Shown here: piece by piece, positions 1 to 64,000 of the stretch
How positions within the stretch are numbered: the stretch's first letter is position 1
How the letters are laid out: every line of letters starts with the position of its first letter
NCBI GenBank assembly: GCA_903911145.1
Contig: CAIWCD010000003.1
Coordinates: 642-64,641 of the forward strand
Length of the DNA stretch: 64,000 nucleotides
Direction: 5' to 3'
Source of the DNA: an uncultured delta proteobacterium
Lineage (GTDB): Bacteria; Myxococcota; Myxococcia; Myxococcales; 40CM-4-68-19
Translations under genes and position numbers: made by a program
Notes under the pieces: generated by a model
What the model was told of the DNA's origin: nothing
Databases searched by the model: none
Seen by the model: the letters and a program-made list of their open reading frames with translations, nothing else

Positions 1-1135
1 GTCGAATGGTGCGTCCGGAATCAACGCTCCGCAGAGCGGATCCATCCAGTATTCCGGTGCGGCATACCTGTTCCGTTATTCCGGAACAGCATGGTCGCAA
101 GAGGCCTATTTCAAGGCCTCGAATCCAGATATCAACGCCTATTTCGGCGATTCACTCGCCTTGTCTGCCGATGGCAACACGCTGGCGGTCGGCTCGGTCT
201 ACGAGTCTGGGATTTCGACCGGTATCAACGGAAATGAGACGACAGCCACCTCGAGCCCCATCTATTACAACTCGGGAGCGGTGTATCTGTTTCGATATGC
301 AAACAACAGCTGGTCGCAGCAGGCCTATATCAAGGCATCAAATGCGACGGACAACCAGTTCTTCGGGTGGTCTGTCGCGCTCTCCTCCGATGGCGACACG
401 CTCGCTGTCGGGGCGGAGAGAGAGGCGAGCTCCGCAACGGGAGTGAACGGAGACCAGTCTGACACGTCCCAGCAGAAGGCCGGTGCGGTCTATGTCTTCC
501 GTTTCGCTTCCTCTGCCTGGACTCAAGAGGCCTATATCAAGGCATCGAATACCCTGGGTTCGCAATTCTTCGGATACGCGGTCTCTCTCGCTTCCGATGG
601 CAATACCCTTGCGGTTGGTGGCTATGGCGAGTCGAGCAATGCCATTGGAATCAATGGCGGCGAGTTCGATACTTCCGTCTCCCTGGCGGGCGCGGCGTAC
701 CTGTTCCGTTGCGCGAACGGCCACTGGTCGCAAGAGGCCTATATCAAGCCGGCCAATACGAACACAGAACAGTACTTCGGCATTTCGGCCAAGCTCTCCG
801 CGGATGGGAACATCCTCGCGGTTGGCGCTTATCGGGAGTCGGGGAACGCGACAGGGATCAACGGCGGAGACCCCGCCAATACCAGCGCGACATATGCCGG
901 TGCCGCATATGTCTTCCGATACGATGGTTCGTGGGTGCAGGATGATTATGTCAAGGCGACGAATACAAAAGCAGGTCAGTATTTCGGCTATTCGCTGGGG
1001 CTGACCTCCGACGGCAGTACCCTTGCGGCAGGAGCATTCCAGGAAGCGAGCAACGCGACAGGTATCGGGGGGGATCAGACGAACACAGCCGAGCCCGGCG
1101 CAGGAGCTGTCTATCTCTTTCCGACGGGAGAGTGA
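1..1135 (+). CDS. FG-GAP repeat (integrin-alpha-like beta-propeller) protein, 5'-truncated at window edge
   Basis: Frame 2 is open from nt 2 with no stop. It carries about 6 tandem ~65-aa repeats with the pattern FGxSxALSxDGNTLAVGA...TGINGxxxDxS..AGAVYxFR..W.Q.AYIKAxN, typical of FG-GAP. Third codon positions are GC-rich. Alternative-frame ORFs 6..446, 338..1162 and 483..1004 are Arg-rich and were rejected. Confidence 0.75.
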   Translation, partial: SNGASGINAPQSGSIQYSGAAYLFRYSGTAWSQEAYFKASNPDINAYFGDSLALSADGNTLAVGSVYESGISTGINGNETTATSSPIYYNSGAVYLFRYANNSWSQQAYIKASNATDNQFFGWSVALSSDGDTLAVGAEREASSATGVNGDQSDTSQQKAGAVYVFRFASSAWTQEAYIKASNTLGSQFFGYAVSLASDGNTLAVGGYGESSNAIGINGGEFDTSVSLAGAAYLFRCANGHWSQEAYIKPANTNTEQYFGISAKLSADGNILAVGAYRESGNATGINGGDPANTSATYAGAAYVFRYDGSWVQDDYVKATNTKAGQYFGYSLGLTSDGSTLAAGAFQEASNATGIGGDQTNTAEPGAGAVYLFPTGE

Positions 1136-1208
1136 CGCCCCCCCAGTCGTGACTTGAGGCACACTGCGCGATGGAGGACCGAGTCGGGCGCAGCGGGCGA
1201 GAACGGCT

Positions 1209-1715
1209 TCAGGATGACTTCACCCGTCTTGTCAGCAGTTCGCGGAGCTGATCCGGTGCTGGCACCGCGCTCTTGGGAAGGAGCACGAGGGTGAAGCCGG
1301 AGCAGATGACGAATAAGTCCTTCAGCTCAAACCAGCGCTTGAAGTTCGACCACTCCAGTTGTGCTTGTCCGCGTGGTCCAGACGCGGTCAAGCCGGTTTC
1401 TGAGAGGTGATAGCTGATTCCCCTCTCGCAAAGCTCACGGATCACAGGGCCGTTGATCCCGGCGAAAGCAATTCCGAACGGGAGCAAGAGAACCGGGATG
1501 GCGCACGCCAGCCAGAGCTGAAACGGCAGATCCGAGAGCCTGAGCGCCGGAGCGTGAAGAGGAAGGGAAGCGCGATGCCGGCAGCGATTGCCAGTTGTGC
1601 CCACGTCGAGGCGAAATACAGCGTCAACCGTGCACGAATGATTTGGCTCTTGGTCGGTCGCGCTTCGATGTCCATCGATTCCTCGTTGGTTCCGGATAGC
1701 ACAGTGGTCCTGCAT
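1209..1715 (-). CDS. hypothetical small membrane protein (start ambiguous: 1715 or 1760)
   Basis: GC3-rich frame on the minus strand. A hydrophobic segment (LWLACAIPVLLLPFGIAFAGI) is followed by a charged C-terminus. The N-terminus runs into repeat unit A, so the start is unclear. No recognisable family. Confidence 0.4.
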   Translation of the reverse strand: MQDHCAIRNQRGIDGHRSATDQEPNHSCTVDAVFRLDVGTTGNRCRHRASLPLHAPALRLSDLPFQLWLACAIPVLLLPFGIAFAGINGPVIRELCERGISYHLSETGLTASGPRGQAQLEWSNFKRWFELKDLFVICSGFTLVLLPKSAVPAPDQLRELLTRRVKSS

Positions 1716-1716
1716 C

Positions 1717-1975
1717 GGGAACGTAATCGGTGGGCTGTTCGGTGCTTCCGCGAGCGTCACTCCCCTCGGGAAAAGGCGCGCCTGACAGGAGTCGAACCTG
1801 TGGCCCGCGGCTTCGAAGGCCGCTGCTCTATTGGCTGGGCTCGGGAATATCTCAGAACAGGAAGGCCGCGTTGGACGCGGGCTCTCGAATCTCAGAATAT
1901 TTGGCGCCAGGCTCGCCGCCTAAGTCCCAAATATTTCGGGAACGTAAAACGTAAGAGGAACGTAATCGAGGGGGT
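1717..1975. repeat. repeat unit A (long form): gggaacgtaa motif + tRNA-Arg 3' fragment (1775-1831) + ~140-bp extension ending in (g)ggaacgtaa..ggaacgtaatcga
   Basis: Positions 1775-1831 are identical to tRNA positions ~21-76 (ggcgcgcctgacaggagtcgaacctgtggcccgcggcttcgaaggccgctgctctat). The sequence then diverges from the tRNA (ttggctgggctcgggaatatctcagaac...). Units B and D share the same extension. Confidence 0.8.
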
Positions 1976-2058
1976 TGGAACGGGTCGCGCCCCCCCCCAG
2001 AGAGGCTGGCCCGCTGCCTCCCTTGACGACAACGTAGCCTACGGGATACATTGTTCTT

Positions 2059-2349
2059 GTGTTGGAAATTCGCAAAACTCAGGTCTTTGCCAGTTGGCTC
2101 GATGGGCTCCGAGACCTTCACGGACGCGCGCGAGTCCAGGCTCGGATCGAACGCCTCGCAGCAGGGAACGCCGGGGACGTGAAGCCGGTAGGCGAAGGCG
2201 TTTCCGAGATGCGGATCAAGACCGGGCCTGGCTATCGCGTCTACTTCATCAAGCGCGGGCGCGAGGTGATCGTTCTGTTAGCCGGCGGCGACAAGAGCAC
2301 GCAGCCCGCCGATATCGAGACCGCCAAGCAGCTCGCACGGAACCTATAG
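2059..2349 (+). CDS. type II toxin, RelE/ParE-superfamily 'addiction module killer protein' (HigB-like); GTG start
   Basis: The 96-aa product MLEIRKTQVFASWLDGLRD...DVKPVGEGVSEMRIKTGPGYRVYFIKRGREVIVLLAGGDKSTQPADIETAK matches the conserved killer-protein family that pairs with the downstream antidote. Confidence 0.85.
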   Translation: MLEIRKTQVFASWLDGLRDLHGRARVQARIERLAAGNAGDVKPVGEGVSEMRIKTGPGYRVYFIKRGREVIVLLAGGDKSTQPADIETAKQLARNL

Positions 2350-2357
2350 GAGCACTT

Positions 2358-2657
2358 ATGAGGAAGACGAAGACCACCACGACTAAGTACGACGTCGCCG
2401 AGCACCTTCGCACACCGGAAGAGATGGCGGCTTATCTGGAGGCGTGTCTCGAGGAAGCGGACGGCGACGCGGCCTTCATCGCGAAGGCGCTGGGGGACAT
2501 CGCGCGTGCGAAAGGCATGAGCCAAGTGGCGCGCGATTCAGGCCTGTCGCGGGAGAGCCTATACAAGGCGCTGTCGGGCGAACGCAGTCCCGACTTCGCC
2601 ACCATCCTTAAAGTCGTGGGCGCCCTGGGCTTGAAGCTTCACGCTGCGCACGGTTGA
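2358..2657 (+). CDS. type II antitoxin, 'addiction module antidote protein' (HigA-like HTH)
   Basis: The 99-aa product has DVAEHLRTPEEMAAYLEACLEE and a C-terminal HTH (MSQVARDSGLSRESLYKALSGERSPDFATILKVVGALGLKL). It lies 8 nt downstream of the toxin. A long Arg-rich upstream extension (ORF 1407..) was rejected. Confidence 0.85.
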   Translation: MRKTKTTTTKYDVAEHLRTPEEMAAYLEACLEEADGDAAFIAKALGDIARAKGMSQVARDSGLSRESLYKALSGERSPDFATILKVVGALGLKLHAAHG

Positions 2658-2661
2658 TCTG

Positions 2662-3225
2662 ATGGCTCATCACAAGCGGCGGCGGCCGAAGCACCAGCGA
2701 GCAGGTTGTCTACTCTGTAAGCCGTGGAAGGACGAGCGCGCGAAGAGCACGGGCTCGAGCGGTCACGTCTCGTTCAGCGTGTCCAATGCATCGACGTGCA
2801 TTACGGACATATCGAACGCGAGCTGCGAACAGACTGTCTCCACCATGCCGAGCAGCTGCGGGGGTGTACTTGTCGGCAAGTTGGCGAACGGCAGCGCCTG
2901 CCAGTTTGGTGTCGAGTGCGAGAGCACGCTCTGCCTGAACGAAACCAATGCGGGGACCAGCCTCGCGACGCCCGGAACCTGCGCAGCACAGGCATCCGCG
3001 GGGCAGGCCTGCACCCCACCTTTGTCAATGGATACCTGGGTCCAATACCGAACGCTGGGAGGCTCAATCTGCGCGGCGGGATCGTATCCGAGCACAGACA
3101 TCACGGGGACCGGCTCGGGCGCGCCGTGCACTTGTGTCGCGTTGACCTCGACCGGCACGGCATGCCCGGCCAGCACTCCCCTCGACGCGCAGACCTGCAG
3201 CTCGTTCTTCAATCCGCGGCAATAG
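2662..3225 (+). CDS. Cys/Thr/Ser-rich small protein with basic N-terminus (MAHHKRRRPKHQRAGCLLCKPWK), unknown function
   Basis: The frame has strong GC3 bias, low Arg content and 17 Cys. Competing frames (2724..3236 +, 2763..3494 -) are Arg-rich and antisense-like. There is no SD sequence, and the start is 4 nt after the antitoxin stop. There is no obvious signal peptide. Confidence 0.4.
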   Translation: MAHHKRRRPKHQRAGCLLCKPWKDERAKSTGSSGHVSFSVSNASTCITDISNASCEQTVSTMPSSCGGVLVGKLANGSACQFGVECESTLCLNETNAGTSLATPGTCAAQASAGQACTPPLSMDTWVQYRTLGGSICAAGSYPSTDITGTGSGAPCTCVALTSTGTACPASTPLDAQTCSSFFNPRQ

Positions 3226-3337
3226 TTCTGGAGTAGGGATCTCCAGGCGCGTCTTCCAGCCCGAGGAGGACGGAGCCATTCGTGCGCACGCTGCCTCGCT
3301 TGACAAAAGTGCCAGGGGGGGGGTAGCCGCCCGCGCC

Positions 3338-4642
3338 ATGCACAAACCCTCCCGACTTGTCTTCGCTGGGCTGCTCTCGTGCCTCGCGGTCGGCTCCGCC
3401 GCGAACAGCGCTCCCGTCGTGTCGTCGGGCACCGATGATTTCGCCGCTCTTGATGAACCCGAACCGAACGGCGTGAACACGCATTGCCAGACACTGCATG
3501 ACGTTCCCGTTGGCCGCCTCCGCCTCTTTTACGTGCGCGGGTTCGATGGCTTCTTCAAGATCTGGCTCCCTGAAGCAGCAGATTGGACGATCCAGTGCGA
3601 CCAAGGAGAGCTCTTCCACGCGCTCTCGAAGTCGCTTCGCCTCGAGGCGAACCTGCGCATGTATAAGCCGAAGCCAGGCGAGGACACATCACCAGCGAAA
3701 TATCTGGCGATGGTCGGCGCGCGGTTCAAGAACGGGATCGAGGCAAGTGGCGCGCGCGTGACCCATAGCGATGTCGCCGCGCTGACCCAGGGAGAGGATA
3801 ACGGCCCACTCGGCCTCGACATGACGATCGACGCGCCAGCGGGCCATTCGGCGCCGCTCTTCCCGCAAGATTCGTTCTACGCGACGCACGCCGGACCGGA
3901 TGGAGTGCAGTTCGACCTGCATCTCCGCGCCTATTTCCGCACTCCCGCGGAGCAGGCGCAGTTGCGCTTCAAGGCTCACATTGCGCTCACCTCGTTCATC
4001 GTCTCGGGAATCGATCCTTCGGCCGTCGCGAAAATGAATTCTGCCGCCGCGGAGATCGCAACTCCAAGTCGACCCCCGGCAGGATTCGCCGGCGTCTCGG
4101 CGACGAATTTCTCCGAGAAGACACTCTCTGCGATGAAGGCCGTGCTCGATTGCACGCGAGACGCAATGATGGCGCGCTATTGCGCAGCGCTCGATCGTTT
4201 CAGCGCCGCCAAGCCGCTCTCTCCCACGACGAGCGGCGCCTGGGCCGGCAGCACACTCGAGCTCGAAGCGGGGCGGAAGACCAAGATTTCCGACGTCGGC
4301 GAAGGCATTCACGCTCTCTACCTGAAGCAAAGCAAAGGCTCGTTCAAGTCCATGAGAGCCTCGAACGCCTCCGAGTCGGTGGACATGCACAAGGCTCTCA
4401 ACGAGCTGCACGCGGGGTACGCGCCAAGCCCGTCGGGCGGGCTGATGAAGCGCATCGTGGAGCTCACGCCGTCGGAGATGAAAGCGCTTGAGCAGAAGAC
4501 GGAAACCCTATCGTTCATCATCGAGGAGGATTCCGACAGTGTGACGCGCGCGTTCGTCCGCGAGAACGAGAAGGAGATCCTCGTCGTGGAGATCTGGGGG
4601 GACGGCTACGAGATGGAGGTAGGCATCTTCCCGAAGCCGTAA
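3338..4642 (+). CDS. secreted hypothetical protein (N-terminal signal peptide)
   Basis: The 434-aa product starts MHKPSRLVFAGLLSCLAVGSAANSAP, a signal-peptide-like N-terminus. The composition is protein-like. No recognisable domain. Confidence 0.6.
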   Translation: MHKPSRLVFAGLLSCLAVGSAANSAPVVSSGTDDFAALDEPEPNGVNTHCQTLHDVPVGRLRLFYVRGFDGFFKIWLPEAADWTIQCDQGELFHALSKSLRLEANLRMYKPKPGEDTSPAKYLAMVGARFKNGIEASGARVTHSDVAALTQGEDNGPLGLDMTIDAPAGHSAPLFPQDSFYATHAGPDGVQFDLHLRAYFRTPAEQAQLRFKAHIALTSFIVSGIDPSAVAKMNSAAAEIATPSRPPAGFAGVSATNFSEKTLSAMKAVLDCTRDAMMARYCAALDRFSAAKPLSPTTSGAWAGSTLELEAGRKTKISDVGEGIHALYLKQSKGSFKSMRASNASESVDMHKALNELHAGYAPSPSGGLMKRIVELTPSEMKALEQKTETLSFIIEEDSDSVTRAFVRENEKEILVVEIWGDGYEMEVGIFPKP

Positions 4643-4700
4643 CGCGGCAGTGCGCAAGAGCGTGCGAACGCCGCCAGCGTGCACCCTCCCCGAGGTAGAC

Positions 4701-4936
4701 GGGAACGCAACGGGAACGTAATCGTCGGTCCCGGAAGTCTTGAGAAAGGCGCGCCTGACAGGAGTCGAACCTGTGGCCCACGGCTTCGAAGGCCGCTGCT
4801 CTATTGGCTGGGCTCGGGAATATCTCAGAACACGAAGGCCGCGTCCGACGCGGGCTCTCGCACCGCAGAGTATCTGGCGAGAAGTTGGCCGCCTGGGTCC
4901 CGGATATGTCGGGAACGTAAGAGGAACGTAATCGGT
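4701..4936. repeat. repeat unit B (long form) with tRNA-Arg 3' fragment at 4748-4804
   Basis: It is bounded by gggaacgcaacgggaacgtaatcg on the left and gggaacgtaagaggaacgtaatcgg on the right. The tRNA fragment carries one mismatch (cccacggc). Confidence 0.8.
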
Positions 4937-4991
4937 GGAGGTTAGAGATACTCCGGAGAATATCCAGACAGACCGGACGAAGGAGGTTCGG

Positions 4992-5297
4992 TCATTGCCG
5001 CCCGCGCCAGTACCCTGGTCGACGGCGAACGTGTGCGACAGCGAGAACACGAAACTCGTCGGCTAACTCGACGAAGTACAACGCGTAGGGGAAGCGCTCA
5101 ACGGGGCAGCGACGGATACCAGTACTCGGCCTCACTCCCGGTGCCAGCGGGAACGAGCTGGGGCGGTCGGAGATCTGCTGGGCAGCGACACGAACCGCAT
5201 GGACAAGGTCGACTCCCAGGCCAGCGTTCTCTTCGTACCAGTCCTCAGCCGCGGACAGCTCTTCTTGGGCGGCTCGCGCAAGACGAACAGGCTTCAT
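4992..5297 (-). CDS. parE: ParE/RelE-family toxin
   Basis: The 101-aa product carries RFPYALYFVELADEFRVLAVAHVRRRP, the ParE signature. Its start overlaps the upstream antitoxin stop (ATGA at 5294-5297). Confidence 0.85.
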   Translation of the reverse strand: MKPVRLARAAQEELSAAEDWYEENAGLGVDLVHAVRVAAQQISDRPSSFPLAPGVRPSTGIRRCPVERFPYALYFVELADEFRVLAVAHVRRRPGYWRGRQ

Positions 5298-5536
5298 CGG
5301 CCCCCGCCGCGACGCTTGGCCTCAAGCTCGTCGCACGCGGTGTTAAGGTCGACACCCGCCTCGGCATGAACGTCACTCGCCCGTCGCTCCAGCTCCTGAG
5401 CCCACGCTGTTTCGACAGCGCCCGTGGGCTCGTCATTCGCCGCATCGAGACTGTCAATCAACTCGTGGATGATCTGACCGCGCTCGGAAACGGGCAACTT
5501 GAGCGCTTCCTGGAGGATCGCGGCGGCAGGAGACAT
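5294..5536 (-). CDS. small antitoxin ('putative addiction module component' family) partner of ParE
   Basis: The 80-aa product is MSPAAAILQEALKLPVSERGQIIHELIDSLD...AWAQELERRASDV. The ATG maps to cat at 5534-5536. The longer ORF up to 5791 is an Arg-rich extension and was rejected. Confidence 0.8.
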   Translation of the reverse strand: MSPAAAILQEALKLPVSERGQIIHELIDSLDAANDEPTGAVETAWAQELERRASDVHAEAGVDLNTACDELEAKRRGGGR

Positions 5537-5632
5537 GATGGCAGAATAACCCAGCCGCGCCCCCTCCGTCGAGTGCGGGGCCTGGGGAACTGTTCCGAGA
5601 AACCCAGTCCCGATAGAATTCCTGAGACGGGG

Positions 5633-5998
5633 ATGCCGATGCGAGCACTGAAACTGATCCGAACGAAGAGTGACTACGAGGAGGCTCTGGGTGAAGTGGA
5701 GCAGCTGTGGGGTGCGCGTCGCGGCACGCCGAAGGGAGATCGCCTCGACGTCTTGGCAACGTTGATCGACGTCTACGAGAACGAGCACCACCCGATCGAT
5801 CCTCCCGACCCGATCGACGCCATCAAGTTTCGGATGGAGCAGCAGGGGTTGGTGCGCAAAGACCTCGAGGGGATTATCGGAACGAGGACGCGAGTCGCCG
5901 AAGTGTTGAACCGGCGGCGACCGCTATCGATTGGGATGATCCGGCGGCTGCACGCGAAGCTTGGTGTGCCGGCAGAGATCCTGATCCACGCGACGTAG
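5633..5998 (+). CDS. higA: HigA-like antitoxin / XRE-family HTH regulator (no cognate toxin adjacent)
   Basis: The 121-aa product has an N-terminal HigA-type domain plus a C-terminal HTH (QGLVRKDLEGIIGTRTRVAEVLNRRRPLSIGMIRRLHAKLGVPAEILI). The architecture is the same as E. coli HigA. The start was moved to the internal ATG at 5633. Confidence 0.8.
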   Translation: MPMRALKLIRTKSDYEEALGEVEQLWGARRGTPKGDRLDVLATLIDVYENEHHPIDPPDPIDAIKFRMEQQGLVRKDLEGIIGTRTRVAEVLNRRRPLSIGMIRRLHAKLGVPAEILIHAT

Positions 5999-6067
5999 AG
6001 GCACCGAGAGCACTGACGAAGAAGACGAAGGCCAGTTCGCTCATCGGCTGTTCTGGGCAGCGCTCAG

Positions 6068-7504
6068 CTATCCATAGTTCGTGGGCAAGGCCGACCGATA
6101 CTCCTCAACGGCCCCACGCATGGCCCAACCCGCCGACCCGATCTCAAGCGCACGCCCGAGGAGTACGTCTGCCTCTCTGTGCTCCCCTTGATTGGCAAGT
6201 TGCTCCGCAAGATCGGCGAGGCTGCCCGCGTGCTGGTCCCGGTTGAAATTCGGGAGAGAGACCGAGACTCGCATTGAATCGATCGCTTCTGCGAATCTGC
6301 CAAGGTCGACGAGTGCGCGCGAACGCCAGTAGGGAGCGCGTTGGGAGTCCGGAGCTATCGTCACAAGTTCTTCTACCGCGACGAGCGCCGCCTCGTTCTC
6401 GCCGGACCGGCGCAGTGCCACAACCCTGTTTCCCGCCGCATTCTCGTCATCACTCTCGCCTTGTGTATTTGACGTACGCCGGATGAGCTCCTGCGCCGCC
6501 TCAAGAAAGTCCTCGTTGTGCTCGATTCGCGTCGATTCGCTCTTCGCGAGGAGCATCGATTCAATCTGTTTCCACTTCTTCGGCGCGGGAACGGTGACGC
6601 GCGAGAAGGCATCATCGACCGGTTTCACGAAGGCCTTCATCGCGATTAAGAACTGAGAAGCTGGTATCGCTGCCCAATCACCGTTCCCTGATTGCAGCGC
6701 GACAAAGTCGGCGTTCGGAAGCAGGCACTCCTCGCGAGGTAAATAGCAGGTGAAATGCGTATCTGCCTGCACACGCCTCAGCGCCGCGATATCGGCAATC
6801 GTCGGCGTGAGCAGCGTGGCAAGCGGCATATGCGGCAGCGGACGAAGCAGAGGGAGGAGCGCACTCGTGAAGAGCGGTCTGATGGGCAGCGCGGCGAGCC
6901 CTGGATCCTGCGCTGCGACGAGAGCCTCAGCGAAACGATGGCCGTCACCGCTGCGGAATGGGGACGTTTCGAGAAGCGCGCGATCTGCAAACACTCGAGC
7001 CAAGAACCCTTCACCAACCGCAGTGGCATGATGAGGTCCAGAGAATAGGAAGAGACTGTTGCGCGCGACCTCCGGCTCGACTTTGTCCCAGAACATCTCG
7101 TCGTTCTGAATGTCGTGCCAACCTCGAGGCCACGCACGAACCTGCTTGGGAGTGAAATACTGGCCAGGTCTTCCCGGCGGAAAGCCCGTTGGCGCGCTTG
7201 GCGCTGTCAACTCGTCCCAGGTCCCCGGCGGATCCTCCTCGACATCGACGGGAACTCGGTGCCTCGCGGCCCAGGCTGTCGCTAAGTCAACCGCGAGCGA
7301 AACGTCATCATTCGAAGCGAAAACAGGGATACGAATCCGCGTGCCGTCCTCAGTATCGTCGAAGAAGACGCCGCGGGACGGATTCCCGCGCCAGGCGAGC
7401 CAACTCCGCAATCCGCGCAGCCGAACTGGTTTGTACGAGACGGCACTGTCTCGCAAGAACTGTGGCTGCGCCGCAATGCCCGGGATGAGAAAGCTGTAGC
7501 TCAC
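6068..7504 (-). CDS. hypothetical protein (478 aa), helical/TPR-like C-terminus
   Basis: A long GC3-biased ORF that ends 28 nt before repeat unit C. No family is recognised by eye. Confidence 0.6.
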   Translation of the reverse strand: MSYSFLIPGIAAQPQFLRDSAVSYKPVRLRGLRSWLAWRGNPSRGVFFDDTEDGTRIRIPVFASNDDVSLAVDLATAWAARHRVPVDVEEDPPGTWDELTAPSAPTGFPPGRPGQYFTPKQVRAWPRGWHDIQNDEMFWDKVEPEVARNSLFLFSGPHHATAVGEGFLARVFADRALLETSPFRSGDGHRFAEALVAAQDPGLAALPIRPLFTSALLPLLRPLPHMPLATLLTPTIADIAALRRVQADTHFTCYLPREECLLPNADFVALQSGNGDWAAIPASQFLIAMKAFVKPVDDAFSRVTVPAPKKWKQIESMLLAKSESTRIEHNEDFLEAAQELIRRTSNTQGESDDENAAGNRVVALRRSGENEAALVAVEELVTIAPDSQRAPYWRSRALVDLGRFAEAIDSMRVSVSLPNFNRDQHAGSLADLAEQLANQGEHREADVLLGRALEIGSAGWAMRGAVEEYRSALPTNYG

Positions 7505-7531
7505 TTGTTGTCTCCAGACTTGGAGTCGATC

Positions 7532-7628
7532 GGGAACGTAACGGGAACGTAATCGGAGGGCTCGCGGGCGTTTCCGACCCGGTGCAAAGGCGCGCCTGAC
7601 AGGAGTCGAACCTGTGGCCCGCGGCTTC
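7532..7628. repeat. repeat unit C (short form): gggaacgtaacgggaacgtaatcg + flank + tRNA-Arg 3' fragment 7589-7628 ending in anticodon-loop position
   Basis: Identity to the tRNA stops at ...cccgcggcttc, then gives way to unique sequence. Confidence 0.8.
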
Positions 7629-7673
7629 TTGCGGTTGTCCCATTCCTCATCGGGTCTAACCGTTGCAAGGCGG

Positions 7674-8816
7674 TTAGCCTTTGCGACCTAATATCCTCGA
7701 CCAGAAGCTCGGCGTCTTCTCCTCAGCGCCTGGCTCCATATTTTTGCGCGGAAGCATGACAGCCGACTCGGCGTTTATCTCGAATGCAGCGTCGGCGCCT
7801 TCGCCGGCAGCATCCCCCTCATTGTCACCGTCATCCGCATCCTCGGGCCAGCCGATCTTGATAAGGCAGAACGTGCCATCTTCCCCGCGCGCGCCAGCGA
7901 TCGACGTGTTGCCATCACCGCCCATCCCCGCGACGTACCCCCGCCCGAGGATGTCTCCGCCTTCCTCCATCTTGCGGCGATACCGGCGATCGGCGCAGAT
8001 CTCCTGATCGGCGACGTGGAGCGAGCCGCCCTCGACAGGAACCTCTCCGAGCGGCTCGAGTTTCGCCAGCAACTCGACAACTCGCCCAGCCGCGTCACGG
8101 GTCAGAACAAGGTGCTCGTACGCTTCATTATTGTTGCGAAAGAGCGCGAACCACTCGCCACTCGGGCACGGTGCGATCACGTTGAGAAAGAGGTTCTCCT
8201 CCAGCGCGGATTCAGACTCGCCGCTCGGGTACTCGCCAATCGCGAGCTTTCCGCTGAAGACTCGAAATGAGCCTTCAGTCTCCCAGCCGGGGGGCGCTGT
8301 TGAGAGCGGCTCAATTGGCCCGTCGTCGTCGCGATCCGGCGCTTGGTACCCAAACGCGGGCTGGCCCTTGTGCAGCTGGCCGCGCAGTGTGCCCTTCTTC
8401 TTCTTCAGCGAGAGAGCCAGCTCCGGCAGCAGTAGATCTTCGAGCTTGTTGAGTGCGAGGAGCTGCGTCTCCTCTGGCTTCGAGACGCGATAGAGCTGCT
8501 GCAGGATCGCTGCTTGCTCGTTAGGCGTGCCGGATCGCAGCGCCATCTGCAGATCAAGATACTGATCGCCCCAATCACGGACATCGGGCTCGCCACTCTT
8601 CTGCATCAGTAGCTTGTGCACGTCGTTCGCGGTGTCGCGGTCCATGGCCGGACGCAGCAGCGCATCGAGCTTCTCCACCTTGATCTCGACGACGTCAGGA
8701 CGGTCATCTACCGTGGCGAGCTTCCATCGATCGCCTTCAGTGGACGTCACGGTACACAAGCCGAATCCACGGACAACGACTGCCTCGCCGACCTTCACTG
8801 AGTTCGCGATCGCCAT
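7674..8816 (-). CDS. CarD/CdnL/TRCF-family RNA-polymerase-interacting domain protein fused to unknown ~230-aa C-terminal region with acidic tail
   Basis: The N-terminal 150 aa (VKVGEAVVVRGFGLCTV...VEIKVEKLDALLRPAM...VRDWGDQYLDLQMALRSGTPNEQAAILQQLY) align by eye to CdnL/CarD N-domains. The C-terminus is acidic (EDADDGDNEGDAAGEGADA) and lacks AT-hooks. Confidence 0.7.
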   Translation of the reverse strand: MAIANSVKVGEAVVVRGFGLCTVTSTEGDRWKLATVDDRPDVVEIKVEKLDALLRPAMDRDTANDVHKLLMQKSGEPDVRDWGDQYLDLQMALRSGTPNEQAAILQQLYRVSKPEETQLLALNKLEDLLLPELALSLKKKKGTLRGQLHKGQPAFGYQAPDRDDDGPIEPLSTAPPGWETEGSFRVFSGKLAIGEYPSGESESALEENLFLNVIAPCPSGEWFALFRNNNEAYEHLVLTRDAAGRVVELLAKLEPLGEVPVEGGSLHVADQEICADRRYRRKMEEGGDILGRGYVAGMGGDGNTSIAGARGEDGTFCLIKIGWPEDADDGDNEGDAAGEGADAAFEINAESAVMLPRKNMEPGAEEKTPSFWSRILGRKG

Positions 8817-8899
8817 GTAGAATCCTCCAAAACAAACGGGCGATAGGAACCCCGCCCGCTACGCTGCTCGAACGAGTCGAACAATCGCACGCATTCCTC

Positions 8900-9146
8900 G
8901 AGGAACGTAACGGGAACGTAATCGATGGGCGTGAGGACGTTTCCGACCCGGTACAAAGGCGCGCCTGACAGGAGTCGAACCTGTGGCCCGCGGCTTCGAA
9001 GGCGGCTGCTCTATTGGCTGGGCTCGGGAATATCTCAGAGCAGGAAGGCCGCGTCGGACGCGGGCTCTCGCACCGCAGAGTATCTGGCGAGAAGTTGGCC
9101 GCCTGGGTCCCGGATATGTCGGGAACGTAAGAGGAACGTAATCGAA
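8900..9146. repeat. repeat unit D (long form) with tRNA-Arg 3' fragment at 8958-9014
   Basis: Same structure as units A and B. ORFs 8859..9200 and 8925..9443 lie entirely within the repeat and are spurious. Confidence 0.8.
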
Positions 9147-9196
9147 GGGGTTGGACGGACTCCGGATAAACTCGGAGGCAGCCAAAGTGACTCGCT

Positions 9197-9604
9197 TCAC
9201 GCAGGCTTCAGCACGAAGTCTCTACCGGTCACGATAGAAAGGAGCTTCTGTAGCTTGTCGACAGTAGGAACGGATGCGCCTTGCTCGTACCGGGCGTACG
9301 CATTCCTCGACGACTGCCCGAGCCGTTTCGATACCTCGGCCAACGACAGACCGTGCGCCTCTCGCTGCCGACGCAACATCAGCGCAGTGAGGGTAGCAGT
9401 ATCGGAAGATCCAACCTCGATCGACTCCCCCGCGAGGCCGTAAACCATCGCTCGAAACCCCTTCTGATCGGTGAGGGACTCGATCGCGTCAACGATCATA
9501 GCAAGAGCCTCCTTGCGAGATCGGCCTTGCGTCATCAAGTCCAGCATCGGTACTTCGACGAGCCAGAACTTGCCGTCCTTCCAGACGCGTCCTTCGAACC
9601 TCAT
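9197..9604 (-). CDS. hicB: HicB-family antitoxin
   Basis: The 135-aa product MRFEGRVWKDGKFWLVEVPMLDLMTQGRSRKEALAMIVDAIESL has the HicB N-domain and a C-terminal DNA-binding region (LSLAEVSKRLGQSSRNAYARYEQG). It overlaps hicA by 4 nt. Confidence 0.8.
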   Translation of the reverse strand: MRFEGRVWKDGKFWLVEVPMLDLMTQGRSRKEALAMIVDAIESLTDQKGFRAMVYGLAGESIEVGSSDTATLTALMLRRQREAHGLSLAEVSKRLGQSSRNAYARYEQGASVPTVDKLQKLLSIVTGRDFVLKPA

Positions 9605-9774
9605 TTGGCACCTGCCTTCTTCAAGATTTTCCGAGCGAGAAGCTCGTTGATTTCCGCGTGACGAGGGATCGGCTCTTCCTCTTTCCCGTTGGTCCAGATG
9701 TCATGGTTCCCGCCGTGACGAAGGAAGTGCCATCCAGCTTGGGTGAGCTTTCGCTCGAGTTCTCGCCTCTTCAC
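9601..9774 (-). CDS. hicA: HicA-family toxin (GTG start)
   Basis: The 57-aa product VKRRELERKLTQAGWHFLRHGGNHDIWTNGKEEEPIPRHAEINELLARKILKKAGAK is HicA/YcfA-like. The GTG maps to cac at 9772-9774. The longer ORF to 9894 was rejected. Confidence 0.75.
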   Translation of the reverse strand: MKRRELERKLTQAGWHFLRHGGNHDIWTNGKEEEPIPRHAEINELLARKILKKAGAK

Positions 9775-9964
9775 GGAAGCAGTGTACACGGATCGGTGTT
9801 CACCTACAACCAGGAACCACCGAACCGCCGTCGAGAGCAGGGCTCGGGACGGCGGGGCTGTCGGGACCGAGCGAGTTGCCCACGAGGGAAACACAACGTC
9901 GTCGGGTCGGCGGCGACGGCTGGTCAGTACTCAACCCGATACCGAGAACTAACACTCTAACTGG

Positions 9965-10014
9965 ACGGGAACGGGGGCAGGTCAACAGGAGTCGAACCTG
10001 TGGCCCGCGGCTTC
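9965..10014. repeat. repeat unit E (degenerate short form) with tRNA-Arg fragment 9986-10014
   Basis: Contains gacgggaacgggggcag followed by caggagtcgaacctgtggcccgcggcttc, then diverges. Confidence 0.65.
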
Positions 10015-10031
10015 TTGCTGGCCGCTTGCTT

Positions 10032-10634
10032 CTAATCCCCCCTCACTTGAACGTCTTTGAACTGTTCGCTCGCAGCCAACGCAGCGCGAATCGCTTCGAC
10101 CAGCGACCGGAACTCGCTGGATGCCCGACGAGGCGGCCTGGTGTCTGGCGAGAGCTTCCGCACGAGGAGCGGCGCAGCGAAGATGACGAGAACCGCCATG
10201 ACAAGCATTCCAATCAGGAACGACCAGAACCAGCGCATTGCTAGCGCTGCACCGTGCATCCCGTGACCTCCGCGAACCCCGAAGATGCACGCACCGAGCA
10301 TGGCAATGCAGACCGCCCCAGCGAATATGGAATTGACGATGAGTCCATGGGCGCGACTTGGCCTTGCCTCCTCGGTGACCTCGATATTCCAGAGCAGGGA
10401 TCGGGGCAGGGTCTGACTCTGGAGTGTCGTGGCCAACCAGATGCTCTGCGTCGCGCCAGCGGCGGTGCGGGTTGCTTGCCAGCCAAACTCTTCGCCGTCA
10501 TGCACGGGTTCAACCGTCCAACTGCTCCTGCCGTCGACAAGCAGCGCATCGATGAGTGTCAACTCCTCGAGTTGCGCCCATTCCATCACCGACGGCGGAG
10601 TCAGGCTGGTCGCGCGGAATGATCTCGAAGACAT
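10032..10634 (-). CDS. hypothetical membrane protein (~200 aa, two or more TM helices)
   Basis: The start was moved to the ATG at 10632-10634, just outside repeat F. TM segments include IVNSIFAGAVCIAMLGACIFGV and WFWSFLIGMLVMAVLVIFAAPLLV. Confidence 0.55.
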   Translation of the reverse strand: MSSRSFRATSLTPPSVMEWAQLEELTLIDALLVDGRSSWTVEPVHDGEEFGWQATRTAAGATQSIWLATTLQSQTLPRSLLWNIEVTEEARPSRAHGLIVNSIFAGAVCIAMLGACIFGVRGGHGMHGAALAMRWFWSFLIGMLVMAVLVIFAAPLLVRKLSPDTRPPRRASSEFRSLVEAIRAALAASEQFKDVQVRGD

Positions 10635-10643
10635 CGTGCTCTC

Positions 10644-10740
10644 GGGAACGTAACGGGAACGTAATCGGTGGGCTCGCGGGCGTTTCCGAGCTGATGAAAA
10701 GGCGCGCCTGACAGGAGTCGAACCTGTGGCCCGCGGCTTC
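10644..10740. repeat. repeat unit F (short form) with tRNA-Arg 3' fragment 10701-10740
   Basis: Contains gggaacgtaacgggaacgtaatcggtgggctcgcgggcgtttccga and the tRNA 3' part down to the anticodon-loop position. Confidence 0.8.
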
Positions 10741-10868
10741 GGCGTGGCGACATCTCGCCTGGCCACAACTCCGAGGAGCTGGCTCGTGGTTGACTGGACT
10801 TCGAGTATTCGTTTCTCGATCAACGCCCCAACTGGTCCCGGCACGCGGAGTTGACGGCTGCGACGCAG

Positions 10869-11801
10869 CTACTCCGGGTCCGACGTCTTCCGCGCAAGTT
10901 GAGCAAGCTGCTGTTCGTTCACGCGACCACTGTCGAGGTTGAACTCCAACTCGACTGCGAACCGAACCTGAGTGACGTCGGATCTTCTGCCTCCCTGAAC
11001 GAATTCGATGAAGGCAGGTGGCCGCGACGGTGCACCGCCTGTGGATAGCTCGGCGAAGCAGGGCGAGACGTAGCCGTTCGTCGCGAGTTCGACGTAGCCA
11101 AAGCGTGCGTCGCGCGCGATGACGCCCTCGGTGATCCGTCGGAGATCGAGATACTGCACCTTCCAAGACGAGTCGTCACCCCAGTAGCAACCCCATACGA
11201 AGCCGAAATCGCCCACAGGCCACTCGTGTCGAGCGTCCCAGTATTCACTCCCGGGGATGATCGAGTCGTCGTGCAGATCCCACCAGTCCGGAACGTAGAA
11301 GCCGACTGGACAGAACCCGCTCCCGGGCGTCTCTTCTGTCTCCTCTGCGATCACTTCACCCGAGGCCAGGTCGAGGACTGCTGTCCTTGTATAGTCGCGT
11401 GAGATAAGCGCGAACTCCCGATTCCCTCGACGGAACGGCTCGAACGTCTGCAGCGTTGAGTAGTTGCGTTCGTAAGCGCAGATCTGCTCAGGCTCCTTCC
11501 CTGGCAGACGGCGAAAGACCTCGACGAGGGAAGAAACCCATTCGCCGGACGCCTTGGATCGGTTTGTATCTCGGACGAGGTAGCGGTCGCGTGGTTTCGA
11601 GCGTGACGGGATCTCGAAGTCCGTCTCGACAACGTGCTCGCGAATGACGAAGCCCTTGTCGTGCCGCGCGGCCCAGTTCTGTGCAGCAAGCTTTACGACT
11701 GCGGCCTCGGCTTTCTCGCGGGAGTAATACGCGCCGAAGTAGGCGTCCGTCTCGCGGCCGCCGTGTATCCCGTACACCCGAAAGATCACGTCGCCGCGCA
11801 T
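10869..11801 (-). CDS. hypothetical protein (310 aa), Trp/Tyr-rich, no recognisable domain
   Basis: A GC3-biased ORF. Its translation is not Arg-rich, unlike the antisense frames. Confidence 0.55.
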   Translation of the reverse strand: MRGDVIFRVYGIHGGRETDAYFGAYYSREKAEAAVVKLAAQNWAARHDKGFVIREHVVETDFEIPSRSKPRDRYLVRDTNRSKASGEWVSSLVEVFRRLPGKEPEQICAYERNYSTLQTFEPFRRGNREFALISRDYTRTAVLDLASGEVIAEETEETPGSGFCPVGFYVPDWWDLHDDSIIPGSEYWDARHEWPVGDFGFVWGCYWGDDSSWKVQYLDLRRITEGVIARDARFGYVELATNGYVSPCFAELSTGGAPSRPPAFIEFVQGGRRSDVTQVRFAVELEFNLDSGRVNEQQLAQLARKTSDPE

Positions 11802-11931
11802 TCGCGCATCATAGACAGAAGCGATAGGAAAGTGAACGCGCCTTGACGGGAGTCATGCAGTCAAATTTTCGCCGGGAACGTAACGGGAACGTAATCGGTG
11901 GGCTCGCGGGCGTTTCCGACCCGGTGAAAGG

Positions 11932-12005
11932 CGCGCCTGACAGGAGTCGAACCTGTGGCCCGCGGCTTCGAAGGCCGCTGCTCTATCCAGCTGAGCTACA
12001 GGCGC
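11932..12005 (-). tRNA. tRNA-Arg (anticodon TCG), intact
   Basis: Manual cloverleaf fold: 7-bp acceptor GCGCCTG/CAGGCGC, D-stem GCTC/GAGC, anticodon stem GCGGC/GCCGC with loop CTTCGAA (anticodon TCG, C35, A20), T-arm ACAGG-TTCGACT-CCTGT, G73. The 3' flank (11874-11931) carries the gggaacgtaacgggaacgtaatcg motif shared by all repeat units. Confidence 0.9.
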
Positions 12006-12277
12006 GTGCGGCTATTGTTCAGAGGGGGATGCGTAGCGTCAAGAACCTTCGGCGAGGACTGCGTTTGCCCATCGAGGAGATGAGCCGCGCGCCGCGGTCG
12101 TTCGGGGTGCTCCAGCGAGGCTCGATCGATCGCGCAATTCGCACGGCGGCCGCGACGGGTTCATTGCGAGATGCAATTCGGCGAAGGTGCAGCGCAACCG
12201 CTCTCGAGGGCGCGCGGCGAACCCTGCGTGGCACGGCGGGTGCTTTTCGAACGGAGTCGAGAAACGAGATCGCCCCG

Positions 12278-13207
12278 ATGAAACCCGGACACCCGCTCAA
12301 GACGCTCCTGCTCATGCTGCCGACGGCAGCTCTGTTTGCTCTTCTGGTCTTCGTCGCGCTTCGATCGCGCAGCGATGAGGCGCGGGCCGAGCAGCTCTCG
12401 TCCCGACTTCGCCGAATCGATCTGACGGAGAGTATGCGCCTCGCGCTGGTGACGGCCTCGGACGCGGAGCGCAGCGCGGTCTTGGCAGTCACGGATGAAG
12501 AGTCTCAGACGTATGCAGATCGAGCGCGCAGTTCGCTGGCGACAGTGGAGCGGCTGCGCGGCGAACTCTCGCCCCTCGTCGCGGCGGGCGAGCCTGCGAC
12601 AGGGAAGGCACTCCTCGACAGATTCGCATCCGCCTTTGAGACTTTCCGGAAACTCGACTCTGAGATCCTGAGCCTCTCCGTCAAGAATACAAATCTCAAG
12701 GCCTATGGTCTTGCGCATGGTCCTGCGGCCCAATCGGTTGCGGAGATGGACGCGGCACTCTCTCGGCTGATCGACAACACGGGCAGTTCGAGGGAGATTC
12801 TTCTGGGCGCGTCTCAGACCCTGATTGGAATCTTGAGAATCCAGGCGCTGCTTGCCCCGCACATCGCAGAAGAGAACGACCAGAAGATGGATGAATTGGA
12901 AGCGAGCATGACCCGGGAAGACGTGCGCGTTCGACAGCAACTCAGCGCGCTCTCGGCACTGCCGCCGCTGCGCAACGATGCTGCCTTAGCGGCCGTCCGC
13001 GCGAACTATGAGCGGTTCAGTGAACTGCGCGCGCAAATTCTCAAGCTCTCCCGGGAGAACACCAACGTACGTTCGCTGTCGCTTGCCCTCGACCCGAATC
13101 GCGCGCGGTCCATGGCATCGTGTCAGGACGCGCTGGCCGCGTTGAAGCAGGCCTTCACGGAAACAGCGGCGATTCCGCCCGCGCCGACCAACCCGCGGCA
13201 TCTTTAG
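12278..13207 (+). CDS. membrane-anchored helical sensor-like protein (possible 4-helix-bundle MCP-type ligand-binding domain), no output domain
   Basis: An N-terminal TM helix (MKPGHPLKTLLLMLPTAALFALLVFVAL) is followed by about 280 aa of amphipathic helices. The upstream Arg-rich extension across the tRNA (ORF 11843..) was rejected. An alternative ATG lies at 12029. Confidence 0.45.
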   Translation: MKPGHPLKTLLLMLPTAALFALLVFVALRSRSDEARAEQLSSRLRRIDLTESMRLALVTASDAERSAVLAVTDEESQTYADRARSSLATVERLRGELSPLVAAGEPATGKALLDRFASAFETFRKLDSEILSLSVKNTNLKAYGLAHGPAAQSVAEMDAALSRLIDNTGSSREILLGASQTLIGILRIQALLAPHIAEENDQKMDELEASMTREDVRVRQQLSALSALPPLRNDAALAAVRANYERFSELRAQILKLSRENTNVRSLSLALDPNRARSMASCQDALAALKQAFTETAAIPPAPTNPRHL

Positions 13208-13246
13208 TTCACTGTCGTGTAACGTCCAGGCATCCAGGGAGCGTGC

Positions 13247-15116
13247 ATGGCCGTATTGGATTGGCTGATCGGACGACATCTCTCCTCGCACGAGGAGGAT
13301 GAGCAGCATATCGGTCTGGCTGCCGGGATCCCCGTGCTCGGCCTCGACGCACTCTCCTCTGCGGCCTACGGCCCCGAGGCCGCGCTGACGCTGCTGTTGC
13401 CGCTCGGCGCGCTGGGGCTTGCGTATATCGGTCCCATCAGCGCGCTCATCAGCGTCATTCTGCTCGTCGTCTTCTTCTCCTATCGGCAGACGATCTCGGC
13501 ATATCCCGGCGGAGGCGGCTCCTATACCGTCGCGAAGGAGAACCTGGGACCGCGCTTTGCCCTGCTGGCCGGGGCCGCGCTGGCGCTCGATTACACCCTG
13601 AACGTCGCGGTTGGAATCTCAGCCGGCGTCGGCGCGCTGGTCTCGGCAATTCCGGAACTATTGCCTCACACCGTGATGCTGTGCCTGCTGACCTTACTCG
13701 TCCTGACCATCGTGAACCTGCGTGGAATCCGGGAGTCCGGGTTTGTATTCATGGCGCCGACCTATCTGTTCATCGCGGCGCTGGGCATTGTGCTCGCGAT
13801 TGGAATTGCCAAGTCCGTCGTGAGCGGCGGACATCCCATACCGGTCGATCCTCCTCCATCGCTGCCACTCCCCACCGAGGCCTTGAGCATCTGGATCGTG
13901 GTGCGCGCCTTCGCAAGCGGATGCACCGCGATGACCGGCGTGGAAGCCGTATCGAATGCAGTGCCTATATTCCGCAAGCCGACGATCCAGGTCGCGCAGC
14001 GCACGCTGACGGCAATCATCCTGATCCTGATTGCTCTCCTGGGAGGGATTGCCTACCTGTCTACGACCTATCGAATCGGCGCAACGGCGCCAGGCGAAGC
14101 GGGATATCAGAGTGTGCTGTCAATGCTGGTGGGTGCAGTCATCGGTCGCGGTCCATTCTACTATGTGACCATTGGATCGGTCGTCGCCGTGCTCGCGCTC
14201 TCCGCCAATACCAGTTTCGCGGACTTCCCCCGGCTCTGCCGTGTGCTCGCAGAAGATCGATTTCTCCCCGGCGGATTCGTCGAACGAGGGCGCCGCCTTG
14301 TCTACTCCTGGGGAATCATCTCGTTGGCCCTGCTCGCGGCGCTGCTGCTCATCGCGTTCGACGGAATCACCGATCGATTAATCCCCCTGTTTGCAATCGG
14401 AGCATTCCTCGCATTCACGGTGTCCCAGGCGGGCATGGTGATCTATTGGAGGCGTGTCGGCGGCCGCGAGTCCCGCGTTTCCATGCCACTCAGCGCTGCC
14501 GGTGCAATCGCGACGGGGTTGACGCTGATCGTCGTCGCTGTTTCCAAATTCTCCGACGGCGCCTGGTTGACCCTCGTATTTGTCCCGCTGCTGACATTCC
14601 TCTTCATGCGGGTCAATCGCCATTACCGGGGCATCTCAGAACAGATCGCCACCATAGAACCGCTGGAGATGCCGGCACCACAGAGTCCGATCGCGGTCCT
14701 CGCTGCCGCGTCGTGGAACAAGATGACCCAGCACGGGCTCAAGTTCGCGATCCGCCTCTCGCCGGAAGTCTATGTCGTGCAGATCAAGACCGAGCGCGAC
14801 AACACTGAAGACCTCTCAGATAACTGGACGCTCCTCGTCGGAAGCCGCGCGCGCCGCAGGGATCGCCGAACCCAGGCTCGTCGTCCTCTCCTCGAACTAT
14901 CGACAGTTCTTTACCCCGTTCGTCGATTTCGTCATCGCGCTCGAGAGGGACAATCCCGGGCGCGATATCGTCGTCGTCGTACCGGATCTGGTCATGACCC
15001 GTTGGTATGAAGGCATCCTGCACAACAACCGCGGCGCAATCTTGAGAACCCTGCTGCGGCGACAGTGCGGTTCGCGCGTCGTTGTCGTCGACACGCCCTA
15101 CCACCTTCATTCCTGA
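13247..15116 (+). pseudogene. APC-family amino-acid permease with apparent +1 frameshift near 14835-14850 (reading frame continues in ORF 14772..15116)
   Basis: The product has 12 or more TM helices with APC-type composition. The C-terminal cytoplasmic domain (PRLVVLSSNYRQFFTPFVDFVIALERDNPGRDIVVVVPDLV...) is in a different frame, and the original frame decays into Arg-rich text after ...DNWTLLV. The shift site lies in a gcgcgcgcc run. Confidence 0.6.
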
Positions 15117-15138
15117 ACGCGGGGTTCGCAACGGGCCC

Positions 15139-18100
15139 TTATCGGCCGAGCACCACCGCAGCGCTCGCTCCGCCGTAATTGGTGATCGCGATGTCCGGCT
15201 TTCCGTCGCCGTCGAGATCCCCGACGGCGACTCCGATCGCAACGCTCGAGCCCACAGGATATTGCGACGCGCCGGAAAAGGTTCCATCTCCGACGCCATA
15301 GAGAATCGAGAGGCTGCCGCTCGCAACCACGAGATCGGGCTTACCATCTCCATTCATATCCTTCACTGCAATCGCCGAGGGACCGGAGCCGACCTGGTAT
15401 GTCGCGGGTGACGCATTCACGAATGTGCCGTGGCCCGTGCCGAGCAGAATCGAAACCGTCGCATCGCCGCTGTTGCAGACCGCGAGATCGGGTTTCCCAT
15501 CGCCATTCAGATCGGCGATGGCAACGCCCATTGGAGCGGCCCCGACCGGATAGAGCGTGACACTCGGGAAGGTTCCATCGCCATTGCCAAGCAGGACCGA
15601 GATCGTCTGATTCCCCGACGCGCCACCGCCGCTGTTCACCACCACGAGGTCGAGCTTTCCATCGCCATTCAGATCGGCAGCCTCGACGGAGACCGGCCAG
15701 TTTCCTTGCGTGGCATAGCTGACCGCAGACGCGAAGGTTCCGTTTCCATTCCCCAACAGAATCGACAGACCTTCATTATTGCCATTCACGTTCACCACCG
15801 CGAGGTCACTCTTTCCGTCGCCATTGAAATCACCGATCGTGATTCCGGTTGGCGTGACCGGCACGGTGTATTTCACCGCAGGAAAATAGGTTCCATTCGA
15901 CCGGCCCAGGAGTACCGACACGGACTGATCGTTGTAATCACTCACCGCAAGATCAGGGATCCCATCGCCATTCAGATCTCCGACGGCAACGCCCGAGGGA
16001 ACGGCGCCGACCGCAGCGTTCACTGCGGCCGCGAACGTACCATCACCATTTCCATGCAGAATCGAAACGCTGCTGCTGTTGGAGTTGGCGACAACCAGGT
16101 CGAGCTTTCCATCGCCATTCAGGTCGGCCATCGCCAGCGCGTCCGGCGCGGAGCCGGTTGCGAAACTGGAGACCGTCGCGAAGGTGCCGTGGCCTTCACC
16201 GAGCACGACAGAGACGATATCCACGCCATGATTCGCGACAAGAAAATCCATCTTCCCATCACCGTTGATATCCGCGAGGGCAACTGAATAGGGCCGAGGC
16301 CCGGACGCGAGCACCGCGGCTGCGCCGAACGTTCCATTCCCCACGCCGTCGAGCACGGAGATATCTCCATTGAACTCATCGGCGACAACCAGATCGGGAA
16401 CGCCGTCGCCGTTCATATCCGCGATTGCAATCGACCAGAGCACACCCTGGACGGTGTAATCGACCGCATCGGTCACCGTACCGTCTCCACGGCCACGCAG
16501 GACAGAGACGGTATTGCCCTGCTGGTTCGCGACGGCGATATCGGGGATACCATCGCCATTCAGATCGGCAATCGCGATCGACATCGGAGTATTGCCAACG
16601 GGATGGGTCACCTGCGCGGCGTATCCCCCTGCCCCATCGCTGATCAAGATCGAGATGGAATTATCGGCCGAGTTCGCGACGATGATATCGGGGATTCCAT
16701 CCTCATTCAGATCCGCGAGCGCGACTGCGTCCGGCGATCTCCCGACGGGAAAGGGGCCGATATAGTTGAACGGCCCGGTTCCCGCGATACCCTTGAAGAT
16801 GACGACGTTGTTATCGCCGGAATTCGCCACCACGATATCGCTGATGCCGTCGCCGTCGATATCTCCCGCCGCGACCGCGACGCCGCCATTTCCGCTCGTC
16901 GACGTGATCGCGCCGGAGAAGGTGCCGTCGCCGCGACCGGAGAGGAACGAAAAGTCGCCGCTGGCACCTTCCACGGCCACCAGATCGAGCTTGCCGTCGC
17001 CGTCGAAGTCGCCCGCCACAAGCTGCATCGGCGTTCCATTGACCGCGAGGCTTGAGGCCGCGAAGAACCTTCCGTTGCCTTCACCGAGCAGCACAGCGAG
17101 CGTCGGTTGCCCCGCGTTGGCGACGACCGCGTCGGGCTTACCGTCGCCGTTGAAATCGGCCACCAGCACGGCCGAGGGAGACGAGCCGACGCGTTCAGAG
17201 AGCGGCGCGGCGAGCGAACTCTCGCAGGCGGCGGGTTCCTGGTTGAGCAATACCGAGACGGAATTATTGGATAGATTCGCGAACACGATATCGAGCTTCC
17301 CGTCGCGATTCACGTCGGCCACGGTCATCGCCGTCGAATCGCTCACGGGATAGGTGACGGGAGCAGCAAATCCGCCACCAGCAAGGCCGAGCATCACCGA
17401 AGCACCGGCGATGAGATCGGGAATACCATCGTGGTTCATATCCGCGATTGCGGCCGACTGCGGAAAGTTCCCCGACGGGTAATCGATATGGGCCTGGAAC
17501 GTTCCATCTCCGTTGCCGAGGAGAATCGAAACCGTGTTGTCCGAGGCGTTCGAAGCGGCAATGTCGGGCCTGCCGTCACCATTGATATCCCCGATGGTGA
17601 CCGCCTGAGAGAACGAACCGACCGCATAGTTCACCGCCTGCCCGAACGAACCGTCGCCGCGGCCGAGGAGGACGGAGACGTTGTGGGTCGAGCGATTGAC
17701 GACCACCGCGTCGAGCTTGCCATCGCCGTTGAGATCGCCCAGGACGACCGACTGCGACGCGCCTCCAGCGGTGTCGAAGTTGGTCGCGGCCGCGAACGTG
17801 CCGTCGCCGCGGCCGAGCATCACGGAGAGCGTGTTGTCGTAGAAGTTGCAGACGACGAGATCGGGCTTGCCATCATTGTCGAGATCTCCGATCGCCACCG
17901 ATTCCGGTCCGTTGCCGGCTGCGTAGTTGACGGCCGCGGCAAGACCGCCATCGCCCAGACCGAGAAAGACCGAGACGTTGTTGCCGGTGTTGTTGGCGGT
18001 GACGACATCGAGCTTGCCATCGCGGTTCAGATCGCCCAGCGCGAGTCCGAATGGAAACGTTCCCGCGTCATACGAGGCGGCCAGGCCGAAGGAGCCAGTG

Positions 18101-21100
18101 CCGTCGCCGAGCAGCACGGAGATGTTGCTGCTGTCGCTGTTGGTTGCGACGAGATCGGGCTTTCCATCGCCGTTGAGATCGCCGACCCGAACCTGGCGCG
18201 GCTTCGCGCCGGCACCGTAAAGCGCCGCGGTTGCGAATGAGAGTCCGTCGGCGACCGCGATGTTGGTCGAGGCCTGCGTCGCGCTTCCGAACTGCCCGTC
18301 GATCGCCGCGCGCACGCGCAGCGAGACGCTGGCATTGGTGTGCGGGCCGAAATCGGACGTCGTGTTCCAGAGGAAGGTGTGCGCGACTCCCGCCGGACTC
18401 GTCGTCACTCCAGAGACGCCTGCGCTCGCTCCCAACGCGCTTCCACTCTGCGTCGCACGCGGGTATGGCCCGACGCCGGCGAACCCGTTTCCCGAAGCGT
18501 CGTACTCGATGATGACGTCGACCGGCCACGACTGCCCCTGGCTCACCGTGTAGCTGATCGGCGCGCAGCCGCTCGCGCTGTTTCCCGCGACGGCGAAGCT
18601 CGCGACGTGCGGCGGCCCGAGGATGAACAGAGGGTTTCCACTCGTCGCCAGGCCACCCGGCGTCGTCACCGCGATTGTTCCACTCGTCGCCCCCGCAGGG
18701 ACGGTCGTGCGGATCTGCGTCGCGCTGTCGATGGTGAATGACGTCGCCGAGGTGCCGTGGAACGAGAGCACCGTCGCGCCGCTCAAGTGCGTGCCGTTGA
18801 CGGTGATCGGTGCGCCGACGGGAAGAGCGCTCGCGCTGAAGCGAGTCAGCGATGGCGAAGGAGTGCCGCCGCCCGAACCGCCTGCGCTGCCGCCGCCGGC
18901 CCCGCCGCCACTGCCTCCCCCCGGGCTTCCGCCGCCCGAACCGCCTCCGCTCCCGCCGCCCGGATTCGCCGCGATGAACTTCACGCTGGTCGAGACGGTG
19001 AATGCGTTCTGGCCCGCGCCGATGGTGGCGACGACCGTCTTGCTCTCCGCATCGGTGGAGACGAGCGACGAATCGAACAGCCCCGTCGGGTCGGTCGCTC
19101 CGCCGGCAGGCGTGAATGTGTCGTCCTTGCCGTTCTGCGCGTCGATGATCGAGAGCTGGACTGGCCAATTCCCGACGACGTTGAGGAACCGATCGCAGGC
19201 AGTCACAACGAGGAGCGCGGCGCTGCTCCCGTCAGCGGGGAATGTCTGCCCCCCGTTCGTGCAGATGACGCTTGAGCAGTTCGCAGACGGAGGACCAGCA
19301 ACAAACGGGGCGCTCGCTGTGGCGACGAACGACGAGCTGCCGCTTGCGAGGAGTAGCTCACTCTGCGCCTGAATCACGTTGTCGCCCGCCAGCGTGCTCT
19401 TCACCTCAGAGACGAAGAGCCCGTTCAGATCGGTCACGCCCAACGCTTGCGCGACGCCATTGCTCAGAGAGTCGGACACGAGCACGAGCTGCCCGCTCGC
19501 CGGATTTCCCTGCGCGTCCTCGAGTTGCACGGTCACGGTGTAGTGCGACGAACCATCGGCGATGACCGGACTGCTCGAGCCGGTCACCGTCATGTGCGAT
19601 CTGCTCTGGTCGGGAGGACCGGCGACGAACGTCACCGCCGCAGTCGCGTTGCTCGCCTGCGCGATCGCCGAGACGATCTTGGTCTCCGCCGTCGTCGAGG
19701 AGAGCGTCGCGCTGAAGCTGCCGTTGACGTCCGTGATGCTGCTGATCGTGTTCTTGCCGTTCGCGGCGAAGCTGTCGTGCGCGCCGCTCGCGTTCAGCGT
19801 CACGGCCATTCCAGACACCGGAGTTCCGCTCGCGCTCTTCACCTGCGCGGTCACGACTGCGGTCGCGACTCCATCGGCGACGACCTGCGTGGGCGAGGCG
19901 GAGAGCGTGAGTTGCAGTGAGCTCGCGGTCGGCGTGAAGACGACGGTCGCGCTCGCGATCGCGCTGCTGGCTCCCGCCAGCCCCACGGAAACCGTCTCGC
20001 TCTGCGCCGTCGCCGAGGTGAGCAGAGCGATGAAGATGCCGCCCGCGTTGGTCTGGCCGCTCACCGTGCTGCCGCTATGACCTCCAGCGGAGAACGTGTT
20101 GCCCGTACCGCTCGCAGAGAGCGTCACCGATTGGTTCGCAATCGGATTTCCATTCGAATCGGAGAGCACGACCAGGAGCGAGATGGTTCCGCCGGCCGAC
20201 ACGCTCGACGGGCTCGCGCTGATCGACGATTGAGTCGCGCTCGCCGTACCTGCAATGAAGCTGATGGCCAGAGACGCGGTGAGCGCGCCCGCACTTGCCG
20301 TGACGATCTCGACGCCTGCGCGCCGAGACGAGAGCGCGAGGGAGAACTGGCCCGACGAATCGCTCGTACCGCTGCTGGTCGCGTTCGCGCCATTGCCGCT
20401 CGTGCCCAGCGTGATCGCCTGATTCGCGATCGCGTTGCCGGCCGTGTCCTGCAGCGTCGCCGTCACGGTCGTGGTGGTGCTCCCATCGGCGATGAGCTGG
20501 CTCGGCGATGCCGTGATCGTGAGTCGCTCACCGCCCGGCGAACTGGAGAACGAAACAGGCGCAGAGACGAGCGCACTCGACGCGTTGCCGAGCGTCGCGA
20601 ACACGGTCTCGTTCTGCACCGCGGATGACGTGAGCTGCGCGATGAAGAGCCCGCCGAGATTGGTGCTGCCGCTCACCGTGGCGCCGCTGGCGCTGCCGGC
20701 GTGAAAGGTGTTCGCGGTCCCGGTCGCGGAGAGTGTGAGCGGCTGGCCGGCGAGCGGATTTCCATTCGCGTCGGCGACGATCACCAGGAGCGACACGGTC
20801 CCGCCAGCGGAAACACTCGGCGGACTCACCGTGATCGACGACTGCGTTGCGCTCGCAGGTCCCGCGATGAAGGTCACCACTGTCGACAGCGTCGAAGTGC
20901 TCGCGCCCGCGCCCAGCGTGGCCGTGACGATCTTCGTCTCCGCGCGCAGCGACGCCAGGCTCGCGTGGAATGCGCCGTTCGCGTCGGTCGTCCCACTGCT
21001 GGTCACGCCCGCGTCAGCCTCGCCCGGCGCGAAGAGATTCTCACTGCCGGAGACGCTCAGTTGCACGGTCGCGCCAGAAAAGACGTTGCCGTCGAGATCG

Positions 21101-22527
21101 CGTGCGACGACGTCGATCGAAGCCACCGTCACGCCGTCGGCCACCAGCGCGCTCGGCGTCGCGATGATCGACGACGCGCTGCCGCTCGGTGCACCGGGCG
21201 TGAAGGTGACGATGGTGGAGAGAGAGAGCGACACGGTGCCGCTGATCACCGAGGCGGTGACGGTCTTGTCTCCCGCGACCGTCGACGCGAGCGTCGAGGA
21301 GAACGCACCGTTCAGATCGGTCGCGCCGCTCAAGCTGCTGACCTGGTTGCCCACGCCCGTCACCGAGAGCGCGACCGACTCACCCGTCAGCCGATCTCCC
21401 GCGCAGTCGCGCACCGTTACCGCCAACTGGATGTGCGAGATCCCGTCGGCCTTGGCGATGCTTGGAGTCGCAACGATCGACGACTGGGCCGCGCAGGGTG
21501 CGCCCGGGTTGATGTCGAACGGCGCGCTGGAGGTGCCGGCAAATCCCGCAGCGGTGGCCACCAGCGTGCATCCGCGCGCGGCGCGATCGAGCACGAGATC
21601 AGAGAAGATCGCGATGCCCGCGACGGCACTGATCGCGAGCGTCCCGGAAAGCAGCGCCGCGCCGCTCTGGCCGCTGCAGCCCGCGCCCAGCGCGACCGAG
21701 ACGGTGCCGGTTGCATGCGTGTTGAGATTTCCCTGCGCGTCGTTGAGCGCGACCTGCACGCCCGGCGCGACCGCGATGCCATTGACGACGCCGCTGGGCT
21801 GCACCGCAAACGAGAGTGACGCCGGAGGCCCGGTTGTCACATCGAACGCGGGGCTGTTGACCGCGGCCAATCCATTCGCCGTCGCACCGAGGACGTACCC
21901 CTGCGCGGCCTGCGCGATCGACAGATTCGGAAAGCTCGCGATCCCGTTCACCGCCGCGCTGGTCAAGGTCCCGCCCAGCGTCCCGGCCCGACCCGGCGCG
22001 AGCGCGACCGAGATGGAGGTTCCCGCATCCGCGACCACGTTGCCGAACGAATCCTGGATCGACAGTTCGATCGGCGGCGCGATCACCGTGCCGGCCTGCG
22101 CGCTCGAGGGGGGAATGTTGAACGCAAGCTTCGCCCCCGGCCCGGAGATGAACTCGAGCGAGAGCGGGTGCGCGAGCGCGCTGCCACCGACGATGGTTGC
22201 CGTCACGCTCTTCACGCCCGCGCTGGTGGCGGTCACGCGCGCTGTCGTCCTGCCGCTCGCATCGGTCGCCGCCGCCTGCGTGATCGAGACGCCGGTGCCA
22301 GTCGCGGCCACGGCCACGTGCATCCCCGCGAGCGGCTTCGACTGAGCGTTCACGATCGTCACCGTGATCACCGCGTCGTCAGAGCCGTTCGCGATCAGGC
22401 CGCGCAGGCGATCGCTCGTCACGGTCGACTTGCCAGGATCGGGCGACGGCGACGTCGGCGACGAGCTGCTCGAGCAGGCGACCAGCACCGCGAGCGACAG
22501 AAAGAGAACGAGACGGACGTGCGCCAT
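15139..22527 (-). CDS. giant surface lipoprotein (~2462 aa): tandem Ig-like (Big-type) domains, Gly/Ser linker, IPT/TIG domain, ~20 FG-GAP/VCBS repeats
   Basis: The start was moved to the ATG at 22525-22527 (MAHVRLVLFLSLAVLVACSSS lipobox, SD gaggag 8 nt upstream). Repeated (D/N)xNxDGxxD(L/I)VVAN motifs and repeated ~100-aa T/S/A/V-rich beta domains are present. The 200-aa upstream extension overlaps the divergent gene and was rejected. Confidence 0.9.
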   Translation of the reverse strand: MAHVRLVLFLSLAVLVACSSSSSPTSPSPDPGKSTVTSDRLRGLIANGSDDAVITVTIVNAQSKPLAGMHVAVAATGTGVSITQAAATDASGRTTARVTATSAGVKSVTATIVGGSALAHPLSLEFISGPGAKLAFNIPPSSAQAGTVIAPPIELSIQDSFGNVVADAGTSISVALAPGRAGTLGGTLTSAAVNGIASFPNLSIAQAAQGYVLGATANGLAAVNSPAFDVTTGPPASLSFAVQPSGVVNGIAVAPGVQVALNDAQGNLNTHATGTVSVALGAGCSGQSGAALLSGTLAISAVAGIAIFSDLVLDRAARGCTLVATAAGFAGTSSAPFDINPGAPCAAQSSIVATPSIAKADGISHIQLAVTVRDCAGDRLTGESVALSVTGVGNQVSSLSGATDLNGAFSSTLASTVAGDKTVTASVISGTVSLSLSTIVTFTPGAPSGSASSIIATPSALVADGVTVASIDVVARDLDGNVFSGATVQLSVSGSENLFAPGEADAGVTSSGTTDANGAFHASLASLRAETKIVTATLGAGASTSTLSTVVTFIAGPASATQSSITVSPPSVSAGGTVSLLVIVADANGNPLAGQPLTLSATGTANTFHAGSASGATVSGSTNLGGLFIAQLTSSAVQNETVFATLGNASSALVSAPVSFSSSPGGERLTITASPSQLIADGSTTTTVTATLQDTAGNAIANQAITLGTSGNGANATSSGTSDSSGQFSLALSSRRAGVEIVTASAGALTASLAISFIAGTASATQSSISASPSSVSAGGTISLLVVLSDSNGNPIANQSVTLSASGTGNTFSAGGHSGSTVSGQTNAGGIFIALLTSATAQSETVSVGLAGASSAIASATVVFTPTASSLQLTLSASPTQVVADGVATAVVTAQVKSASGTPVSGMAVTLNASGAHDSFAANGKNTISSITDVNGSFSATLSSTTAETKIVSAIAQASNATAAVTFVAGPPDQSRSHMTVTGSSSPVIADGSSHYTVTVQLEDAQGNPASGQLVLVSDSLSNGVAQALGVTDLNGLFVSEVKSTLAGDNVIQAQSELLLASGSSSFVATASAPFVAGPPSANCSSVICTNGGQTFPADGSSAALLVVTACDRFLNVVGNWPVQLSIIDAQNGKDDTFTPAGGATDPTGLFDSSLVSTDAESKTVVATIGAGQNAFTVSTSVKFIAANPGGGSGGGSGGGSPGGGSGGGAGGGSAGGSGGGTPSPSLTRFSASALPVGAPITVNGTHLSGATVLSFHGTSATSFTIDSATQIRTTVPAGATSGTIAVTTPGGLATSGNPLFILGPPHVASFAVAGNSASGCAPISYTVSQGQSWPVDVIIEYDASGNGFAGVGPYPRATQSGSALGASAGVSGVTTSPAGVAHTFLWNTTSDFGPHTNASVSLRVRAAIDGQFGSATQASTNIAVADGLSFATAALYGAGAKPRQVRVGDLNGDGKPDLVATNSDSSNISVLLGDGTGSFGLAASYDAGTFPFGLALGDLNRDGKLDVVTANNTGNNVSVFLGLGDGGLAAAVNYAAGNGPESVAIGDLDNDGKPDLVVCNFYDNTLSVMLGRGDGTFAAATNFDTAGGASQSVVLGDLNGDGKLDAVVVNRSTHNVSVLLGRGDGSFGQAVNYAVGSFSQAVTIGDINGDGRPDIAASNASDNTVSILLGNGDGTFQAHIDYPSGNFPQSAAIADMNHDGIPDLIAGASVMLGLAGGGFAAPVTYPVSDSTAMTVADVNRDGKLDIVFANLSNNSVSVLLNQEPAACESSLAAPLSERVGSSPSAVLVADFNGDGKPDAVVANAGQPTLAVLLGEGNGRFFAASSLAVNGTPMQLVAGDFDGDGKLDLVAVEGASGDFSFLSGRGDGTFSGAITSTSGNGGVAVAAGDIDGDGISDIVVANSGDNNVVIFKGIAGTGPFNYIGPFPVGRSPDAVALADLNEDGIPDIIVANSADNSISILISDGAGGYAAQVTHPVGNTPMSIAIADLNGDGIPDIAVANQQGNTVSVLRGRGDGTVTDAVDYTVQGVLWSIAIADMNGDGVPDLVVADEFNGDISVLDGVGNGTFGAAAVLASGPRPYSVALADINGDGKMDFLVANHGVDIVSVVLGEGHGTFATVSSFATGSAPDALAMADLNGDGKLDLVVANSNSSSVSILHGNGDGTFAAAVNAAVGAVPSGVAVGDLNGDGIPDLAVSDYNDQSVSVLLGRSNGTYFPAVKYTVPVTPTGITIGDFNGDGKSDLAVVNVNGNNEGLSILLGNGNGTFASAVSYATQGNWPVSVEAADLNGDGKLDLVVVNSGGGASGNQTISVLLGNGDGTFPSVTLYPVGAAPMGVAIADLNGDGKPDLAVCNSGDATVSILLGTGHGTFVNASPATYQVGSGPSAIAVKDMNGDGKPDLVVASGSLSILYGVGDGTFSGASQYPVGSSVAIGVAVGDLDGDGKPDIAITNYGGASAAVVLGR
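18838..18965. repeat. simple-sequence (ccgccgcc / gcc) tract encoding a (GGGS)n-like flexible linker in the giant gene
   Basis: The minus-strand translation is NPGGGSGGGSGGGSPGGGSGGGAGGGSAGGSGGGTPS. Confidence 0.7.
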
Positions 22528-22665
22528 GGTGGCTCCTCGCGTGAGCTTTCGCCGCGGTTGCGCGCGGAGCTTGGGCCATCCGGGTGGAACGGCGTCAAGC
22601 GCAATGAGCAGGTCTCGCTCCCCCGTTGACGCCTCGGGCGTAGGGGAGGAGTGTTTCCGGTCGCG
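22528..22665. promoter_or_regulatory. divergent intergenic region between giant FG-GAP gene and small-paralog array; presumed divergent promoters
   Basis: A 138-bp non-coding gap separates two divergently oriented first codons. It contains TTGACG on the minus strand and a near-miss sigma-54-like TGGAAC-N..GC on the plus strand. Neither is convincing. Confidence 0.3.
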
Positions 22666-23145
22666 ATGATCGATCTGGATACCAGCGCGTGGGCCCGCAT
22701 CGGCGAAACCACCAACACCGAATACTTTGTGATCGAACCGGGCATCGTCGCGGTGGTGCCCCGCAAGGGCGCCATCGACGTGTTCGAGACGGCGCAGGAG
22801 AACGTCAACTTCGTCAATGAGCACGGCCGCCGCGAAGGTCGCCCGGTGGTGATGGTCGTCTTCTTTGATCGGCTTGCGGCGCAGGACAGCTCTGCCCGCA
22901 AGGTCTACAGCGCTGGCCCGGATCCAACCGCCGTCTGTGGAGGCGCGATGCTCGGAGGCGGCCTGCTCGGCCGCGCGGTCGCGAGTGTCTTCCTCGCCAT
23001 CGTCAAGCCCAAGGTCGTGTTCCGGATGTTCGGGGCCTACGATGAAGCGCTCGCGTGGGCGCGATCTCTTCACGCCGCCCAGAGGCCGACGTCCAACCCG
23101 CCCAGCGCGGTCCCCACTCATGATCAAGATCGGCGGCGCGCATGA
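22666..23145 (+). CDS. small paralog A1 of unrecognised ~145-aa family (possibly STAS/SpoIIAA-like fold)
   Basis: MIDLDTSAWARIGETTNTEYFVIEPGIVAVVPRKGAIDVFETAQENVNFVNEHGRREGRPVVMVVFFDRLAAQDSSARKVYSAGPDPTAVCGGAMLGGGLLGRAVASVFLAIVKPKVVFRMFGAYDEALAWARSL. The start context cgcgATGATCG is shared by all copies. The stop overlaps the next start (ATGA). Confidence 0.7.
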   Translation: MIDLDTSAWARIGETTNTEYFVIEPGIVAVVPRKGAIDVFETAQENVNFVNEHGRREGRPVVMVVFFDRLAAQDSSARKVYSAGPDPTAVCGGAMLGGGLLGRAVASVFLAIVKPKVVFRMFGAYDEALAWARSLHAAQRPTSNPPSAVPTHDQDRRRA

Positions 23146-23582
23146 TCGTCGCCGACACCAGCGGCTGGAAGTTCATTGGCGACACGGCCAACGCGAAGCT
23201 CTTCGAGGTGGAGCCCCGGATCGTCGCCGTCGACCCGCGCATCGGCGCGCATGACACAGTCGCGACCGCGACGACGAACCTGGAAGTTGGCTCGCGATAC
23301 CTCGCAAGCTGCGGCGGCGGCATCGTGCTCGTCTACTTCGACCAGCTCGCAGGCCAGGAGTGGGCGGCCCGGCGGGTCTACCGACGCTACGACCCAGCGG
23401 TCTGCTTCGGCCTGGGCCTGATCGGCGGAACCCCTCTCGCCCGCGCGATGATGTCGTTCTTCCTCGGCCTTGCACGCGTCCCGAATCTTCCCACCAAGGT
23501 GTTCGGGAGCGCAGAGGAGGCCGTGCAGTGGGCCCGCGCCAGCATCGGAGCACGCAGCGTGCGCGCGGCGGCGGCCTCGTAG
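23142..23582 (+). CDS. small paralog B1 (subtype B) of same family
   Basis: MIVADTSGWKFIGDTANAKLFEVEPRIVAVDPRIGAHDTVATATTNLEVGSRYLASCGGGIVLVYFDQLAGQEWAARRVYRRYDPAVCFGLGLIGGTPLARAMMSFFLGLARVPNLPTKVFGSAEEAVQWARA. Confidence 0.7.
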   Translation: MIVADTSGWKFIGDTANAKLFEVEPRIVAVDPRIGAHDTVATATTNLEVGSRYLASCGGGIVLVYFDQLAGQEWAARRVYRRYDPAVCFGLGLIGGTPLARAMMSFFLGLARVPNLPTKVFGSAEEAVQWARASIGARSVRAAAAS

Positions 23583-23641
23583 ACCGGACGAGGCGCCTGG
23601 GTTGACGGCTCGTTCGCGAGGGAGGAGTCTCGTCACTCACG

Positions 23642-24088
23642 ATGATCGTTCCGGACACCAGCGGATGGACGCGCGTCGGCGAAACCTCCAACGTCGATTA
23701 CTTCTCCATCGAGCCGGGGCTCCTCGCGATGGTGCCCCACCAGGGAGGCATCGACGGGCGAGAGACGGCGCAGGCCAACTCTCGCTTCGTCAATGAGTAT
23801 GGCCGCCGCGCTGGTCGGCCCATCGTCCTCGTCTCCTACTTTGATGGGACTGCGTCGCTCGATAGCGCAGCCCGCAAGGTCTACAACGACGAGGCAGACC
23901 CCACCAACGTCTGCGGAGCCGCGCTGATCGGCGGCAGCATGCTCGGCCGGGCGATCGCGAACGTCTTTCTCGCCCTCGTCAAGCCGAAGGGCATGGTGTT
24001 TCGCGTGTTCGGGAACTCCAGCGAGGCGCTCGCCTGGGCGCGAAGGCTCTACGCCGCCCAGCATCCCGACGAGCGTGCGTCCGCTTGA
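23642..24088 (+). CDS. small paralog A2
   Basis: MIVPDTSGWTRVGETSNVDYFSIEPGLLAMVPHQGGIDGRETAQANSRFVNEYGRRAGRPIVLVSYFDGTASLDSAARKVYNDEADPTNVCGAALIGGSMLGRAIANVFLALVKPKGMVFRVFGNSSEALAWARRL. The upstream leader is gggaggagtctcgtcactcacgATGATCG. Confidence 0.7.
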   Translation: MIVPDTSGWTRVGETSNVDYFSIEPGLLAMVPHQGGIDGRETAQANSRFVNEYGRRAGRPIVLVSYFDGTASLDSAARKVYNDEADPTNVCGAALIGGSMLGRAIANVFLALVKPKGMVFRVFGNSSEALAWARRLYAAQHPDERASA

Positions 24089-24177
24089 CGTCCGTTGCGA
24101 TGGGGCGCACTCGCGGCGCGGAAGCTCTGGCTGCGCTGGTTGACGCCACATTCGGGAGCGCGGATTCTCCAATCACG

Positions 24178-24609
24178 ATGATCGAGCCCGACATCAGTGG
24201 ATGGACTCGCGTCGGCGCGACCTCCAACGCGGACTACTTCACCGTCGAGCCAGGGATCCTCGCGCTCGTTCCGCACAAGGGCGCCGTGGACGTGCGCGCG
24301 ACCGCGCTCGACAATGCGAACGTCATCAACGACTACGGCCGCCGCGCCGGTCGACCCGTGGCCGTGATTGCCTTCTTTGATCGAATTGGCTCGCTCGATA
24401 GCGCGGCACGCAGGACCTACAGCGAAGAGGCGGATCCAACGACTGTCTGCGCAGTGGCGATGGTCGGCGGCGCCCTGCTCGGCCGCGCGATGGCGAGCGT
24501 ATTCCTCGCCATCGTCAGGCCGCCGGGCCTGCAGTTCCGATTGTTCGGGACCTATGACGAAGCAGTCGCCTGGGGTCGAACGCTCGTCGCAGAACACGGG
24601 GCCGGTTGA
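24178..24609 (+). CDS. small paralog A3
   Basis: MIEPDISGWTRVGATSNADYFTVEPGILALVPHKGAVDVRATALDNANVINDYGRRAGRPVAVIAFFDRIGSLDSAARRTYSEEADPTTVCAVAMVGGALLGRAMASVFLAIVRPPGLQFRLFGTYDEAVAWGRTL. The start was moved to the internal ATG at 24178, matching the other copies. Confidence 0.65.
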   Translation: MIEPDISGWTRVGATSNADYFTVEPGILALVPHKGAVDVRATALDNANVINDYGRRAGRPVAVIAFFDRIGSLDSAARRTYSEEADPTTVCAVAMVGGALLGRAMASVFLAIVRPPGLQFRLFGTYDEAVAWGRTLVAEHGAG

Positions 24610-24645
24610 CCCGTCGATCGCACGGAAGGAGGCTGCTCAATCACG

Positions 24646-24968
24646 ATGATCGACCTGGACACCAGCGGATGGCCGCGGGTCGGCCCGTCGTCGTCGTCGC
24701 CTTCTTCGACCGGACCGCTTCAGGCGATAGCGCTGCCCGCAAGGTCTACAACACCGAGGCGGATCCAACGACCGTGTGCGCAGCCGCGCTGCTGGGCGGA
24801 AGCATGCTCGGCCGCGCGGTCGCAAACGTCTTCCTGGCCATCGTCAAGCCCACGGGAATTCAGTTCCGCGTCTTCGGGGAGTACGACGAGGCACTTGCCT
24901 GGGCGCGAAAGATCTATCTCTCGCAGGGACCGGTCTCGCGCCCGCCGCGCGCTGTCGTTCACCCGTGA
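24646..24968 (+). pseudogene. small paralog A4, disrupted (internal deletion of ~40 codons plus frameshift)
   Basis: It starts MIDLDTSGWPRVG, then shifts frame. The conserved C-terminal half (RPVVVVAFFDRTASGDSAARKVYNTEADPTTVCAAALLGGSMLGRAVANVFLAIVKPTGIQFRVFGEYDEALAWARKI) is read in the frame of ORF 24606. Confidence 0.5.
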
Positions 24969-24986
24969 TCAGGATCGGCGACGCGG

Positions 24987-25427
24987 ATGATCGTTCCTGA
25001 AACCACCGGCTGGAAATTCCTCGTCGAGACGGCCAACGCCAGGCTGTTCGAACCCGAGCCCCGGATCGTCGCGGTCGAGCCGCACCGTGGCGCGCAGGAC
25101 ACGGTTGTGACGGCGACGGCAAATCTGGAAGCGGGCTCACGCCACCTCGCGAGCTGCGGCGGCGGAATCGTGCTCGTCTACTTCGATCTGCTCACGGGCC
25201 AGGAGTGGGGCGCCCGGCGCGTCTACCGCTGCACGGACGCGTCGATCTGCTTCGGGCTGGCGCTGATCGGCGGCACTCCGCTCGCACGCGCGATGATGTC
25301 GTTCTTCCTCGGCCTCGCCCGCGACACGAAGCTTCCAACCAAGGTGTTCGGGAACACGGAGGACGCAGTGAAGTGGGGCCGCGCACTGATCGAGGCGCGC
25401 AGCCAGATGGCAACTGCGTCCACGTAG
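24987..25427 (+). CDS. small paralog B2 (subtype B)
   Basis: MIVPETTGWKFLVETANARLFEPEPRIVAVEPHRGAQDTVVTATANLEAGSRHLASCGGGIVLVYFDLLTGQEWGARRVYRCTDASICFGLALIGGTPLARAMMSFFLGLARDTKLPTKVFGNTEDAVKWGRA. It is about 85% identical to B1. Confidence 0.7.
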   Translation: MIVPETTGWKFLVETANARLFEPEPRIVAVEPHRGAQDTVVTATANLEAGSRHLASCGGGIVLVYFDLLTGQEWGARRVYRCTDASICFGLALIGGTPLARAMMSFFLGLARDTKLPTKVFGNTEDAVKWGRALIEARSQMATAST

Positions 25428-25454
25428 CGAGGTCGCGTCGTTTCGACGAGCCGC

Positions 25455-25910
25455 TCACTGCAGGCAGAGGCGCTCGAGGCGCGCGGCCAATTCGGTCATG
25501 CTCTCACTGCTCGACGAGATCTCGAGCGGAGCAAGCTCCTCGCGCAGCCGCTGCTCCCTCGCCGCATTGTCGAGATCCGCGCAGAGCAGGGCCGGCAGCA
25601 GCTCGCCGCGCAGGCGCAGCGCACGCAGCATCACCAGCCCCTGAACCGGAGCGAGCTGCGCGGCCGTCTCGGCAAGCGCGGGCGCGCCGTCCACATCGAC
25701 GAGCGCAGCAGCGGGCGTTCGGGAAAAGTCGAGATCGAAGACCAGCATAGAGGGTCGCACGCCGCTCTCCGGAGCGAGCTTCGCGAGCAGCTCGGCGAAC
25801 GAGCCGGCCCGCTCGAACTGGAAATGCGCGCCGAGCAAGCGGCTGAACCGTTCGCTGTACTCGTCGCCATCTTCGGCGATCAGCACGCGCGGCAACCTGC
25901 TCTCGCTCAT
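25455..25910 (-). CDS. stand-alone response-regulator receiver domain protein
   Basis: The 151-aa product MSESRLPRVLIAEDGDEYSERFSRLLGAHFQFERAGSFAELLAKL...SMLVFDLDF is receiver-like. Its start overlaps the kinase stop (ATGA at 25907-25910). The start was moved from 25991. Confidence 0.7.
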   Translation of the reverse strand: MSESRLPRVLIAEDGDEYSERFSRLLGAHFQFERAGSFAELLAKLAPESGVRPSMLVFDLDFSRTPAAALVDVDGAPALAETAAQLAPVQGLVMLRALRLRGELLPALLCADLDNAAREQRLREELAPLEISSSSESMTELAARLERLCLQ

Positions 25911-28900
25911 GCGCCGTCTCGAGGAAAGCAGAGGATGACCGACTTGCAGAGCGGCGCCGCCTCCTGCGCGATGCGGACGTGGCCTTGCCACTCGCGGACG
26001 AGATCGCGCACCAGCGCCAGCCCCCGTCCTCCCTCTCGGGCTGCGATCGCCTCGAGCGTCAGCGGCAGCGGCGAGGAGTCAGCGATGTGCAGCTCCGCCA
26101 CGATCCGACCCGCAGCGTCCTCCACTTCGCGCACGCGGACGAGCAGGTGTGGCGCGGGCGAGCGCGCGGCGGCCGCTTCGGCATTGCGCAGCAGATTCGC
26201 GAACAGACCAGAGAGCGCTTCCTCCGAGACGGGAAACGCGACCTCGAGACCTTGCAGCTCGAGCGCGGGCGCGACGAAGGGAGAACCGGATGCGCGAAGC
26301 TCGGCCTCGATGCCGCGGATCCAGTCGGTCAGCCTGCGACCATCGAGTTGCGTGCGCGGCCCCATCCGCAGAAGCGCGCCGAGCCGCTCCCCGTGCGTAC
26401 GAACGCGCGAGGCCACCGCGCGGATGCGCGCATCGCCCGGCCCTTCCGGCTTCTCGAGCTGCGCCTCGGCCAGTCGCAGATCGCGCCAGAGCGCGCCAAA
26501 CACCGGCTCGCGCCAGAGTGGACGCAGCGCGAGCCGACTCGCCTTCATCACGTTCGAGTAGGCGTCGGAGATCTGCTGCGACGCTGGCCGACCGCCGGCG
26601 AGCGAACGCGCGATCTCCGCTCTGGGCGCGGTCCCCAGCATCGCCAGCGCACTCGCGCGGTGCTTGAGCGCGTCGTGGCGAACCTCGGCCACCGCGCGCA
26701 CCACTGCAGGAAACAGAGAGGGATCGCGCAAGAGCGCCTTCTCGAGTGTGGAGCCGCGAACGAGCAGGAGGAAGAGTGCGGCCATCGCGGCGAGCACCAA
26801 CGCGGCCGCGCCGAACAGGCGCGTGCGCCGCTTCTCGGCGGCGACCAGATGAACTGCGTCGAGCCGCTGCTGCAGCGCGCGCGCGCCGGCGAGACCTGGC
26901 TCGATGAAGCCGGGCGCGGCTGGCGCGGACAGAAAGGCAGTCACTGCCGCGAGCGCCTCGTCGTTGCGACCAGCGGCCGCGAGAACACGGGCCTGCGCGA
27001 GCTGTGCCGCGGGGATCTCTGCGTGCGCTGCGCTCTCGAGAAGTGCTGCCGTGCGCGCCGGACCGATGAGCGCGTCGACCGGCGCACGCGCGGCCGCGCG
27101 GGAGAAGCGCAGCAGCGTTTCGCGCTCGCCGGGGGCGCGCTCCAGTGCAGCCTGGTAACAGCCGAGAGCGAGAACAATCTCGCCGTGCAGATCATTGGCG
27201 ATGCCGAGCGCGAGCAGCTCGTCGGCATCGGCCGGCGCAGAAGCACCAATGCAGGCGCCGCCCAGCGACGCGAGCAGCTGCGCAGGCTGGCCGTCTGCGA
27301 GCTGCGCGCGCGCGAGCCGCATCGCCGGACTCTCTGCCTGCGCGGAGACCAATCGCGCGCGCAGCGCCTGCACCTCATCGGGATGATCGAGCGCCTCGCC
27401 CGCAGCGACCGCAGCCGAGAGATCCTCCAGAGCCAGGGCCGCGCTCCCTTCGCTTGCCCGCAGTCGTGCGCGCAGCAGACGCGCCTCTGCGTTTCCCAGT
27501 TCGGCCGCTCGCTCAATCCAGTGGCGGGCCAGCGCTGCAGCCGCAGAAGCGTCTCGCGCCTCCTTTGCGTCGCTCCCCGCGTCGGAGCCCACCCTCCCGT
27601 CTCGCGCGGACTCCGGCGACTCCGCACTCTCTGGCGAGCGGAGCGATTCACGGAGCGCTGCGCCTTGCACCGCCGCTGCAAGCCGCACCAGCCCCGCGCC
27701 ATCCGCGTCGAGTGCACGCGCGGTCTCGTCGGGAGCCGGCCCACCGAGCACCCAGCGCAGCGCCGCCGCCTCGACCAGCGTGGGTGAATCGATCAGCGCG
27801 CGCTCGAGCAGGCCCAGCGCGGCCGAGCGATTTCCCGCCGCCTCCTGCTCCTTTGCCTCGCGCATCAACTGGCGACCCAGCGGAGTCGGTTCCGGTGCAG
27901 CCGTCCGCTCCTCGGGAGCCGTCTCCTGCTGCGTGCGGGCAGTGGCGAGAAGCGCGGAGAGTGGCGCGGGGAGCGGCTCTGCGCGCGCGGCGAGTTCGCG
28001 CTGCACATTCCCCAGTGCACGCAGAGCCTCCTGCGAATGGCCTGCTCTCAAGAGCAGCCGCGCACGGGCAGCCCACAGCTCGCTCCACGCCGGCTCGAGC
28101 GCGAGTGCACGCTGCAGCGCCTCGTCCGCACGCTGCGCCTCGAAGGGTCCACCGTGCTCGGCCAGCGTCTCGCCCAGAAGCCGCCACGCGCCGGCGTGCA
28201 GCGGGTCGAGCCGCAGCAGCGACTCAAGCGCCGCGACTGCGTCGTCGAGGCGGCCCTGGGCGATCAGCGCGCGCGAGGCCAGCCAGCGCGGACCGCGCCA
28301 TCCTGGATGCAGAGAGGAGAGGCGGCGCGCCTCGGCGAGAGCGGTCGACGGATCGCGCGCGAGTTCGCGCTCAGCTTGATCGAGCGCGGTCGCGAACTCG
28401 ACGCTGATCGAGGGCTCTGGCCACGCGTCAATCGCGCTCGACCGGGTGCGCTCCGCCTCGCCCGCATCGATCGACTGCGTAAGCGCCTGCGCCCGGCGCG
28501 CCTGTGCCGCAGAGAGCGAAAGGCCTCTCGCCGCATCGATGCGGGCACGCGCCGCCGCGTGATTCCCTGCACTCTCCTCGACGCCAGCGAGTGCGAGCAG
28601 AATTCCCGCGCGCCCGTTGCGCCCGTTCGGCGTGCTCTTCGCCTGGCGTGCGAGTCCGCTCTCCAGCAGCCGCACCAGACCCTCCTTCTCCTCGCGCGAG
28701 AGCGGATGCGCGCTCTTCATCGCGGCGAGATTTGCGTAGGCATACCAGCGCGCGGGCTCAAGTTTGATGGCCCGCCGGAACATCTGCTCGGCGTCAACTG
28801 CGCGGCCAAGCCGCTGGTAGGCGATGCCAAGATCAGTGGCGATCGCCGCATTCGTCGGCGCGTGCGTGAGCTCTCCTTCGAGCAGCGCCGCAGCCTCGCC

Positions 28901-29017
28901 CGGCTTGCCGCTTCCAAGCAGCCGCACCGCTCGCGCAGCCGCGGGACTTGCGCGCACCATGACTGGCGCGATGGCCACCAGCGCGGCCGCGAGAGCGATC
29001 GATCGCGCACGCATCAC
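25907..29017 (-). CDS. TPR-repeat sensor histidine kinase (signal peptide, long TPR region, one TM, C-terminal HATPase_c)
   Basis: The N-terminus MMRARSIALAAALVAIAPVMVRASPAAA is signal-like. It has about 700 aa of Ala/Leu/Arg-rich TPR-like helices, a TM helix LFGAAALVLAAMAALFLLLV, an H-box-like EVRHDALKHRASALAML, an N-box LFANLLRNA and a G-box GGRGLALVRDLV. Confidence 0.8.
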   Translation of the reverse strand: MMRARSIALAAALVAIAPVMVRASPAAARAVRLLGSGKPGEAAALLEGELTHAPTNAAIATDLGIAYQRLGRAVDAEQMFRRAIKLEPARWYAYANLAAMKSAHPLSREEKEGLVRLLESGLARQAKSTPNGRNGRAGILLALAGVEESAGNHAAARARIDAARGLSLSAAQARRAQALTQSIDAGEAERTRSSAIDAWPEPSISVEFATALDQAERELARDPSTALAEARRLSSLHPGWRGPRWLASRALIAQGRLDDAVAALESLLRLDPLHAGAWRLLGETLAEHGGPFEAQRADEALQRALALEPAWSELWAARARLLLRAGHSQEALRALGNVQRELAARAEPLPAPLSALLATARTQQETAPEERTAAPEPTPLGRQLMREAKEQEAAGNRSAALGLLERALIDSPTLVEAAALRWVLGGPAPDETARALDADGAGLVRLAAAVQGAALRESLRSPESAESPESARDGRVGSDAGSDAKEARDASAAAALARHWIERAAELGNAEARLLRARLRASEGSAALALEDLSAAVAAGEALDHPDEVQALRARLVSAQAESPAMRLARAQLADGQPAQLLASLGGACIGASAPADADELLALGIANDLHGEIVLALGCYQAALERAPGERETLLRFSRAAARAPVDALIGPARTAALLESAAHAEIPAAQLAQARVLAAAGRNDEALAAVTAFLSAPAAPGFIEPGLAGARALQQRLDAVHLVAAEKRRTRLFGAAALVLAAMAALFLLLVRGSTLEKALLRDPSLFPAVVRAVAEVRHDALKHRASALAMLGTAPRAEIARSLAGGRPASQQISDAYSNVMKASRLALRPLWREPVFGALWRDLRLAEAQLEKPEGPGDARIRAVASRVRTHGERLGALLRMGPRTQLDGRRLTDWIRGIEAELRASGSPFVAPALELQGLEVAFPVSEEALSGLFANLLRNAEAAAARSPAPHLLVRVREVEDAAGRIVAELHIADSSPLPLTLEAIAAREGGRGLALVRDLVREWQGHVRIAQEAAPLCKSVILCFPRDGA

Positions 29018-30765
29018 GAGCCGGCTCCGCGAAGATCGCGCACGCGGATGCCGAGCTGGTTCATCCGCAAATGCACCTGCCGCGCCGTTGCGCCCGCGCC
29101 GAGCAGCTCCCTCCCCACCGCCTCCAGATCGCCCTCGTGCTCATCGAAAAGCGCGCGCAGATACTGCCGCTCCACTTCTGCCGAGACCTCGGCGAACGAC
29201 GTCTGCGCCGCGAGCTGAACCTCGACCGCGCGACCACCACCGGACCGCGCACGCGTCTTGAGCCGTGCACCCGAGGCCCGCCGCGGCGCGATGAGCTGGG
29301 CAATCAGAGCATCGGAGAGCTGGAGGATCGCGGGCGCGCGTGGCGAGAGATCAGCGCGCGGCCTGTCTGGGCGCGGCTGCGCGCTGTCGGGCTCGGTCGC
29401 ATCGAGCGCGAGCGAGAGCGCCGAGACGAGCGCATTGATCGCGAGCAGGCGCAGCTCGCGGTGATTGCCGGGCCAGGCGTGCCGCTCGAGGTGCTGCAAC
29501 GAATCGCGAGAGAGAAAGACCGCGAACGCATCGCGCGGAGCGACGCGCACCGAGGGCCGGCCGAACGCGACGAGGCTGTGCTCCTCGACGAAATCCTCCG
29601 GCGTCGGACAGCGCGCGAGGTACTGGCGCACCAGCGGCCGCAGCGCCTGGCTGCGCAGCGCCTCGAGAAGCGCAAAGCGAAGCAGCTCTGGAAGATCCTC
29701 GCGCCGCTCACGCAGCGGCGGCACATGCAGCCGCATCGCCGGGTTCAGGCGCATGTAGAGGTCCTGCCGAAACCGTCCCTGCGCAACCAGCGCTGCGAGA
29801 TCCTGGTTGGTGGCGGCGATCAATCTCGGCTGTGCACTGCGTGGCTTTGCGTCACCCAGCCGCACAACCGTTCCGCGCTCGAGGACGAGGAGCAGTTGCC
29901 GCTGCAGGTCGAGATCGAGGTTGCCGATCTCGTCGAGAAAGAGCGTTCCCTCGTGGGCCTGCTCGAAGACGCCAGCGTGATCCTCGGTCGCTCCGGTGTA
30001 GGCGCCGCGCCGCGCGCCGAACAGGTGCGCAGGCAGCAGGTCCGCAGGAACAGTCGAGAGGTCGGTCACGACGAGCGGCCCCCGCACACCCGAGCGTGCG
30101 TGCAGCACATGCTCCGCGAGGAAGCTCTTGCCGCATCCGGTCTCGCCCTCGATCAGCACCGGCAGCGGCGAGCGCACGAGCAGCCGCATCTGGCGGCGCA
30201 GCTCGGCCATCGCGCGGCTCTTGCCCCAGAAGACCTCGCCGTCCTGCGCGCGGTGGTGCAGTTCGAGCGCGCGCGTGATCTCGGCGGCGAGCGTGCGGCT
30301 GTCGACCACCTCGTTCTCGCAGAGATAGACGAGCGGATCGCGCGCATCGGCGTGCCCGAGTTCCTCCGCGGTGGTCGTCAGCAGCACCACCGGCAGCGCT
30401 GGAAAACGAGTGCGCAGCCTCTCCAGAATGTAGAGTCCCTGCCTCCGCCGCAGTTGCTCGATCGCCTGCGCGCGCGCCCGTCCTGCGCCAAGGAGCGACT
30501 TGTCGTCGGGCAGCAGCCGCTCTTCTGGCAGCGCAAAATGGAGGTCGAGCACCACCAGATCGGGCAGCGGCCCCTGCGCCGCGAGCGCACTCTCGGCCTC
30601 CTGCCAGTCGTGCGCGCAGCGCAGCGTGCAGCCGCGCTCACGTTCTTCGCAGACCTGGCAAGGAATGCTCTTTCCGCAGCGGGTGACGGTGTCGAACTGC
30701 GGCAGGCGGCGCTGCAGCATATCGATGGTCTGGTCGCGATCGTCGATGACAAAGAGGCGCGGCAT
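29014..30765 (-). CDS. sigma-54-dependent transcriptional activator (NtrC family) with Cys-cluster-containing receiver-like N-domain
   Basis: The AAA+ core has GETGCGKS, DEIGNLDLDLQRQLLLVL and ESELFG-like GAFTGA-region motifs (FGARRGAYTGATEDHAGVFEQA). A C-terminal HTH is present. The N-domain carries C-x5-C-x2-C-x6-C-x3-C. The stop overlaps the kinase start. Confidence 0.9.
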   Translation of the reverse strand: MPRLFVIDDRDQTIDMLQRRLPQFDTVTRCGKSIPCQVCEERERGCTLRCAHDWQEAESALAAQGPLPDLVVLDLHFALPEERLLPDDKSLLGAGRARAQAIEQLRRRQGLYILERLRTRFPALPVVLLTTTAEELGHADARDPLVYLCENEVVDSRTLAAEITRALELHHRAQDGEVFWGKSRAMAELRRQMRLLVRSPLPVLIEGETGCGKSFLAEHVLHARSGVRGPLVVTDLSTVPADLLPAHLFGARRGAYTGATEDHAGVFEQAHEGTLFLDEIGNLDLDLQRQLLLVLERGTVVRLGDAKPRSAQPRLIAATNQDLAALVAQGRFRQDLYMRLNPAMRLHVPPLRERREDLPELLRFALLEALRSQALRPLVRQYLARCPTPEDFVEEHSLVAFGRPSVRVAPRDAFAVFLSRDSLQHLERHAWPGNHRELRLLAINALVSALSLALDATEPDSAQPRPDRPRADLSPRAPAILQLSDALIAQLIAPRRASGARLKTRARSGGGRAVEVQLAAQTSFAEVSAEVERQYLRALFDEHEGDLEAVGRELLGAGATARQVHLRMNQLGIRVRDLRGAGS

Positions 30766-30768
30766 CGC

Positions 30769-31155
30769 TCAGCCCCGCTTCGCAGGCGTGGGTCCGGAAA
30801 GCTCCGCGGTGAGCGCGGCAAAGAGCGCCTCGAGGCGCAGAACCTTGCCCAGCGCGGGCGCGAGCGGATGAGGAGCCGACGCGGCGGCCATCGCCTCCTC
30901 CAGCGCGTGGGCGAACTGGTCGAGGGAAGCTGCGGAGAGCGCCGCTGGCGCGCTGGTGCGCAACTCGGCGAAGAGCGCGCGCGCATCGCAGCGGCTTCCA
31001 TCCTCAGCGCAGAGCGCGAACAGGCCCTCGCGCAGCGCCTGCAGATCGCGCGGAGTCGGTGACCTTGCGCTCTCTAGCAACTCGGAAATGTCGCGCGCCG
31101 GCCAGAGAGCCCGCTTGAGCAGATCGTGCCGCAGCCGCGAAAGCCAGGGGTGCAT
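30769..31155 (-). CDS. hypothetical protein (128 aa) immediately upstream of the activator gene
   Basis: GC3-biased. It ends 3 nt before the activator start. No domain recognised. Confidence 0.4.
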   Translation of the reverse strand: MHPWLSRLRHDLLKRALWPARDISELLESARSPTPRDLQALREGLFALCAEDGSRCDARALFAELRTSAPAALSAASLDQFAHALEEAMAAASAPHPLAPALGKVLRLEALFAALTAELSGPTPAKRG

Positions 31156-31421
31156 GGCTCACGACTCTACTCTTTATAGACTTTGATTCATAGCCTTCCT
31201 GGCTTCCGGCACTGCCGCGCGGCGCCCCATCTCTCGGCACGCGCTTTCCCGTCGCTGCGTCCGGAAGTGGCACGGGCCGTGAAGAAGAGCTTCGGCGTCC
31301 CCTCGTGCTTCCCTTCCCTCGGAGTCATCCCGTGCTGCGTCGAATCCTCGCCTCGCTCAGTTCCTCCACCCGCTCACTCGCATCCGCTCTTCACACCCGC
31401 GCCACCGTCGCTGCGCTGGCG

Positions 31422-32669
31422 ATGCACAGCGCTCTCTCGTCGCCCTGGAGTCGCGCGCTGCTGCTCGGCGCGGCGCTCATCGGCGGGCTGCTTTTCAAGC
31501 CTCCCGTCCGCACGCTGATGCCCGGCGAAGTCGCGCTGCGCATCAGCCGGCTCACTGGCGATCTGCGCCTCTTTCGCGAAGGGGCGGTGCTCTGCGTTCC
31601 GCTCATCCACGAGCTGCGCCGCTACTCGCTGCGCGATCAGATCTCGCGCCTCGACAAGGCCGCGAGCGCGACCTCGCAGGAGCCGTTCCAGTCGATCGAG
31701 GGGCTGCCCATCGGAATGCGCGTGACCGCGCGCTGGGCGCTCGACCCCGATCGCATCCTCGCCTCGGCGCGGCGGCTTCCCGAGAACATCGGCGTCGATC
31801 TGATCGAGCCGGAGGTCGACGAAGTGCTGCGTCGCTCACTCGCGAAGAGCACCGTGCGCGAGATCTTCGCCGGCAAGCGGCTCGAACTGGAGATGGCCGC
31901 ACTCGATGAAGTCCGCGCCCGGCTTGCGCCGGAAGGGATCCAGCTCAAGTCGCTCTCGCTCGGCTCGATCGATCTGCCAGACGAGTATCGAAAAGGGCTG
32001 CAGGGTCTGCTCACCGATGAGCTGGCCGTCGATCGCACGAAGGAGACGCTCGCGCTCAAGAAGTCGGAGATCGAGCAGAGCCTGCTCGAGGCGAGGGCGG
32101 AGAAGGCGCGGCGCGAGACGACTGCCGAGGCGGCGGCGGCCGAAGAGATGATCGCGGCGCGCTCGCACGCGGAGGCGATGAAGCACGTCCTGCCTCTCAA
32201 GCAGAAGGAGATCGAGCAGCGGCGGCTCGAGGCCGAGGCGCGCGGCGTGGAGAAGAAGCGCGACGCGCAGTCGAGCGCGGAGGCGCGGCTGATCGAGGCG
32301 GGCGCTGAGTCGTCGGCGCGCAAGCAGCTCGCGGAGGCGGACGCGTACAAGATCGAGGTGACCGGCAAGGTGCAGAGCGAGCAGTACGAGCGCGATGCGG
32401 CGGTGCTCACGCGCAATCCGCTGCTGGTGCAGAAGGCGTTCGCCGAGAAGATGGGCGAGCACCTCCAGGTCGTGGTCGCGCCGCCTTCGATGGGAGGGTT
32501 CTTCGCGGCGAACCTTCTCGGCGGCGCAGCGGCCAGAGCTGCACCGCGGGAACGAGGCGGCTCAGCGGCGAGGGGACTGGCAGACGCAGGATCCGCGGAT
32601 GATGATGAGTATGACAACGGGTACGACAACGCGACGGATGGTCCGGTCGCGCGCGGAGACAAGCGATGA
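31422..32669 (+). CDS. SPFH/band-7 (prohibitin/HflK-like) membrane protein
   Basis: An N-terminal TM helix (SRALLLGAALIGGLLF) is followed by an SPFH core (VALRISRLTGDLRLFREGAVLCVPLIHELRRYSLRDQ...) and a long charged coiled-coil tail. The start was moved to the ATG at 31422. Confidence 0.85.
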   Translation: MHSALSSPWSRALLLGAALIGGLLFKPPVRTLMPGEVALRISRLTGDLRLFREGAVLCVPLIHELRRYSLRDQISRLDKAASATSQEPFQSIEGLPIGMRVTARWALDPDRILASARRLPENIGVDLIEPEVDEVLRRSLAKSTVREIFAGKRLELEMAALDEVRARLAPEGIQLKSLSLGSIDLPDEYRKGLQGLLTDELAVDRTKETLALKKSEIEQSLLEARAEKARRETTAEAAAAEEMIAARSHAEAMKHVLPLKQKEIEQRRLEAEARGVEKKRDAQSSAEARLIEAGAESSARKQLAEADAYKIEVTGKVQSEQYERDAAVLTRNPLLVQKAFAEKMGEHLQVVVAPPSMGGFFAANLLGGAAARAAPRERGGSAARGLADAGSADDDEYDNGYDNATDGPVARGDKR

Positions 32670-34258
32670 GCCCGCGCGCAATCTGGATGGCCGCGACGAT
32701 CGCCGTCTCCCTTCTCGGCGCGAATCCGCTGCATGCCGAAGAGCGCGCGTCTTTTCTGGGCACGGACGAGGAGCTCGCCATCGTCGTTGACCCCGCGATC
32801 GCGCTGCGCGCCTCTGCCCGCGCCGCCGCGCCCGTCCAGGCCCAGCTTGCACGCGGCGATCTCCTCGAGGTGCGCGGCGCGGTTCCCGGCTACCTGCGCG
32901 TCTACGATCATCGCCGCGAGCGGCCGGGCTTCGTGCGGCCGTCGCAGGTGCGCCGCTACCCGCGCGGTCCGGCGGCGATCCCGCAGCTCACAGCCGTGGC
33001 GCTCTTCCTGCGCGATCAGCCCGGCAGCGAGGAGCTGGGGATCGCCTACGCGACGCTCGCCCGCACGCTCGGCGCCGACGCCTTGTCGGCAGGTGCAAGC
33101 GATGCCGGAGTCACGCGGCCCGCACTGGGCGCGGCCGATCCGCTCGACGATGCAATCGCAGCGATGACCGATCGCCTCGCTCGGCGGGCGTCGCAGGCGC
33201 GGGCTGTTCCCGATCCATCTCTCGCGATCGCGCTCGATTCGGTGGCGGCGCACGGCGTGAAGCTCGTCGCACTCGAGCGCGACGGCCATGTCGTCTACTG
33301 CAGCGAGGGTGAGGCCGAGGCGCGTGCGTTGGCGCATGGCGATGCGAGCGAGCGTGCCCGCGCGGCGCTCCTTCTCACGCAGGCCCGCTGCGGAGATCCG
33401 AGCGCACCGCCAAATCGGCAGCTGGAGTGGAACGAGTGGCGCGCGCGCATCGCGTGCAGCACGGAGGCCTCCGAGGCCGCGCCAGAGCTGGGCGTGAAGC
33501 TGCGCCTGCGTCGCGCCGAGATCTGGTCGCAGCTCGCATTTCTGCGCGCGAGCGATGAGCAGATCGAGGCGGCCCTCTCTGCGCAGCGTGAGCTCGCGCT
33601 GGCCGATCGCACGCTGCTTGCCGAAGACGATCAGGCGCAGTTCGACGAGGCCTCCGTTCGAGTTTCCGCCGCGCGTTGGCCGGCAGCGAACGAACTCTCA
33701 ACCGCACACGACTCCGGTGCGCTCGGCTTGGCCGAGGCACGAACTCCTGGATTTCGCCTGCGGCGAGCGCCCAGCCTTGGCCGTGGCGGCGTCGAACTGT
33801 TCACCCAGAGCGCTGCCAACGCAGACGCAGGCCGGGCGCTGGTCTCGACGCCGAGCAGCGCGGTGCCGCAGCTCTCCTCATTCGACTCAAGCCCCGGCGG
33901 CCACGCGGCCGCGCTCGTCGTGCAGCCGCTCGCATCGTGGAGCGAACTGTGGGTCTTCCACCCGGTCAAGCTGGGCCGCGGCAAGAGCGCGACGACTTCG
34001 TGGGTGCGCTCCGTGCTGGTGCCCGCCGCCATTGAACCCGGCGTCGGCTCTGTCGAGTGCGCGGGCTTCACGCCGAAGGGGAAGTCGATGCTGGTGGTGC
34101 GCCAGGCGATGGTGAACGGGAAGCTTCAGCGCAGTTTCCAGGAGCTCTCGCTCGACACGCTGCGCGTGGTTGCGCAGTCCGATCACGTCGAAGGGGTGCG
34201 CGCGTTCGGACGCTGGGCCTCGCCGCAGTGGCGCGCGCAGACCACGGCGCTTCGCTGA
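32666..34258 (+). CDS. secreted hypothetical protein (530 aa, signal peptide), translationally coupled to SPFH gene
   Basis: The N-terminus MSPRAIWMAATIAVSLLGANPLHA is signal-like. ATGA overlaps at 32666-32669. Confidence 0.6.
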   Translation: MSPRAIWMAATIAVSLLGANPLHAEERASFLGTDEELAIVVDPAIALRASARAAAPVQAQLARGDLLEVRGAVPGYLRVYDHRRERPGFVRPSQVRRYPRGPAAIPQLTAVALFLRDQPGSEELGIAYATLARTLGADALSAGASDAGVTRPALGAADPLDDAIAAMTDRLARRASQARAVPDPSLAIALDSVAAHGVKLVALERDGHVVYCSEGEAEARALAHGDASERARAALLLTQARCGDPSAPPNRQLEWNEWRARIACSTEASEAAPELGVKLRLRRAEIWSQLAFLRASDEQIEAALSAQRELALADRTLLAEDDQAQFDEASVRVSAARWPAANELSTAHDSGALGLAEARTPGFRLRRAPSLGRGGVELFTQSAANADAGRALVSTPSSAVPQLSSFDSSPGGHAAALVVQPLASWSELWVFHPVKLGRGKSATTSWVRSVLVPAAIEPGVGSVECAGFTPKGKSMLVVRQAMVNGKLQRSFQELSLDTLRVVAQSDHVEGVRAFGRWASPQWRAQTTALR

Positions 34259-34324
34259 AGAACGCGCCGCGAGAATTGGGTTACAACGCCGCGTGCAGAG
34301 TGCCGCGACGGAGCCGACGACACG

Positions 34325-35530
34325 ATGGATGAGAGCGCGGCGACACGCCCAGACCTGCGTCGCGACGCCTTGCGACGAGCGCTGCTCATCACCGCGCTCT
34401 CGCTTGTCGCCTGGCTGACGTGGAACGGCCTGCGCACCTTCAAGCATCCCTGGGGAGATCTCTCCGGCGGCACCTATACCGATCACCTCTCGCATATGAA
34501 CGCTGCGCGCGCGTTTCCTCGCGTCGGGATCGACATCTGGCGAAAGCCGGCGATCGAGCTCTCGCGCGCGCCCAGTGCGGCCGAGCGCGCCGCGTGGCCC
34601 GCGGATGTGCACCCCGGCGGGAGCTGGAGGGGCGGCGCAACTGTCGTCGATGGCTGGCCGGCCGACAAGCCGTGGGTGACGAGCTGGGGCCAGATCCCGC
34701 GGCTCTATCCGCCCGGCGACATGCTGCTCGTCGCGCCGGTCGCGTGGCTCTACCACCAGACGAATCTCACTCTCACCGAGGCCAATCGCTGGCTCTTCGC
34801 GCTCTTCCTCATCTACGCGCACCTCGGCGTCTTCTTCATCGTGCGCGGCCTGCTCGAGGAGAATCCGCGCTCGATGCCGCTGCTCGATATCGCCGCGCTC
34901 GCCACGTACATCTACGCGCTCTTCTGGACGATGCAGGGCTTCTACGACGCGGCCGCGATCGCGCCTCTTCTCCTCTGCGCGCGATGCTTGCGAGAGCGGC
35001 GCGGCCTCGCTGCGGGCGTCGCGTACTGCGTCGCTGCGTTCCTCCATTTCCGCGCACTCTTCCTCGCCCCGTGGGCGATCTATGCGGCCTGGATCTTCAT
35101 CCACGATCGGCAGTGGCGCGACCTGCGCGCTCGCGATCTGCTCGCGCTCTTCCTCGGCCTGTTCTGCGCGGCGGCATCGCTGACTGCGCTCAAGCTTGTC
35201 TCTCCGACGCTCGCGCAGCAGGAGATCAACAACAGCGTGAACCTCTCGATCGCATCACACCACGTTGGAGCGCTCATGCTCTTCGCGCTGGTGGTGAGCA
35301 TCGCGGCCTGCGCGCTCAGCTACGCGCGCGCCTGGTTCGATCTCGCCACGCTGGCGTGGCTCACGATGATGATGCTGATGGTCAAGGAAGCGCACGAGTG
35401 GCACGTGGTGATTCTGCTCGCGTGGCTCGTCGCGCCGGTGCTGATGGTGCGCGAGAAGCGCGCGGAGCTTGTGCGCGCGGCCCGGCTCGTCTCGCTCGTC
35501 TACCTGGCCTTCATGGTCATGGTGAACTGA
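34325..35530 (+). CDS. polytopic integral membrane protein (401 aa, ~9-10 TM), unknown family
   Basis: Multiple hydrophobic helices rich in W, F and Y. The overlapping alternative frame 34420..37224 was rejected for this stretch. Confidence 0.65.
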   Translation: MDESAATRPDLRRDALRRALLITALSLVAWLTWNGLRTFKHPWGDLSGGTYTDHLSHMNAARAFPRVGIDIWRKPAIELSRAPSAAERAAWPADVHPGGSWRGGATVVDGWPADKPWVTSWGQIPRLYPPGDMLLVAPVAWLYHQTNLTLTEANRWLFALFLIYAHLGVFFIVRGLLEENPRSMPLLDIAALATYIYALFWTMQGFYDAAAIAPLLLCARCLRERRGLAAGVAYCVAAFLHFRALFLAPWAIYAAWIFIHDRQWRDLRARDLLALFLGLFCAAASLTALKLVSPTLAQQEINNSVNLSIASHHVGALMLFALVVSIAACALSYARAWFDLATLAWLTMMMLMVKEAHEWHVVILLAWLVAPVLMVREKRAELVRAARLVSLVYLAFMVMVN

Positions 35531-35532
35531 CG

Positions 35533-37224
35533 ATGCGCGGAAAGCCGCTCTCAACACGAATCGCGATCTTCTCCGCGCTGCTCGTGCTCCATTCGCTCGC
35601 CGCGACCCGCTTCTGGGGCGAGCTGCGCCAGCTCTTCGACGGACGCTCCTTCGCGCAGCGGCTCACGGACGACGCGTTTCACGGCCTGCCGATCTCGGAG
35701 GCGGCGCTGTCGCTCGATGCGGCGATGCCGGCGGACCGCCCGGTGCGCCTCTCTCCGGAGTTGGCGCAGGATGATTTCGCACTCCAGCGAATCACGGAGG
35801 CGCTCTATCCGCGGCCGATCGATCCCGCCGCCATCGATGTGGTGGGCTTCACTCCCGCCCATCGCGTGGTGCTCGACAGCGTGGTTCTCCCTCGGCTCAC
35901 CGCCGCGCAGCTTGCCGACGGCGATTCCCGCGTCGCTCTCCATCCCGTGCAGATGCTTCTCTCGTTTCTCGGTGCGCTTGGTCTCGGACTGTCGCTCCTG
36001 CTGGCGGCGTCGCGGCTGCTTCCCTCTTTGCGCAGCAGCTCCCCCGGAATGATCGCAGCGCTCTCGACGATCCTCGGCGCGACCGTGGTGGGCGCGGCCG
36101 GGATGCTCGCCAGCTGGCTGCAGCTCCCTCTGCTGGCGTGGCCGCTGCGCGCGGTCGGAGTCGCGCTCTTGCCGTTTTCGCTCGCAGCCTGCGTGGCGAC
36201 GAGGCTGATTCGACGGCCCACACGTGCGCCCACGCCCGAGTCGCTCGGCCTGGCGCTGTTGCTTGCGGCGATGCTCGTGCGCACACTCGCGCTGCCAATC
36301 TCCCTCTGGGACGGCCGCTCGATCTGGCTGCTGCATGCCCACCAGCTCTTCGCGCACGGGATGATGCCGCTCGGCGAACTGACGCGCGCGCCGCTGGTCT
36401 GGTCGCATCCCGACTATCCGCTCCTCGACTCCTCGTGGCTCGCCTTCTTCTCGCTGGGCAGCGGCCTGTTCAACGAGCGGATGGCGGCGGTTGGGATCGT
36501 CGCGCTCTGGTCCGCGCTGCTCGCGCTGGTCTGGAAGCTTTCGCGGGCGCGGCTCGGGCGCTGGCCGGGAGCGGCGCTGACGTTCGCGATCTTCCTGCAG
36601 CTCGAGTGGTGCACGGCGGGCGCATATGTCGACGGGCTGCTCGCGACCAGCCTGACGATCATGCTGCTCGCGCTGGCGAACGACGAGTCGGCACCGATCG
36701 GTTGGCTCGCCGCACTGCTGGCGTCGAATCTGAAAGCCGAGGGTCTGCTGCTCGCGCTACTCGTGGCGGGCGCAAGCGCGCTCGTCCGCCGCCCGCGCAG
36801 GTTTGCGGGATTCGCGGTCTTCCTCCCCGCGCTCATTCACACCGCGTGGGTCCACGCATCCGGCGTCGATTCAATCCGGGAACACGGCACGGTTGCGCTC
36901 GGTGAACTGCCCGCGCGCTTCAACGCAATCTTCGCCGCGCTCCCGGTGTTGATCGAGCCAGGATACGTCGGCGTGCGCGGATTGCTCTGGGATGGAATTG
37001 CCGCGTCGATGCTCATCGTCGCCGCCGCCGCTCGACGCAAGCTCATCCCCGGCATCGGCACATACTCCGCGGCCGCGCTGCTCGCGGTCTGCTTCGCGTT
37101 CGGCTCCATCGCAATGTTGCCGAGAGACCCGACCTGGTTCGTGAACGTCACGCTCGATCGGCTGCTGATCCATCCCGCGCTGCTCTTGCTGTTGCTCGGG
37201 CTGGGCGCGGAAGAGGCGAGTTGA
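35533..37224 (+). CDS. polytopic integral membrane protein (563 aa, >10 TM), possibly glycosyltransferase-like (speculative)
   Basis: The ATG at 35533 lies 3 nt after the previous stop. The product is very hydrophobic, with a periplasmic loop near the N-terminus. Confidence 0.65.
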   Translation: MRGKPLSTRIAIFSALLVLHSLAATRFWGELRQLFDGRSFAQRLTDDAFHGLPISEAALSLDAAMPADRPVRLSPELAQDDFALQRITEALYPRPIDPAAIDVVGFTPAHRVVLDSVVLPRLTAAQLADGDSRVALHPVQMLLSFLGALGLGLSLLLAASRLLPSLRSSSPGMIAALSTILGATVVGAAGMLASWLQLPLLAWPLRAVGVALLPFSLAACVATRLIRRPTRAPTPESLGLALLLAAMLVRTLALPISLWDGRSIWLLHAHQLFAHGMMPLGELTRAPLVWSHPDYPLLDSSWLAFFSLGSGLFNERMAAVGIVALWSALLALVWKLSRARLGRWPGAALTFAIFLQLEWCTAGAYVDGLLATSLTIMLLALANDESAPIGWLAALLASNLKAEGLLLALLVAGASALVRRPRRFAGFAVFLPALIHTAWVHASGVDSIREHGTVALGELPARFNAIFAALPVLIEPGYVGVRGLLWDGIAASMLIVAAAARRKLIPGIGTYSAAALLAVCFAFGSIAMLPRDPTWFVNVTLDRLLIHPALLLLLLGLGAEEAS

Positions 37225-37440
37225 GGCAGGCGCGCCCGCGATCCGTGCCATCGGCCGGCGGCCCCCCGAAAATAAAGATGTGATGCGCCGTGACGGATTC
37301 GCCAGGCAACCCCAAACACTGTCGTGGGCTCAGCACCGACCGACTCCGCGCAGGGAATGCCACCTCGGCGGTATGACTGGGCCTTCCAATCTCACGTCGC
37401 GGAACAGAACCAACCATCCTGATCGTCAACGAGGGAAACG

Positions 37441-40400
37441 ATGACATCGAGCCAGGACACCGAGGGAGCCTCTGCGGCCGACGACAACCGCGCAGCCAGG
37501 CGGCCGCGGATGGTCGCTCTCACGCGCAGCGCGATTGTCCTTCTATCGCTTGTCACATTGGCGGGATGCAATGGCTGCGGCAAGAACCGCCTCGCCAATC
37601 TTCCCGCGCCGGTGATCCTCGCGTGCACGCCGGAGAGAGGCGTGGTTGGAACGGTGGTCACCTGCACGGGCAACTATCTCCTCAACCCGATCGCGGTGAC
37701 GTTCAATGGGGTATCAGCAACGCAGTTTTCCGGAGACGCGCAAGGGATCCAGTTCACTGCAACGGTCCCCGTCAGCGCAACCACCGGACTCATTCATCTG
37801 ACGACAGATCACGGCACCGCAGACTCCCCTGCTCCTTTTGTAGTCATCGGCCCCCCAGCTCAGTTGGCTTTCGTCCAGCAACCGTCGGATGCCGGCTCCG
37901 GGGTCCCATTCAACCCCGCCGTATCGGTCGCGGTTGAAGATGATGCTGGATATATCGTTCCAAATGCCACCAATGAAATCTCCCTCACGTCGAACGCCGG
38001 GACGCTGAGCCAGGCGGGGATGGACGGGGGAACCGTCGATGGCGGCGTGACGACGTTTAATGCCCTCGCGCTCAACGCGATCGCGGACGGCGGATATATC
38101 CTCACCGCGACGTCGCCCAGCGGGAACATTGCACCGGCAAAGAGCGCGCCCTTCTCAATCGATACAGGCCCGGCTTATCAACTCGTCTTCGTGCAACAAC
38201 CCACAGACCTCCGCTCGGGAGACCCCTTTTCGCCAACCGTCAGCGTTGCGGTCGTCGACAGCGGCCGCAATATCGTTCCAACCGGGACCATCCAGATCAG
38301 CCTGGGCCTGTCACCGAATACGGGGCTGTTGGCGCAGACCAACGGCCAGTCACCAGTCATCGTCAATACGCTCTCGGGGGTCGCGACATTTACGGGAGTC
38401 ACGGCGACCGCCATCGCGAATAGCGGATATACGCTGACGGCAACAGCGGTCGGCACGACCTTGCTCGAAGCGACCAGCCAGCCGTTCGCGATTGCGCCCG
38501 GAGAGCCGACCCAACTCTTCTTTTCCGGGCCGCCCTCCGATACCCAGTCGGGCCATGGAATGGTGCCCATCGTCGTTGTCAGCATCGAAGATTCGGCTGG
38601 CAATATCGTACCGACAAGCAACACCATTACATTAACCCCCGAGCCACATTTCCTCGGCGGAACTGTTCTGCCGAGCCTCAACAACGTCGAAGCTCCGGTC
38701 AACAACAGCGGCATCGCGAGCTTTCCGGGATTAACGCTGGCGGGGACGGTCGGGCAGTACACATTGATTGCAACGAGCGGGCCCCTGACAGGAACAAGCA
38801 CGCCGTTCGCCATCACGGCGGGAGACGCAGCTCAGTTCTCCTTCTCTGTTGAGCCCGCCAATTCAGCCTCGGGGCAGGTGGTCGGAGGCCCCGTCACCAT
38901 CGTGGCCGAGGATACGGCAGGAAATCTGGCGACCTCGTTTACCGACAGCGTGACGGTTGCGCTGGCGTCCAACTCGCCGATGGGAACACTCTCAAACACG
39001 TCGGCAACGAGCGTATCTGGACGCGCCACGTTCGACACGCTCTCTCTCGTCGCGCAGCCTGCGAGCAACTACGCCCTCGTGGCCTTCGCCCCCACGAACA
39101 GCGCGATCCCAGAAGCCAATAGCACCACGTTCGCGATCTCCGCCGGAACGGCGACCCAGCTCGTCTTTATCGTGCCGCCGCCGCAATGGCCCAACACCGT
39201 TCAGTCCGGAGTCGCGATCGGCAATCCCGCAGTCGCGGTGCAGTTCGAAGATGCGAGCGGCAATCCTGTCTATTACAACGGCTCGTCGGTCGTCCTCACT
39301 CTGACGAGCGCCGCCGGAACCGCTCAGAGCACCGGCTCGTTGATAACCCCGACGATCGGCTGCGGCGCCTCCTGCTTGTCGGCCGGCGGCGTCGCGACGT
39401 TTAATGGACTCACGGTCTCCGCATTGGCGGGCACCTATACGTTAACGGCGACCGCGATGATCAATGGGAACCCGCTGACCGTCACCTCCATGCAATTCAC
39501 GGTGGTTCCCGGCCTCGCGAGCAAGCTCGCGTTCGCACCGGCAACAACGCTCAACGCGCACTCCGGGATTGCGATGGGGCAACTGGCCGTCAATGTCGAA
39601 GACTTCGCAGGCAACGTCGTCACGACATCAACTGCGGCGGTCACATTAAGCGCCCCCCCTGGCTCAATCTCGGGTGCTTCCGCGTCGGCAACCAGTGGCG
39701 TCGCAAGATTGAATCCGACATTAACCGGGTCGGCGAGCGCGTCGCCCTACACCTTAATCGCCGCCAGTTCGGGACTGACTTCGGCGACGCGACAGGTGAA
39801 TCTCTCGTATGGCAATGCAAGCAGGTTGGCCATTATCTCCACGACCCCGATCAGCGCGCAGTCAGGCTTGTCGATGCCCACGGTTACTGTGGCAGTGGAG
39901 GATTCGGCCAACAATATCGTCAGCTCGCCGAGTTATCAGATCTCGCTCGCCGTCTCTGGCGCGATTGCCTTTGCTGGCGGCGCGGCGCAGGCCACCGACA
40001 ACAGCGGCACCGCATCGTTTAATCCGACGCTGACGGGCCTCGTCTCGCTCTCCCCCTTTACGCTGACCGCCTCGAGCAGCGCGACCAATCCGTCACTGAC
40101 ACCAGCGACCGCGCAGATTAACCTGAGCGCAGGAGCGCCGCTCCAGCTCGCGTTCGCGGAGGCAACAACGCTCAACGCGCGCTCAGGGATTGCGATGGGG
40201 CCACTGGCCGTCAATGTCGAAGACTCCGCAGGCAACGTCGTCACGACGTCATCTGCGGCGATCACATTAAGCGCACCCCCTGGCTCAGTCTCGAGCGCTT
40301 CCGCGTCAGCAACCAGTGGCGTCGCAACGTTGAATCCGACATTAACCGGATCGGCGAGCGCATCGCCCTATACCTTAATCGCCGCGAGCTCGGGACTCAC

Positions 40401-43400
40401 TTCGGCCACGCGGCAGGTGAATCTCTCGTATGGCAATGCAAGCAAGTTGGCCATTACCTCCACGACCCCGATCAGCGCGCAGTCAGGCCTGTCGATGCCC
40501 GCGGTTAATGTGGCAGTGGAGGATTCGGCCAACAATATCGTCAGCTCGCCGAGTTATCAGATCTCGCTTGCCGTCTCTGGGGCGACTGCATTCACGGGCG
40601 GAGACATATCGGGAACCGACAGCCACGGAATCGCCACCTTTCTTACACCGACCCTGACCGGCCTGGTTGCCAACTCCCCCTTTACGCTGACCGCTTCGAG
40701 CAGCGCGACCAATCCGTCACTGACACCAGCGACCGCGCAGATTAACCTGAGCGCAGGAACGCCGAGCCAGCTCGCCTTTGCACCGGCGACGATGCTCAGC
40801 GAGCACTCTGGCATTGCAATGGCCCAGGTGAAGGTCGATGTCGAGGACTCAGCAGGCAACGTCGTCACGACGTCGTCAGCGGCAATTACATTAAGCGCGA
40901 ACGCTGGCGCGTTGACGGGCACTTCGGCGTCAGCAACGAATGGCGTCGCGTCGTTGAATCCGACATTAACCGGGTCGGCGAGCGCGTCGCCCTATACGCT
41001 GACTGCCGCAAGCTCGGGCCTCACGTCGGCGACAAGGCAGGTGACTCTCTCGTATGGCAATGCAAGCAAGTTGGCCATTACCTCCTCGACCCCGATCAGC
41101 GCGCAGTCAGGCCTGCCGATGCCCGCGGTGACCGTGGCGGTGGAGGACTCTGCCAACAATATCGTCAGCTCGCCGAGTTATCAGATCTCGCTCGCCGTCT
41201 CTGGCGCGATTGCCTTTGCTGGTGGCGCGGCGCAGGCGACCGACAACAGCGGCACCGCATCGTTTAATCCGACGCTGACGGGCCTCGTCACGCTCTCCCC
41301 CTTTACGCTGACCGCCACGAGCAGCGCGACCAACCCGTCACTGACACCAGCGACCGCGCAGATTAACCTGAGCGCAGGAACGCCGAGCCAACTCGGAGTG
41401 ACCATCCAGCCCGCGACGCCAACGGCCGGAGTTGCCTTCACCGTCACGGTCGCCGTCGAAGACGCCAGCGGAAACGTCGTGACCAACAGTCCTCCCGCGG
41501 TCACGATCATGCTTGGCCAGAACGGGGGAGCGGGAATTCTCTCTGGAACAGGGAGTCCGTCAGTCAATGCCGGTATCACGACCTTTGCAAATGTCATCCT
41601 CGACAGATCCGGCTGCGGGTACTCCATCAATGCAGCGACCGCCTCCCCTCTATTAAGCGGCACATCTCCACTCTTCGACGTGGCCCCCGGTCCGCTCGCG
41701 ACCAACGGAACGACGGGAGTGCTCACGCAGGGCTCGAGCGGCGATTACACCTGCGCTGTCGCAAACGGCGGCGCCTGGTGCTGGGGCGACAACAGCCAGG
41801 GCCAACTCGGCAACAACACCACGGTCTCCTGCTCTCTCCCTGTTCACGTCGTCGGCCTGCCAGCCGGCGTTCAATCGATTGCCGCGGGATATGAGCATAC
41901 CTGCGCGGTCGCGAACGGGGACGTGTTCTGCTGGGGCGCCGGAATCAGCGGCGGCCTCGGGAATAGCTCCTTCACCGGCAGCAACGTTGCCGTCCCCGTA
42001 TCGGGCATTGCGGGCGGTGCCTCTTCCGTGTCAGCGGGCGGCGCGGGCAATTCCTCAACGTGCGCGATCATCAACGGCGGAGTGCAATGCTGGGGCGCCT
42101 TCGACGACGGCGGCACCGCCTCGGCACACTCCGGATATATCGAAGCCGACGCGCTCGTTCCGCAAGGTATCGCCGGGCTTGGCAGCGGAGTCCAGGCAAT
42201 CGCCGTCGGAGGAACCCACTCCTGCGCGTTAATCAATGGAGGGGTTGAATGCTGGGGTGACAACACCTACGACGCACTCGGCAGCAACAACGACGCTGCC
42301 AACGGCTCTGCCTGGAGCAGCTCCACTCCCGTGCCCGTCTATGGTCTCAGCGCCGGCGTACAAGCGATCACTTCTGGCGCCGACCAGTCGTGCGCCCTCG
42401 TGAATGGCGGCGTGCAGTGCTGGGGATATAACGCTGACGGAGAGCTGGGAGATAACTTCACGACGCCTTCGCTCATTCCGGTGCCGGTCGGCGGACTCTC
42501 CGGCGGCGTGCAGGCAATCGCGGCCGGCGGACACCAGACCTGCGCGCTCATCAACGGCGGCGTTCAATGCTGGGGAAGCAGTGCCAGCGGCCAATTAGGG
42601 ACCGGCGCGATCCTGAGTGTCTGCGGCATGGATATCCATCCCTGCTCGCTCGTGCCCGTTTCCGTTCCCGGCATGACCTCCGGCGTGCAGGCAATCAGTG
42701 GCGGGGATAGTTCGGTCTGCGCGCTCGTCAATGATGGCGTTCAGTGCTGGGGCGATAATTCGTTCGGGGAACTGGGTAATCACTCAGACGCAGGCAGTCC
42801 GACGCCAGTGCAAGCCCAATCGATCACGCGCGGGATCGCTGGTATGTCGTTGGGAAGCAAGGGGACGTGCGCGATGGTCAATGGCGGCGTGAAGTGCTGG
42901 GGCTATGGCGCCGACGGAGAGCTCGGAAATGGAGCAGTCGCGGGCAGTGCAACGGCGGTGCAGGTTCAGGGGCTCGCCAGCGGAGTCCAAAGCATTGTCA
43001 GCAATCTGGACCACACCTGCGCGCTGGTGGGCGGCGGGGTCTGGTGCTGGGGCGGGAACAAGTATGGCAATACCATCGTCGGGGAAACGGCGCCGATTGA
43101 CGCAGGTATGAGCGACGTCCCGCACCCGATTCCGGGCCTCGGCAGCGGAGTTCAAGCAATCGCAACTGGGGCCTACGATAGCTGTGCCATCGTGAACGGT
43201 GCGATTGATTGCTGGGGATACAACAGCGGATATGGCCTCCTCGGAACAGGCGTCTCTGGGACAATCGTAGGCTCCTCATCGCCTGCCCTGATCAACGGAT
43301 TGGACGCGGGCGCTCAGGCTGTCGCAGTCGGTGGCTTTCAGGCATGTGCGCTCGTCAACGGCGGCGTCGATTGCTGGGGCGGAAACGCGTCAGGTCAGCT

Positions 43401-44004
43401 CGGATATAATTCGCCGAGCTATGCCTCGAGCACGCCCCACCCGGTCGCCGGTCTCGATGCAGGGGTCCAGGCGATCGCCACCGAAGGGGAGACCAGTTGC
43501 GCGCTCGCGAACGGCGGCGTCTACTGCTGGGGCAGCAACATATACGGTCAGCTGGGGAATAATTCGATCTATGTCAATCCCTTCGATGGTGGGTCGACAT
43601 ATCCCGGCAACTACAATTTGAATGTGCCCGCCCCGTCGCAGGTCTATCCGGCAGATGCTGGTGTCTCGGCGATTGCCGCGGGCGTGGCATTCGCCTGCGC
43701 GCTCATCAATGGCGGCGTGCAGTGCTGGGGCGAAAACGAATCGGGTGAATTGGGGATCCCACTCGACGCTGGTGTCGCGAATTGCAGCGGATCGCCGTGC
43801 AGCCCAGTGCCGGTCAGCGTGACCAATCTCGGACCCGGCGCTGGCGTGCAGGCGATCTATGCGGGCAGCGCGCATGCCTGCGCGCTGGTGAATGGCCAGC
43901 TCTTCTGCTGGGGTGCGAATCAGTCGAACGAGCTCGGCAACAACGGCGCAACAAACAACGGCTATAGCGCTATTCCGGTGCCGGTGAATGCGCTCACCTA
44001 TTAA
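37441..44004 (+). CDS. giant surface (lipo)protein (~2187 aa): IPT/TIG + tandem Ig-like repeats + C-terminal 7-bladed RCC1-repeat beta-propeller
   Basis: A signal/lipobox LVTLAGC is present. Repeated ~100-aa beta domains include three near-identical 207-aa copies. The C-terminus carries repeated CAL(V/I)NGGVxCWGxNxxGQLG RCC1 motifs. An alternative start lies at 37510. Confidence 0.9.
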   Translation: MTSSQDTEGASAADDNRAARRPRMVALTRSAIVLLSLVTLAGCNGCGKNRLANLPAPVILACTPERGVVGTVVTCTGNYLLNPIAVTFNGVSATQFSGDAQGIQFTATVPVSATTGLIHLTTDHGTADSPAPFVVIGPPAQLAFVQQPSDAGSGVPFNPAVSVAVEDDAGYIVPNATNEISLTSNAGTLSQAGMDGGTVDGGVTTFNALALNAIADGGYILTATSPSGNIAPAKSAPFSIDTGPAYQLVFVQQPTDLRSGDPFSPTVSVAVVDSGRNIVPTGTIQISLGLSPNTGLLAQTNGQSPVIVNTLSGVATFTGVTATAIANSGYTLTATAVGTTLLEATSQPFAIAPGEPTQLFFSGPPSDTQSGHGMVPIVVVSIEDSAGNIVPTSNTITLTPEPHFLGGTVLPSLNNVEAPVNNSGIASFPGLTLAGTVGQYTLIATSGPLTGTSTPFAITAGDAAQFSFSVEPANSASGQVVGGPVTIVAEDTAGNLATSFTDSVTVALASNSPMGTLSNTSATSVSGRATFDTLSLVAQPASNYALVAFAPTNSAIPEANSTTFAISAGTATQLVFIVPPPQWPNTVQSGVAIGNPAVAVQFEDASGNPVYYNGSSVVLTLTSAAGTAQSTGSLITPTIGCGASCLSAGGVATFNGLTVSALAGTYTLTATAMINGNPLTVTSMQFTVVPGLASKLAFAPATTLNAHSGIAMGQLAVNVEDFAGNVVTTSTAAVTLSAPPGSISGASASATSGVARLNPTLTGSASASPYTLIAASSGLTSATRQVNLSYGNASRLAIISTTPISAQSGLSMPTVTVAVEDSANNIVSSPSYQISLAVSGAIAFAGGAAQATDNSGTASFNPTLTGLVSLSPFTLTASSSATNPSLTPATAQINLSAGAPLQLAFAEATTLNARSGIAMGPLAVNVEDSAGNVVTTSSAAITLSAPPGSVSSASASATSGVATLNPTLTGSASASPYTLIAASSGLTSATRQVNLSYGNASKLAITSTTPISAQSGLSMPAVNVAVEDSANNIVSSPSYQISLAVSGATAFTGGDISGTDSHGIATFLTPTLTGLVANSPFTLTASSSATNPSLTPATAQINLSAGTPSQLAFAPATMLSEHSGIAMAQVKVDVEDSAGNVVTTSSAAITLSANAGALTGTSASATNGVASLNPTLTGSASASPYTLTAASSGLTSATRQVTLSYGNASKLAITSSTPISAQSGLPMPAVTVAVEDSANNIVSSPSYQISLAVSGAIAFAGGAAQATDNSGTASFNPTLTGLVTLSPFTLTATSSATNPSLTPATAQINLSAGTPSQLGVTIQPATPTAGVAFTVTVAVEDASGNVVTNSPPAVTIMLGQNGGAGILSGTGSPSVNAGITTFANVILDRSGCGYSINAATASPLLSGTSPLFDVAPGPLATNGTTGVLTQGSSGDYTCAVANGGAWCWGDNSQGQLGNNTTVSCSLPVHVVGLPAGVQSIAAGYEHTCAVANGDVFCWGAGISGGLGNSSFTGSNVAVPVSGIAGGASSVSAGGAGNSSTCAIINGGVQCWGAFDDGGTASAHSGYIEADALVPQGIAGLGSGVQAIAVGGTHSCALINGGVECWGDNTYDALGSNNDAANGSAWSSSTPVPVYGLSAGVQAITSGADQSCALVNGGVQCWGYNADGELGDNFTTPSLIPVPVGGLSGGVQAIAAGGHQTCALINGGVQCWGSSASGQLGTGAILSVCGMDIHPCSLVPVSVPGMTSGVQAISGGDSSVCALVNDGVQCWGDNSFGELGNHSDAGSPTPVQAQSITRGIAGMSLGSKGTCAMVNGGVKCWGYGADGELGNGAVAGSATAVQVQGLASGVQSIVSNLDHTCALVGGGVWCWGGNKYGNTIVGETAPIDAGMSDVPHPIPGLGSGVQAIATGAYDSCAIVNGAIDCWGYNSGYGLLGTGVSGTIVGSSSPALINGLDAGAQAVAVGGFQACALVNGGVDCWGGNASGQLGYNSPSYASSTPHPVAGLDAGVQAIATEGETSCALANGGVYCWGSNIYGQLGNNSIYVNPFDGGSTYPGNYNLNVPAPSQVYPADAGVSAIAAGVAFACALINGGVQCWGENESGELGIPLDAGVANCSGSPCSPVPVSVTNLGPGAGVQAIYAGSAHACALVNGQLFCWGANQSNELGNNGATNNGYSAIPVPVNALTY
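39520..41385. repeat. three tandem near-identical 621-bp repeats inside the RCC1 giant gene
   Basis: The period is 621 bp (starts at about 39520, 40141 and 40762). Identity is above 90%. Each copy encodes one double Ig-like module (PSLTPATAQINLSAG...QISLAVSGA). Confidence 0.85.
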
Positions 44005-44080
44005 CCGCGCCGGATCCCAATACAACACGATCAAGAGCGGCGTTGGCGTGGCTCCAACTCCATTGACGAGGCGAACCACC

Positions 44081-47000
44081 ATGCGTGATGCATTCGAACT
44101 GCCCGTATTGAACGCTGCACCATCAATGCGGTGCATCCACTTCGCGCCCGCCGCAATCGCCGCCGCGCTGATTTCCGCGCTCGCGGGCTGCCACGGCCCT
44201 GGAGCAATCAACGGGGAGCCACCGACGATCAGCAGCGTCACCCCCGCAAGCGGCCTCACTGGCGCCGCCGTGACGATCGCGGGCGCACATCTGGACAGCG
44301 CGACGGTTGTATTTGGTGCAACCCCCGCGGTGATTAACGCGGATACCAGCGCCCAGATCACCACGAACGTTCCGGTCGGCGCTGCGCCCGGTCCCGAGCT
44401 CATCACGATAACGACGCCGCACGGGTCAGCGACCGCGTCATTCACGGTGATCGCGCAGCCCGCGCCCATGACCATCGCCCTCCATTCCGGCGACGGCCAG
44501 ACCGGTCTGGTTGGTATGCCGTTGAACTCGCCGCTCAGCGTCCTGGTGACCGATTCGCAGCAGCACGGGATGAGCGGAGTGAGCGTTGCGTGGGCCACCG
44601 CCGCGGGAGGGAGCAGCGACGGCGACAGCGGCGCGAGCGTCTCGCAATCGACGAGCGTGACCGGCGCGGATGGTATCGCGTCCATATCAGCGACGCTCGG
44701 CCCCCGCGGCGGAACCAACGAGTTCACGGCGACGATCAGCGGCGCGACCGGCTCTCCGGTCCGCTTCTCCGCGCGGGCCGCGGTCGGGATGACGCTCGTA
44801 TCCGGCAATGCGCAGACGGGTGTCGTCGGCAATCCGCTCTCTGCGCCGCTCAAGGTGCTCGTCGTTGATGACAACCAGCTTGGCGTCGCGGGAATCGCCG
44901 TGAACTGGGCGACGACCGGCGGAACCTTTGGCGCCTCGAGCAGCACCGCAGCAAGCATTTCGGACGCAAATGGATTTGCAACTCCTCCGTCGCTCGCGTC
45001 GCTCGGTATGTCCGGAGGTATCGACTCATATACGGCGTCATTCACCGATTCACCGACGTTATCGCCCATCACGTTCACTGCGCAGGCCGCCGCCGCGCTC
45101 GCGATCAATGCGGGGAATGGGCAGGTTGGAATCGTCGGAGCGCCCCTGGCGCAACCGCTCAGCGTCTTCATCAGCGATGGCAATGCAAATGGAATCTCCG
45201 GGATTCAAGTCAATTGGACCGCTGCGGGCGGCGGCCTCGGCCTTCCCGGCTCCTCGAGCGCTTCCGCGAGCAGCGTCAGCGATATCAACGGAATTGCTTC
45301 AACTCCTGCGATCCTCGGAGCCATCGCGACCACCGATACCTTCACGGCGACCGTCGATGGCCTCAGCGGGTCGCCCGCGATCTTCACCGCGAGCGCTGCT
45401 GGCGCGGTCCGGATGAGCAGCGGCGACCAGCAGACCGGCGTCGCCGGGCAGGCGCTCGCGAATCTTCTCGCCGTTCAGGTGGTCGATAGCAACGATGCCG
45501 GAATATCCGGCATTGCCGTCAACTGGGCGATTGGCGCAGCCGACGCGGGGGCCGCAGGATTGGGCGACACCACGGGCGCCATCGATCCCACGCCGAGCGT
45601 GACGAACTACGATGGGATTGCCTCAGTCGCAGCGACACTGGGCGCACGCGGCGGTCCGAACTACTTCACCGCGAGCGTTGCAGGATTAACCAGCTCGCCC
45701 GTTGTCTTTAATGCCGAGGCCGCGTCTGGAGTCTCGCTGATCTCCGGCAATGCACAGACAGGCTGGGCCGGGGAACCGCTGGCCAATCCGCTCGTGGCGC
45801 AGGCGGTCGATAACAACGACGCAGGGGTCGCGGGGATTGTCGTGAACTGGCTCGTCGCGGACGCAGGCGATCAAACGGCCACTGTCGATTCAATCACGAA
45901 TACAACCAGCGTGACGACGGCAGGTGATGGCACGACGTCGATCAATCCGACGCTCGGCGCGGTGGGGGGCGCGAATCTCTATATCGCCATGATTCCCGGC
46001 CTCGCTTCGTCGGTGCGCTTCTCCGCACAGGCTGCGACAGCGATCATCGCGGACGACGGCGGCGCGCAGACCGCCATCTCCGGCGCGCCGCTTGCTCAAG
46101 CGCTCGTCGTGCGCGTGGTCGATAACCTCGATGCAGGCGTTGCGGGGATTCCGATCAACTGGTCGACGAGCGGAAACAAGTTCGGCATCGCCATTACTCC
46201 CGCGGCCAACACCACCGATTCCACCGGAACAGCGATAGCGCAGGCCACGCTCGGCGCCGGCGGCGGCACGGATACCTTCACGGCCACGGTCGCAACGCAG
46301 CCCAATCCGGCAGTCACGTTCGGCGCGCTCGCGGCCGGCGCGATCATGATCAGTCCAATCGATGGCGGTAATGCGCAGAACGCGGATGCAGGCGCGCAAC
46401 TGCCGCGGCCCCTCGTGGCACTGGTCACGGACGGAACGGTATTGAGCGATGGCGGATATATCCCTGTATCCGGAATCACCGTGAATTGGACGGCGACCGG
46501 AGGCGGCCCCGGCGTCGCTGTCAATCCCGCGACGGTGGTCACTGGCGCAGATGGCCTCGCGCAGACGACCGCGACGCTCGGCGCCACCGGCGGAACCAAT
46601 ACGTTCAAGGCCTCGCTCGCCGGTATACCCGGCGTCGCTTCATATACAGCCACCGCGAACGGCGGAACCTGTCCCGCATCGGCGACACCGACGATCAACC
46701 AGTTCACGCCAACCGACGGCGGCGTGGGCACGGTCGTGACGATCCAGGGCAATAACCTCTGCTCGACGACAGGGGTCTTCTTCTCCAACAACGCCGCCGC
46801 GGTCTTCACTCCAACAGGCTCCCCGACCGCGCTGGTGGCCGTTCTCCCGGCGCAGGCCGTCACCGGTCCAATCAAGGTTGTCACCACCGGCGGAACCGTG
46901 ATCTCCGCCAACCCCTTCACCGTGATTGCCGTGCCGACCATCAGCAGCGTGGCTCCAGTCAACGGCGCCGGCGTCGGCGTGACCGTCACCATCAAGGGAA

Positions 47001-50000
47001 CAAACCTGACCGGCACCAGCGCCGTTTCGTTTAATGGCGCTGCCGCGACGATCCAATCGGTGTCGGCCACGCAGATCGTCACGACGGTGCCCGCCGGTGC
47101 AACCACGGGACCGATCCAGGTCACGACGCCGGGAGGAGTCGCGACGTCGGGCAGATATACGATTCTCCCTTCGCCGACGTTAACCAGCTTCTCCCCTGCG
47201 GGCGGAGCGGGCGTTGGCGCACCGATTACACTGGTCGGAACCAACCTAATCGGAGCCACGTCGCTCCTGTTTAATGGCGGCACCCTGCTCGCTCCAGTCA
47301 GCGCAGTCTTCCTCGGGGCCACCGTCACGGGCGCCATTCCGGCTGGAGCAGTGACCGGTCCTGTCGGCGTGGTGACTCCAGGAGGCACGGCCTATACCAG
47401 CCTGCCCTTCACGATTCTGGCAGCGCCGTCGATTGCGTCGATATCACCGAGCAGCGCCTATGCCGGGACCGGCGCGCTCGTCACCATCAGCGGCTCCCAG
47501 CTTGCGAATGCCACTTCGCTCGCGTTCAATGGTACGGCCGCGCTCATTGAAAGCAATACCTCGGGCCTGATTACAACGACAGTACCGCCCGGCGCAACAA
47601 CAGGTCCCGTCACCGTCGCTACGCCAGGAGGAATTGCCAGCGCCGCCTTTACCGTTCTGACGGTCGGTGCGCCCGCGCCAGTCGGCCCGGCTCCCCTGGT
47701 GATTACGCGGCAGGCGCTGGCGCACGTCGGTGCAGTCGATCGAATGGTCGCGGGCCCCGATATCATCGCCGCCGGAGGCATGCACCAGCGCAATATCTAC
47801 CTCGGGCAGGTGAACTCCAAAGATGCCTGGGCTGACAATCTGCAGGTCGTCACCCTCGATGAGAGCGGCAATCTCCTCGCGGATCGGGTCTATCCGGACA
47901 GCACGCTGCCGATGAATGGAGCCGGCCAGCGCAGCATCGCGGGCCTCGCGCTCGACCCGGCGAAAGAGCGGCTCTATCTGGCCCTGCACGAATATGTTGC
48001 CGTGAATCAATCCCTCTTATCGGTCTGGGCGCTCGATGGTGGCGCGCCGACAGGAGCACCCGCGAGTTATGCGACGGGCAGTTGTTATAAGGCGACGGGA
48101 ACGACGCCGATCTCGATCGCGCTCAATCCAACGCTGCCGATTCTCTATATCGCCTGCAGCAACGGCCCGACGGTCTATGCGGTCGCGTTGAACGCAGCCG
48201 GCGATCCGGCCGGAGATGCGGGAACGTTCCTCGTGGGAGACGCCGGCCTCTCCGACGTGCAGGTCAGCCACGATGGCGCGCATCTCTATCTCGGAACGAA
48301 CAGTGATCAACTGGAGATCGTCGATCTCGATCCGCACAGCGGAATTCCAACGTCTGGTTTGCCGCGGATCTATCTTGCCGGCCCGGATCCACTGACCCAG
48401 ACCGTGGGTCCATTGCGATTTGAATTGGGCGGACACGCGCTCTATCGCGAGCACCAACCGCTCACGCTCGGCAGCAGCGCCACTCTCGAGGTTCCTCCGC
48501 CATCGTGGCCGCTGGAGGTCTGGCCGCTCAACGCAGCGGGAAACCCTGGCCAGCAGACGTGGAGCACGCCGCTGCCGCAGTTCACGGGCAGCGCGTTTGC
48601 CGCCTCTCCCGACGGTGGATATCTCCTGCTCGCCGCCGATCAATATGCGGTTGATCCATTCAACGGAAATCGTTTCTACGAGGGATATGCTCCCTGGCTC
48701 TATGCGACCGATAGCAGCGGAGCTCCCAATGCAACTGGAACCATCTATGCGACGAGCGGCGATAGCCGGCCCCTGCTGGCAACGATCGCTTCCGATGGCC
48801 AATCGGTGCTGCTCGTCGACCAGACGGCACCCGCGGGGAATCTCTCCTCGAATCTCTGGCTACGCACCACAGTCACTGCTGCGCGGACCAATGCCGACGC
48901 GGGCCTGAATACCGTTCCCTATTCGCTCTACGGTTCGGGGGTGACGGGCGTGCTCACCACCGATGGCGGCACGCCGTCCGCGTGGTTCCCGCTCGATCCG
49001 CTGCTCGCCGGCCGCAATGGGCAACTGCTGGTGACGCTCACGTTTGGTCCGATCACGACCGTGGCCAACAATCACGCACCAACCGCGCTCGGTCCGCTCT
49101 CCGCGACCATCGAAGTTGCGCAGGGGGATATCTCGAATCTGACGACCATCGCGTCGTTGCACGAGACAGTGCTCGGCGACACCATCGATCTCATGCTGCC
49201 TGGATATGAAGAGTGGCAGCCTGGAATCAACGGCCCCATCGAGCTCTTGAGCACGCATATCCGGCGCGTCTATCTGAATACCGCGGAGGCCGCCGTCGCC
49301 GCACTCTCCCCCGCGCTCAAGAACTCCGCGACGCCGAAGCAGTTGATTGTCTCCTGCTCGGGAATGGCCGGCGGGCAGGGAGAAGAGCAGCAACTCCTCG
49401 ACGAGGCGACGACGCTGCAGTTGCTCGGTTGCAATACCGTCGGCGCGAGCAACTGGGGCGCGATCCCATATACGGAACTCAGACAGGTATTGCTCGACGC
49501 CGGACTCCCCGGACGCGGCATGACGATCTTCCGCGGCGTCCCCTACCTCCCCAACTTCGATTATGAATATGGTGCGCCGGGATATACTCCGGACCCGGCG
49601 ACGCTCGTCTCCCAGTGGCTCGACTCGACGGTCTTCGCCGCGAATGGAACGTTACCGATCTTCAGCGGCGAGACGCTGGCGAACGTGGTGGATATCAAGC
49701 TCGCCGACGAGCCGGCCTGGAGCTATCCGGGCGAACTGAATCTGCTTGCCGCGTCTGATGCGGGGTTGGCGTTGTTTCACGCAGCACTCGCGGACGCGGG
49801 CTGGCAACCGGGCGATCTCGTCGCGGGCGCACCCAACAGCCCGACCGGTTGGGCCGAGGTATTGCCGCGCAGCTATCCGGGGCTCGATGCAGGAACCGAG
49901 ACGCGCACGCTCTATCGCGAGACGATGCGTTACTTCCCCGCGGCCGCAACGCGCGCCTATAGCGAGGCCGCGGATATGCTGCAGGCCGCATTTGCCGACG

Positions 50001-51556
50001 CTGGCGCGGATACCAATGCACGCGTCGTCAACATCGACGTCAATTGGGCGACGTCCCCCTGGTATGGCAATCAATCGATTGCCGCGAATCCGCCGACTGC
50101 ATTCGGCCAGTTTGATTGGCTGGAGGTCGGCCGCGACGGCCATTTCACTCCGTGGACGGAGGATTGGGCATTCTTCAATCCGGAGGATTGGACCACGGCC
50201 GCCGATCAACTGCGCTCGGCGGCAATGCTCGCGCCCGCTCCTGGCACCACAAGGCTTCCGCGCAATTTCGGTGGATATATCGTCGGCAATCATCTTCTCT
50301 ATAGTCATCCCGAGGCCGCGAGCTTCAATGCTCTCTCGCTGGTTGCGAAAGGATCCAAGACCGTCGAGCTCTATTCCTTTGGCCCTGGGCAGGTCGATGG
50401 ATTGTCATTCTATGATCAGGGCAACACCTGGTCGGAGGATACCGGCATCTATGGATCGATCGCGCGCGCCACCCGGCGCATCGGCGCGGCCGAGTCGGTG
50501 CTCTATCCGGGCATTCCTGCACGCGGCAAAGTCGCGCTGCAGTTCCACTCCTCCAGCCCGCTCTGGGAGCCGTCGCAGGGACACCTGTACGAATTGGAGT
50601 CGGCGGCACTGCACTACGCGCTGGCGCACGCGGGATATACCGTTGATTACATCGACGACGTGGATATGGAGAGCGGCGCACTCACTGCGCGTGGATATTC
50701 GGCGCTCTATCTGACCGAGCCCGATCTGACGACCAAGGCGCAGTTGGCGATCGTGGATTGGGTCAATGCGGGAGGGACGCTGGCCGTGGTGCTCGCGGGA
50801 GGAATCAACAACGAACTCGACCAACCCAGCGCCATCCTCGATCCCGTGCTGGGCTTGAGCCGGACGACGATTCGAAGTTTCCGCAGTCCGAGCACCGCCG
50901 CGAACATCTTCGCGCGCCAACCCGGCAGCATCGATTACTCGGTCTATCAAGGAACGCTCGCGACGCTCCAGCCGACGGGCGTCGATTCCGCCGCGTTCGG
51001 CGATGCTGGCGTAACGATTGTTGGGACATATCTGCCGCTCGATGGATATCTCAATGGTGGCGCGACGACCGTGGCGACCATTCCAGACGGGGGAGTCCAC
51101 AGCATGCCGGGCCCCGCGATCGCCGTGAACAGCTATGGCAGCGGAACCGCCGTCACCTATGGATTCTATCCGGGCCAGGAGTATCGAATGGCCTCCGATA
51201 ACAGCGGGTATCCCGATCAGCTGCCGCAGCATTACAATCCGAGCCTGCGCCAGCTCGCTGTCGGCGCGGCCCGCCTCGCCAACACTCCCCAGCCGGTGAT
51301 TCTCGATCACGCGGTGGTTGAGGCCGACCTGCTCCAATCCCCGGCGGGTCTGGCGGTGGCGCTCCTCAATTGGACCGACCAATATATCCCGCTGCTCCAG
51401 GTCACCATTCCCAATGCCTGTTACAGCGGGACCCCGTGCACCATCAGCAGCGTCACCTCGTCGGAACATCCCGCGCCGCTCGACTTCGCCCAGGCGGGGA
51501 CGCAGCTGACCGTGACGTTGCCGATCGACAAGGTCGATGTGCTCATCATCAAATGA
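44081..51556 (+). CDS. giant surface protein (~2491 aa): IPT/TIG domains, ~9 Ig-like repeats, 5 more IPT domains, large C-terminal region with beta-propeller-like and GH42-middle-domain-like segments
   Basis: The start is at the ATG at 44081 (MRDAFELP..., signal ALISALAGC). The Ig-like repeats follow GxPLxxPLxVxVxD...GxxGIxVNW. The C-terminus has ALYLTEPDLTTKAQLAIVDWVNAGGTLAVV. Confidence 0.9.
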   Translation: MRDAFELPVLNAAPSMRCIHFAPAAIAAALISALAGCHGPGAINGEPPTISSVTPASGLTGAAVTIAGAHLDSATVVFGATPAVINADTSAQITTNVPVGAAPGPELITITTPHGSATASFTVIAQPAPMTIALHSGDGQTGLVGMPLNSPLSVLVTDSQQHGMSGVSVAWATAAGGSSDGDSGASVSQSTSVTGADGIASISATLGPRGGTNEFTATISGATGSPVRFSARAAVGMTLVSGNAQTGVVGNPLSAPLKVLVVDDNQLGVAGIAVNWATTGGTFGASSSTAASISDANGFATPPSLASLGMSGGIDSYTASFTDSPTLSPITFTAQAAAALAINAGNGQVGIVGAPLAQPLSVFISDGNANGISGIQVNWTAAGGGLGLPGSSSASASSVSDINGIASTPAILGAIATTDTFTATVDGLSGSPAIFTASAAGAVRMSSGDQQTGVAGQALANLLAVQVVDSNDAGISGIAVNWAIGAADAGAAGLGDTTGAIDPTPSVTNYDGIASVAATLGARGGPNYFTASVAGLTSSPVVFNAEAASGVSLISGNAQTGWAGEPLANPLVAQAVDNNDAGVAGIVVNWLVADAGDQTATVDSITNTTSVTTAGDGTTSINPTLGAVGGANLYIAMIPGLASSVRFSAQAATAIIADDGGAQTAISGAPLAQALVVRVVDNLDAGVAGIPINWSTSGNKFGIAITPAANTTDSTGTAIAQATLGAGGGTDTFTATVATQPNPAVTFGALAAGAIMISPIDGGNAQNADAGAQLPRPLVALVTDGTVLSDGGYIPVSGITVNWTATGGGPGVAVNPATVVTGADGLAQTTATLGATGGTNTFKASLAGIPGVASYTATANGGTCPASATPTINQFTPTDGGVGTVVTIQGNNLCSTTGVFFSNNAAAVFTPTGSPTALVAVLPAQAVTGPIKVVTTGGTVISANPFTVIAVPTISSVAPVNGAGVGVTVTIKGTNLTGTSAVSFNGAAATIQSVSATQIVTTVPAGATTGPIQVTTPGGVATSGRYTILPSPTLTSFSPAGGAGVGAPITLVGTNLIGATSLLFNGGTLLAPVSAVFLGATVTGAIPAGAVTGPVGVVTPGGTAYTSLPFTILAAPSIASISPSSAYAGTGALVTISGSQLANATSLAFNGTAALIESNTSGLITTTVPPGATTGPVTVATPGGIASAAFTVLTVGAPAPVGPAPLVITRQALAHVGAVDRMVAGPDIIAAGGMHQRNIYLGQVNSKDAWADNLQVVTLDESGNLLADRVYPDSTLPMNGAGQRSIAGLALDPAKERLYLALHEYVAVNQSLLSVWALDGGAPTGAPASYATGSCYKATGTTPISIALNPTLPILYIACSNGPTVYAVALNAAGDPAGDAGTFLVGDAGLSDVQVSHDGAHLYLGTNSDQLEIVDLDPHSGIPTSGLPRIYLAGPDPLTQTVGPLRFELGGHALYREHQPLTLGSSATLEVPPPSWPLEVWPLNAAGNPGQQTWSTPLPQFTGSAFAASPDGGYLLLAADQYAVDPFNGNRFYEGYAPWLYATDSSGAPNATGTIYATSGDSRPLLATIASDGQSVLLVDQTAPAGNLSSNLWLRTTVTAARTNADAGLNTVPYSLYGSGVTGVLTTDGGTPSAWFPLDPLLAGRNGQLLVTLTFGPITTVANNHAPTALGPLSATIEVAQGDISNLTTIASLHETVLGDTIDLMLPGYEEWQPGINGPIELLSTHIRRVYLNTAEAAVAALSPALKNSATPKQLIVSCSGMAGGQGEEQQLLDEATTLQLLGCNTVGASNWGAIPYTELRQVLLDAGLPGRGMTIFRGVPYLPNFDYEYGAPGYTPDPATLVSQWLDSTVFAANGTLPIFSGETLANVVDIKLADEPAWSYPGELNLLAASDAGLALFHAALADAGWQPGDLVAGAPNSPTGWAEVLPRSYPGLDAGTETRTLYRETMRYFPAAATRAYSEAADMLQAAFADAGADTNARVVNIDVNWATSPWYGNQSIAANPPTAFGQFDWLEVGRDGHFTPWTEDWAFFNPEDWTTAADQLRSAAMLAPAPGTTRLPRNFGGYIVGNHLLYSHPEAASFNALSLVAKGSKTVELYSFGPGQVDGLSFYDQGNTWSEDTGIYGSIARATRRIGAAESVLYPGIPARGKVALQFHSSSPLWEPSQGHLYELESAALHYALAHAGYTVDYIDDVDMESGALTARGYSALYLTEPDLTTKAQLAIVDWVNAGGTLAVVLAGGINNELDQPSAILDPVLGLSRTTIRSFRSPSTAANIFARQPGSIDYSVYQGTLATLQPTGVDSAAFGDAGVTIVGTYLPLDGYLNGGATTVATIPDGGVHSMPGPAIAVNSYGSGTAVTYGFYPGQEYRMASDNSGYPDQLPQHYNPSLRQLAVGAARLANTPQPVILDHAVVEADLLQSPAGLAVALLNWTDQYIPLLQVTIPNACYSGTPCTISSVTSSEHPAPLDFAQAGTQLTVTLPIDKVDVLIIK

Positions 51557-51596
51557 CGGTCGATGAATACGTGGCTCCAATGACCGTCGAAGAGTT

Positions 51597-52316
51597 ATGA
51601 ACACAGCCATGAGAAACAAGCTCGCGCTGCTGCTGGCGGCCTGCTCTGCGGCCTGTCTCTATGGACCGCGGATGGGTGAAGCCGATTCGGTCGACTCGTA
51701 TTCGCGCGCGGGCTGGGCCGCCCCCGCGACTGAATTTCCGCCCCGTGCGGCGCCGGAACAGGCGCGGGCTGGACGCGCAGGAGGGCCGATCAACCTCGGC
51801 GCAGAGCTCGGCCACGTCGATATCCTGCCGGTCGTGCCGCGCCTGCCGACGCAGGTGATCAACCGCTCGACCTTCCACGTGCAGCAGAACCGTTTCGCGA
51901 TGAGCGCTCCGGGAAACTCGACGAACTTCGACGTGTCACTCGACGGCGCGGGCTGTCTGCGCGGCTCGATCGGCGCGGCGCTCGCCGAGTTCTGCCCGGC
52001 ATCGCTGGCACGCGGCGACAAGCCCGGCAGCGCGCGCTGGCGCAGCACGAGCAGCGTATCCACCTTTGCGGTTCAACTCAGCCCCGATCAGAACACGCTG
52101 CTGGTCGAGGCCGGCCGCGCCCATGGCGTCTTTGCGCTCGGCCAGGGTGGTGCGATCGATCAGCTCCGTCGTCATCCGGAGATGCTCGGCCTCGCGTTCG
52201 TCGCGGGGCTGATGCCTGCGGCGAAAGGCCATGGCAACGGGCCGGATATCGACTTCGGCTTCGAGGTCGTCGAGCGGCTCGTCGCCAGCGCGGCAGGCGG
52301 ACCCAGTCACGGCTGA
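51597..52316 (+). CDS. hypothetical lipoprotein (239 aa)
   Basis: MNTAMRNKLALLLAACSAAC has a lipobox. Confidence 0.55.
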   Translation: MNTAMRNKLALLLAACSAACLYGPRMGEADSVDSYSRAGWAAPATEFPPRAAPEQARAGRAGGPINLGAELGHVDILPVVPRLPTQVINRSTFHVQQNRFAMSAPGNSTNFDVSLDGAGCLRGSIGAALAEFCPASLARGDKPGSARWRSTSSVSTFAVQLSPDQNTLLVEAGRAHGVFALGQGGAIDQLRRHPEMLGLAFVAGLMPAAKGHGNGPDIDFGFEVVERLVASAAGGPSHG

Positions 52317-52361
52317 GGCTGCGTCGATCCGCGCCAGAGACACGCGCGGAGGGTAGCAGCT

Positions 52362-55109
52362 ATGGTCGCGCGCGCTACCCTCCGCGATATGCGCACAACC
52401 TGCCTGACAGAAGATGAGTTCGCGCTGCTGGCCGAGGGACGGCTGGAGGGGGGCGCCGCGGCCGAAGCAGAGCTGCACGCTCGCGATTGCGGCAATTGCA
52501 ATCGCTTGATGACCAGCATCGGTGACGCGGTCACGCGGAGATCGGGGCTGGGCAGGCCGCGTGGCGAGTCGTCGAACGCAGGCGCCGCGCTGGAGCCAGG
52601 TGCGCGCGTCGGACGATTCGTGCTGACGCGACTGCTCGGCACGGGCGGGATGGGTGCAGTCTGGGCGGCGCACGATCCCGAGCTCGGTCGCGACGTCGCG
52701 CTCAAGCTGGTGCGCCCCGGGCCGGGCAGCATTGGTGATTCCGCCCAGAACCGCGATCGCCTGCTGCAGGAAGCCAAGGCGATGGCGAACCTCGCTCATC
52801 CCAACGTGGTGCCGGTCTTCGAGGTCGGGATGCTGGGCGACGAGCTCTTCGTCGTGATGGAGCTCGTCGAGGGAGAGACGCTGCGCAGCTGGATCTCCCG
52901 CCCGCATTCCGTGCCCGAGATCCTGCGCGTGTTCGCCGGGGCGGGACTCGGTCTCGCGGCCGCGCATGCCAAGGGCATCGTGCATCGCGACTTCAAGCCC
53001 GAGAACGTCCTGATGGGGAAGGACGAGAGGCCGCGGGTCACTGACTTCGGGCTCGCACGGATGGTGCCGGGTCCGCGAAAGTTCGCCACGCCCAGGCAGG
53101 CCGCGCTCTCGGAGACTGCTCGCTCAGATGGCACAGAGACGCCTCGGGGCGCGCTGATGGGAACTCCCGCGTACATGGCGCCCGAGCAGTTCGACGGCGG
53201 TGTCGCGAGCGAAGCCTCCGATCTCTTCTCGTTCTGCACCGTGTTCTACGAGGCGCTCTATGGCGTGCGCCCGTTCGTTGGCTCGACCGTCTATGCAGTG
53301 CGGACCGCCATGCGTGCGGGCCGCGCGCGCCTCCCGACCAGACCGCGCCTTCCCGCAGCGGTGCGCAAGCTCCTGCTGCAAGGCCTTCGCTACAACGCCA
53401 CCGAGCGGCCCGCGTCGATGGCCGAGATCGCCGCGGTGCTCTCCCGCGACACTGGCGCACGCGCACTCAAAGTGGCCTTCGTCACCACGCTGGTCGCGAC
53501 CCTCGTGCTCGGTGCGTGGAGCGTCTCGCGCGCACGGATCTGCAAGGACGCAGGCACGCGCCTCGCGGGCGTCTGGGACCCTCCGCGGCAGAGCAAGGTC
53601 GAGAGCGCATTTCTCGCGACCCACCTCGTCTACGCGCCGGATGCCTACCAGCGCGTCGCAGCCGCGTTCGAGCGCTTCCGCACCGGCTGGACGAGCAACT
53701 ACACGAACGCGTGCGAGCAGAGCGCCGCGGCCAGCAAGGACGATCCCGTCGCCTATCTGCGCATGGCATGCCTCACGCAGCAGCTGGCCGCAGCGCAGTC
53801 CAAGAGCGATCTCTTCGCGCAGGCCGATGAGAAGGTGGTCGAGGTGGCCGCCGCGATCGCCTCGAGTCTCGACGATCCGGCGTCCTGCGCGAGCGCCGCT
53901 GGTCGCAGCGCGCCGCCGCCGCCGAATCTCACCGACCGTCTCGCGGTCGAACATCTGCGCGAGAAGCTCGTGCGTGCCCGCGCGCTCGGGGAGGCCGGCC
54001 GATTCGCGGAGTCGCTCTCTCTCGCGAATGCTGCGGTTGACGAGTCGCGCGCGACCCATTGGCCGCCGATGCGCGCCGAGGCGCTCTTCACTCTCGCGCA
54101 GACGCAGCGCGAGATGGACGACGCACAGCCTGCGCTCGAGACGGCCACCGACGCGGCGCTCGCCGCCGAGGGCACCCGGCACGACGGCATCGCCGCGAGG
54201 GCCTGGGTGCTGGCTGTGCATCTCTGCGGCGGGCAGCTCAACCGTGCACAGCAAGGTCGGGAGCTCATGCGCCACGCCCGCGCCGCGGTGGAACGCCTCG
54301 GCAGCGACGATGATCTCGCCGCGCAGCTGGAGAACGCTGAGGGAAACCTGCTCGGCCGCGAGGGGAAGCTGATCGAGTCGGAGCAGGCGCAGCGACGCGC
54401 GCTCGCGTTCTATGAGGCGACCGGCAAGCAGGACCAGTTCTATACGTGGCTGCTCAACGATGAAGCAGTGTCGCTCAGCTACCTTGGCCGCGACGACGAG
54501 GCCGCACCGCTCTTCAAGCGGACCGCGGAGATCAAGGAGCGCGTGCTCGGTCCGCACCACCCGGATGTCGGGCTCACCCTCTCAAATCTCGCAAACTCGC
54601 TCACCCTCCTCGGTCGCTACGACGAGTCGCAGGCCGCGCTCGACCGGGCCGCGGAGATCCTCGGCGCCTCGCTGAGGCCGGACCATGCCTGGACCATGGC
54701 GCTCGACAACAACCTCGGCGATCTCGCGCATGCGAAGGGAGATCATCCGACGGCGCTACGTTGGTACGAGCGCGCGATGGAGGCCAACGAGGCAGGCGTG
54801 CGCTCCGGTCACGCCTTCTCTCTCACGGGCGTCACCGGGGTCGCGAACACGCTGGTGGCGCTCGGCAAGCCGCTTGAGGCAATCGCGCTGCAGGAGAAGG
54901 CGCTCGACACCGGCCATCCATTCGATCCGGCCGAGCGCGCGATCGCGCAGTTCGTTCTCGCCAAAGCGCGCGTGGCCGCGGGCGGCGATTCGGCTGCACC
55001 CCTGGCGCTTGCGGAGCAGGCGCGCGCGACCCTTCTCCTCAATCCGCTGCCCAACCGTGCCGCGCTCAGCGAACTGAACGCGTGGGTGCAGAAGCAGGCG
55101 CCGCACTAG
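52362..55109 (+). CDS. Ser/Thr protein kinase with N-terminal zf-HC2-like (anti-sigma-type) motif and C-terminal TPR repeats
   Basis: It contains GTGGMGAVWAAHD (P-loop), VALK, HRDFKPENVLM and DFGLAR, plus HARDCGNCNRLM near the N-terminus. The TPR-like tail ends ...LGRYDESQAALDRAAEIL. Confidence 0.9.
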   Translation: MVARATLRDMRTTCLTEDEFALLAEGRLEGGAAAEAELHARDCGNCNRLMTSIGDAVTRRSGLGRPRGESSNAGAALEPGARVGRFVLTRLLGTGGMGAVWAAHDPELGRDVALKLVRPGPGSIGDSAQNRDRLLQEAKAMANLAHPNVVPVFEVGMLGDELFVVMELVEGETLRSWISRPHSVPEILRVFAGAGLGLAAAHAKGIVHRDFKPENVLMGKDERPRVTDFGLARMVPGPRKFATPRQAALSETARSDGTETPRGALMGTPAYMAPEQFDGGVASEASDLFSFCTVFYEALYGVRPFVGSTVYAVRTAMRAGRARLPTRPRLPAAVRKLLLQGLRYNATERPASMAEIAAVLSRDTGARALKVAFVTTLVATLVLGAWSVSRARICKDAGTRLAGVWDPPRQSKVESAFLATHLVYAPDAYQRVAAAFERFRTGWTSNYTNACEQSAAASKDDPVAYLRMACLTQQLAAAQSKSDLFAQADEKVVEVAAAIASSLDDPASCASAAGRSAPPPPNLTDRLAVEHLREKLVRARALGEAGRFAESLSLANAAVDESRATHWPPMRAEALFTLAQTQREMDDAQPALETATDAALAAEGTRHDGIAARAWVLAVHLCGGQLNRAQQGRELMRHARAAVERLGSDDDLAAQLENAEGNLLGREGKLIESEQAQRRALAFYEATGKQDQFYTWLLNDEAVSLSYLGRDDEAAPLFKRTAEIKERVLGPHHPDVGLTLSNLANSLTLLGRYDESQAALDRAAEILGASLRPDHAWTMALDNNLGDLAHAKGDHPTALRWYERAMEANEAGVRSGHAFSLTGVTGVANTLVALGKPLEAIALQEKALDTGHPFDPAERAIAQFVLAKARVAAGGDSAAPLALAEQARATLLLNPLPNRAALSELNAWVQKQAPH

Positions 55110-55191
55110 CAGGGTGTTGACTTTCGCCGACCGAGCCGGCCCGTTGTGTACGGCGACGAGGAGGGACGCGGGTTTGCACTGTTGAAGCGGG

Positions 55192-56211
55192 TTACTCGAC
55201 GCTCGCGGCGATCTCCACCAACTCCGGATAGGTCAGGTTGGACAGCAGCATCAGACTGGTCCCGTGTCGTCGCCAACTGAGCGTCGTGTAGCTGCCGAGA
55301 AGGTTCATATACCCAGTGCAGTCACCAACCGTCACCTGCTTGCCCGTGGCTGGCACGACGTCCACCGATTGGCGCATCTCCGTCAGCGAGAGCCAGTGCG
55401 GCCCGCTTCCCATGACCAGGGTTGCGTTCGGGACTGCCTCGTGATCCAGAATCACGCGCTGAACTTCATACCCATCCGGGAGCGATCGAGGAGCGACCAG
55501 CGTGAGGTCGAGTTGCTTGTTGGCCTCGTCGAGCGTCACGCCCTTCCCGGTGAGATTCCAGTCGAGAACCGTTGCGTCCGCTGGATAGTCCAATGTGAAT
55601 CCGCGCGCGGGAAGTGGAACGTCATAGTCGACTGACTCGTACTGCATCTCATACCAGGGCGTTCCAGGGGATTCGAAGACCGTGAGCCTGAGTGGAATGC
55701 CGCGCTCCTGATCCATCCAGGAGTCATAACCATACCGGTAAGGTGCAGCATCGCGCGGCTCGACTACCCAGCGCGTCGCCTCATGGCCGGCGACCGTCGC
55801 GTCGCCGATGCGCGAATATCGAAACTGTCTCAGACCAGAAAGCGTCTGCTCGCGCACAAGACTCTTCCAGTCATCCTCGCTCGGCGCAGGAAGTCCGGTG
55901 ATGCGCAGTCCAAAGCGTGTGGCCGGCCACCAGAGAGAGACCGTCTCCCCGTCGTAGACGAACAGCTGGCCCGCCAGGGCAGCCGGCGCAATCACTTCGA
56001 CGCGCACCTTGGAGAGTTTCTGATACCAGACGTCCTTGACCAGATCGGCTTGTGGATCGTCGAGCAGCACATGCCGTTCGACCAGATGGCCATGGAAGCT
56101 TTCGATGGAGAGCTGCTGGTTTGATACCCGCCGCGCCACCATCCGGGCGACCAGCGGTGTGCATCCCGTCAGGAGGAAGACCGCGACCAGCGCAGCTCCG
56201 CTCGCTCTCAT
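55192..56211 (-). CDS. LolA/RseB-like lipoprotein (339 aa)
   Basis: AALVAVFLLTGC has a lipobox. It is a paralog of the next gene, with a LolA-like N-domain. Confidence 0.55.
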   Translation of the reverse strand: MRASGAALVAVFLLTGCTPLVARMVARRVSNQQLSIESFHGHLVERHVLLDDPQADLVKDVWYQKLSKVRVEVIAPAALAGQLFVYDGETVSLWWPATRFGLRITGLPAPSEDDWKSLVREQTLSGLRQFRYSRIGDATVAGHEATRWVVEPRDAAPYRYGYDSWMDQERGIPLRLTVFESPGTPWYEMQYESVDYDVPLPARGFTLDYPADATVLDWNLTGKGVTLDEANKQLDLTLVAPRSLPDGYEVQRVILDHEAVPNATLVMGSGPHWLSLTEMRQSVDVVPATGKQVTVGDCTGYMNLLGSYTTLSWRRHGTSLMLLSNLTYPELVEIAASVE

Positions 56212-57209
56212 CGCGTCGTCGCCGGGTTGAGCTGGGCTGCAATCTTGAGGAGCTCTTCAATGGGGAGATTTCCAAGCAGCGTGTAGTAGCTTCCGTCGCG
56301 GACGAACGCATACGAAGACATCGCACTGCCTGGAATCAGACGCCCCGGCGTCCCGGATCCGATCGGAACTCCATAGGCCGGCACCGAGGCTCCCGCCGAG
56401 GCATTGACGGTCACAAGCAGAACGTGGGGCCCTCTCTCATAGCGAATGCAGAAGGCCGGAATCGGTCCTGCGGCGCGCGCGATCAGTGTGCGCTTGAGGC
56501 CGAGCCGGTTGTCATCAGGAAGCACGACATGAAACGTCGCCTCCTTGCGCATCGCCGCTTCGTCAATCGACGGCATGCCCAGATCCCAGTCTGTAATCAG
56601 AGTCCCCTCAGGAACGATCTCAGAGAACGCCTCCTGCGCGACGGGCTTGTTGAATGCAATGCTGTCCCATTGAAACGCATAGGTAGTATTGGGAAAGTGA
56701 TACTCGCCCGCCATCGCAAACGAGTAAGGGTCGTAGACTTTCGTCCACCCTCGCGCATCGGGGGTCTCTCTGGAGCGGGCCTTGTGGTGCAACGTCAGCG
56801 TGCTCAGACCCGCCACCATCGACGTGCCGTTGATGATGTAGTCATAGGTTCGTTGATTGAGTCCGTACTGGTACTCAACCAGACGATCAAGATCCTTACC
56901 CTCGGGTAGCTTGAGGTTTCGCAAGCGGATCGCCCAACGGACCTGTGGATAGTAGGACTGGAGGGTATGACCGTCATAGATCACGGAGATGCCCGCCCAC
57001 GCCGCCGGCTCAGTGACCCGAGCAGAGAAGAGATCCGGTCGCGCCTGCACCACCGCAGCCTTGACGTCCGCGCCATCGATGATTCCGCTCTGGACGATCA
57101 CGCCATCGACCGAGGTGACCTTCGCACTGTTCCGCAGGATATGCAGAAGCGCGTAATCGGGAACGGCGGATGCAGCAAAGAGTGAAGCAACGAGTAAGGC
57201 ATTCATCAT
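56208..57209 (-). CDS. LolA/RseB-like periplasmic protein (333 aa), paralog of previous
   Basis: A signal peptide is present. The architecture is similar to the previous gene. A 4-nt overlap joins it to the neighbour. Confidence 0.55.
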   Translation of the reverse strand: MMNALLVASLFAASAVPDYALLHILRNSAKVTSVDGVIVQSGIIDGADVKAAVVQARPDLFSARVTEPAAWAGISVIYDGHTLQSYYPQVRWAIRLRNLKLPEGKDLDRLVEYQYGLNQRTYDYIINGTSMVAGLSTLTLHHKARSRETPDARGWTKVYDPYSFAMAGEYHFPNTTYAFQWDSIAFNKPVAQEAFSEIVPEGTLITDWDLGMPSIDEAAMRKEATFHVVLPDDNRLGLKRTLIARAAGPIPAFCIRYERGPHVLLVTVNASAGASVPAYGVPIGSGTPGRLIPGSAMSSYAFVRDGSYYTLLGNLPIEELLKIAAQLNPATTR

Positions 57210-57967
57210 TGTTCCCCTGTGGAAGGGTGCTTGCGAAACAGCTCGAACCAGCCCTGGAGGCCAGCGAGCGGATGATCGATGGAGCGGCCGATGTCGTAGC
57301 GCACAGGCTCGGACGATCCGGTCCAGGTGCGGGAGATCCGATCCCAGACGATCAGTGCGCCGCCAAAGTTCTTGTTGAGATAGGCGTCATTGATGCCGTG
57401 ATGGATGCTGTGGTGCTGCGGTGTATTGAAGACGATCTCAAACATTCCCAGACGTGGAACGCCTTCTGTGTGCGTGAACGATTGGTAGATCAGACTGAAG
57501 AACTGCATCGACATGACCATGAGCGGGTCGAATCCGAGCAGTGGAAGCCAGATCCAGAATGGCAAGGCCACGAATGGTGTCCAGCTCTGCCTGAGACCAA
57601 CCGAAAGATTGAACTGGGTCGAGGCGTGGTGCGTGGAGTGGGCGGCCCAGAGGACGGGTGATGCGTGGCTTGCGCGGTGGAACCAGTAGAAGCTGAAGTC
57701 GTCGAGCAGGAAGAGGGCACACCAACTCAACCAGAAGCGGCCTGAGCCCACGTCGAGCCAATGCGGCCCGAAATCGAAGATCGCATGGTCGCGCGCGAGC
57801 GAATAGAGCTCGAATAGAACCGGGCCCCAGACGAGCGAGATGAGGAGGTAGCCCGCGAAGGTCCAGACGTTGGTCAGCGTATCGGCAGTGCGAAAGCGTC
57901 CAGGAGCACGCAGTCGCTCGACAACGAGGCAGAGCAGGAGCAGTGCGATGAGAAGCCAGCCGATCAC
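57206..57967 (-). CDS. fatty acid hydroxylase / sterol desaturase superfamily membrane protein
   Basis: Histidine boxes HRASH, HSTHH and HHSIHHG are present, with 4 TM helices. Confidence 0.8.
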   Translation of the reverse strand: MIGWLLIALLLLCLVVERLRAPGRFRTADTLTNVWTFAGYLLISLVWGPVLFELYSLARDHAIFDFGPHWLDVGSGRFWLSWCALFLLDDFSFYWFHRASHASPVLWAAHSTHHASTQFNLSVGLRQSWTPFVALPFWIWLPLLGFDPLMVMSMQFFSLIYQSFTHTEGVPRLGMFEIVFNTPQHHSIHHGINDAYLNKNFGGALIVWDRISRTWTGSSEPVRYDIGRSIDHPLAGLQGWFELFRKHPSTGEQ

Positions 57968-58521
57968 TTGCTGCCCCTATGTTTGAGACCGCCTGAGAGA
58001 ATCTTCGCGATCGCCGCGACCGATTTGTCGACGCCGAGGCCGAACGGGCGCGCTCCGAGACAGTGGGTGAGGATGAAGTAGTTGGTGAAGAGCAGATAGG
58101 TCGCGGTGAAGGCGACTGCCGGATCGACGCCGCCCGCGCCGGCGCCGGTCAGCTTCTCGCCGAACAGCGCGCGGAACTTTCCGGCGAGGTCGTCGTAGTG
58201 GGGGCGCGCGTGATGCCCGTCGAACTCCGCGATGTCGACATAGACGAGCGTGAGGCAGTCGCGGTTGCGCACGACCAGTTCGCCGATGGCGTGGCCAAGC
58301 GCCTCGAGATCTCCGGGGAACGTTTCCAGATCAACGAGTGGCACCAGCGACGCGGCGTCGCCAGCGAACGCGATATAGAGGCGCGAAATGAGCGCGGTGA
58401 AGAGCGGCTCTTTGCCTTCGTAGTGATTGTAGATGTTGCCGAGCGCAACACCTGCGCGCGTGGCGATCTCGCGCAGGCCCACACCGTGGAACCCCTGCTT
58501 GAGGAAGAGAGCAAGCGCCAA
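57964..58521 (-). CDS. TetR-family transcriptional regulator (TTG start; N-terminus short)
   Basis: The HTH is GLREIATRAGVALGNIYNHYEGKEPLF. An in-frame stop lies 4 codons upstream of the TTG. Confidence 0.75.
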   Translation of the reverse strand: MALALFLKQGFHGVGLREIATRAGVALGNIYNHYEGKEPLFTALISRLYIAFAGDAASLVPLVDLETFPGDLEALGHAIGELVVRNRDCLTLVYVDIAEFDGHHARPHYDDLAGKFRALFGEKLTGAGAGGVDPAVAFTATYLLFTNYFILTHCLGARPFGLGVDKSVAAIAKILSGGLKHRGSK

Positions 58522-58591
58522 GCGAGCGCCGCTTCACCAGCCCAGACCCGTGCCCTCTCGTGGCGCCGCAGGACCGGATCGATGCGCTCGT

Positions 58592-59152
58592 TCAGCTCTG
58601 GTGCGTGCGCCCGCGCTGGAGGTGATCGACGAGTTGCCGACGGATGGCATGAAACGCTTCGTGCACCGCGGCGTAGGCGTCCTGCCCGATCTCCACGCTC
58701 GGATCTGCAGAGGCGATCAACTCCGCGCCCGGCACGAGGAGAATCACCTCGACGCGAAAGCGCTTCGCGCGGTGGTGCTGGTTCGGCTCATCGATGACGA
58801 TGCGGCATTCGACAATGCGATCCTTGAACTCCTCGAGCGCCAGAACTTGCTGGTGGATGAGCGCGGTCAGCGCCGTCGAGGGGGCAGTGTGGCGATAGGT
58901 GATCTTGGTCGGAGTGGTCCATGCGTGGAGAAGCCCGGCGAGCTTCGCGGGTCTGGTATCGGTGACGACGCCGCATTCATCCACATGCGCGCCGTGCATC
59001 CGATGCAGATGCCCGTCGTGTTCGTAGTCGACGTGACCATCGTGCTGCACCGGCTTGTGGCCGCAGCCCTCGCCATGCTGGTGCGCGTGGTGCTCGTGGA
59101 CGTTGCAGGGATGGTTCACGGATCGGTGCGATTCCGTCTGAGGCATCGGCAT
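58592..59152 (-). CDS. ribosome hibernation factor (HPF/RaiA)-like protein with ~70-aa His/Cys-rich N-terminal extension
   Basis: The C-terminal 100 aa follow the HPF pattern (...EIGQDAYAAVHEAFHAIRRQLVDHLQRGR, compare E. coli EGQDMYAAIDGLIDKLARQL). The N-terminus has 17 His and 3 Cys within 60 aa. Confidence 0.65.
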   Translation of the reverse strand: MPMPQTESHRSVNHPCNVHEHHAHQHGEGCGHKPVQHDGHVDYEHDGHLHRMHGAHVDECGVVTDTRPAKLAGLLHAWTTPTKITYRHTAPSTALTALIHQQVLALEEFKDRIVECRIVIDEPNQHHRAKRFRVEVILLVPGAELIASADPSVEIGQDAYAAVHEAFHAIRRQLVDHLQRGRTHQS

Positions 59153-59633
59153 GGTTTGCTCCAGGAAGGTGTTCGAAGTGGGCTACGGAGCACAGGACGT
59201 GCCATCGCAAATTCCGTGGGCGATCGGGCGGCGCCGCGCCCAGTCAGGCCCAGCGCTTGTGCCGCGAACAGGCGATGAACGGCGACGACCGTTCGCCGAA
59301 CGCTGAACGCCGACCGGGCCGGTCGACGCGTGATCGATGCTGGGGAGGAAGGAGCACCGCGACAGCACCAGCAGTTCACCCGCACCAGGAACGGCAATCG
59401 GCGCGTCACGAATCTAAAACTGCCCCGGAGCAACAAGCTGCGCCGCTTTCATACCAACTCCTGCATCGTGGAAAGTCCACACCTCAAGGGAAGGTCTGAC
59501 TGAGAGAAGGTCTTGAGAATGAGTGGAGCAACATGCGTGCCCTGCGCCTCAGACGTGGTGGGCCATTGCCCCAACGCAACCGACGCGATAGTTCATCCGC
59601 CGCAGCGCGAATCTCCCTCGCGCAAACCCTTCA

Positions 59634-60593
59634 ATGCAGGAACTCCCGATGAATCGACTCCACCTGCTGCTGCTCTCCCTCGCCCTGCCCTGCGTTCTCT
59701 TGTCCAGCTGCTCAAGCAATCCAGTCGCGGCAAGCGATGCAGGCAGCGACGCAGGGACTGGTGCGGGAACCGACGCAGGCAGCAGCGATGCGGGCGATGG
59801 CGGCAGCTGTCTGCCCCGCGCAACCTACGGCGGAGGAGAGGTGAATACCCAGGAAGGCTCCGTTACAGCGTTCATTGTCGACGAGATCGGAGCCCCGATC
59901 GCGGGCGGCCAACCCGTCTATATCTGCGGTCTCAACCTCTGTTCGGCCCCGTCGACGACGAGCGATGCCGGTACCGCAAGCATCACCACCAACCTCTCCA
60001 TGAAGCGCCCAGCATTCAAATATGGGGATGCGATCAACTATGCGGAATTCGCCATTCCACTCACCTCGGGCTCCACGGACTTCACCGCGAACGGCACTGG
60101 AACACTCGGCACGGGGAAACTCTCAGACAAGCCCGGCGCTGCGCTCACGCCTGGCACGAGCGCGATCTCAGGCGACGTCACAGTGGCGCTGGCCGCAGAC
60201 GCGATCGTCGGGATCGACACGCTGACCTACAGCACGGCCGATCAACAGAAGTTCCGCGCAGTGAATATTCCACTCACCAATCTCGCTCCAGTGCTTGGAA
60301 ATGTCACCGTCAGCGGCGCCGCGGCCAACTTCGCACTCGTCTATGGAGTCGCCCCAGCAGAGACGACCCTCTGCCCTCCCGCACAGATCTCGGTGTCTCT
60401 ACCTCAGACTCTGAGATGGGCCGCGGGCGCCGCTGTGGAATTCTGGATCACGACCTCAGACGTATCTCAGACCTATGCTCCGTATGGAGGCTGGGCCTGG
60501 ATGAGCGACGGAGTGGTCAGCCCCGATGGGAAGAGAGTCACCAGCACGCAGGGATTCAACCTCCTCGAGAATTTTGCGATTCGCCTCAAGTAG
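59634..60593 (+). CDS. hypothetical lipoprotein (alt start 59649; LLSSC lipobox)
   Basis: MNRLHLLLLSLALPCVLLSSCSS. The D/A/G-rich linker is followed by a beta-rich domain. Confidence 0.55.
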   Translation: MQELPMNRLHLLLLSLALPCVLLSSCSSNPVAASDAGSDAGTGAGTDAGSSDAGDGGSCLPRATYGGGEVNTQEGSVTAFIVDEIGAPIAGGQPVYICGLNLCSAPSTTSDAGTASITTNLSMKRPAFKYGDAINYAEFAIPLTSGSTDFTANGTGTLGTGKLSDKPGAALTPGTSAISGDVTVALAADAIVGIDTLTYSTADQQKFRAVNIPLTNLAPVLGNVTVSGAAANFALVYGVAPAETTLCPPAQISVSLPQTLRWAAGAAVEFWITTSDVSQTYAPYGGWAWMSDGVVSPDGKRVTSTQGFNLLENFAIRLK

Positions 60594-60631
60594 AATTGAC
60601 ACCCTCGCGAGTTGCAGCGCCGGTTCTATGC

Positions 60632-62725
60632 TCAATGCGGGTCGAGGCTCCTGCGTACGTGCGCGAGCAACTCCGCCCCGCTGAACGGTTTCTGCAGCCA
60701 CTCCGCGCTGCTCGGCTCGATTCCATGCGCCGAGAGAACCTCACCGGGATATCCAGAGACGAAGAGCACACGCAGACGGGGCCGGCTCTGCCTGAGCTGC
60801 TCCAGAAGCTGTCCGCCGTCGAGTCCCGGCATGATGACGTCGGAGAGAAGCAGATCGAACGATGCGTTCGGCTCGCGCGCAAGCACCAGCGCCGCTGCGC
60901 CATTCCCTGCGACGCGCACCTGGTATCCGGCGCCGATAAGCGTCCGCTCGATGAATCGCCGAATCCCCGCATCGTCCTCGACCAGAAGGATTGTCTCCTT
61001 CCCTCCTCGTTTCACCAGTGACGACATCGGCGCGGATTGAGTCGCAGCCGTCGCCGGCGCGCGCGGCAAGCAGATGGAGAACGTGGTTCCTCTACCCTGC
61101 TCGCTCTCGCAGCGGATATATCCACCGCTCTGCTTGACGATGCCGTAGACCGTCGCGAGTCCAAGCCCGGTTCCCTTTCCAACCTCCTTGGTCGTGAAGA
61201 ATGGCTCAAAGAGTCGCGCCTGGACCTCAGCAGACATTCCGATTCCGGAATCGCTGACGGAGAACTGGACATGATCACGGGAGGGCGCGCCCGGATATCG
61301 CCTGAGCCCATCTGAATCGGCGGCGAGATTGGCCGTACGCAGAGTCAGCGCGCCTCCGCGCGGCATCGCGTCCCGCGCATTGACCGCGAAGTTCAATAAG
61401 ACCTGCTCGAACTGGCTCTGATCGCAGAGCACCGGCCAGAGCAGAGCCGCAAGCTCGGTGGTGACCAGGATATCAGCGCCAACCAACCGCCCGAGCATCT
61501 TCTCGATGCCGCGCACCGCCTCGTTGAGATCGAGCACCACGAGAGAGAAGACCTGCCTGCGCGCAAACGTGAGCAGTTGCCGGGTCAGATTGCGAGCGCG
61601 GGTAGCCGCCTCGCCAATCTCCCCGGCCCGCTCGGCCACCAGCGCGGCCCACGGCACATTGGGCGGCGATATGTCTTCGACGTCGGCGAGAATCACCGCG
61701 AGGATATTATTGAAGTCGTGCGCAATCCCGCCCGCGAGCCTTCCGATGCTCTCGAGCTTCTGCGCCTGGACAAGCTGCTGCTGCAGCGACAACTCGACCG
61801 TGACGTCACGCTTGACCGCGAGATAGTTGCAAATCGTCCCGTTGTGATCCCGCACGGGAGCAATCAGCGTCTCCTCGGTAAAGAGCCTCCCGGTCTTGGA
61901 GAGGTTGACCAGCCGGCCTTCCCAGGTCTTCCCCGCGCTGATGGTCGCCCAGAGCTCCCGATAGATCTCGTCGCTCTGCCCGCCGCTCTTGAGGATCCGC
62001 GGATTCTTGCCGAGCGCTTCGGCGCGCGAATACCCCGTGACCAACTCGAACGCGGGATTCACATATTCGATATTCCCGGCGAGATCCGTCATCACCACAC
62101 TGGCGGCCACCTGTTCGACCGCGGTCCCGAGCAGTCGAAGTGACGCGTCGGCCTCAACGCGCTGGGATATATCCGCGACAATCAGCCGAATTTCCTCCTG
62201 GCCATCCATGCACTGCACATCCAGTTCGAGCTGCGCCCAGAACTTCGTCCCATCGGACCGCATGATGCGCAATTCAACCGATTGGGGTGCCCGCGTATCG
62301 GTCAGCAATTGCCGGTGCCGATAGAAGAGGTGCTGGTCCGCATTGAAAATGAACTTGAAGAACGGCTGGCCGATCAACACGCCGCGCGCACGGCCAAGCA
62401 GAGTTGCAAAGCGGAGATTCGATTGGAGGACGAGTCCCTCCGCACTCAAGCTGCAATAGCCGATCGGCGCGAAGTCATAGAGGTCGAGATAACGCGCCCG
62501 CGATTCGCCCAGGCTGACCTGCGAGAGGCGCAGCTCTTCGTTCTGCATCTCGAGTTCGATCTGGTGCACGCGCAGCTCGTGGACCAACCGCTGCGCCGTT
62601 TCCATCGTCATCGCATCCAGCCCGGAGGAGCTGTCGCGATAGACGGCTTCGGCCCGCTCGCGAAGCGAGGGCGCAGACATCGCGGGAGCAGCAGGCCCCA
62701 CCGCGGCCGTTGGCTCGTCGGTCAC
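60632..62725 (-). CDS. hybrid sensor histidine kinase (PAS/PAC domains, HisKA, HATPase_c, C-terminal receiver)
   Basis: The H-box is IAHDFNNILAVI, and DSGIGM and GTGLGLATVYGIVKQSGG are present. The receiver is ILLVEDDAGIRRFIERTL...LLLSDVIMPGLDG. Confidence 0.9.
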   Translation of the reverse strand: MTDEPTAAVGPAAPAMSAPSLRERAEAVYRDSSSGLDAMTMETAQRLVHELRVHQIELEMQNEELRLSQVSLGESRARYLDLYDFAPIGYCSLSAEGLVLQSNLRFATLLGRARGVLIGQPFFKFIFNADQHLFYRHRQLLTDTRAPQSVELRIMRSDGTKFWAQLELDVQCMDGQEEIRLIVADISQRVEADASLRLLGTAVEQVAASVVMTDLAGNIEYVNPAFELVTGYSRAEALGKNPRILKSGGQSDEIYRELWATISAGKTWEGRLVNLSKTGRLFTEETLIAPVRDHNGTICNYLAVKRDVTVELSLQQQLVQAQKLESIGRLAGGIAHDFNNILAVILADVEDISPPNVPWAALVAERAGEIGEAATRARNLTRQLLTFARRQVFSLVVLDLNEAVRGIEKMLGRLVGADILVTTELAALLWPVLCDQSQFEQVLLNFAVNARDAMPRGGALTLRTANLAADSDGLRRYPGAPSRDHVQFSVSDSGIGMSAEVQARLFEPFFTTKEVGKGTGLGLATVYGIVKQSGGYIRCESEQGRGTTFSICLPRAPATAATQSAPMSSLVKRGGKETILLVEDDAGIRRFIERTLIGAGYQVRVAGNGAAALVLAREPNASFDLLLSDVIMPGLDGGQLLEQLRQSRPRLRVLFVSGYPGEVLSAHGIEPSSAEWLQKPFSGAELLAHVRRSLDPH

Positions 62726-64000
62726 GGAACACCTGCTTCGTATCTGCTCTCCGTCGTCGCGATCGCATACATCTGCCCCGCCTCATTCATTAACGCCGTC
62801 GATATGATCGAGACATTCAACACCGCCCCGGCCTTGTTGAATCGGCGAGTCCGATAGGGCTCGAGCACCTCTGCGCGACTCAAGCGATGCAAGGTCGTCA
62901 AGGACTCCTCCTGCAGGGCCGGCGGGATCCGCTCGCGCACGTTCATCTTCATCGCTTCCGATTCCGTCCACCCATACAGACGCTGCGCGCCCGGATTCCA
63001 GGCGAGGATGCGTCCGTCGAGATCCTGGACAGTAATGGCATCGTGAGCGTCGCGCACCACCACCGCAAGGCGGAGCAGTTCATTCGCCTTGCGCAGTGCT
63101 TCGCGAGTCCGCACCACCTCGGTGATATCGATGAATGAAACAACCGCGCCTTCAATCACATTGGTCCGCGTGCGGTAAGGCTGGATCCGCATCGTATAGG
63201 ACTCGCCGTGCGTCGTCTGCACGTCGAGAGCGCGCGGCGCCAGCGTGCGCAGGACGTCTTGAACGTCCGCGACCAGACGATCATATCCAACCAGATTCGA
63301 CGCAATATGCGCGACCGGCCGCCCGAGATCGGTCGAGATGAAATTGAAGATCTCCGTCGCGGCCGGCGTGAAGCGGAGGATATTCAGCGCCGAATCAACG
63401 AAGACAGTTGCAATGCCCGTCCCCGCGAGGAGATTGGCCATATCGTTGTTCGACTGCGACAGCTCGGACACTTTGGAATGCAGCTCCTGGTTGACCGTCG
63501 CGAGCTCTTCATTCACCGACTGCAGCTCTTCCTTCGAGGTCTCGAGCTCCTCATTGGTCGAATGCAGCTCCTCATTCACCGACTGCAGCTCCTCGTTCGC
63601 GGAGGTGAGCTCTTCGTTGGTCGACTCCTGCTGCTCGATCGTGCTGCGGAGATTCTCGTCCTTCGCCTGCAACTCGAGCATCAGCGAGGCGACGCGCGCA
63701 TCGTCGACCGCGCGAGGCTCCGCGGGCTCGGCAGGATTGTTCCCGGCCGCCACTGGAGCGGCCGCGGATATCAACGTGTCTTCGAGGATAACGAGATAGA
63801 GGGGCACCTCCGGCGCGCTCGCCGGGTTGGTCGAGAGCGGCACGACGCTTAGATTCACGGTCGTGAAATCGCCGTTGGTCTTCACGCGCAGCCCCGCAGC
63901 CCGCGTCACCTGCTCGTCACCCATCGCCTTTCGCAGCGTCGCCGTCAGTCCATGCAGCAGACCCTCGCGCGCCATCTTGTAGATATTGCTCACTGTCACT
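62722..64000 (-). CDS. C-terminal part of a CheR/CheB-type PAS-domain signalling protein (N-terminus lies beyond window end)
   Basis: A heptad-repeat coiled coil (NEELTSANEELQSVNEELHSTNEELETSKEELQSVNEEL), typical of CheR/CheB-PAS fusion proteins, is followed by PAS domains. The ORF is still open at nt 63999. ATGA overlap with the downstream kinase. Confidence 0.65.
   Translation of the reverse strand, partial: VTVSNIYKMAREGLLHGLTATLRKAMGDEQVTRAAGLRVKTNGDFTTVNLSVVPLSTNPASAPEVPLYLVILEDTLISAAAPVAAGNNPAEPAEPRAVDDARVASLMLELQAKDENLRSTIEQQESTNEELTSANEELQSVNEELHSTNEELETSKEELQSVNEELATVNQELHSKVSELSQSNNDMANLLAGTGIATVFVDSALNILRFTPAATEIFNFISTDLGRPVAHIASNLVGYDRLVADVQDVLRTLAPRALDVQTTHGESYTMRIQPYRTRTNVIEGAVVSFIDITEVVRTREALRKANELLRLAVVVRDAHDAITVQDLDGRILAWNPGAQRLYGWTESEAMKMNVRERIPPALQEESLTTLHRLSRAEVLEPYRTRRFNKAGAVLNVSIISTALMNEAGQMYAIATTESRYEAGVP

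Follow-up and report, generated by a model that had tools for sequence, protein, structure and literature searches.

The single tRNA-Arg(TCG) gene in the 64,000-nt stretch of DNA analysed here (the window) is followed by a series of small cassettes bounded by copies of the tRNA 3′ end. This array has probably grown by accretion, through serial site-specific integration of non-autonomous, CIME-like mini-elements by a lambda-type tyrosine integrase, with the crossover in the anticodon loop and tandem GGAACGTAA repeats as the arm-type sites. We regard it as a compact case of the known pile-up of mobile elements at one tRNA gene, a kind already represented by CIMEs, the Dehalococcoides ssrA islands and the tycheposon islands, and not as a new capture mechanism. 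It is unusual in being so compact and in holding no integrase debris at all.

ARAGORN reports no other tRNA in the window. The T-arm 22-mer of this gene, ACAGGAGTCGAACCTGTGGCCC, occurs seven times on one strand (1785, 4758, 7599, 8968, 9985, 10711 and 11940) against zero copies expected by chance. These positions agree with the seven co-oriented starts (1775, 4748, 7589, 8958, 9986, 10701 and 11932) given by an earlier reading made from the letters alone (the sequence-only reading). Six of the seven units open with GGCGCGCCTG, 10 nt before the 22-mer; in the 9985 unit this 10-nt stretch is missing. Besides the intact gene, six co-oriented 3′ copies split 1.7–11.9 kb into cassettes that measure 0.6–2.7 kb, against 0.7–3.0 kb as estimated earlier. 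The G+C content of the array is 61.7%, versus 65.5% in the rest of the window, and GC3 is lower in the array genes than in their surroundings. The features are listed in Table 1.

Table 1 Units, cassettes and neighbouring features of the tRNA-Arg(TCG) array, from the tRNA gene outwards.
Feature	Position	Strand	Basis
Intact tRNA-Arg(TCG), tRNA-proximal att site (B-O); the shared core is its 3′-terminal 40 nt	11930–12005	-	ARAGORN; Rfam tRNA, 70.1 bits
u7 arm, directly 3′ of the tRNA; tandem 11-bp GGGAACGTAAC GGGAACGTAAT; putative P′ arm-type integrase site	11872–11929	-	Motif and geometry as beside integrases in L004, L043 and L044
Cassette 1: one 310-aa gene (10869–11801), conserved family without Pfam domain; promoter-like site 11836–11808	10745–11871	-	
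u6 (short): arm 10642–10700, tRNA 3′ core 10701–10741	10642–10744	-	tRNA identity stops in anticodon loop
Cassette 2: one 200-aa membrane protein gene (10032–10634), borderline Holin-X match	10019–10641	-	
u5 (degenerate): core cut to 30 nt, without acceptor 3′ strand and without arm	9985–10018	-	
Cassette 3: HicA toxin (9601–9894) and HTH antitoxin at the HicB position (9197–9604; HTH_3/HTH_31)	9156–9984	-	Pfam
u4 (long, attP-like), low to high: arm, tRNA-like segment (model positions 9–63), ~110 nt, second arm motif GGGAACGTAAGAGGAACGTAATCG	8899–9155	-	Rfam for the tRNA-like segment
Cassette 4: one 380-aa gene (7674–8816), weak CarD-like and AAC(3)-like similarity only	7633–8898	-	
u3 (short): arm 7530–7588, core 7589–7628	7530–7632	-	tRNA identity stops in anticodon loop
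Cassette 5: ParE (4992–5297, -), Unstab_antitox (5294–5536, -), orphan HTH_3/HigA-like (5633–5998, +), 478-aa TPR protein (6068–7504, -)	4946–7529	.	Pfam
u2 (long, attP-like): arm motifs on both sides; core with one mismatch to the tRNA	4700–4945	-	
Cassette 6: Gp49/HigB-like (2059–2349), HI1420-type antidote (2358–2657), Cys-rich 187-aa protein (2662–3225), 434-aa orphan (3338–4642); promoter-like site 2023–2052	1980–4699	+	Pfam
u1 (long, attP-like), most distal: arm most diverged, 68% to u7, single motif copy	1716–1979	-	
YcxB-like gene past the last unit, u1	1209–1760	-	

A conserved arm of 58 nt carrying the tandem motif GGGAACGTAAC-GGGAACGTAAT adjoins six of the seven units, and its 12-mer GGAACGTAATCG is confined to the array (nine copies versus 0.3 expected). 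In the three long units, whose tRNA-like part corresponds to positions 9–63 of the Rfam tRNA model, a second arm motif lies on the opposite side of the core, as in an attP. Both kinds of arm, like the degenerate state of the 9985 unit, go beyond the earlier description. Identity to the tRNA stops in the anticodon loop, after GGCTTC, in the short units u3, u5 and u6, and it ends in the loop also in a related-strain unit (L016) and at the L051, L058 and L060 junctions.

In a lambda-type attP the core is flanked by arm-type Int sites, and the anticodon loop is said, reportedly by Williams in 2002, to be the classic sublocation of tyrosine integrases in tRNA genes. The array has the same anatomy, with a core equal to the 3′ part of the tRNA, a boundary in the anticodon loop and direct-repeat motifs ~30–130 nt to either side; in a related strain, an excisionase-type HTH_17 gene lies beside the site. 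It differs in that its sites have no accompanying integrase, and binding of the motif by the integrase N-terminal domain is putative in this family.

The arm motif is found beside a specific integrase family. In three Acidobacteriota elements (L004, L043 and L044), a tyrosine integrase of ~400 aa (PF14659 and PF00589) stops 3–15 nt before TGGAACGTAA(A) TGGAACGT(A/G)A, and the 3′ end of a tRNA-Ala(CGC) follows 33–43 nt past the motif. The gap between arm motif and tRNA 3′ end in the window is 32 nt, giving the same geometry, and the position of the motif between the integrase stop codon and the tRNA-Ala(CGC) 3′ end matches its position in the window. The target of these GGAACGTAA-arm integrases is tRNA-Ala(CGC) rather than tRNA-Arg(TCG), and no integrase-bearing element was found at tRNA-Arg(TCG). 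Since remoter members of the family carry other tandem 9–11-bp motifs at the same position (GGAAGCAAAC, GGTTCCAAT, GGTCCCAAT, GGAACCAAA, GTTTGGTCTT and TGCTGACAAA), the tandem repeats are a property of the individual element and differ between elements. In L051 an integrase, an arm and a partial tRNA-Ala are followed in this order by an unrelated element of defence type, and no intact tRNA is present within 10 kb, which shows that this integrase family does give rise to tandem accretion. Decay occurs in it too, as the L004 integrase is a C-terminal remnant. By this likeness, the arm motif of the array would be bound by an integrase of the same kind.

No recombinase or recombinase remnant was detected in the whole 64 kb using Pfam, PHROGs, NCBIfam and PADLOC. 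Searched with a profile HMM built from 41 integrases, the window in six-frame translation yielded no match better than E 0.97, and tblastn for integrase debris in the window was negative. The earlier statement that none of the units encodes a recombinase is thus borne out for the entire window, which reaches 1.1 kb to the left of the array and contains no cognate integrase. Only in their att sites do the cassettes have homology to integrase-bearing elements; they either were born without an integrase or had it cleanly deleted. If any enzyme services the array, it is best taken to be an integrase acting in trans; the tyrosine-integrase anatomy of the att sites and the occurrence of the arm motif beside a specific integrase family favour this option, which the sequence-only reading had also offered.

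Cassette variation among relatives, a point raised by that reading, is seen among L015, L016 and L024: two related populations keep the array unit and differ in the adjoining cassettes. L024 shares the tRNA and arm with the window (91% identity), and its DNA past the arm is unrelated. In L015 and L016, a u6-like unit (92%) is followed by another cassette, whose first gene is of the HTH_17 excisionase type (E 2.7e-13). When the window is compared with L015/L016, one breakpoint falls within the cassette-2 gene (~10447) instead of at a unit, so general recombination has a part in shaping the array as well.

This breakpoint would also suit a fossil array, in which successive conventional integrase-bearing islands each later lost their integrase by deletion, nothing is mobile, and strains differ through general recombination with the ~100-bp units as homology anchors. 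The degenerate u5, the diverged arms of u1 and u2, the integrase decay known in the family (L004) and the 64 kb without an integrase point the same way. We nevertheless consider such a history unlikely. Integrase debris is absent by both the six-frame HMM and tblastn; the cassettes have no room for remnants because they are nearly all coding; four arms are 85–93% identical with both motif copies intact; and the other two breakpoints in relatives coincide exactly with a unit border.

The sequence comes from a metagenome assembly, other cassettes occur at the same array unit in related populations, and a k=31-type Logan contig breaks at units, all of which could suggest that the assembler serially joined alternative cassettes of co-existing strains via their common flanking repeat. 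This is scarcely credible, however, as the longest exact repeats between units (88, 60 and ≤52 nt) are shorter than usual reads and large k-mers, so that 150-nt reads can resolve the unit order. Furthermore, the variant flanks are distinct for each unit, every cassette protein looked up occurs in five recorded contigs, of which the longest has 162,581 bp, and an independent Logan contig (L001) matches 100% over 1830–4772.

Pfam agrees with the cargo first described, namely three toxin-antitoxin pairs, an orphan HigA-like protein and orphan proteins. Four of five proteins (187, 310, 380, 434 and 478 aa) have no family match, and the 478-aa protein matches TPR repeats only. The 434-aa orphan of cassette 6 may be secreted, judging from its N-terminus. 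Such TA-rich cargo, together with the orphans and with the small size (0.6–1.3 kb), single genes and tRNA orientation of cassettes 1, 2 and 4, resembles chromosomal integrons, in which small cassettes, often of TA modules and orphan genes, follow one another with a recombination site at the border of each, and a single recombinase could cut them out as circles and put them back. The sequence-only reading had accordingly called the array integron-like and, as its second alternative, envisaged a dedicated platform on tRNA-derived sites with an undescribed recombinase or capture mechanism.

The label stands as an analogy only. The array contains no intI, attI, Pc or hairpin attC; its att sites are duplex, derive from a tRNA and bear direct arm repeats, in contrast to folded attC hairpins, and cassettes 5 and 6 hold four genes each, use both strands and have their own promoter-like sites. 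A dedicated platform is highly improbable, given that the sites have the full ordinary tyrosine-integrase att anatomy, with an arm motif common to an integrase family of known type, and an undescribed mechanism is not needed. No recombinase signal was found in the 380-, 434- and 478-aa proteins. The 310-aa orphan beside the tRNA is predicted to be β-rich and propeller-like, not a recombinase (AF2 model, pLDDT 82.8; its only PDB matches are weak ones to β-propellers).

Under serial integration, an incoming circle would carry an attP in which the 3′ half of the tRNA sits between a P side and a P′ arm; its integration would rebuild the tRNA and shift older insertions and partial tRNA copies further downstream. 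Because each integration would displace older insertions in this way, internal junctions would read P-O-P′, attP-like, and the long units, in which arm motifs flank the core left and right, fit this expectation. Newer insertions would lie nearest the tRNA; as expected, arm identity to u7 declines toward the distal end (93, 92, 85, 68 and 67%, the degenerate u5 aside). The arms of u3, u6 and u7 are 91–93% alike within the window versus 82–83% to L024, a likeness that gene conversion could explain as well as recent insertion. The cassettes would be CIME-like, keeping att sites and encoding no integrase. They may still be mobile; for cassettes to be excised, reshuffled or lost today, another locus of the genome or an incoming element would have to supply a cognate integrase in trans, and probably a Xis-type factor too. 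A plausible role of the toxin-antitoxin modules is to stabilise the array.

It is not a rule that an island at a tRNA gene encodes an integrase of its own, since tandem accretion and integrase-less CIMEs are known (PMC5704250, PMC3146451, bioRxiv 10.1101/2020.12.28.424599). PMC5704250 reviews CIMEs and site-specific accretion in the ICESt1/ICESt3-related islands of Streptococcus thermophilus (Pavlovic 2004, Bellanger 2011), where CIMEs keep attL and attR, lack integrase and transfer genes and move via another element's integrase. The array cassettes likewise keep att sites and encode no integrase, but they are six or seven in number, very small and without any parent-element remnant, and they belong to an uncultured soil or peat bacterium, with another integrase family and no conjugation context visible.

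In Dehalococcoides, the single-copy ssrA RNA gene is followed downstream by over a dozen direct repeats of its 3′ end, which bound strain-variable tandem islands; some of these islands have no integration module and have been proposed as CIMEs (McMurdie et al. 2011, PMC3146451). The array too has direct repeats of an RNA gene 3′ end, downstream, bounding islands; the Dehalococcoides system differs in its tmRNA target, 20-bp repeat, T-loop crossover, serine recombinase DsiB and larger islands, most of which (16) have an integration module. In the tycheposon islands of Prochlorococcus, nothing but partial tRNA copies stands between elements that integrated one after another at the same tRNA; newer elements displace older ones inwards, and the islands are dotted with partial tRNAs and degraded elements (Hackl et al., bioRxiv 10.1101/2020.12.28.424599). 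Tycheposons carry their own distinct tyrosine recombinases, with fragmented integrases seen as remnants, whereas the array has neither integrase nor fragment, and its att sites bear conspicuous tandem arm repeats.

At the distal end, a diverged arm is also present past the last core, u1, where a terminal attR would be expected to show host DNA, a counter-point to accretion. No tRNA fragment lies between the YcxB-like gene and the FG-GAP gene ending at 1135. The YcxB-like gene is either a seventh cassette whose distal att site has been lost or the original neighbour of the tRNA, and the cassettes downstream of tRNA-Arg total six or seven.

Downstream of the 3' end of tRNA-Arg(TCG), the sole tRNA gene of the window, lie all the partial copies of that gene, forming a row of units from u1 (distal) to u7 (tRNA-proximal). 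The 22-mer of its T-arm occurs seven times on one strand, with none expected by chance, which bears out the sequence-only reading of seven co-oriented tRNA-Arg-derived copies. The position of the copies is where partial tRNAs pile up as a result of element insertion at tRNA genes. The seven cores are co-oriented and match the tRNA 3' part over 30 to 57 nt, exactly or nearly so; they provide the direct-repeat flanks (attL/attR) of CIME-like elements, i.e. cis-mobilizable elements that keep att sites and encode no integrase. In u3, u5 and u6, identity to the tRNA breaks off directly after GGCTTC, within the anticodon loop, and the comparison loci L016, L051, L058 and L060 likewise have their boundary in that loop. 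This loop is reportedly a classic crossover sublocation for tRNA-targeting tyrosine integrases.

An arm of about 58 nt accompanies the core in six of the seven units, on the side pointing away from the tRNA body, and is still present past the most distal core. A pair of direct 11-bp repeats, GGGAACGTAAC GGGAACGTAAT, forms its beginning. The 12-mer GGAACGTAATCG has nine copies in 64 kb, all of them in the array, against 0.3 expected. Beyond their tRNA-like segment, the long units continue with about 110 nt of common sequence and then a second motif pair, GGGAACGTAAGAGGAACGTAATCG. The arm motif is found in six of seven P' arms and three of seven P arms. With arm motifs on both sides of the core, the long units read arm-core-arm and are attP-like, which should be the appearance of an internal junction between tandem elements (P-O-P'). 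As a possible tRNA terminator or cassette promoter the arm was rejected, since the scan for regulatory sites located neither a terminator-like nor a promoter-like element there. Terminator-like hairpins were observed elsewhere within two long units (CCGCGTCCAACGCGG in u1 and CCGCGTCGGACGCGG in u2); both are followed by a T-containing tail and run in the same direction as the tRNA, and they might shield cassettes against read-through or serve as a protein binding site.

Repeat units, cassette cargo and further features of the window
Feature	Position	Strand	T-arm 22-mer copy	Description
u1	1716-1979		1785	Long unit; tRNA-like segment, Rfam tRNA positions 9-63
u2	4700-4945		4758	Long unit; tRNA-like segment, Rfam tRNA positions 9-63
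u3			7599	Short unit
u4	8899-9155		8968	Long unit; tRNA-like segment, Rfam tRNA positions 9-63
u5			9985	Degenerate unit; core 30 nt, armless
u6			10711	Short unit
u7, tRNA-Arg(TCG)	11930-12005	-	11940	Intact tRNA gene
Hairpin in u1	1866-1880	-		Terminator-like
Hairpin in u2	4839-4853	-		Terminator-like
Toxin-antitoxin pair				Gp49/HigB-like + HI1420-type antidote (Pfam)
Toxin-antitoxin pair				ParE + Unstab_antitox (Pfam)
Toxin-antitoxin pair				HicA + HTH antitoxin in HicB position (HTH_3/HTH_31; Pfam)
Orphan antitoxin				HigA-like HTH (Pfam)
Conserved HigA stretch	5787-5855			69 nt, within the orphan HigA-like gene
Other cargo proteins				187, 310, 380, 434 and 478 aa; four of five without family match, 478-aa protein with C-terminal TPR repeats only
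310-aa gene	10869-11801	-		Next to the tRNA
FG-GAP_2 repeat protein	1-1135	+		C-terminal part, running off the left edge
Giant ORF	15139-23127	-		2662 aa
Giant ORF	37441-44004	+		2187 aa
Giant ORF	43988-51556	+		2522 aa
Small ORFs	23142-25427	+		Five adjacent, 120-174 aa; probable DUF7793 matches

That the array is an assembly artefact is unlikely. The longest exact repeats shared between units measure 88, 60 and at most 52 nt, and an independent contig is identical to the window over 1830-4772.

No recombinase was found among the cassette proteins with Pfam, PHROGs, NCBIfam or PADLOC, and the 380-, 434- and 478-aa proteins matched nothing recombinase-like among PDB sequences. A Pfam scan of 24 further window ORFs matched 33 families, and the 25 of these that were listed include no integrase, transposase or resolvase. 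Against the six-frame translation of the 64-kb window, a profile HMM of the integrase family treated below (41 full-length sequences) found nothing, with a best E value of 0.97, and tblastn was likewise negative. The sequence-only reading that no unit encodes a recombinase thus held for the stretch covered by these searches, which is the window itself, including 1.1 kb of visible flank to the left of the array. The cassettes are almost wholly coding and leave no room for integrase debris. By comparison, in the Acidobacteriota MAG locus L004 (3258-4599) the integrase next to tRNA-Ala is a C-terminal 235-aa remnant preceded by three frames full of stops; decay in this integrase family therefore leaves visible debris, in contrast to the window cassettes.

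The link between the arm and an integrase family comes from L004. A scan of species-representative genomes, among which the source genome is absent, with the double motif GGAACGTAANNGGAACGTAA returned 12 single matches, about the number expected by chance by our estimate, and L004 was the sole informative one. Here the stretch from the stop codon of a tyrosine integrase ORF to the 3' end of tRNA-Ala(CGC) contains TGGAACGTAAA TGGAACGTAAA, with the same geometry as in the window. The integrase belongs to a family of about 400 aa with PF14659 and PF00589 domains (560 matches, one labelled Terriglobales). In two further family loci, L043 and L044, the same motif occurs as TGGAACGTAA TGGAACGT[A/G]A, 10-15 nt past the stop codon and 33-34 nt ahead of tRNA-Ala, and L045 carries GGAAGCAAAC GGAAGCAGAAAC at the same position. 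Family members on viral contigs (39-52% identity) carry different tandem motifs, GGTTCCAAT, GGTCCCAAT, GGAACCAAA, GTTTGGTCTT and TGCTGACAAA, followed by 3' halves of tRNA-Ala or tRNA-Phe(GAA)-like genes (the latter assignment being our reading of the fragments) that stop at the anticodon loop.

Ten integrase-bearing loci carry GGAACGTAA or another tandem motif at the arm position. In the family, the tandem repeat of 9-11 bp begins some 3-15 nt from the integrase stop codon (L004, L043, L044, L045, L051, L053-L055, L058-L060), and the tRNA part may point the same way as the integrase gene or the opposite way. Since the motif keeps its place and differs among elements, the repeats belong to the element, and this, judged from placement and variation, is the behaviour of putative arm-type integrase binding sites. 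Two hallmarks of att sites for a lambda-type tyrosine integrase are present, namely a core boundary in the anticodon loop and tandem arm repeats that vary with the integrase. A tandem junction was also observed within the family: L051 reads integrase, arm, partial tRNA-Ala up to the anticodon loop, after which an unrelated element of defence type follows; no intact tRNA lies within 10 kb. The motif-matching elements (L004, L043, L044) target tRNA-Ala(CGC); neither an integrase-bearing element at tRNA-Arg(TCG) nor a cognate integrase was found in the contigs and genomes scanned. No distal att sites of the L044 and L045 elements were detected within 8 kb, and viral contigs, scanned for arm, core and long-unit sequences, gave chance matches in coding regions or nothing. 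Intergenic clusters of GGAACGTAA-like repeats were seen on two phage contigs (L017, 2090-2150; L018, 7140-7190), with no tRNA found at either locus; they are probably regulatory repeats without relation to the array.

These observations are best explained by serial, site-specific insertions at tRNA-Arg(TCG). The enzyme, a tyrosine integrase either from the PF14659+PF00589 family or equipped with a related domain for arm binding, would bind the arm and cross over within the anticodon loop. Every insertion would restore the tRNA and shift older insertions away from it. Arm identity to the tRNA-proximal unit drops with distance (93, 92, 85, 68 and 67%, the degenerate u5 left out), a gradient that fits an order in which the newest insertions adjoin the tRNA, although gene conversion could alternatively have caused the likeness of arms within the window. 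Further weak points of the explanation are the arm past the most distal core, the shortness of the left flank (1.1 kb) and the lack, in the scans, of a cognate integrase or an integrase-bearing element at tRNA-Arg(TCG). Under serial integration, the cassettes would be non-autonomous pieces that have arisen with intact arms and without integrases, and any present mobility would need an integrase in trans and probably also an Xis-type factor.

Comparison with relatives indicates that cassette content varies, as the sequence-only reading had proposed to check. One metagenome scan, with arm and core, returned two contigs, L015 and L016. Both match window 10447-10741, which comprises u6 and the beginning of the cassette-2 gene, at 92% identity and carry a different cassette past the core. 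The first gene of that cassette is of the HTH_17 excisionase type (E 2.7e-13); ParE/Phd, Unstab_antitox, MazE-like and Schlafen/AlbA_2 genes come after it. The other breakpoint of these contigs lies within the cassette-2 gene, off a unit border, so general recombination acts on the array too. A third contig, L024, with 79% protein identity in the neighbouring gene, shares tRNA-Arg and the arm (91% identity) and continues past the arm into unrelated DNA; two of the three breakpoints thus fall at unit borders. More distant homologues of the neighbouring 4HB_MCP gene (56-57%) lie beside kdp genes with no tRNA; these loci are not orthologous, and L024 alone was useful for synteny. L015 and L016, which come from sister samples, agree in their att unit as well as in the HTH_17 and Unstab_antitox genes. 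The neighbour of the antitoxin gene is a ParE-like toxin gene in L015 (1480-1884; 77% nucleotide identity to window 4996-5381) and a MazE/AbrB-like gene in L016 (920-1543), so that, from these two sequences, a toxin-antitoxin partner gene has apparently been swapped within a population.

Pfam matches confirmed the cargo reported from the sequence alone, comprising three toxin-antitoxin pairs, an orphan HigA-like gene and orphan proteins. Toxin-antitoxin modules adjoin the second arm in all three long units and may stabilise the array. Cassettes 1, 2 and 4, numbered from the tRNA, are single-ORF and co-oriented, the smallest cassette comprising 623 bp with one gene; cassettes 5 and 6 hold four genes each, with cassette 5 using both strands. 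Promoter-like sites lie upstream of the 310-aa gene and the HigB gene. The array has a G+C content of 61.7%, against 65.5% in the rest of the window, and a lower GC3.

At least 841 proteins of about 310 aa make up the family of the 310-aa orphan, with about 60% identity across Planctomycetota (Fimbriiglobus, Pirellulales) and Verrucomicrobiota and no Pfam domain; some 70 residues do not vary, among them those of a WGCxWGDDxSWK block. The idea that this orphan beside the tRNA is a novel recombinase was rejected: the confident model (pLDDT 82.8) is beta-rich with only weak beta-propeller matches in the PDB, none of them good, and homologues occur in contexts without tRNAs or integrases. Defence-system cargo was likewise rejected, as the sole PADLOC match is the HTH of the orphan HigA-like gene, covering positions 1-120 of 402 of PD-Lambda-2_B. 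Megablast against plasmids and phages matched only the conserved HigA stretch and the tRNA itself. Over this stretch, identity to a HigA gene of 36-kb Photobacterium damselae plasmids is 88%, and on the plasmids the gene comes after HigB; the window gene has no preceding HigB, and the G+C of the hosts is very different.

A structure of this kind is already known, and the comparison with integrons is an analogy only. In Dehalococcoides, more than 12 direct repeats of the ssrA 3' end bound tandem, strain-variable islands, some of which lack an integration module and have been proposed as CIMEs (PMC3146451). In tycheposon islands, successive insertions are parted by partial tRNA copies only, and remnants are scattered in tRNA-linked islands (bioRxiv 10.1101/2020.12.28.424599). 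The array shares with the latter partial tRNA copies from tRNA integration and islands built serially, but the window holds no tycheposon-type tyrosine recombinase. As in CIME-like elements, no integrase or transfer functions are encoded; residual homology to a parent ICE, IME or prophage was absent from the array, with no remnants of integrase or modules and unrelated cargo. Compared with the known accretion cases, the array is denser (seven sites per 10 kb), its cassettes are smaller and there is no integrase debris at all, and it has conspicuous tandem arm repeats and a tie to an uncharacterised integrase family of soil bacteria.

Integron cassettes mostly lack promoters, have one ORF and point one way; the array is mixed in this respect, with cassettes 1, 2 and 4 single-ORF and co-oriented, cassettes 5 and 6 multi-gene, and promoter-like sites present. 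The window lacks intI as well as attI and Pc, and the gene past the tRNA encodes a 4HB_MCP protein. Judged from unit make-up, the sites are a tRNA 3' segment with direct 11-bp repeats and not attC hairpins, the imperfect inverted repeats that integrons recombine in the form of folded single strands. The interpretation from sequence alone thus stands in part: sites are tRNA-derived and service in trans is favoured, but integron likeness is reduced to analogy, and the undescribed capture mechanism gives way to the known kind of structure. It is rather improbable that the array is a living integron-like platform of tRNA-derived tyrosine-integrase att sites, where an integrase encoded elsewhere would drive the excision, reordering, loss and capture at tRNA-Arg of individual single-gene cassettes down to 0.6 kb, each with a complete or partial attP. 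If true, such "miniature integrative elements" would be a separate kind of non-autonomous mobile DNA that is widespread among soil bacteria.

The array is a clean, dense case of a tRNA-linked variable island built from integrase-less pieces, tied to an uncharacterised tyrosine integrase family of soil Acidobacteriota whose element-specific repeats can be read from sequence. The signature of integrase stop codon, tandem repeat and tRNA 3' half up to the anticodon loop can serve to delimit elements and orphan att sites in metagenomes. Should the cassettes prove to move in trans, their relation to integrative elements would parallel that of MITEs to insertion sequences, and they would account for strain-level turnover of toxin-antitoxin and orphan genes beside tRNA genes.

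Outside the array, in the FG-GAP_2 gene at the left edge, a DNA repeat recurs every 207-219 nt, five copies in all. The gene has a G+C content of 58.2%, below that of the array, so the foreign region may reach past the window. The window also has three giant ORFs, and the 2662-aa one has internal repeats spaced about 150-300 nt. DUF7793 is matched by five of the 24 ORFs scanned; these are probably the five adjacent small ORFs, which would form a tandem paralogue cluster.

Follow-up and report, generated by a model that had tools for sequence, protein, structure and literature searches.

Successive integrations push older elements away from a tRNA gene (10.1101/2020.12.28.424599), and decayed cis-mobilizable integrative elements (CIMEs) accrete in tandem (PMC5704250, PMC3146451). 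[quoted passage not shown] The array described here, in a 64-kb stretch of DNA (called the window at its full length), has the same layout, and we propose that it was built in the same way. However, its cassettes are much smaller (0.6–2.7 kb, often one gene), six of them stand in a row without a functional partner, their host, a high-GC environmental bacterium, is unrelated, and cis-mobilisation of the array is putative.

The ssrA islands of Dehalococcoides likewise form multiple tandem islands downstream of one small-RNA gene, bounded by a direct repeat of the gene 3′ end with extra conserved adjoining bases, and about half of them are without an integration module and are proposed CIMEs (PMC3146451). 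In contrast to the array, their target is a tmRNA gene with a 20 bp repeat, many of the islands carry a CcrB-type serine recombinase, and paired arm repeats on both sides, which the array has, are not described for them (PMC3146451). At Prochlorococcus tycheposons, older elements are also pushed inward at one tRNA by successive integration, and islands of this genus hold partial tRNAs and degenerate remnants between cargo genes, as the array does, whereas tycheposons have their own integrase and replication module and the array has neither (10.1101/2020.12.28.424599). No homology of the array to tycheposons was detected.

Chromosomal integrons and CALINs share with the array small, mostly single-gene or toxin–antitoxin cassettes between recombination sites, and, as in CALINs, there is no integrase in the array itself. 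Unlike them, the array has no IntI and no attC hairpin; its sites are tRNA-derived, double-stranded and attP-like, and the insertion point is a tRNA gene. The lambda-type attP of tyrosine integrases that act at a tRNA anticodon loop combines a tRNA-identical core, from the anticodon loop to the 3′ end, with paired direct repeats on both arms. Viral contig IMGVR_UViG_3300021075_000215 is an example: at another tRNA-Arg(TCG) it has the same layout, with a partial tRNA copy from the anticodon loop and paired direct repeats (TGCTACCATT) on both arms. The array resembles such sites in having arm repeats at fixed distances and in one orientation, but here the attP-like sites lie between integrase-less cassettes, and the left arm is missing in half of the junctions. 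Among known systems the array comes closest to decayed, cis-mobilizable integrative elements that have accreted in tandem at a tRNA or tmRNA gene, with a mechanism that we infer for the array. It bears the known footprint of a tRNA gene that has repeatedly received site-specific insertions, and is unusual only in the small size, integrase-free state and clear boundaries of the inserted pieces of foreign DNA.

Repeat units downstream of tRNA-Arg(TCG)

ARAGORN finds a single tRNA, an intact tRNA-Arg(TCG) at 11930–12005 on the minus strand (Rfam RF00005, 70.1 bits), which is the presumed integration target; a promoter scan places a promoter-like site upstream of it at 12042–12014. Six partial tRNA copies lie downstream, all co-oriented with the gene. 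All seven copies of the tRNA 3′ part fall within 1716–12005, with six unrelated inserts between them. The 22-mer ACAGGAGTCGAACCTGTGGCCC has seven exact copies, all on the plus strand (1785, 4758, 7599, 8968, 9985, 10711 and 11940), and no further copy with up to four mismatches in the 64 kb. A preliminary description had counted seven units; there are seven copies, but the seventh is the intact tRNA gene, which starts where the described region ended. Its view that the repeat is tRNA-derived holds, except that 48–59 bp of the tRNA 3′ flank are also repeated in every unit but E. The standard form of this flank, the P′ arm (58 bp, 11872–11929, minus strand), ends in paired 11-bp repeats CGATTACGTTCCCGTTACGTTCCCG.

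Alignment of the units with MAFFT bears out the division into two classes, long (A, B and D) and short (C, E and F). In the long units the tRNA match covers positions 20–76, beginning with ATAGAGC... at linear position 20 and reaching the 3′ end, and gives way on the 5′ side to a common non-tRNA arm of 141–148 bp, with identities of 135/144 (D versus B) and 117/138 (A versus B). All three match positions 9–63 of the Rfam tRNA model, A and B scoring as partial tRNAs (34.8 and 34.7 bits; gathering score 29 bits) and D falling just under the gathering score at 28.6 bits. Unit D (8899–9155; all units are on the minus strand) comprises the flank (8899–8957), tRNA positions 20–76 (8958–9014) and the long arm (9015–9155), with paired repeats at 9122–9144. 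Unit B (4700–4945) has a diverged flank (4700–4747) that is 10 nt, or one helical turn, shorter than the standard, tRNA positions 20–76 with one mismatch (4748–4804) and a long arm (4805–4945) with paired repeats at 4912–4934. In unit A, the most distal (1716–1979), a diverged flank with a single arm repeat (1716–1774) is joined to tRNA positions 20–76 without mismatch (1775–1831) and a diverged long arm (1832–1979) with repeats at 1939–1968. As first noticed, the long arm carries a second GGGAACGTAA..GGAACGTAATCG motif at its outer end, and each of the three long units has it.

A pair of 11-bp direct repeats (TTACGTTCC) closes both the shared 3′ flank and the long arm. The array has 16 copies of this motif and the rest of the 64 kb has none; the 9-mer GGAACGTAA likewise has 16 occurrences, all on the plus strand between 1718 and 11886, and none elsewhere in the window. 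The pairs keep one orientation, at about +74 to +98 and −125 to −150 from the break. With arm repeats on both sides of the core, the long units are attP-like, rather than one of two attL-like and attR-like versions as had been suggested, and are best read as the junction of two neighbouring cassettes.

In the short units the tRNA match ends at G36, or one base further in F (C35). Unit F (10642–10742) joins the standard flank (10642–10700) to tRNA positions 35–76, and unit C (7530–7629) joins it (7530–7588) to positions 36–76. Unit E (9985–10045) had been grouped with them and does stop at G36, but it represents a third type, with tRNA positions 36–65 only (9985–10014); both the standard flank and the acceptor 3′ strand are missing, and on the 5′ side of its break there is a diverged, indel-containing likeness to the anticodon-stem/D-loop region (GATTAGAAGCAAGCGGCCAGCAAG versus GGATAGAGCAGCGGCCTTCG). 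The left-hand sequences of C, E and F are three independent ones that diverge at tRNA positions 34–36, and C and E have in common five extra bases, GCAAG, directly 5′ of the break.

A related strain (L002/L004) has cassette c2 and unit F at 92% identity to the window, joined to a different left-hand element: on the tRNA side of unit F lies cassette c1 in the window and element Y in L002/L004. Identity ends at tRNA position ~31, and the homology switch between the strains is at the repeat unit. Element Y carries an excisionase-like HTH gene (read from translation) and different arm repeats (GGGACAAAAG, three copies); the DNA of the c5 ParE/antitoxin pair is 77% identical to its counterpart in Y. 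Four independent left-hand sequences (C, E, F and Y) diverge within anticodon-loop positions 31–36, a common break position that upholds the proposed signature of site-specific crossover, in the anticodon loop or beside it. The idea of two recombination systems proved too simple, as at least four kinds of left-hand arm (the long type three times, the C/E type, the F type and the Xis-bearing Y type) stand against essentially one kind of right-hand arm. Near-identical right arms beside unrelated left ends are not what independent element families would be expected to show, which counts against the proposed assembly. The alike right arms could alternatively derive from the host's own tRNA flank, or from homogenisation by homologous recombination between the ~100-bp repeats.

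Conservation within the units is mosaic. The tRNA-derived parts hold 0–1 mismatch in 40–57 nt, against 3 to 21 differences in the flanks (up to ~35%). In units A and B there is 0–1 mismatch among the 57 bases of tRNA origin, compared with 17–21 differences in the adjoining 58-bp flank (Fisher test, p = 1.5e-7 for A and 4e-5 for B), which rejects the possibility, raised at the outset, that the long extension is drift of one ancestral copy. This pattern agrees with constraint on the tRNA-identical core during mobility and not with neutral decay in place.

Cassettes between the units

The six cassettes measure 0.6–2.7 kb each and have no sequence in common; they contain mostly toxin–antitoxin pairs and genes without assignable function. 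Cassette c1 (10743–11871, minus strand) has one ORF of 310 aa (10869–11801) with its own promoter-like site (11836–11808). This ORF has no match in Pfam, NCBIfam or PADLOC; its homologues number more than 800 at ~60% identity, and the contexts in which they lie, MoxR/VWA operons among them, are unrelated. Cassette c2 (10016–10641, minus strand) encodes a 200-aa membrane protein (10032–10634) with a weak holin-X-like match (Pfam PF07332, E = 2e-6, just under cutoff). In c3 (9156–9984, minus strand), a HicA-like toxin (9601–9894; PF07927, E = 6e-10) and a 135-aa XRE-HTH antitoxin (9197–9604; PF01381, E = 1e-10) adjoin the long arm of unit D. Cassette c4 (7630–8898, minus strand) has one 380-aa ORF (7674–8816) with no family match and only weak PDB matches (CarD, acetyltransferase; E > 0.01).

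The genes of c5 (4946–7529) are on mixed strands: a 478-aa TPR protein (6068–7504, minus), a 121-aa HTH protein (5633–5998, plus), and an antitoxin (5294–5536, minus) and ParE toxin (4992–5297, minus) that adjoin the long arm of unit B. In c6 (1980–4699, plus strand) every gene is opposite in strand to the tRNA; a RelE/ParE-family toxin (2059–2349; TIGR02683, E = 1e-39) and an HI1420-type antidote (2358–2657; PF21716, E = 3e-30), with a promoter-like site at 2023–2052, adjoin the long arm of unit A and are followed by a Cys-rich 187-aa ORF (2662–3225) and a 434-aa ORF (3338–4642) whose N-terminus, judged by eye, is hydrophobic and signal-peptide-like. Each long-arm cassette ends in a different toxin–antitoxin pair, which would select against cassette loss. 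The right arm of c6 (the unit B flank) and its left arm (unit A, 85% to B/D) are both diverged; the left arms of c3 and c5 are near-identical (94%), and the right arm of c5 is standard. That both arms of c6 differ from the others fits the assignment of units as cassette–cassette junctions.

At 1209–1702 on the minus strand, a YcxB-like membrane-protein gene (PF14317, E = 1.5e-7) is split over two overlapping reading frames and is possibly an older, decayed seventh cassette. This frameshifted gene is a sign of decay, as is the 121-aa ORF of c5, which matches only the first 120 of the 402 positions, or the first third, of the defence-protein profile PD-Lambda-2_B. The original chromosomal flank, at the distal end of the array, was not identified in the window. 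No recombinase was found by Pfam in 40 ORFs scanned across the 64 kb (all array ORFs included), or by PADLOC and NCBIfam in ten array ORFs.

Proposed assembly of the array and alternatives

We consider it likely, with a probability of about 0.7, that the tandem array arose through successive site-specific integrations at the anticodon loop of tRNA-Arg(TCG). The attachment site of an incoming circular element would consist of its own left arm, a core identical to the tRNA from near position 36 through its 3′ end, and ~58 bp of right arm with two 11-bp direct repeats at the end. Upon recombination, the element's copy would restore the tRNA, and the previous 3′ half with everything behind it would be shifted one step away. 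In our reading, two different elements meet in each unit, which is a composite junction: the tRNA-proximal cassette contributes its right arm and the distal cassette its left arm, with the crossover between them; sequence 5′ of the crossover would be the end of the proximal, younger cassette, and sequence 3′ of it the start of the distal, older one. Cassettes c3, c5 and c6 would form one family, with a left arm of tRNA positions 20–35, ~115 bp and a second 11-bp repeat pair, so that where they abut a neighbour the junction, seen as a long unit, would resemble a complete attP flanked on either side by arm-type sites. Cassettes c1, c2 and c4 would have other, very short left ends and give short units that break in the anticodon loop, which we read as junctions with a cassette that has no long left arm.

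A recombinase gene is absent from all six cassettes, which would have been mobilised by an integrase encoded elsewhere or be remnants of larger elements; some may still be able to move. The presumed enzyme would be a tyrosine integrase with an arm-binding domain reading TTACGTTCC. As no integrase, excisionase or circular junction was found in the window, we infer site-specific recombination from its footprint only. The long arm with its 11-bp repeat pair was found in one lineage only, the window and two short metagenome contigs, and there is no known autonomous parent element. Unit E does not fit the tandem-integration reading cleanly: taking its 3′ side as the arm of c3, insertion would yield a tRNA with a broken acceptor stem, and a later deletion must be invoked.

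A possible but improbable alternative is an active integron-like cassette platform. On this view the cassettes arose small, as a single gene or toxin–antitoxin pair with an attachment site, and were never larger elements, and a dedicated integrase, encoded at another place in the genome, moves them into and out of the anticodon loop. The tRNA gene would correspond to attI, and all cassettes would be recognised through the right arm that they share. The tight packing is consistent with this: tRNA-co-oriented ORFs in c1, c2, c4 and c5 start 8–83 nt past the arm repeats (8 nt in c2), and those of c2 and c4 stop 13 nt short of unit E and 41 nt from the next unit, respectively. So are the single conserved right arm for cassettes of unrelated content, the essentially unmutated tRNA-derived cores, the frequency of toxin–antitoxin cassettes, as in chromosomal integrons, and the different proximal cassette of the related strain. 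However, no integrase lies beside the platform or among the 40 ORFs scanned across the 64 kb, a single lineage is known, c6 is inverted, c5 and c6 hold several genes each, promoter-like sites of their own occur in some cassettes, and truncated and frameshifted genes are present. The proximal element of the related strain, with its excisionase-like gene and own arm repeats, also resembles an ordinary integrative element.

It is similarly doubtful that the short units are scars of integrase-mediated deletion, with all elements once larger and of the long-arm type, and with the long arm and integrase genes lost when a unit core recombined with a sequence inside an element that resembled a core by chance, which left unique DNA joined to the core at the crossover point. 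The breaks at one position, the 13–41 nt of non-coding sequence at the left ends of c2 and c4, which leave no room for an arm, the GCAAG of C and E, and the absence of integrases throughout the array would all be accounted for. Against this, an element of the related strain that has arm repeats and an excisionase-like gene ends naturally in a junction of the short type, so unrelated left arms exist without deletion. The ORFs beside short units also look complete, with stops before the break, which deletion at chance sites would not always produce.

We regard as very improbable that the long unit is a structured element, either an attC-like folded single strand, as had been raised early on, or a non-coding RNA that resembles a tRNA and is extended by 140 nt. 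Long units do score as partial tRNAs, and A, B and D all retain two small palindromes (CCGCGTC..GACGCGG and CCCG.ATAT..GGG), but the folding energy of the arm as single-stranded DNA is like that of shuffles on either strand (z = −0.8 to −1.8), no Rfam family apart from tRNA matches, and the tRNA-like part is without the acceptor 5′ strand and D stem; with three copies, two of them 94% identical, covariation is not assessable. Least probable of all is that unequal crossing-over or slippage duplicated the tRNA region locally and the copies then drifted, with long and short units as differently decayed copies of one repeat, for although the copies are clustered and co-oriented, it is already contradicted by the alignment breaks, which coincide at the anticodon loop, by the six inserts without mutual likeness, and by a sharply non-uniform divergence that leaves the tRNA parts intact.

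The tRNA-Arg(TCG) gene and its partial copies

The sole tRNA gene of the window, tRNA-Arg(TCG), lies on the minus strand at 11930–12005 (Rfam, 70 bits). Downstream of it stand six more copies of its 3′ part (units F, E, D, C, B and A, counted outwards), all in the orientation of the tRNA. The 22-mer ACAGGAGTCGAACCTGTGGCCC occurs at plus-strand coordinates 1785, 4758, 7599, 8968, 9985, 10711 and 11940, with no copy of up to four mismatches elsewhere in the 64 kb, and a sensitive BLAST search of the units against the window returned no match beyond 1715–12005. The repeat array is real, and chance is ruled out.

A multiple alignment of the units, described here in the tRNA orientation (minus strand), bears out the common break point and the two unit classes of the preliminary description, which had missed a third type, unit E. 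In the long units A, B and D, tRNA identity runs from linear position 20 (ATAGAGC...) through the 3′ end. With Rfam, A and B (34.8 and 34.7 bits) pass the 29-bit gathering cutoff as partial tRNAs, and D, at 28.6 bits, falls just short of it. Common to all three is a non-tRNA arm of 141–148 bp, 5′ of the tRNA part (135/144 identical between D and B, 117/138 between A and B). In the units C, E and F, tRNA identity is lost at G36, with F extending one base further, and the break points lie at positions 34–36. Unit E comprises tRNA positions 36–65 alone, without the standard flank, and 5′ of its break it retains an indel-containing likeness to the anticodon stem and D loop.

The tRNA 3′ flank (48–59 bp) is repeated in all units but E and terminates in two 11-bp direct repeats, CGATTACGTTCCCGTTACGTTCCCG. 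The same repeat pair, in the same orientation, is found at the outer end of the long arm (CGATTACGTTCCTCTTACGTTCCCG). In A, B and D, pairs of TTACGTTCC flank the core on either side, whereas C, F and the tRNA have such a pair 3′ of it alone; in a long unit they lie at about −125 to −150 and +74 to +98 from the break, in one orientation. The 9-mer GGAACGTAA has 16 plus-strand occurrences in the 64-kb window, every one inside the array. The flank of unit B is 10 nt shorter, which corresponds to one helical turn.

On the plus strand the repeat pairs (1718–11897, for example 11875–11897) read GAAC-N7-GAAC. The alphaproteobacterial LexA box is GTTC-N7-GTTC. This spacing formally equals that of the LexA box and raises the possibility of an SOS link to the recombination sites; it is probably a by-product of the 11-bp tandem. 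The attC-like fold suggested earlier for the long unit, or an RNA structure, gains no support from single-stranded DNA folding of the long arm (z = −0.8 to −1.8 on either strand) or from Rfam, which recognises no family beyond tRNA. A scan of the shared flank gave a promoter no support, with counts not above those of shuffles.

Units as probable junctions of two cassettes

Three lines of evidence indicate that the units are junctions of two cassettes and not entities in themselves. First, A and B keep 57 tRNA-derived bases with 0 and 1 mismatch, while the 58 bp next to them show 21 (A) and 17 (B) differences from the flank of the intact tRNA (Fisher p = 1.5e-7 and 4e-5). Had the copies decayed neutrally where they stand, the tRNA part of a non-functional copy would not have been spared; constraint during a mobile phase would spare it, because the core of a mobile element must rebuild the host tRNA. 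Second, we assigned each 5′ arm to the tRNA-proximal cassette and each 3′ flank to the distal one, numbering the cassettes c1 to c6 outwards from the tRNA. This gives c6 two diverged arms (the flank of B and the arm of A), c3 and c5 near-identical long arms, and c5 a standard flank. Third, two short metagenome contigs of a related strain, L002 and L004, are 92% identical to the window over the start of c2 and unit F, and on the tRNA side of unit F they run into a different element, with tRNA identity stopping at position ~31. Two strains that share DNA and then carry different elements at the same unit place the homology switch in the anticodon loop.

Because the paired repeats stand on both sides of the core in one orientation, the long units are attP-like junctions consisting of left arm, core and right arm, and their layout is that of a lambda-type attP with arm-type sites. 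At the short units, the proximal cassette joins with a left end of a different and very short kind. We propose that the array was built by serial site-specific integration at the anticodon loop of tRNA-Arg(TCG), in which each newcomer would rebuild the tRNA and displace the older 3′ half. From the sequence we infer that the 11-bp repeats are integrase-binding sites and that the enzyme is a tyrosine recombinase. The same process of serial integration has been described for tycheposon islands (10.1101/2020.12.28.424599), for the accretion of cis-mobilizable elements (CIMEs; PMC5704250) and for the Dehalococcoides ssrA islands (PMC3146451).

Some features do not fit serial integration readily. 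Unit E requires an extra deletion. Cassettes whose left ends are unrelated have nearly identical right arms, which is unexpected for independent families; a common trans-acting integrase, a flank captured from the host, or homogenisation through homologous recombination among the ~100-bp repeats could each account for this.

We read the locus as a set of integrative elements, lacking integrases, that accreted in tandem at a tRNA gene, a real and cleanly resolved example of a known process. As known now, it is one more example of that process, from an uncultured high-GC lineage. If this reading is true, it is also a compact and unusually legible record of the build-up of foreign DNA at a tRNA gene, with six insertions in 10 kb whose crossover, both arms and candidate integrase-binding repeats can be read from the sequence.

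Cassette genes and the search for a recombinase

Six different inserts, each bounded by two units, separate the seven co-oriented copies, and no sequence is common to any two of the inserts. The cassettes c1 and c4 each encode one protein with no assigned function (310 and 380 aa, respectively), and c2 encodes one membrane protein of 200 aa. The cassette c3 carries a HicA toxin with an XRE-HTH antitoxin. A TPR protein (478 aa), an HTH protein (121 aa) and an antitoxin with a ParE toxin make up c5, and c6 contains a 434-aa protein, a Cys-rich 187-aa protein and an HI1420-type antidote with a RelE/ParE toxin. Each of the long-arm owners c3, c5 and c6 ends in a toxin–antitoxin (TA) pair beside the arm, and because the TA family differs each time, this suggests that TA pairs are what stops the loss of such remnants.

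There are two signs of decay. The 121-aa HTH ORF of c5 (5633–5998, plus strand) matches only the first part of the PADLOC profile PD-Lambda-2_B (positions 1–120 of 402, E = 1.4e-44), and represents a truncated defence gene or else a HigA-like antitoxin that stands alone, with no partner. Directly beyond unit A, a YcxB-like membrane-protein gene (1209–1702, minus strand) is split over two reading frames, indicating a frameshift or pseudogene. Homologues of the c1 protein (62% identity) occur in contig L017 at 8898–14685, and also in L018 and L019, inside a conserved operon of HEAT, MoxR-like AAA, c1 homologue, DUF5682 and VWA_CoxE genes. This makes the 310-aa family a possible part of a MoxR/VWA system, present here as an isolated gene. 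No tRNA or repeats were found near the c1 homologues, whose contexts are unrelated (the MoxR/VWA operon and islands made up of assorted small genes).

Family searches covering every array ORF, and 40 ORFs over the whole window, detected no integrase, excisionase or other recombinase, and PDB sequence searches with the three largest proteins lacking an assigned function found no recombinase-like relative. As a stand-in for a DNA search, the ORF running through the long arm was used as a protein query, which gave no candidates. On one side the array is bordered by genes for a 4HB_MCP protein and an amino-acid permease, on the other by the YcxB-like and FG-GAP genes. No autonomous parent of the long-arm family is known from the metagenome, genome and viral collections searched with the arm repeat, or from the viral collection searched with the long arm.

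We compared the cassettes with known systems. The boundary of tRNA plus 3′ repeat and the fixed start in the anticodon loop are those of a tRNA-targeting integrative element, whereas no integrase was detected inside the elements. Tycheposons bring an integrase and a replication module in elements flanked by partial tRNAs; here the partial tRNAs are present, though the cassettes hold no tycheposon-type integrase, primase or helicase. Integrons have IntI with attI and one-strand attC hairpins, whereas the units here are tRNA-derived and no IntI integrase with attI lies beside the array. As in CIMEs, the cassettes are att-flanked and contain no integration or transfer genes; the window holds no functional element beside them that could excise them. 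Possible decay from an autonomous element is favoured by the truncated PD-Lambda-2_B-like ORF, the frameshifted YcxB-like gene and the ParE/antitoxin pair of c5, which is 77% identical to that of element Y, the tRNA-proximal element of the related strain, which has an excisionase-like gene; against a firm assignment, the collections searched yielded no autonomous relative of the long-arm family.

An alternative reading is a working integron-like capture platform. In such a platform the anticodon loop would be the insertion site for miniature one-gene or TA cassettes, each with a tRNA-derived core and a ~58-bp arm bearing two 11-bp repeats, and an integrase encoded elsewhere in the genome would shuffle them in trans. 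Were this true, the locus would represent a small-cassette capture system distinct from integrons yet analogous to them, operating on double-stranded attP-type sites. We consider it improbable. We favour remnants or CIME-like elements on three grounds: there are truncated genes, there are multigenic and inverted cassettes, and element Y looks like an ordinary element.

Related contigs and the wider neighbourhood

Element Y (L002 1040–1884, L004 480–4059) sits tRNA-proximal to unit F and encodes an excisionase-like HTH gene, read from translation only, together with three GGGACAAAAG repeats; three GTGGCAC repeats are also seen. L002 and L004 diverge just past the excisionase-like gene, where L002 has the ParE/antitoxin pair and L004 has an AbrB-type gene (by eye) and then the antitoxin. 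Over its initial ~62 codons (10447–10634 versus L002 746–930) the c2 ORF is 92% conserved, and the remainder is unrelated, so that the break at window position 10447 falls inside the gene, with the N-terminus kept and the C-terminus swapped.

Among metagenomes, the arm-repeat search identified L002 and L004 as truly related; a further contig, L003, was rejected as an unrelated low-GC tandem repeat. The one match in public genomes, in a Myxococcaceae MAG (L001), falls where a small ORF ends, has neither a tRNA nor an integrase nearby, and is probably unrelated or due to chance. In the viral collection, the repeat pair was matched by tandem GGAACGTAA in intergenic DNA of L006 (~2090–2131, three copies) and L007 (7164–7183), in stretches with no tRNA or integrase; these may be sites of a related DNA-binding domain, or a coincidence. 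Neither the long-arm block nor the full 35-nt tRNA stretch matched viral contigs, and when unit B was compared with phages and plasmids by BLASTN, matches were confined to its tRNA part. In the collections searched, the long arm and repeat pair are found in this lineage only.

The viral contig IMGVR_UViG_3300021075_000215 carries a tRNA-Arg(TCG) (L021 1513–1588) and, 13.3 kb away, a partial tRNA copy that starts in the anticodon loop (L022 5700–5760), with paired direct repeats TGCTACCATT on both arms. This is a predicted attL/attR pair of standard form, mirroring the architecture in the window. The proposed comparison with the attP of a related integrative element was made only by analogy, with this contig, and with element Y in L002 and L004.

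Synteny was also sought through the 4HB_MCP neighbour, whose homologues P0004 and P0005 (56–57% identity) adjoin kdp genes with no tRNA, and is lost. Exact look-ups with window proteins recovered unitigs of ERR4194711 from the same strain alone, in the same arrangement and broken at the repeats. The Logan unitig covering c5 (L024) ends at 4983, which is unique sequence and not a repeat, 38 nt short of unit B's long arm; low coverage in the sample, or a variant branch, may be the cause.

The array is flanked by genes for giant repeat proteins. At the left edge of the window (1–1135) is one of the FG-GAP type, whose DNA has a 207-bp period; the others are a 2662-aa FG-GAP/Big_1/invasin-D3 protein (15139–23127, minus strand), an RCC1-repeat protein of 2187 aa (37441–44004, plus) and a TIG/Big_1 protein of 2522 aa (43988–51556, plus). 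Ser/Thr kinases and sigma-54 activators accompany the giant FG-GAP and RCC1 proteins among the neighbouring genes, and the nearest named homologues come from Verrucomicrobiota and Planctomycetota MAGs.

Follow-up and report, generated by a model that had tools for sequence, protein, structure and literature searches.

A six-gene tandem array of DUF7793 proteins with a predicted STAS fold and a probable role in kinase regulation

The window analyzed here, a stretch of 64,000 nucleotides from an uncultured delta proteobacterium, carries six homologous genes on the plus strand at positions 22666-25427, in the order A1-B1-A2-A3-psiA4-B2, with five of them intact. This agrees with the original prediction of a six-gene tandem array containing one degraded copy, but the two subtypes that were described there as alternating run A-B-A-A-psiA-B. 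Copy-versus-copy tblastn searches connected the units at E-values of 1e-16 to 1e-68 and detected no further copy across the whole 64 kb. A1 (22666-23145) encodes a 159-aa subtype A protein with a C-terminal tail ending in THDQDRRRA, and was annotated as a STAS-fold DUF7793 protein using Pfam and alignments. The ATG of B1 (23142-23582; 146 aa, subtype B) lies within the A1 stop codon, giving the expected ATGA overlap, which suggests translational coupling. A2 (23642-24088; 148 aa, subtype A) has its own GGGAGGAG ribosome-binding site. The start of A3 (24178-24609; 143 aa, subtype A) is ambiguous, with upstream alternatives at 24100 (an ATG, chosen by the gene caller) and at 24085 (a TTG, where the ORF begins); we favor 24178 because of homology and the start context common to the copies. 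ATGATCG was indeed present at all six starts, but the preceding tcacg, which includes the cacg also proposed to be shared, was found only at A2, A3, and A4. The last gene, B2 (24987-25427; 146 aa, subtype B), is 73% identical to B1 in amino-acid sequence.

DNA alignment, tblastn, and gene calling all identified psiA4 (24646-24968) as a degraded subtype A copy. It lacks 139 nt (residues ~10-56), a deletion that shifts the frame, removes strands 1-4 and helix 1, and is flanked by imperfect direct repeats (CGCGC(T)GGTCGGC). The frame-shifted ORF from 24646 extends to 24990, and an ATG made at the deletion junction (24669) opens a 99-aa ORF that corresponds to the C-terminal two thirds of the protein. 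In the alignments, the sequence joining A4 to B2 was homologous to that joining A1 to B1. Amino-acid identity was 57-62% among the A copies and 37-48% between subtypes, and the distinct middle section ascribed to subtype B (ASCGGGIVLVYFD..GQEW) was present. The duplications had been taken to be recent, which is at odds with a dS of 0.5-0.8 and a nucleotide identity of 73-79% between copies; dN/dS within subtypes was 0.29-0.57. We read no signal peptide or membrane segment in the array proteins, and all are single-domain. The array is a lineage-specific tandem expansion of small cytoplasmic proteins of the family DUF7793.

A divergent 138-bp spacer (22528-22665), which contains the A1 GGGGAGGAG ribosome-binding site, separates A1 from a giant FG-GAP lipoprotein gene on the minus strand (15139-22527), as predicted. 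The gene call and Pfam gave a 2462-aa product with nine Big_1/invasin Ig-like domains and 21 FG-GAP repeats. Neither a sigma-70-like promoter nor an intrinsic terminator was detected in our scan of 22300-25700. It is tempting to connect the array with this giant adhesin gene, but our results do not support it. Three giant surface-protein genes occupy about a third of the window, so that a place beside one of them is expected by position alone, and the nearness of the two is positional.

On its other side, the array faces a convergent three-gene operon on the minus strand (25458-30765), which is a candidate partner in cis. Its gene at 25458-25910 encodes a 151-aa protein with no Pfam match that is receiver-like only from reading its sequence. 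The gene at 25907-29017 encodes a TPR protein (Pfam TPR families) with a signal peptide, a transmembrane segment, a cytoplasmic part (window 25910-26779), and a divergent C-terminal GHKL ATPase, for which the Pfam matches to HATPase_c (E 0.0098) and the RsbW-type HATPase_c_2 (E 0.019) were both sub-threshold. The third gene (29014-30765) encodes a sigma-54 activator (Sigma54_activat, 2.4e-52) with a weak N-terminal receiver (Response_reg, E 0.0012, sub-threshold). The window ORFs scanned included no RsbW/SpoIIAB-type kinase above the Pfam threshold and neither a PP2C phosphatase nor a sigma factor. Pfam identified no RsbT-like gene among the neighbors of the array.

The original prediction considered the family unrecognised; judged by sequence, however, the array copies are members of DUF7793 (PF25056), a Pfam domain of unknown function. 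A1 scored 27.8 bits against a gathering score of 26 bits, and B1, A2, A3, and B2 fell just under this cut-off at 23.2-25.1 bits (E 2e-5 to 8e-5), with A2 (P0001) assigned PF25056.2 in the database's precomputed annotation. The relationship is reciprocal, as a profile built from the window copies retrieved 73 proteins at E <= 1e-5, every one of which (73/73) carries PF25056. Residues A43, A77-R78, Y81, R103-A104, and W132 (A2 numbering) are invariant in the five intact copies and invariant or nearly so in 68-127 relatives. The DUF7793 family profile also matched PDB chain 3bl4_A (6.5e-11), a solved and uncharacterised structure. The array proteins agree with the family in size (~140 aa) and single-domain build, and the intact copies retain its invariant R78, A77, R103, and W132. 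A word-seeded search with A2 alone returned just five proteins, and an exhaustive HMM search was needed to reveal the family, which comprises at least 956 clusters at 50% identity from genomes and metagenomes. One candidate member, P0133 (534 aa, with seven apparent stretches), was a false positive and is an Ig-like repeat protein. No copy had an NCBIfam match, and our literature search returned nothing on DUF7793 (PF25056) or on 3BL4 together with STAS, and no experimental data on any DUF7793 member.

Structural models indicated that the array proteins fold like STAS/SpoIIAA domains, as had been guessed: a central beta-sheet is packed by four helices, and the models have significant similarity to solved STAS domains. 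Structural matches included SpoIIAA, RsbV, and RsbS, although sequence identity to SpoIIAA and RsbV was 7-14%. Two DUF3478 structures (2q3l and 2ook) were among the best matches, and the SiaC structures 6kko (E 2.8e-3), 6kkp, and 7e6g were found among the Foldseek matches. In the models, helix 2 begins at A2 residue 75, placing D74-S75 of the DS(A/S)ARK site at the helix N-terminus. This serine, which had been proposed as a conserved phosphorylation site, is Asp-Ser with its neighbor in the A copies and Glu-Trp in the B copies, where Trp replaces Ser. Only 15 of 127 relatives have Ser at position 75 (35 have A, 34 R, and 14 K), and position 74 is usually Asp, which itself makes a good helix cap.

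The genes surrounding distant homologues were examined at eleven loci, picked on the length of contig available. A signalling enzyme opening with a soluble HAMP-like module abutted, overlapped, or diverged from the DUF7793 gene in 10 of these, and most had no giant protein beside the gene. Several of the partners are orthologous to each other (49-52% identical), and the loci are therefore not fully independent. In five cases the kinase is downstream, overlapping or adjacent (L003, L006, L014, L016, L017), in four it is a divergent kinase of ~330 aa (L008, L010, L013, L018), and in L015 two DUF7793 copies are followed by a protein with two HAMP-like modules, PAS, and GGDEF. The exception, L012, has a PAS-GGDEF-EAL neighbor and no HAMP-like partner. 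Set against the number of HAMP modules, the DUF7793 copy count was 2/2 in L015 and L017, 1/2 in L003, and 1/1 in seven loci. In P0076, DUF7793 is fused to a HAMP-like segment and HisKA-HATPase.

The partner enzymes end in HisKA-HATPase, with or without PAS and receiver domains, or in a GGDEF cyclase, and share the N-terminal motif RxxxGDFxxR...D.LAF.VN.T.EEL. An HMM of this motif built without L017 and L018 recovered the partner enzymes of these two loci (E 1e-16 to 1e-25) and had no other match in any flank. Pfam HAMP was the top or only match for 5 of 10 partner N-terminal segments, below Pfam's threshold. We saw no dedicated Ser/Thr kinase or phosphatase genes near the DUF7793 homologues at the distant loci. 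A 126-aa gene upstream of the L003 copy was considered as a hidden second copy and proved to encode a membrane protein, not DUF7793. Searching genome contigs for loci with an alignment designated A5 (an alignment label, not a gene) gave only L015 and L016, and no confirmed locus came from A2 alone in genome contigs or from alignment A5 in metagenome contigs.

While the other DUF7793 loci examined nearly always have a HAMP-like kinase or cyclase, the partner-motif HMM found none in the 64-kb window (best E 0.076), and the closest two relatives, L002 and L005, had none in their short contigs. The window array is thus an orphan expansion, and its clade may have changed partner or function. L005 has only two DUF7793 copies between the same flanking genes, with the divergent giant-lipoprotein arrangement and the convergent TPR operon both kept. 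The next relative, L002, differs in its neighbors, a TIG lipoprotein and a hybrid kinase.

This linkage and fusion suggest that DUF7793 serves HAMP-led transducers as a STAS-type input or regulatory subunit that can be detached, and the array proteins probably regulate kinases instead of assisting the giant surface protein. We consider it fairly probable that the array as a whole is a lineage-specific expansion of a STAS-fold family that regulates HAMP-led transducers, acting in trans or on the TPR system. A DUF7793 protein would bind its transducer and set the transducer's output, with the binding surface predicted on the conserved face at the N-termini of helices 2 and 3, where the QDxxARxVY and GG[ST]xLxRA motifs lie. 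The logic would be that of HsbA, BgrV, and SiaC controlling partner enzymes, or of RsbS/RsbR holding RsbT. Because no HAMP-led partner is encoded in cis, the five intact copies probably act in trans, where they could feed a transducer whose gene lies elsewhere, as alternative or heteromeric (A+B) inputs; otherwise, they may act on the adjacent TPR sensor-kinase/sigma-54 system. A bolder version, which we hold as a tentative possibility, is that DUF7793 is an undescribed STAS-fold input class that drives cytoplasmic HAMP directly, in place of transmembrane helices, with the A/B array providing combinatorial inputs that compete for one transducer and possibly control the sigma-54 system and the surrounding surface proteins. 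That DUF7793 is paired with, or fused to, soluble HAMP-led kinases and cyclases gives the family a testable role and bears on what supplies signals to cytoplasmic HAMP domains lacking a membrane sensor.

Bacteria repeatedly use stand-alone STAS proteins to switch enzymes and sigma factors, and the known cases work through Ser/Thr phosphorylation. Diguanylate cyclases are regulated by HsbA and BgrV, both of them STAS proteins, and the cyclase SiaD by the STAS-related SiaC (PMC8457831). DUF7793 resembles HsbA of P. aeruginosa, BgrV of S. meliloti, and SiaC (DUF1987) in being a small stand-alone STAS-type protein encoded beside the enzyme it would control, and L015 likewise pairs two DUF7793 genes with a GGDEF cyclase. 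Those systems, however, need Ser/Thr phosphorylation and a dedicated kinase and phosphatase, whereas DUF7793 has no conserved Ser/Thr. The likeness to SiaC is structural only, with no DUF1987 Pfam match at E <= 1 and no SiaA/SiaB-type counterparts. In the stressosome, the paralogous STAS proteins RsbR and RsbS co-assemble, but the array has neither an RsbT-type kinase nor an RsbR-type N-terminal sensor domain.

Since the family does not conserve the DS(A/S)ARK serine and subtype B lacks it, regulation by binding or by a ligand is more likely than regulation by serine phosphorylation, and classical phospho-dependent partner switching is unlikely. In that scheme the A copies would serve as anti-sigma or anti-kinase antagonists, with a GHKL serine kinase phosphorylating this serine, and the B copies (EW) would be non-phosphorylatable. 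The fold matches to SpoIIAA, RsbV, and RsbS, the modeled location of D74-S75 at the helix 2 N-terminus where SpoIIAA has S58 (a position taken from the SpoIIAA sequence checked against 1auz), and the weak HATPase_c_2 match in the neighboring TPR protein are all consistent with it. However, the equivalence of the serine and S58 is known only within one position, as the alignment of the family profile with SpoIIAA alone by hhalign had a probability of 0.1, and the Asp usual at position 74 could cap the helix by itself. The array also differs from SpoIIAA and RsbV in having no DSSG motif and no SpoIIAB/RsbW kinase, PP2C phosphatase, or sigma factor nearby, and the partners across the family are histidine kinases and cyclases, not serine kinases. 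We regard as rather unlikely, though somewhat less so, a model in which the array regulates the convergent TPR sensor kinase, receiver, and sigma-54 activator in cis, binding the divergent GHKL domain in the way that SpoIIAA does SpoIIAB. The end of the operon lies 27 bp from B2, STAS-GHKL binding is established (1tid and 6m36 are among the structural matches), the DUF7793 family is linked to kinases generally, and L005 has the same arrangement. However, L005 is too closely related for its gene order to count (flanking proteins 75-86% identical), L002 has other neighbors, the TPR protein has no HAMP-like module of the kind found in all other partners, and the array and operon are convergent and therefore not co-transcribed.

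Two further readings were considered. DUF3478 proteins have been proposed to carry hydrophobic compounds, and no link to kinases was reported for them (PMC2954197). The array proteins could similarly be soluble proteins that carry or sense a small ligand, hydrophobic or anionic, with kinase signalling optional. In addition to the DUF3478 structures among the best matches, the family member P0104 matches PF11964 (SpoIIAA-like, formerly DUF3478) at 2e-14, and two invariant arginines and a Gly-rich loop at helix N-termini would be typical of anion sites. The window copies themselves match PF11964 only at E 0.23 (A3), and by itself a ligand role does not account for the close association and fusion of the family with HAMP-led kinases, although it is compatible with a ligand-sensing input role; as a full account we find this quite unlikely. 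The proposal that the array proteins serve the giant Ig/FG-GAP lipoprotein as chaperones, export factors, or tethers is very improbable. The divergent adjacency in L005 and the large secreted repeat proteins near some homologues (the L002 TIG lipoprotein, an upstream NHL propeller in L015, TSP3/Big_9 in L008) speak for it, but the absence of a signal peptide or membrane segment, the share of the window taken up by giant genes, and the distant homologues, which keep a kinase or cyclase and not an adhesin, speak against it. We also know of no precedent for the STAS fold as a secretion chaperone. Of the roles originally suggested, a signalling component thus survives as the best reading and a chaperone or export partner does not.

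The presence of several copies in the array follows a habit of the family. Multi-copy use of DUF7793 also occurs in the two-copy operons of L015 and L017 and in proteins with 2x-4x fused domains (P0010, P0061, P0104). At the other loci examined there are one or two copies, or repeats that are fused, whereas the array has six unfused units in two subtypes, making it a natural case for studying adaptor diversification and possible mixed sets of paralogues.

Six homologous units lie on the + strand at 22666-25427, matching one another by tblastn with E-values of 1e-16 to 1e-68, and the same search found no additional copy across the 64 kb. Five are intact, three of subtype A (A1, 22666-23145; A2, 23642-24088; A3, 24178-24609) and two of subtype B (B1, 23142-23582; B2, 24987-25427), and one A-type unit is truncated (A4 or psiA4, 24646-24968). 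These searches and alignments bear out the original prediction of a six-unit tandem array with one degraded copy, but the subtypes do not strictly alternate as proposed, the actual order being A-B-A-A-psiA-B. Protein identity is 57-62% among the A-type copies, 73% between B1 and B2, and 37-48% between the types. What chiefly sets the B type apart is the loop ahead of strand 3 (ASCGGGIVLVYFD), along with QEW in place of the A-type (L/Q)DS. A start context of cacgATGATCG had been claimed for every copy; ATGATCG does begin all six units, but the upstream TCACG is found only at A2, A3, and A4. Because these three have both TCACG and a GGAGG-type ribosome-binding site in common, the leader was part of the duplicated unit. 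The ATGA overlap predicted to join the end of A1 to the start of B1 is present, and its homology to the A4-B2 junction points to a probable joint duplication of an A-B pair.

The array had been assigned to an unrecognised family, yet each of the five intact copies matches Pfam PF25056 (DUF7793), A1 at 27.8 bits and the other four at 23-25 bits (cut-off, 26 bits). A profile made from the window copies retrieved 73 proteins, every one of them annotated with PF25056, and when 1.8 billion representatives were searched exhaustively by profile, 956 clusters matched at E <= 1e-3, with 146 remaining at E <= 1e-10. Wherever a match had a source name, it was "hypothetical protein". The family profile matched one solved chain, 3bl4_A (E 6.5e-11), deposited as "uncharacterized protein", and no mention of DUF7793 or PF25056 was found in the literature searched. 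DUF7793 is a named but uncharacterised Pfam family. Some single polypeptides contain two, three, or four DUF7793 repeats (P0010, P0061, P0104, P0132, and P0142); the C-terminal part of P0104 reads by eye as a receiver plus a PilZ-like domain (RxxxR and DxSxxG motifs), neither of which was detected with Pfam.

A tentative guess at a STAS/SpoIIAA fold was confirmed by AlphaFold models of both subtypes, A2 (pLDDT 87, pTM 0.83) and B1 (pLDDT 95.8, pTM 0.90), which have a common topology of three to four N-terminal strands, helix-strand units, and a long C-terminal helix. Structural matches were the STAS structure 4xs5 (values 11.3 / 12.6), SLC26 STAS (9iar, 10.4 / 11.6), SpoIIAA (1tid, 9.6 / 10.6), RsbS (6jhk, 9.3 / 10.6), RsbR (7b0u, 8.7 / 9.7), and DUF3478 (2q3l, 10.0 / 9.4). 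Foldseek agreed with the STAS-type matches and added SiaC and MlaB, and P0104, with three DUF7793 repeats, matched the Pfam "SpoIIAA-like" model at 2e-14.

The same prediction pointed to a phosphorylatable serine in the DS(A/S)ARK motif. In the models, helix 2 begins at residue 75 (A2 numbering), with D74-S75 at its N-terminus, which in SpoIIAA is the site of the phospho-serine, S58. If a short hhalign match to SpoIIAA (sequence checked against PDB 1auz) is extended without gaps, D74 rather than S75 would face S58, in an approximate register. Residue 75 is not conserved, being A in 35, R in 34, S in 15, and K in 14 of 127 relatives, and the B-type copies have E-W at positions 74-75; the phospho-serine idea is not supported. 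Residue 74 in the same relatives (D 70, T 23, S 15) resembles the pattern expected of a helix cap. Residues conserved across the family are A43, A77-R78, Y81, W132, and a loop ahead of helix 3 (G97-G98-[ST]-x-L-x-R103-A104); R78 is invariant in a 68-sequence alignment and kept in 125 of the 127 relatives.

The main interest of these genes is the company their family keeps, more than the array itself. We examined every distant homologue with a sufficiently long contig available, 11 loci in all. Single DUF7793 genes precede a 2xHAMP-like-PAS-HisKA-HATPase-receiver kinase (L003), overlap a HAMP-like-PAS-HisKA-HATPase-receiver kinase (L006) or a 305-310-aa HAMP-like-HisKA-HATPase kinase (L014, L016), or are divergent from such a kinase of 327-350 aa (L008, L010, L013, L018). 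Two copies, overlapping each other, precede an overlapping 2xHAMP-like hybrid kinase in L017, and two precede a 2xHAMP-like-PAS-GGDEF cyclase in L015. Only L012, with one copy and an upstream PAS-GGDEF-EAL gene, is without a HAMP-like partner. In P0076, DUF7793 is naturally fused to a HAMP-like segment and HisKA-HATPase. All partners share the N-terminal motif hhxxhxRhxxGDFxxR....D..D.LAFhVN.T.EEL. Pfam HAMP was the top or sole match for five of the 10 partner segments, spanning nearly the whole model, but these matches were below threshold (E 0.0013-0.028), and we therefore call the module HAMP-like. A profile HMM of the motif, made before L017 and L018 were added, matched the partners in both (E 1e-16 to 1e-25), with no further match in the flanks searched. 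With a partner at 10 of 11 distant loci plus one fusion, the adjacency is far above chance, although several partners are mutually orthologous (49-52% identity). From the family as a whole we infer a detachable subunit of STAS type, with an input or regulatory role in soluble HAMP-led transducers. DUF7793 genes and HAMP-like modules in the partner tend to be equal in number, two to two in L015 (9576-11715) and L017 (1227-3617) and one to one at seven loci, which hints at one adaptor per module; L003 (1610-4095), with one gene and two modules, is an exception.

No description of this DUF7793-HAMP pairing was found in the literature searched, and it is apparently undescribed. In working logic, DUF7793 comes closest to STAS-only regulators, which bind the enzyme encoded next to them and control it. 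SpoIIAA/RsbV and RsbS/RsbR follow the same logic with GHKL kinases. The STAS-only proteins HsbA and BgrV control diguanylate cyclases, and the STAS-related SiaC controls SiaD (PMC8457831). DUF7793 departs from these systems in having no conserved phospho-site, no serine kinase and PP2C phosphatase alongside it, and a HAMP-led histidine kinase as its partner. For DUF3478, a related SpoIIAA-like family, a role as carrier of hydrophobic compounds has been proposed (PMC2954197), and ligand sensing by DUF7793 would be compatible with a role as input subunit.

The array departs from this pattern, as the partner-motif HMM found no partner in the 64-kb window (best E 0.076), nor on the short contigs of the two closest relatives. 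The only canonical kinase of the window (60632-62725) is 35 kb from the array. The nearest signalling genes, on the - strand and convergent to the array, may be a local partner. They encode a protein of 151 aa without a Pfam match, whose sequence reads as receiver-like; a TPR-repeat protein of 1036 aa that has a signal peptide, a transmembrane segment, and a very divergent GHKL domain (sub-threshold HATPase_c E 0.0098, HATPase_c_2 E 0.019); and a sigma-54 activator whose receiver match is weak. The one point in their favour is that the same gene order occurs in L005, a relative too close to be informative. The region 25458-31155 (- strand) is a possible unusual two-component operon, with an additional 128-aa ORF without Pfam matches; its TPR protein, a predicted periplasmic sensor with one transmembrane segment, has a possible H-box (AEVRHDALKH) and no HisKA match. 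In a rough neighbour-joining tree without support values, the second gene of each two-copy operon (L015 and L017) falls with the A clade, and the B clade branches deeply on its own, a placement that would fit two different paralogues working together. The description that fits the array best is a lineage-specific expansion, now orphan, within a family of STAS-fold adaptors that usually partner a HAMP-led kinase or cyclase.

The suggested tie to giant adhesins was not supported. None of the array proteins has a signal peptide, and most distant loci lack a giant gene nearby. Three predicted giant surface-protein genes, at 15139-22527 (2462 aa, Big_1/invasin domains and 21 FG-GAP repeats), 37441-44004 (2187 aa, RCC1-like propellers), and 43988-51556 (2522 aa, TIG/Big_1 domains), the last two overlapping by 17 nt, occupy about a third of the window, so an array adjoining one of them is unremarkable. 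Secreted repeat proteins do turn up, in a loose pattern, around some homologues (L002, L008, and L015).

Relative to A1-A3, DNA alignment shows that A4 has lost 139 nt, which removed strands 1-4 and helix 1 and shifted the reading frame. Imperfect direct repeats (CGCGC-GTCGGC and CGCGCTGGTCGGC) bound the deletion, which would fit slippage or microhomology-mediated deletion. From the original ATG (24646), the ORF continues in the wrong frame to a stop at 24990, within an ATGA that overlaps the start of B2 and mirrors the A1-B1 arrangement. A 1-nt indel in the A4 tail, relative to A1, returns the shifted frame to the ancestral ...DQDRRR(A/G)* tail. Given this tail and the overlap, the remnant might serve as a leader ORF that still couples translation of B2. 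The deletion junction also generated an ATG at 24669 (GG-ATG-GCC), opening a 99-aa ORF (24669-24968, + strand) that covers the C-terminal two-thirds of the STAS fold, which public gene calls annotate and which scores weakly for DUF7793. With half of the sheet missing, this fragment is unlikely to fold, and we retain "pseudogene" as the best label.

Recent duplication is contradicted by dS values of 0.5-0.8 within subtypes, and dN/dS of 0.29-0.57 indicates purifying, though relaxed, selection on the intact copies. A close relative, represented by the JGI metagenome contig L005, has the same flanking genes (protein identity 85% for the giant lipoprotein, 86% for the TPR protein, and 75% for the receiver-like protein). 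Between them are two A-type copies (L005:3003-3931) and neither a B type nor a pseudogene. Between A2 and the L005 copy L005b, dS (0.44) lies inside the range of the flanking genes (0.37-0.58) but dN is higher (0.20 versus 0.08-0.17), and the family thus evolves somewhat faster than its neighbours. With two copies in L005 and six units in the window, copy number varies between close relatives and changes quickly. Elsewhere in the window, and unrelated to the array, are a probably over-extended 416-aa ORF (1407-2657) whose C-terminal 90 aa match addiction-module antidote/HTH_3 and a 339-aa MucB/RseB-like protein (55192-56211, - strand).
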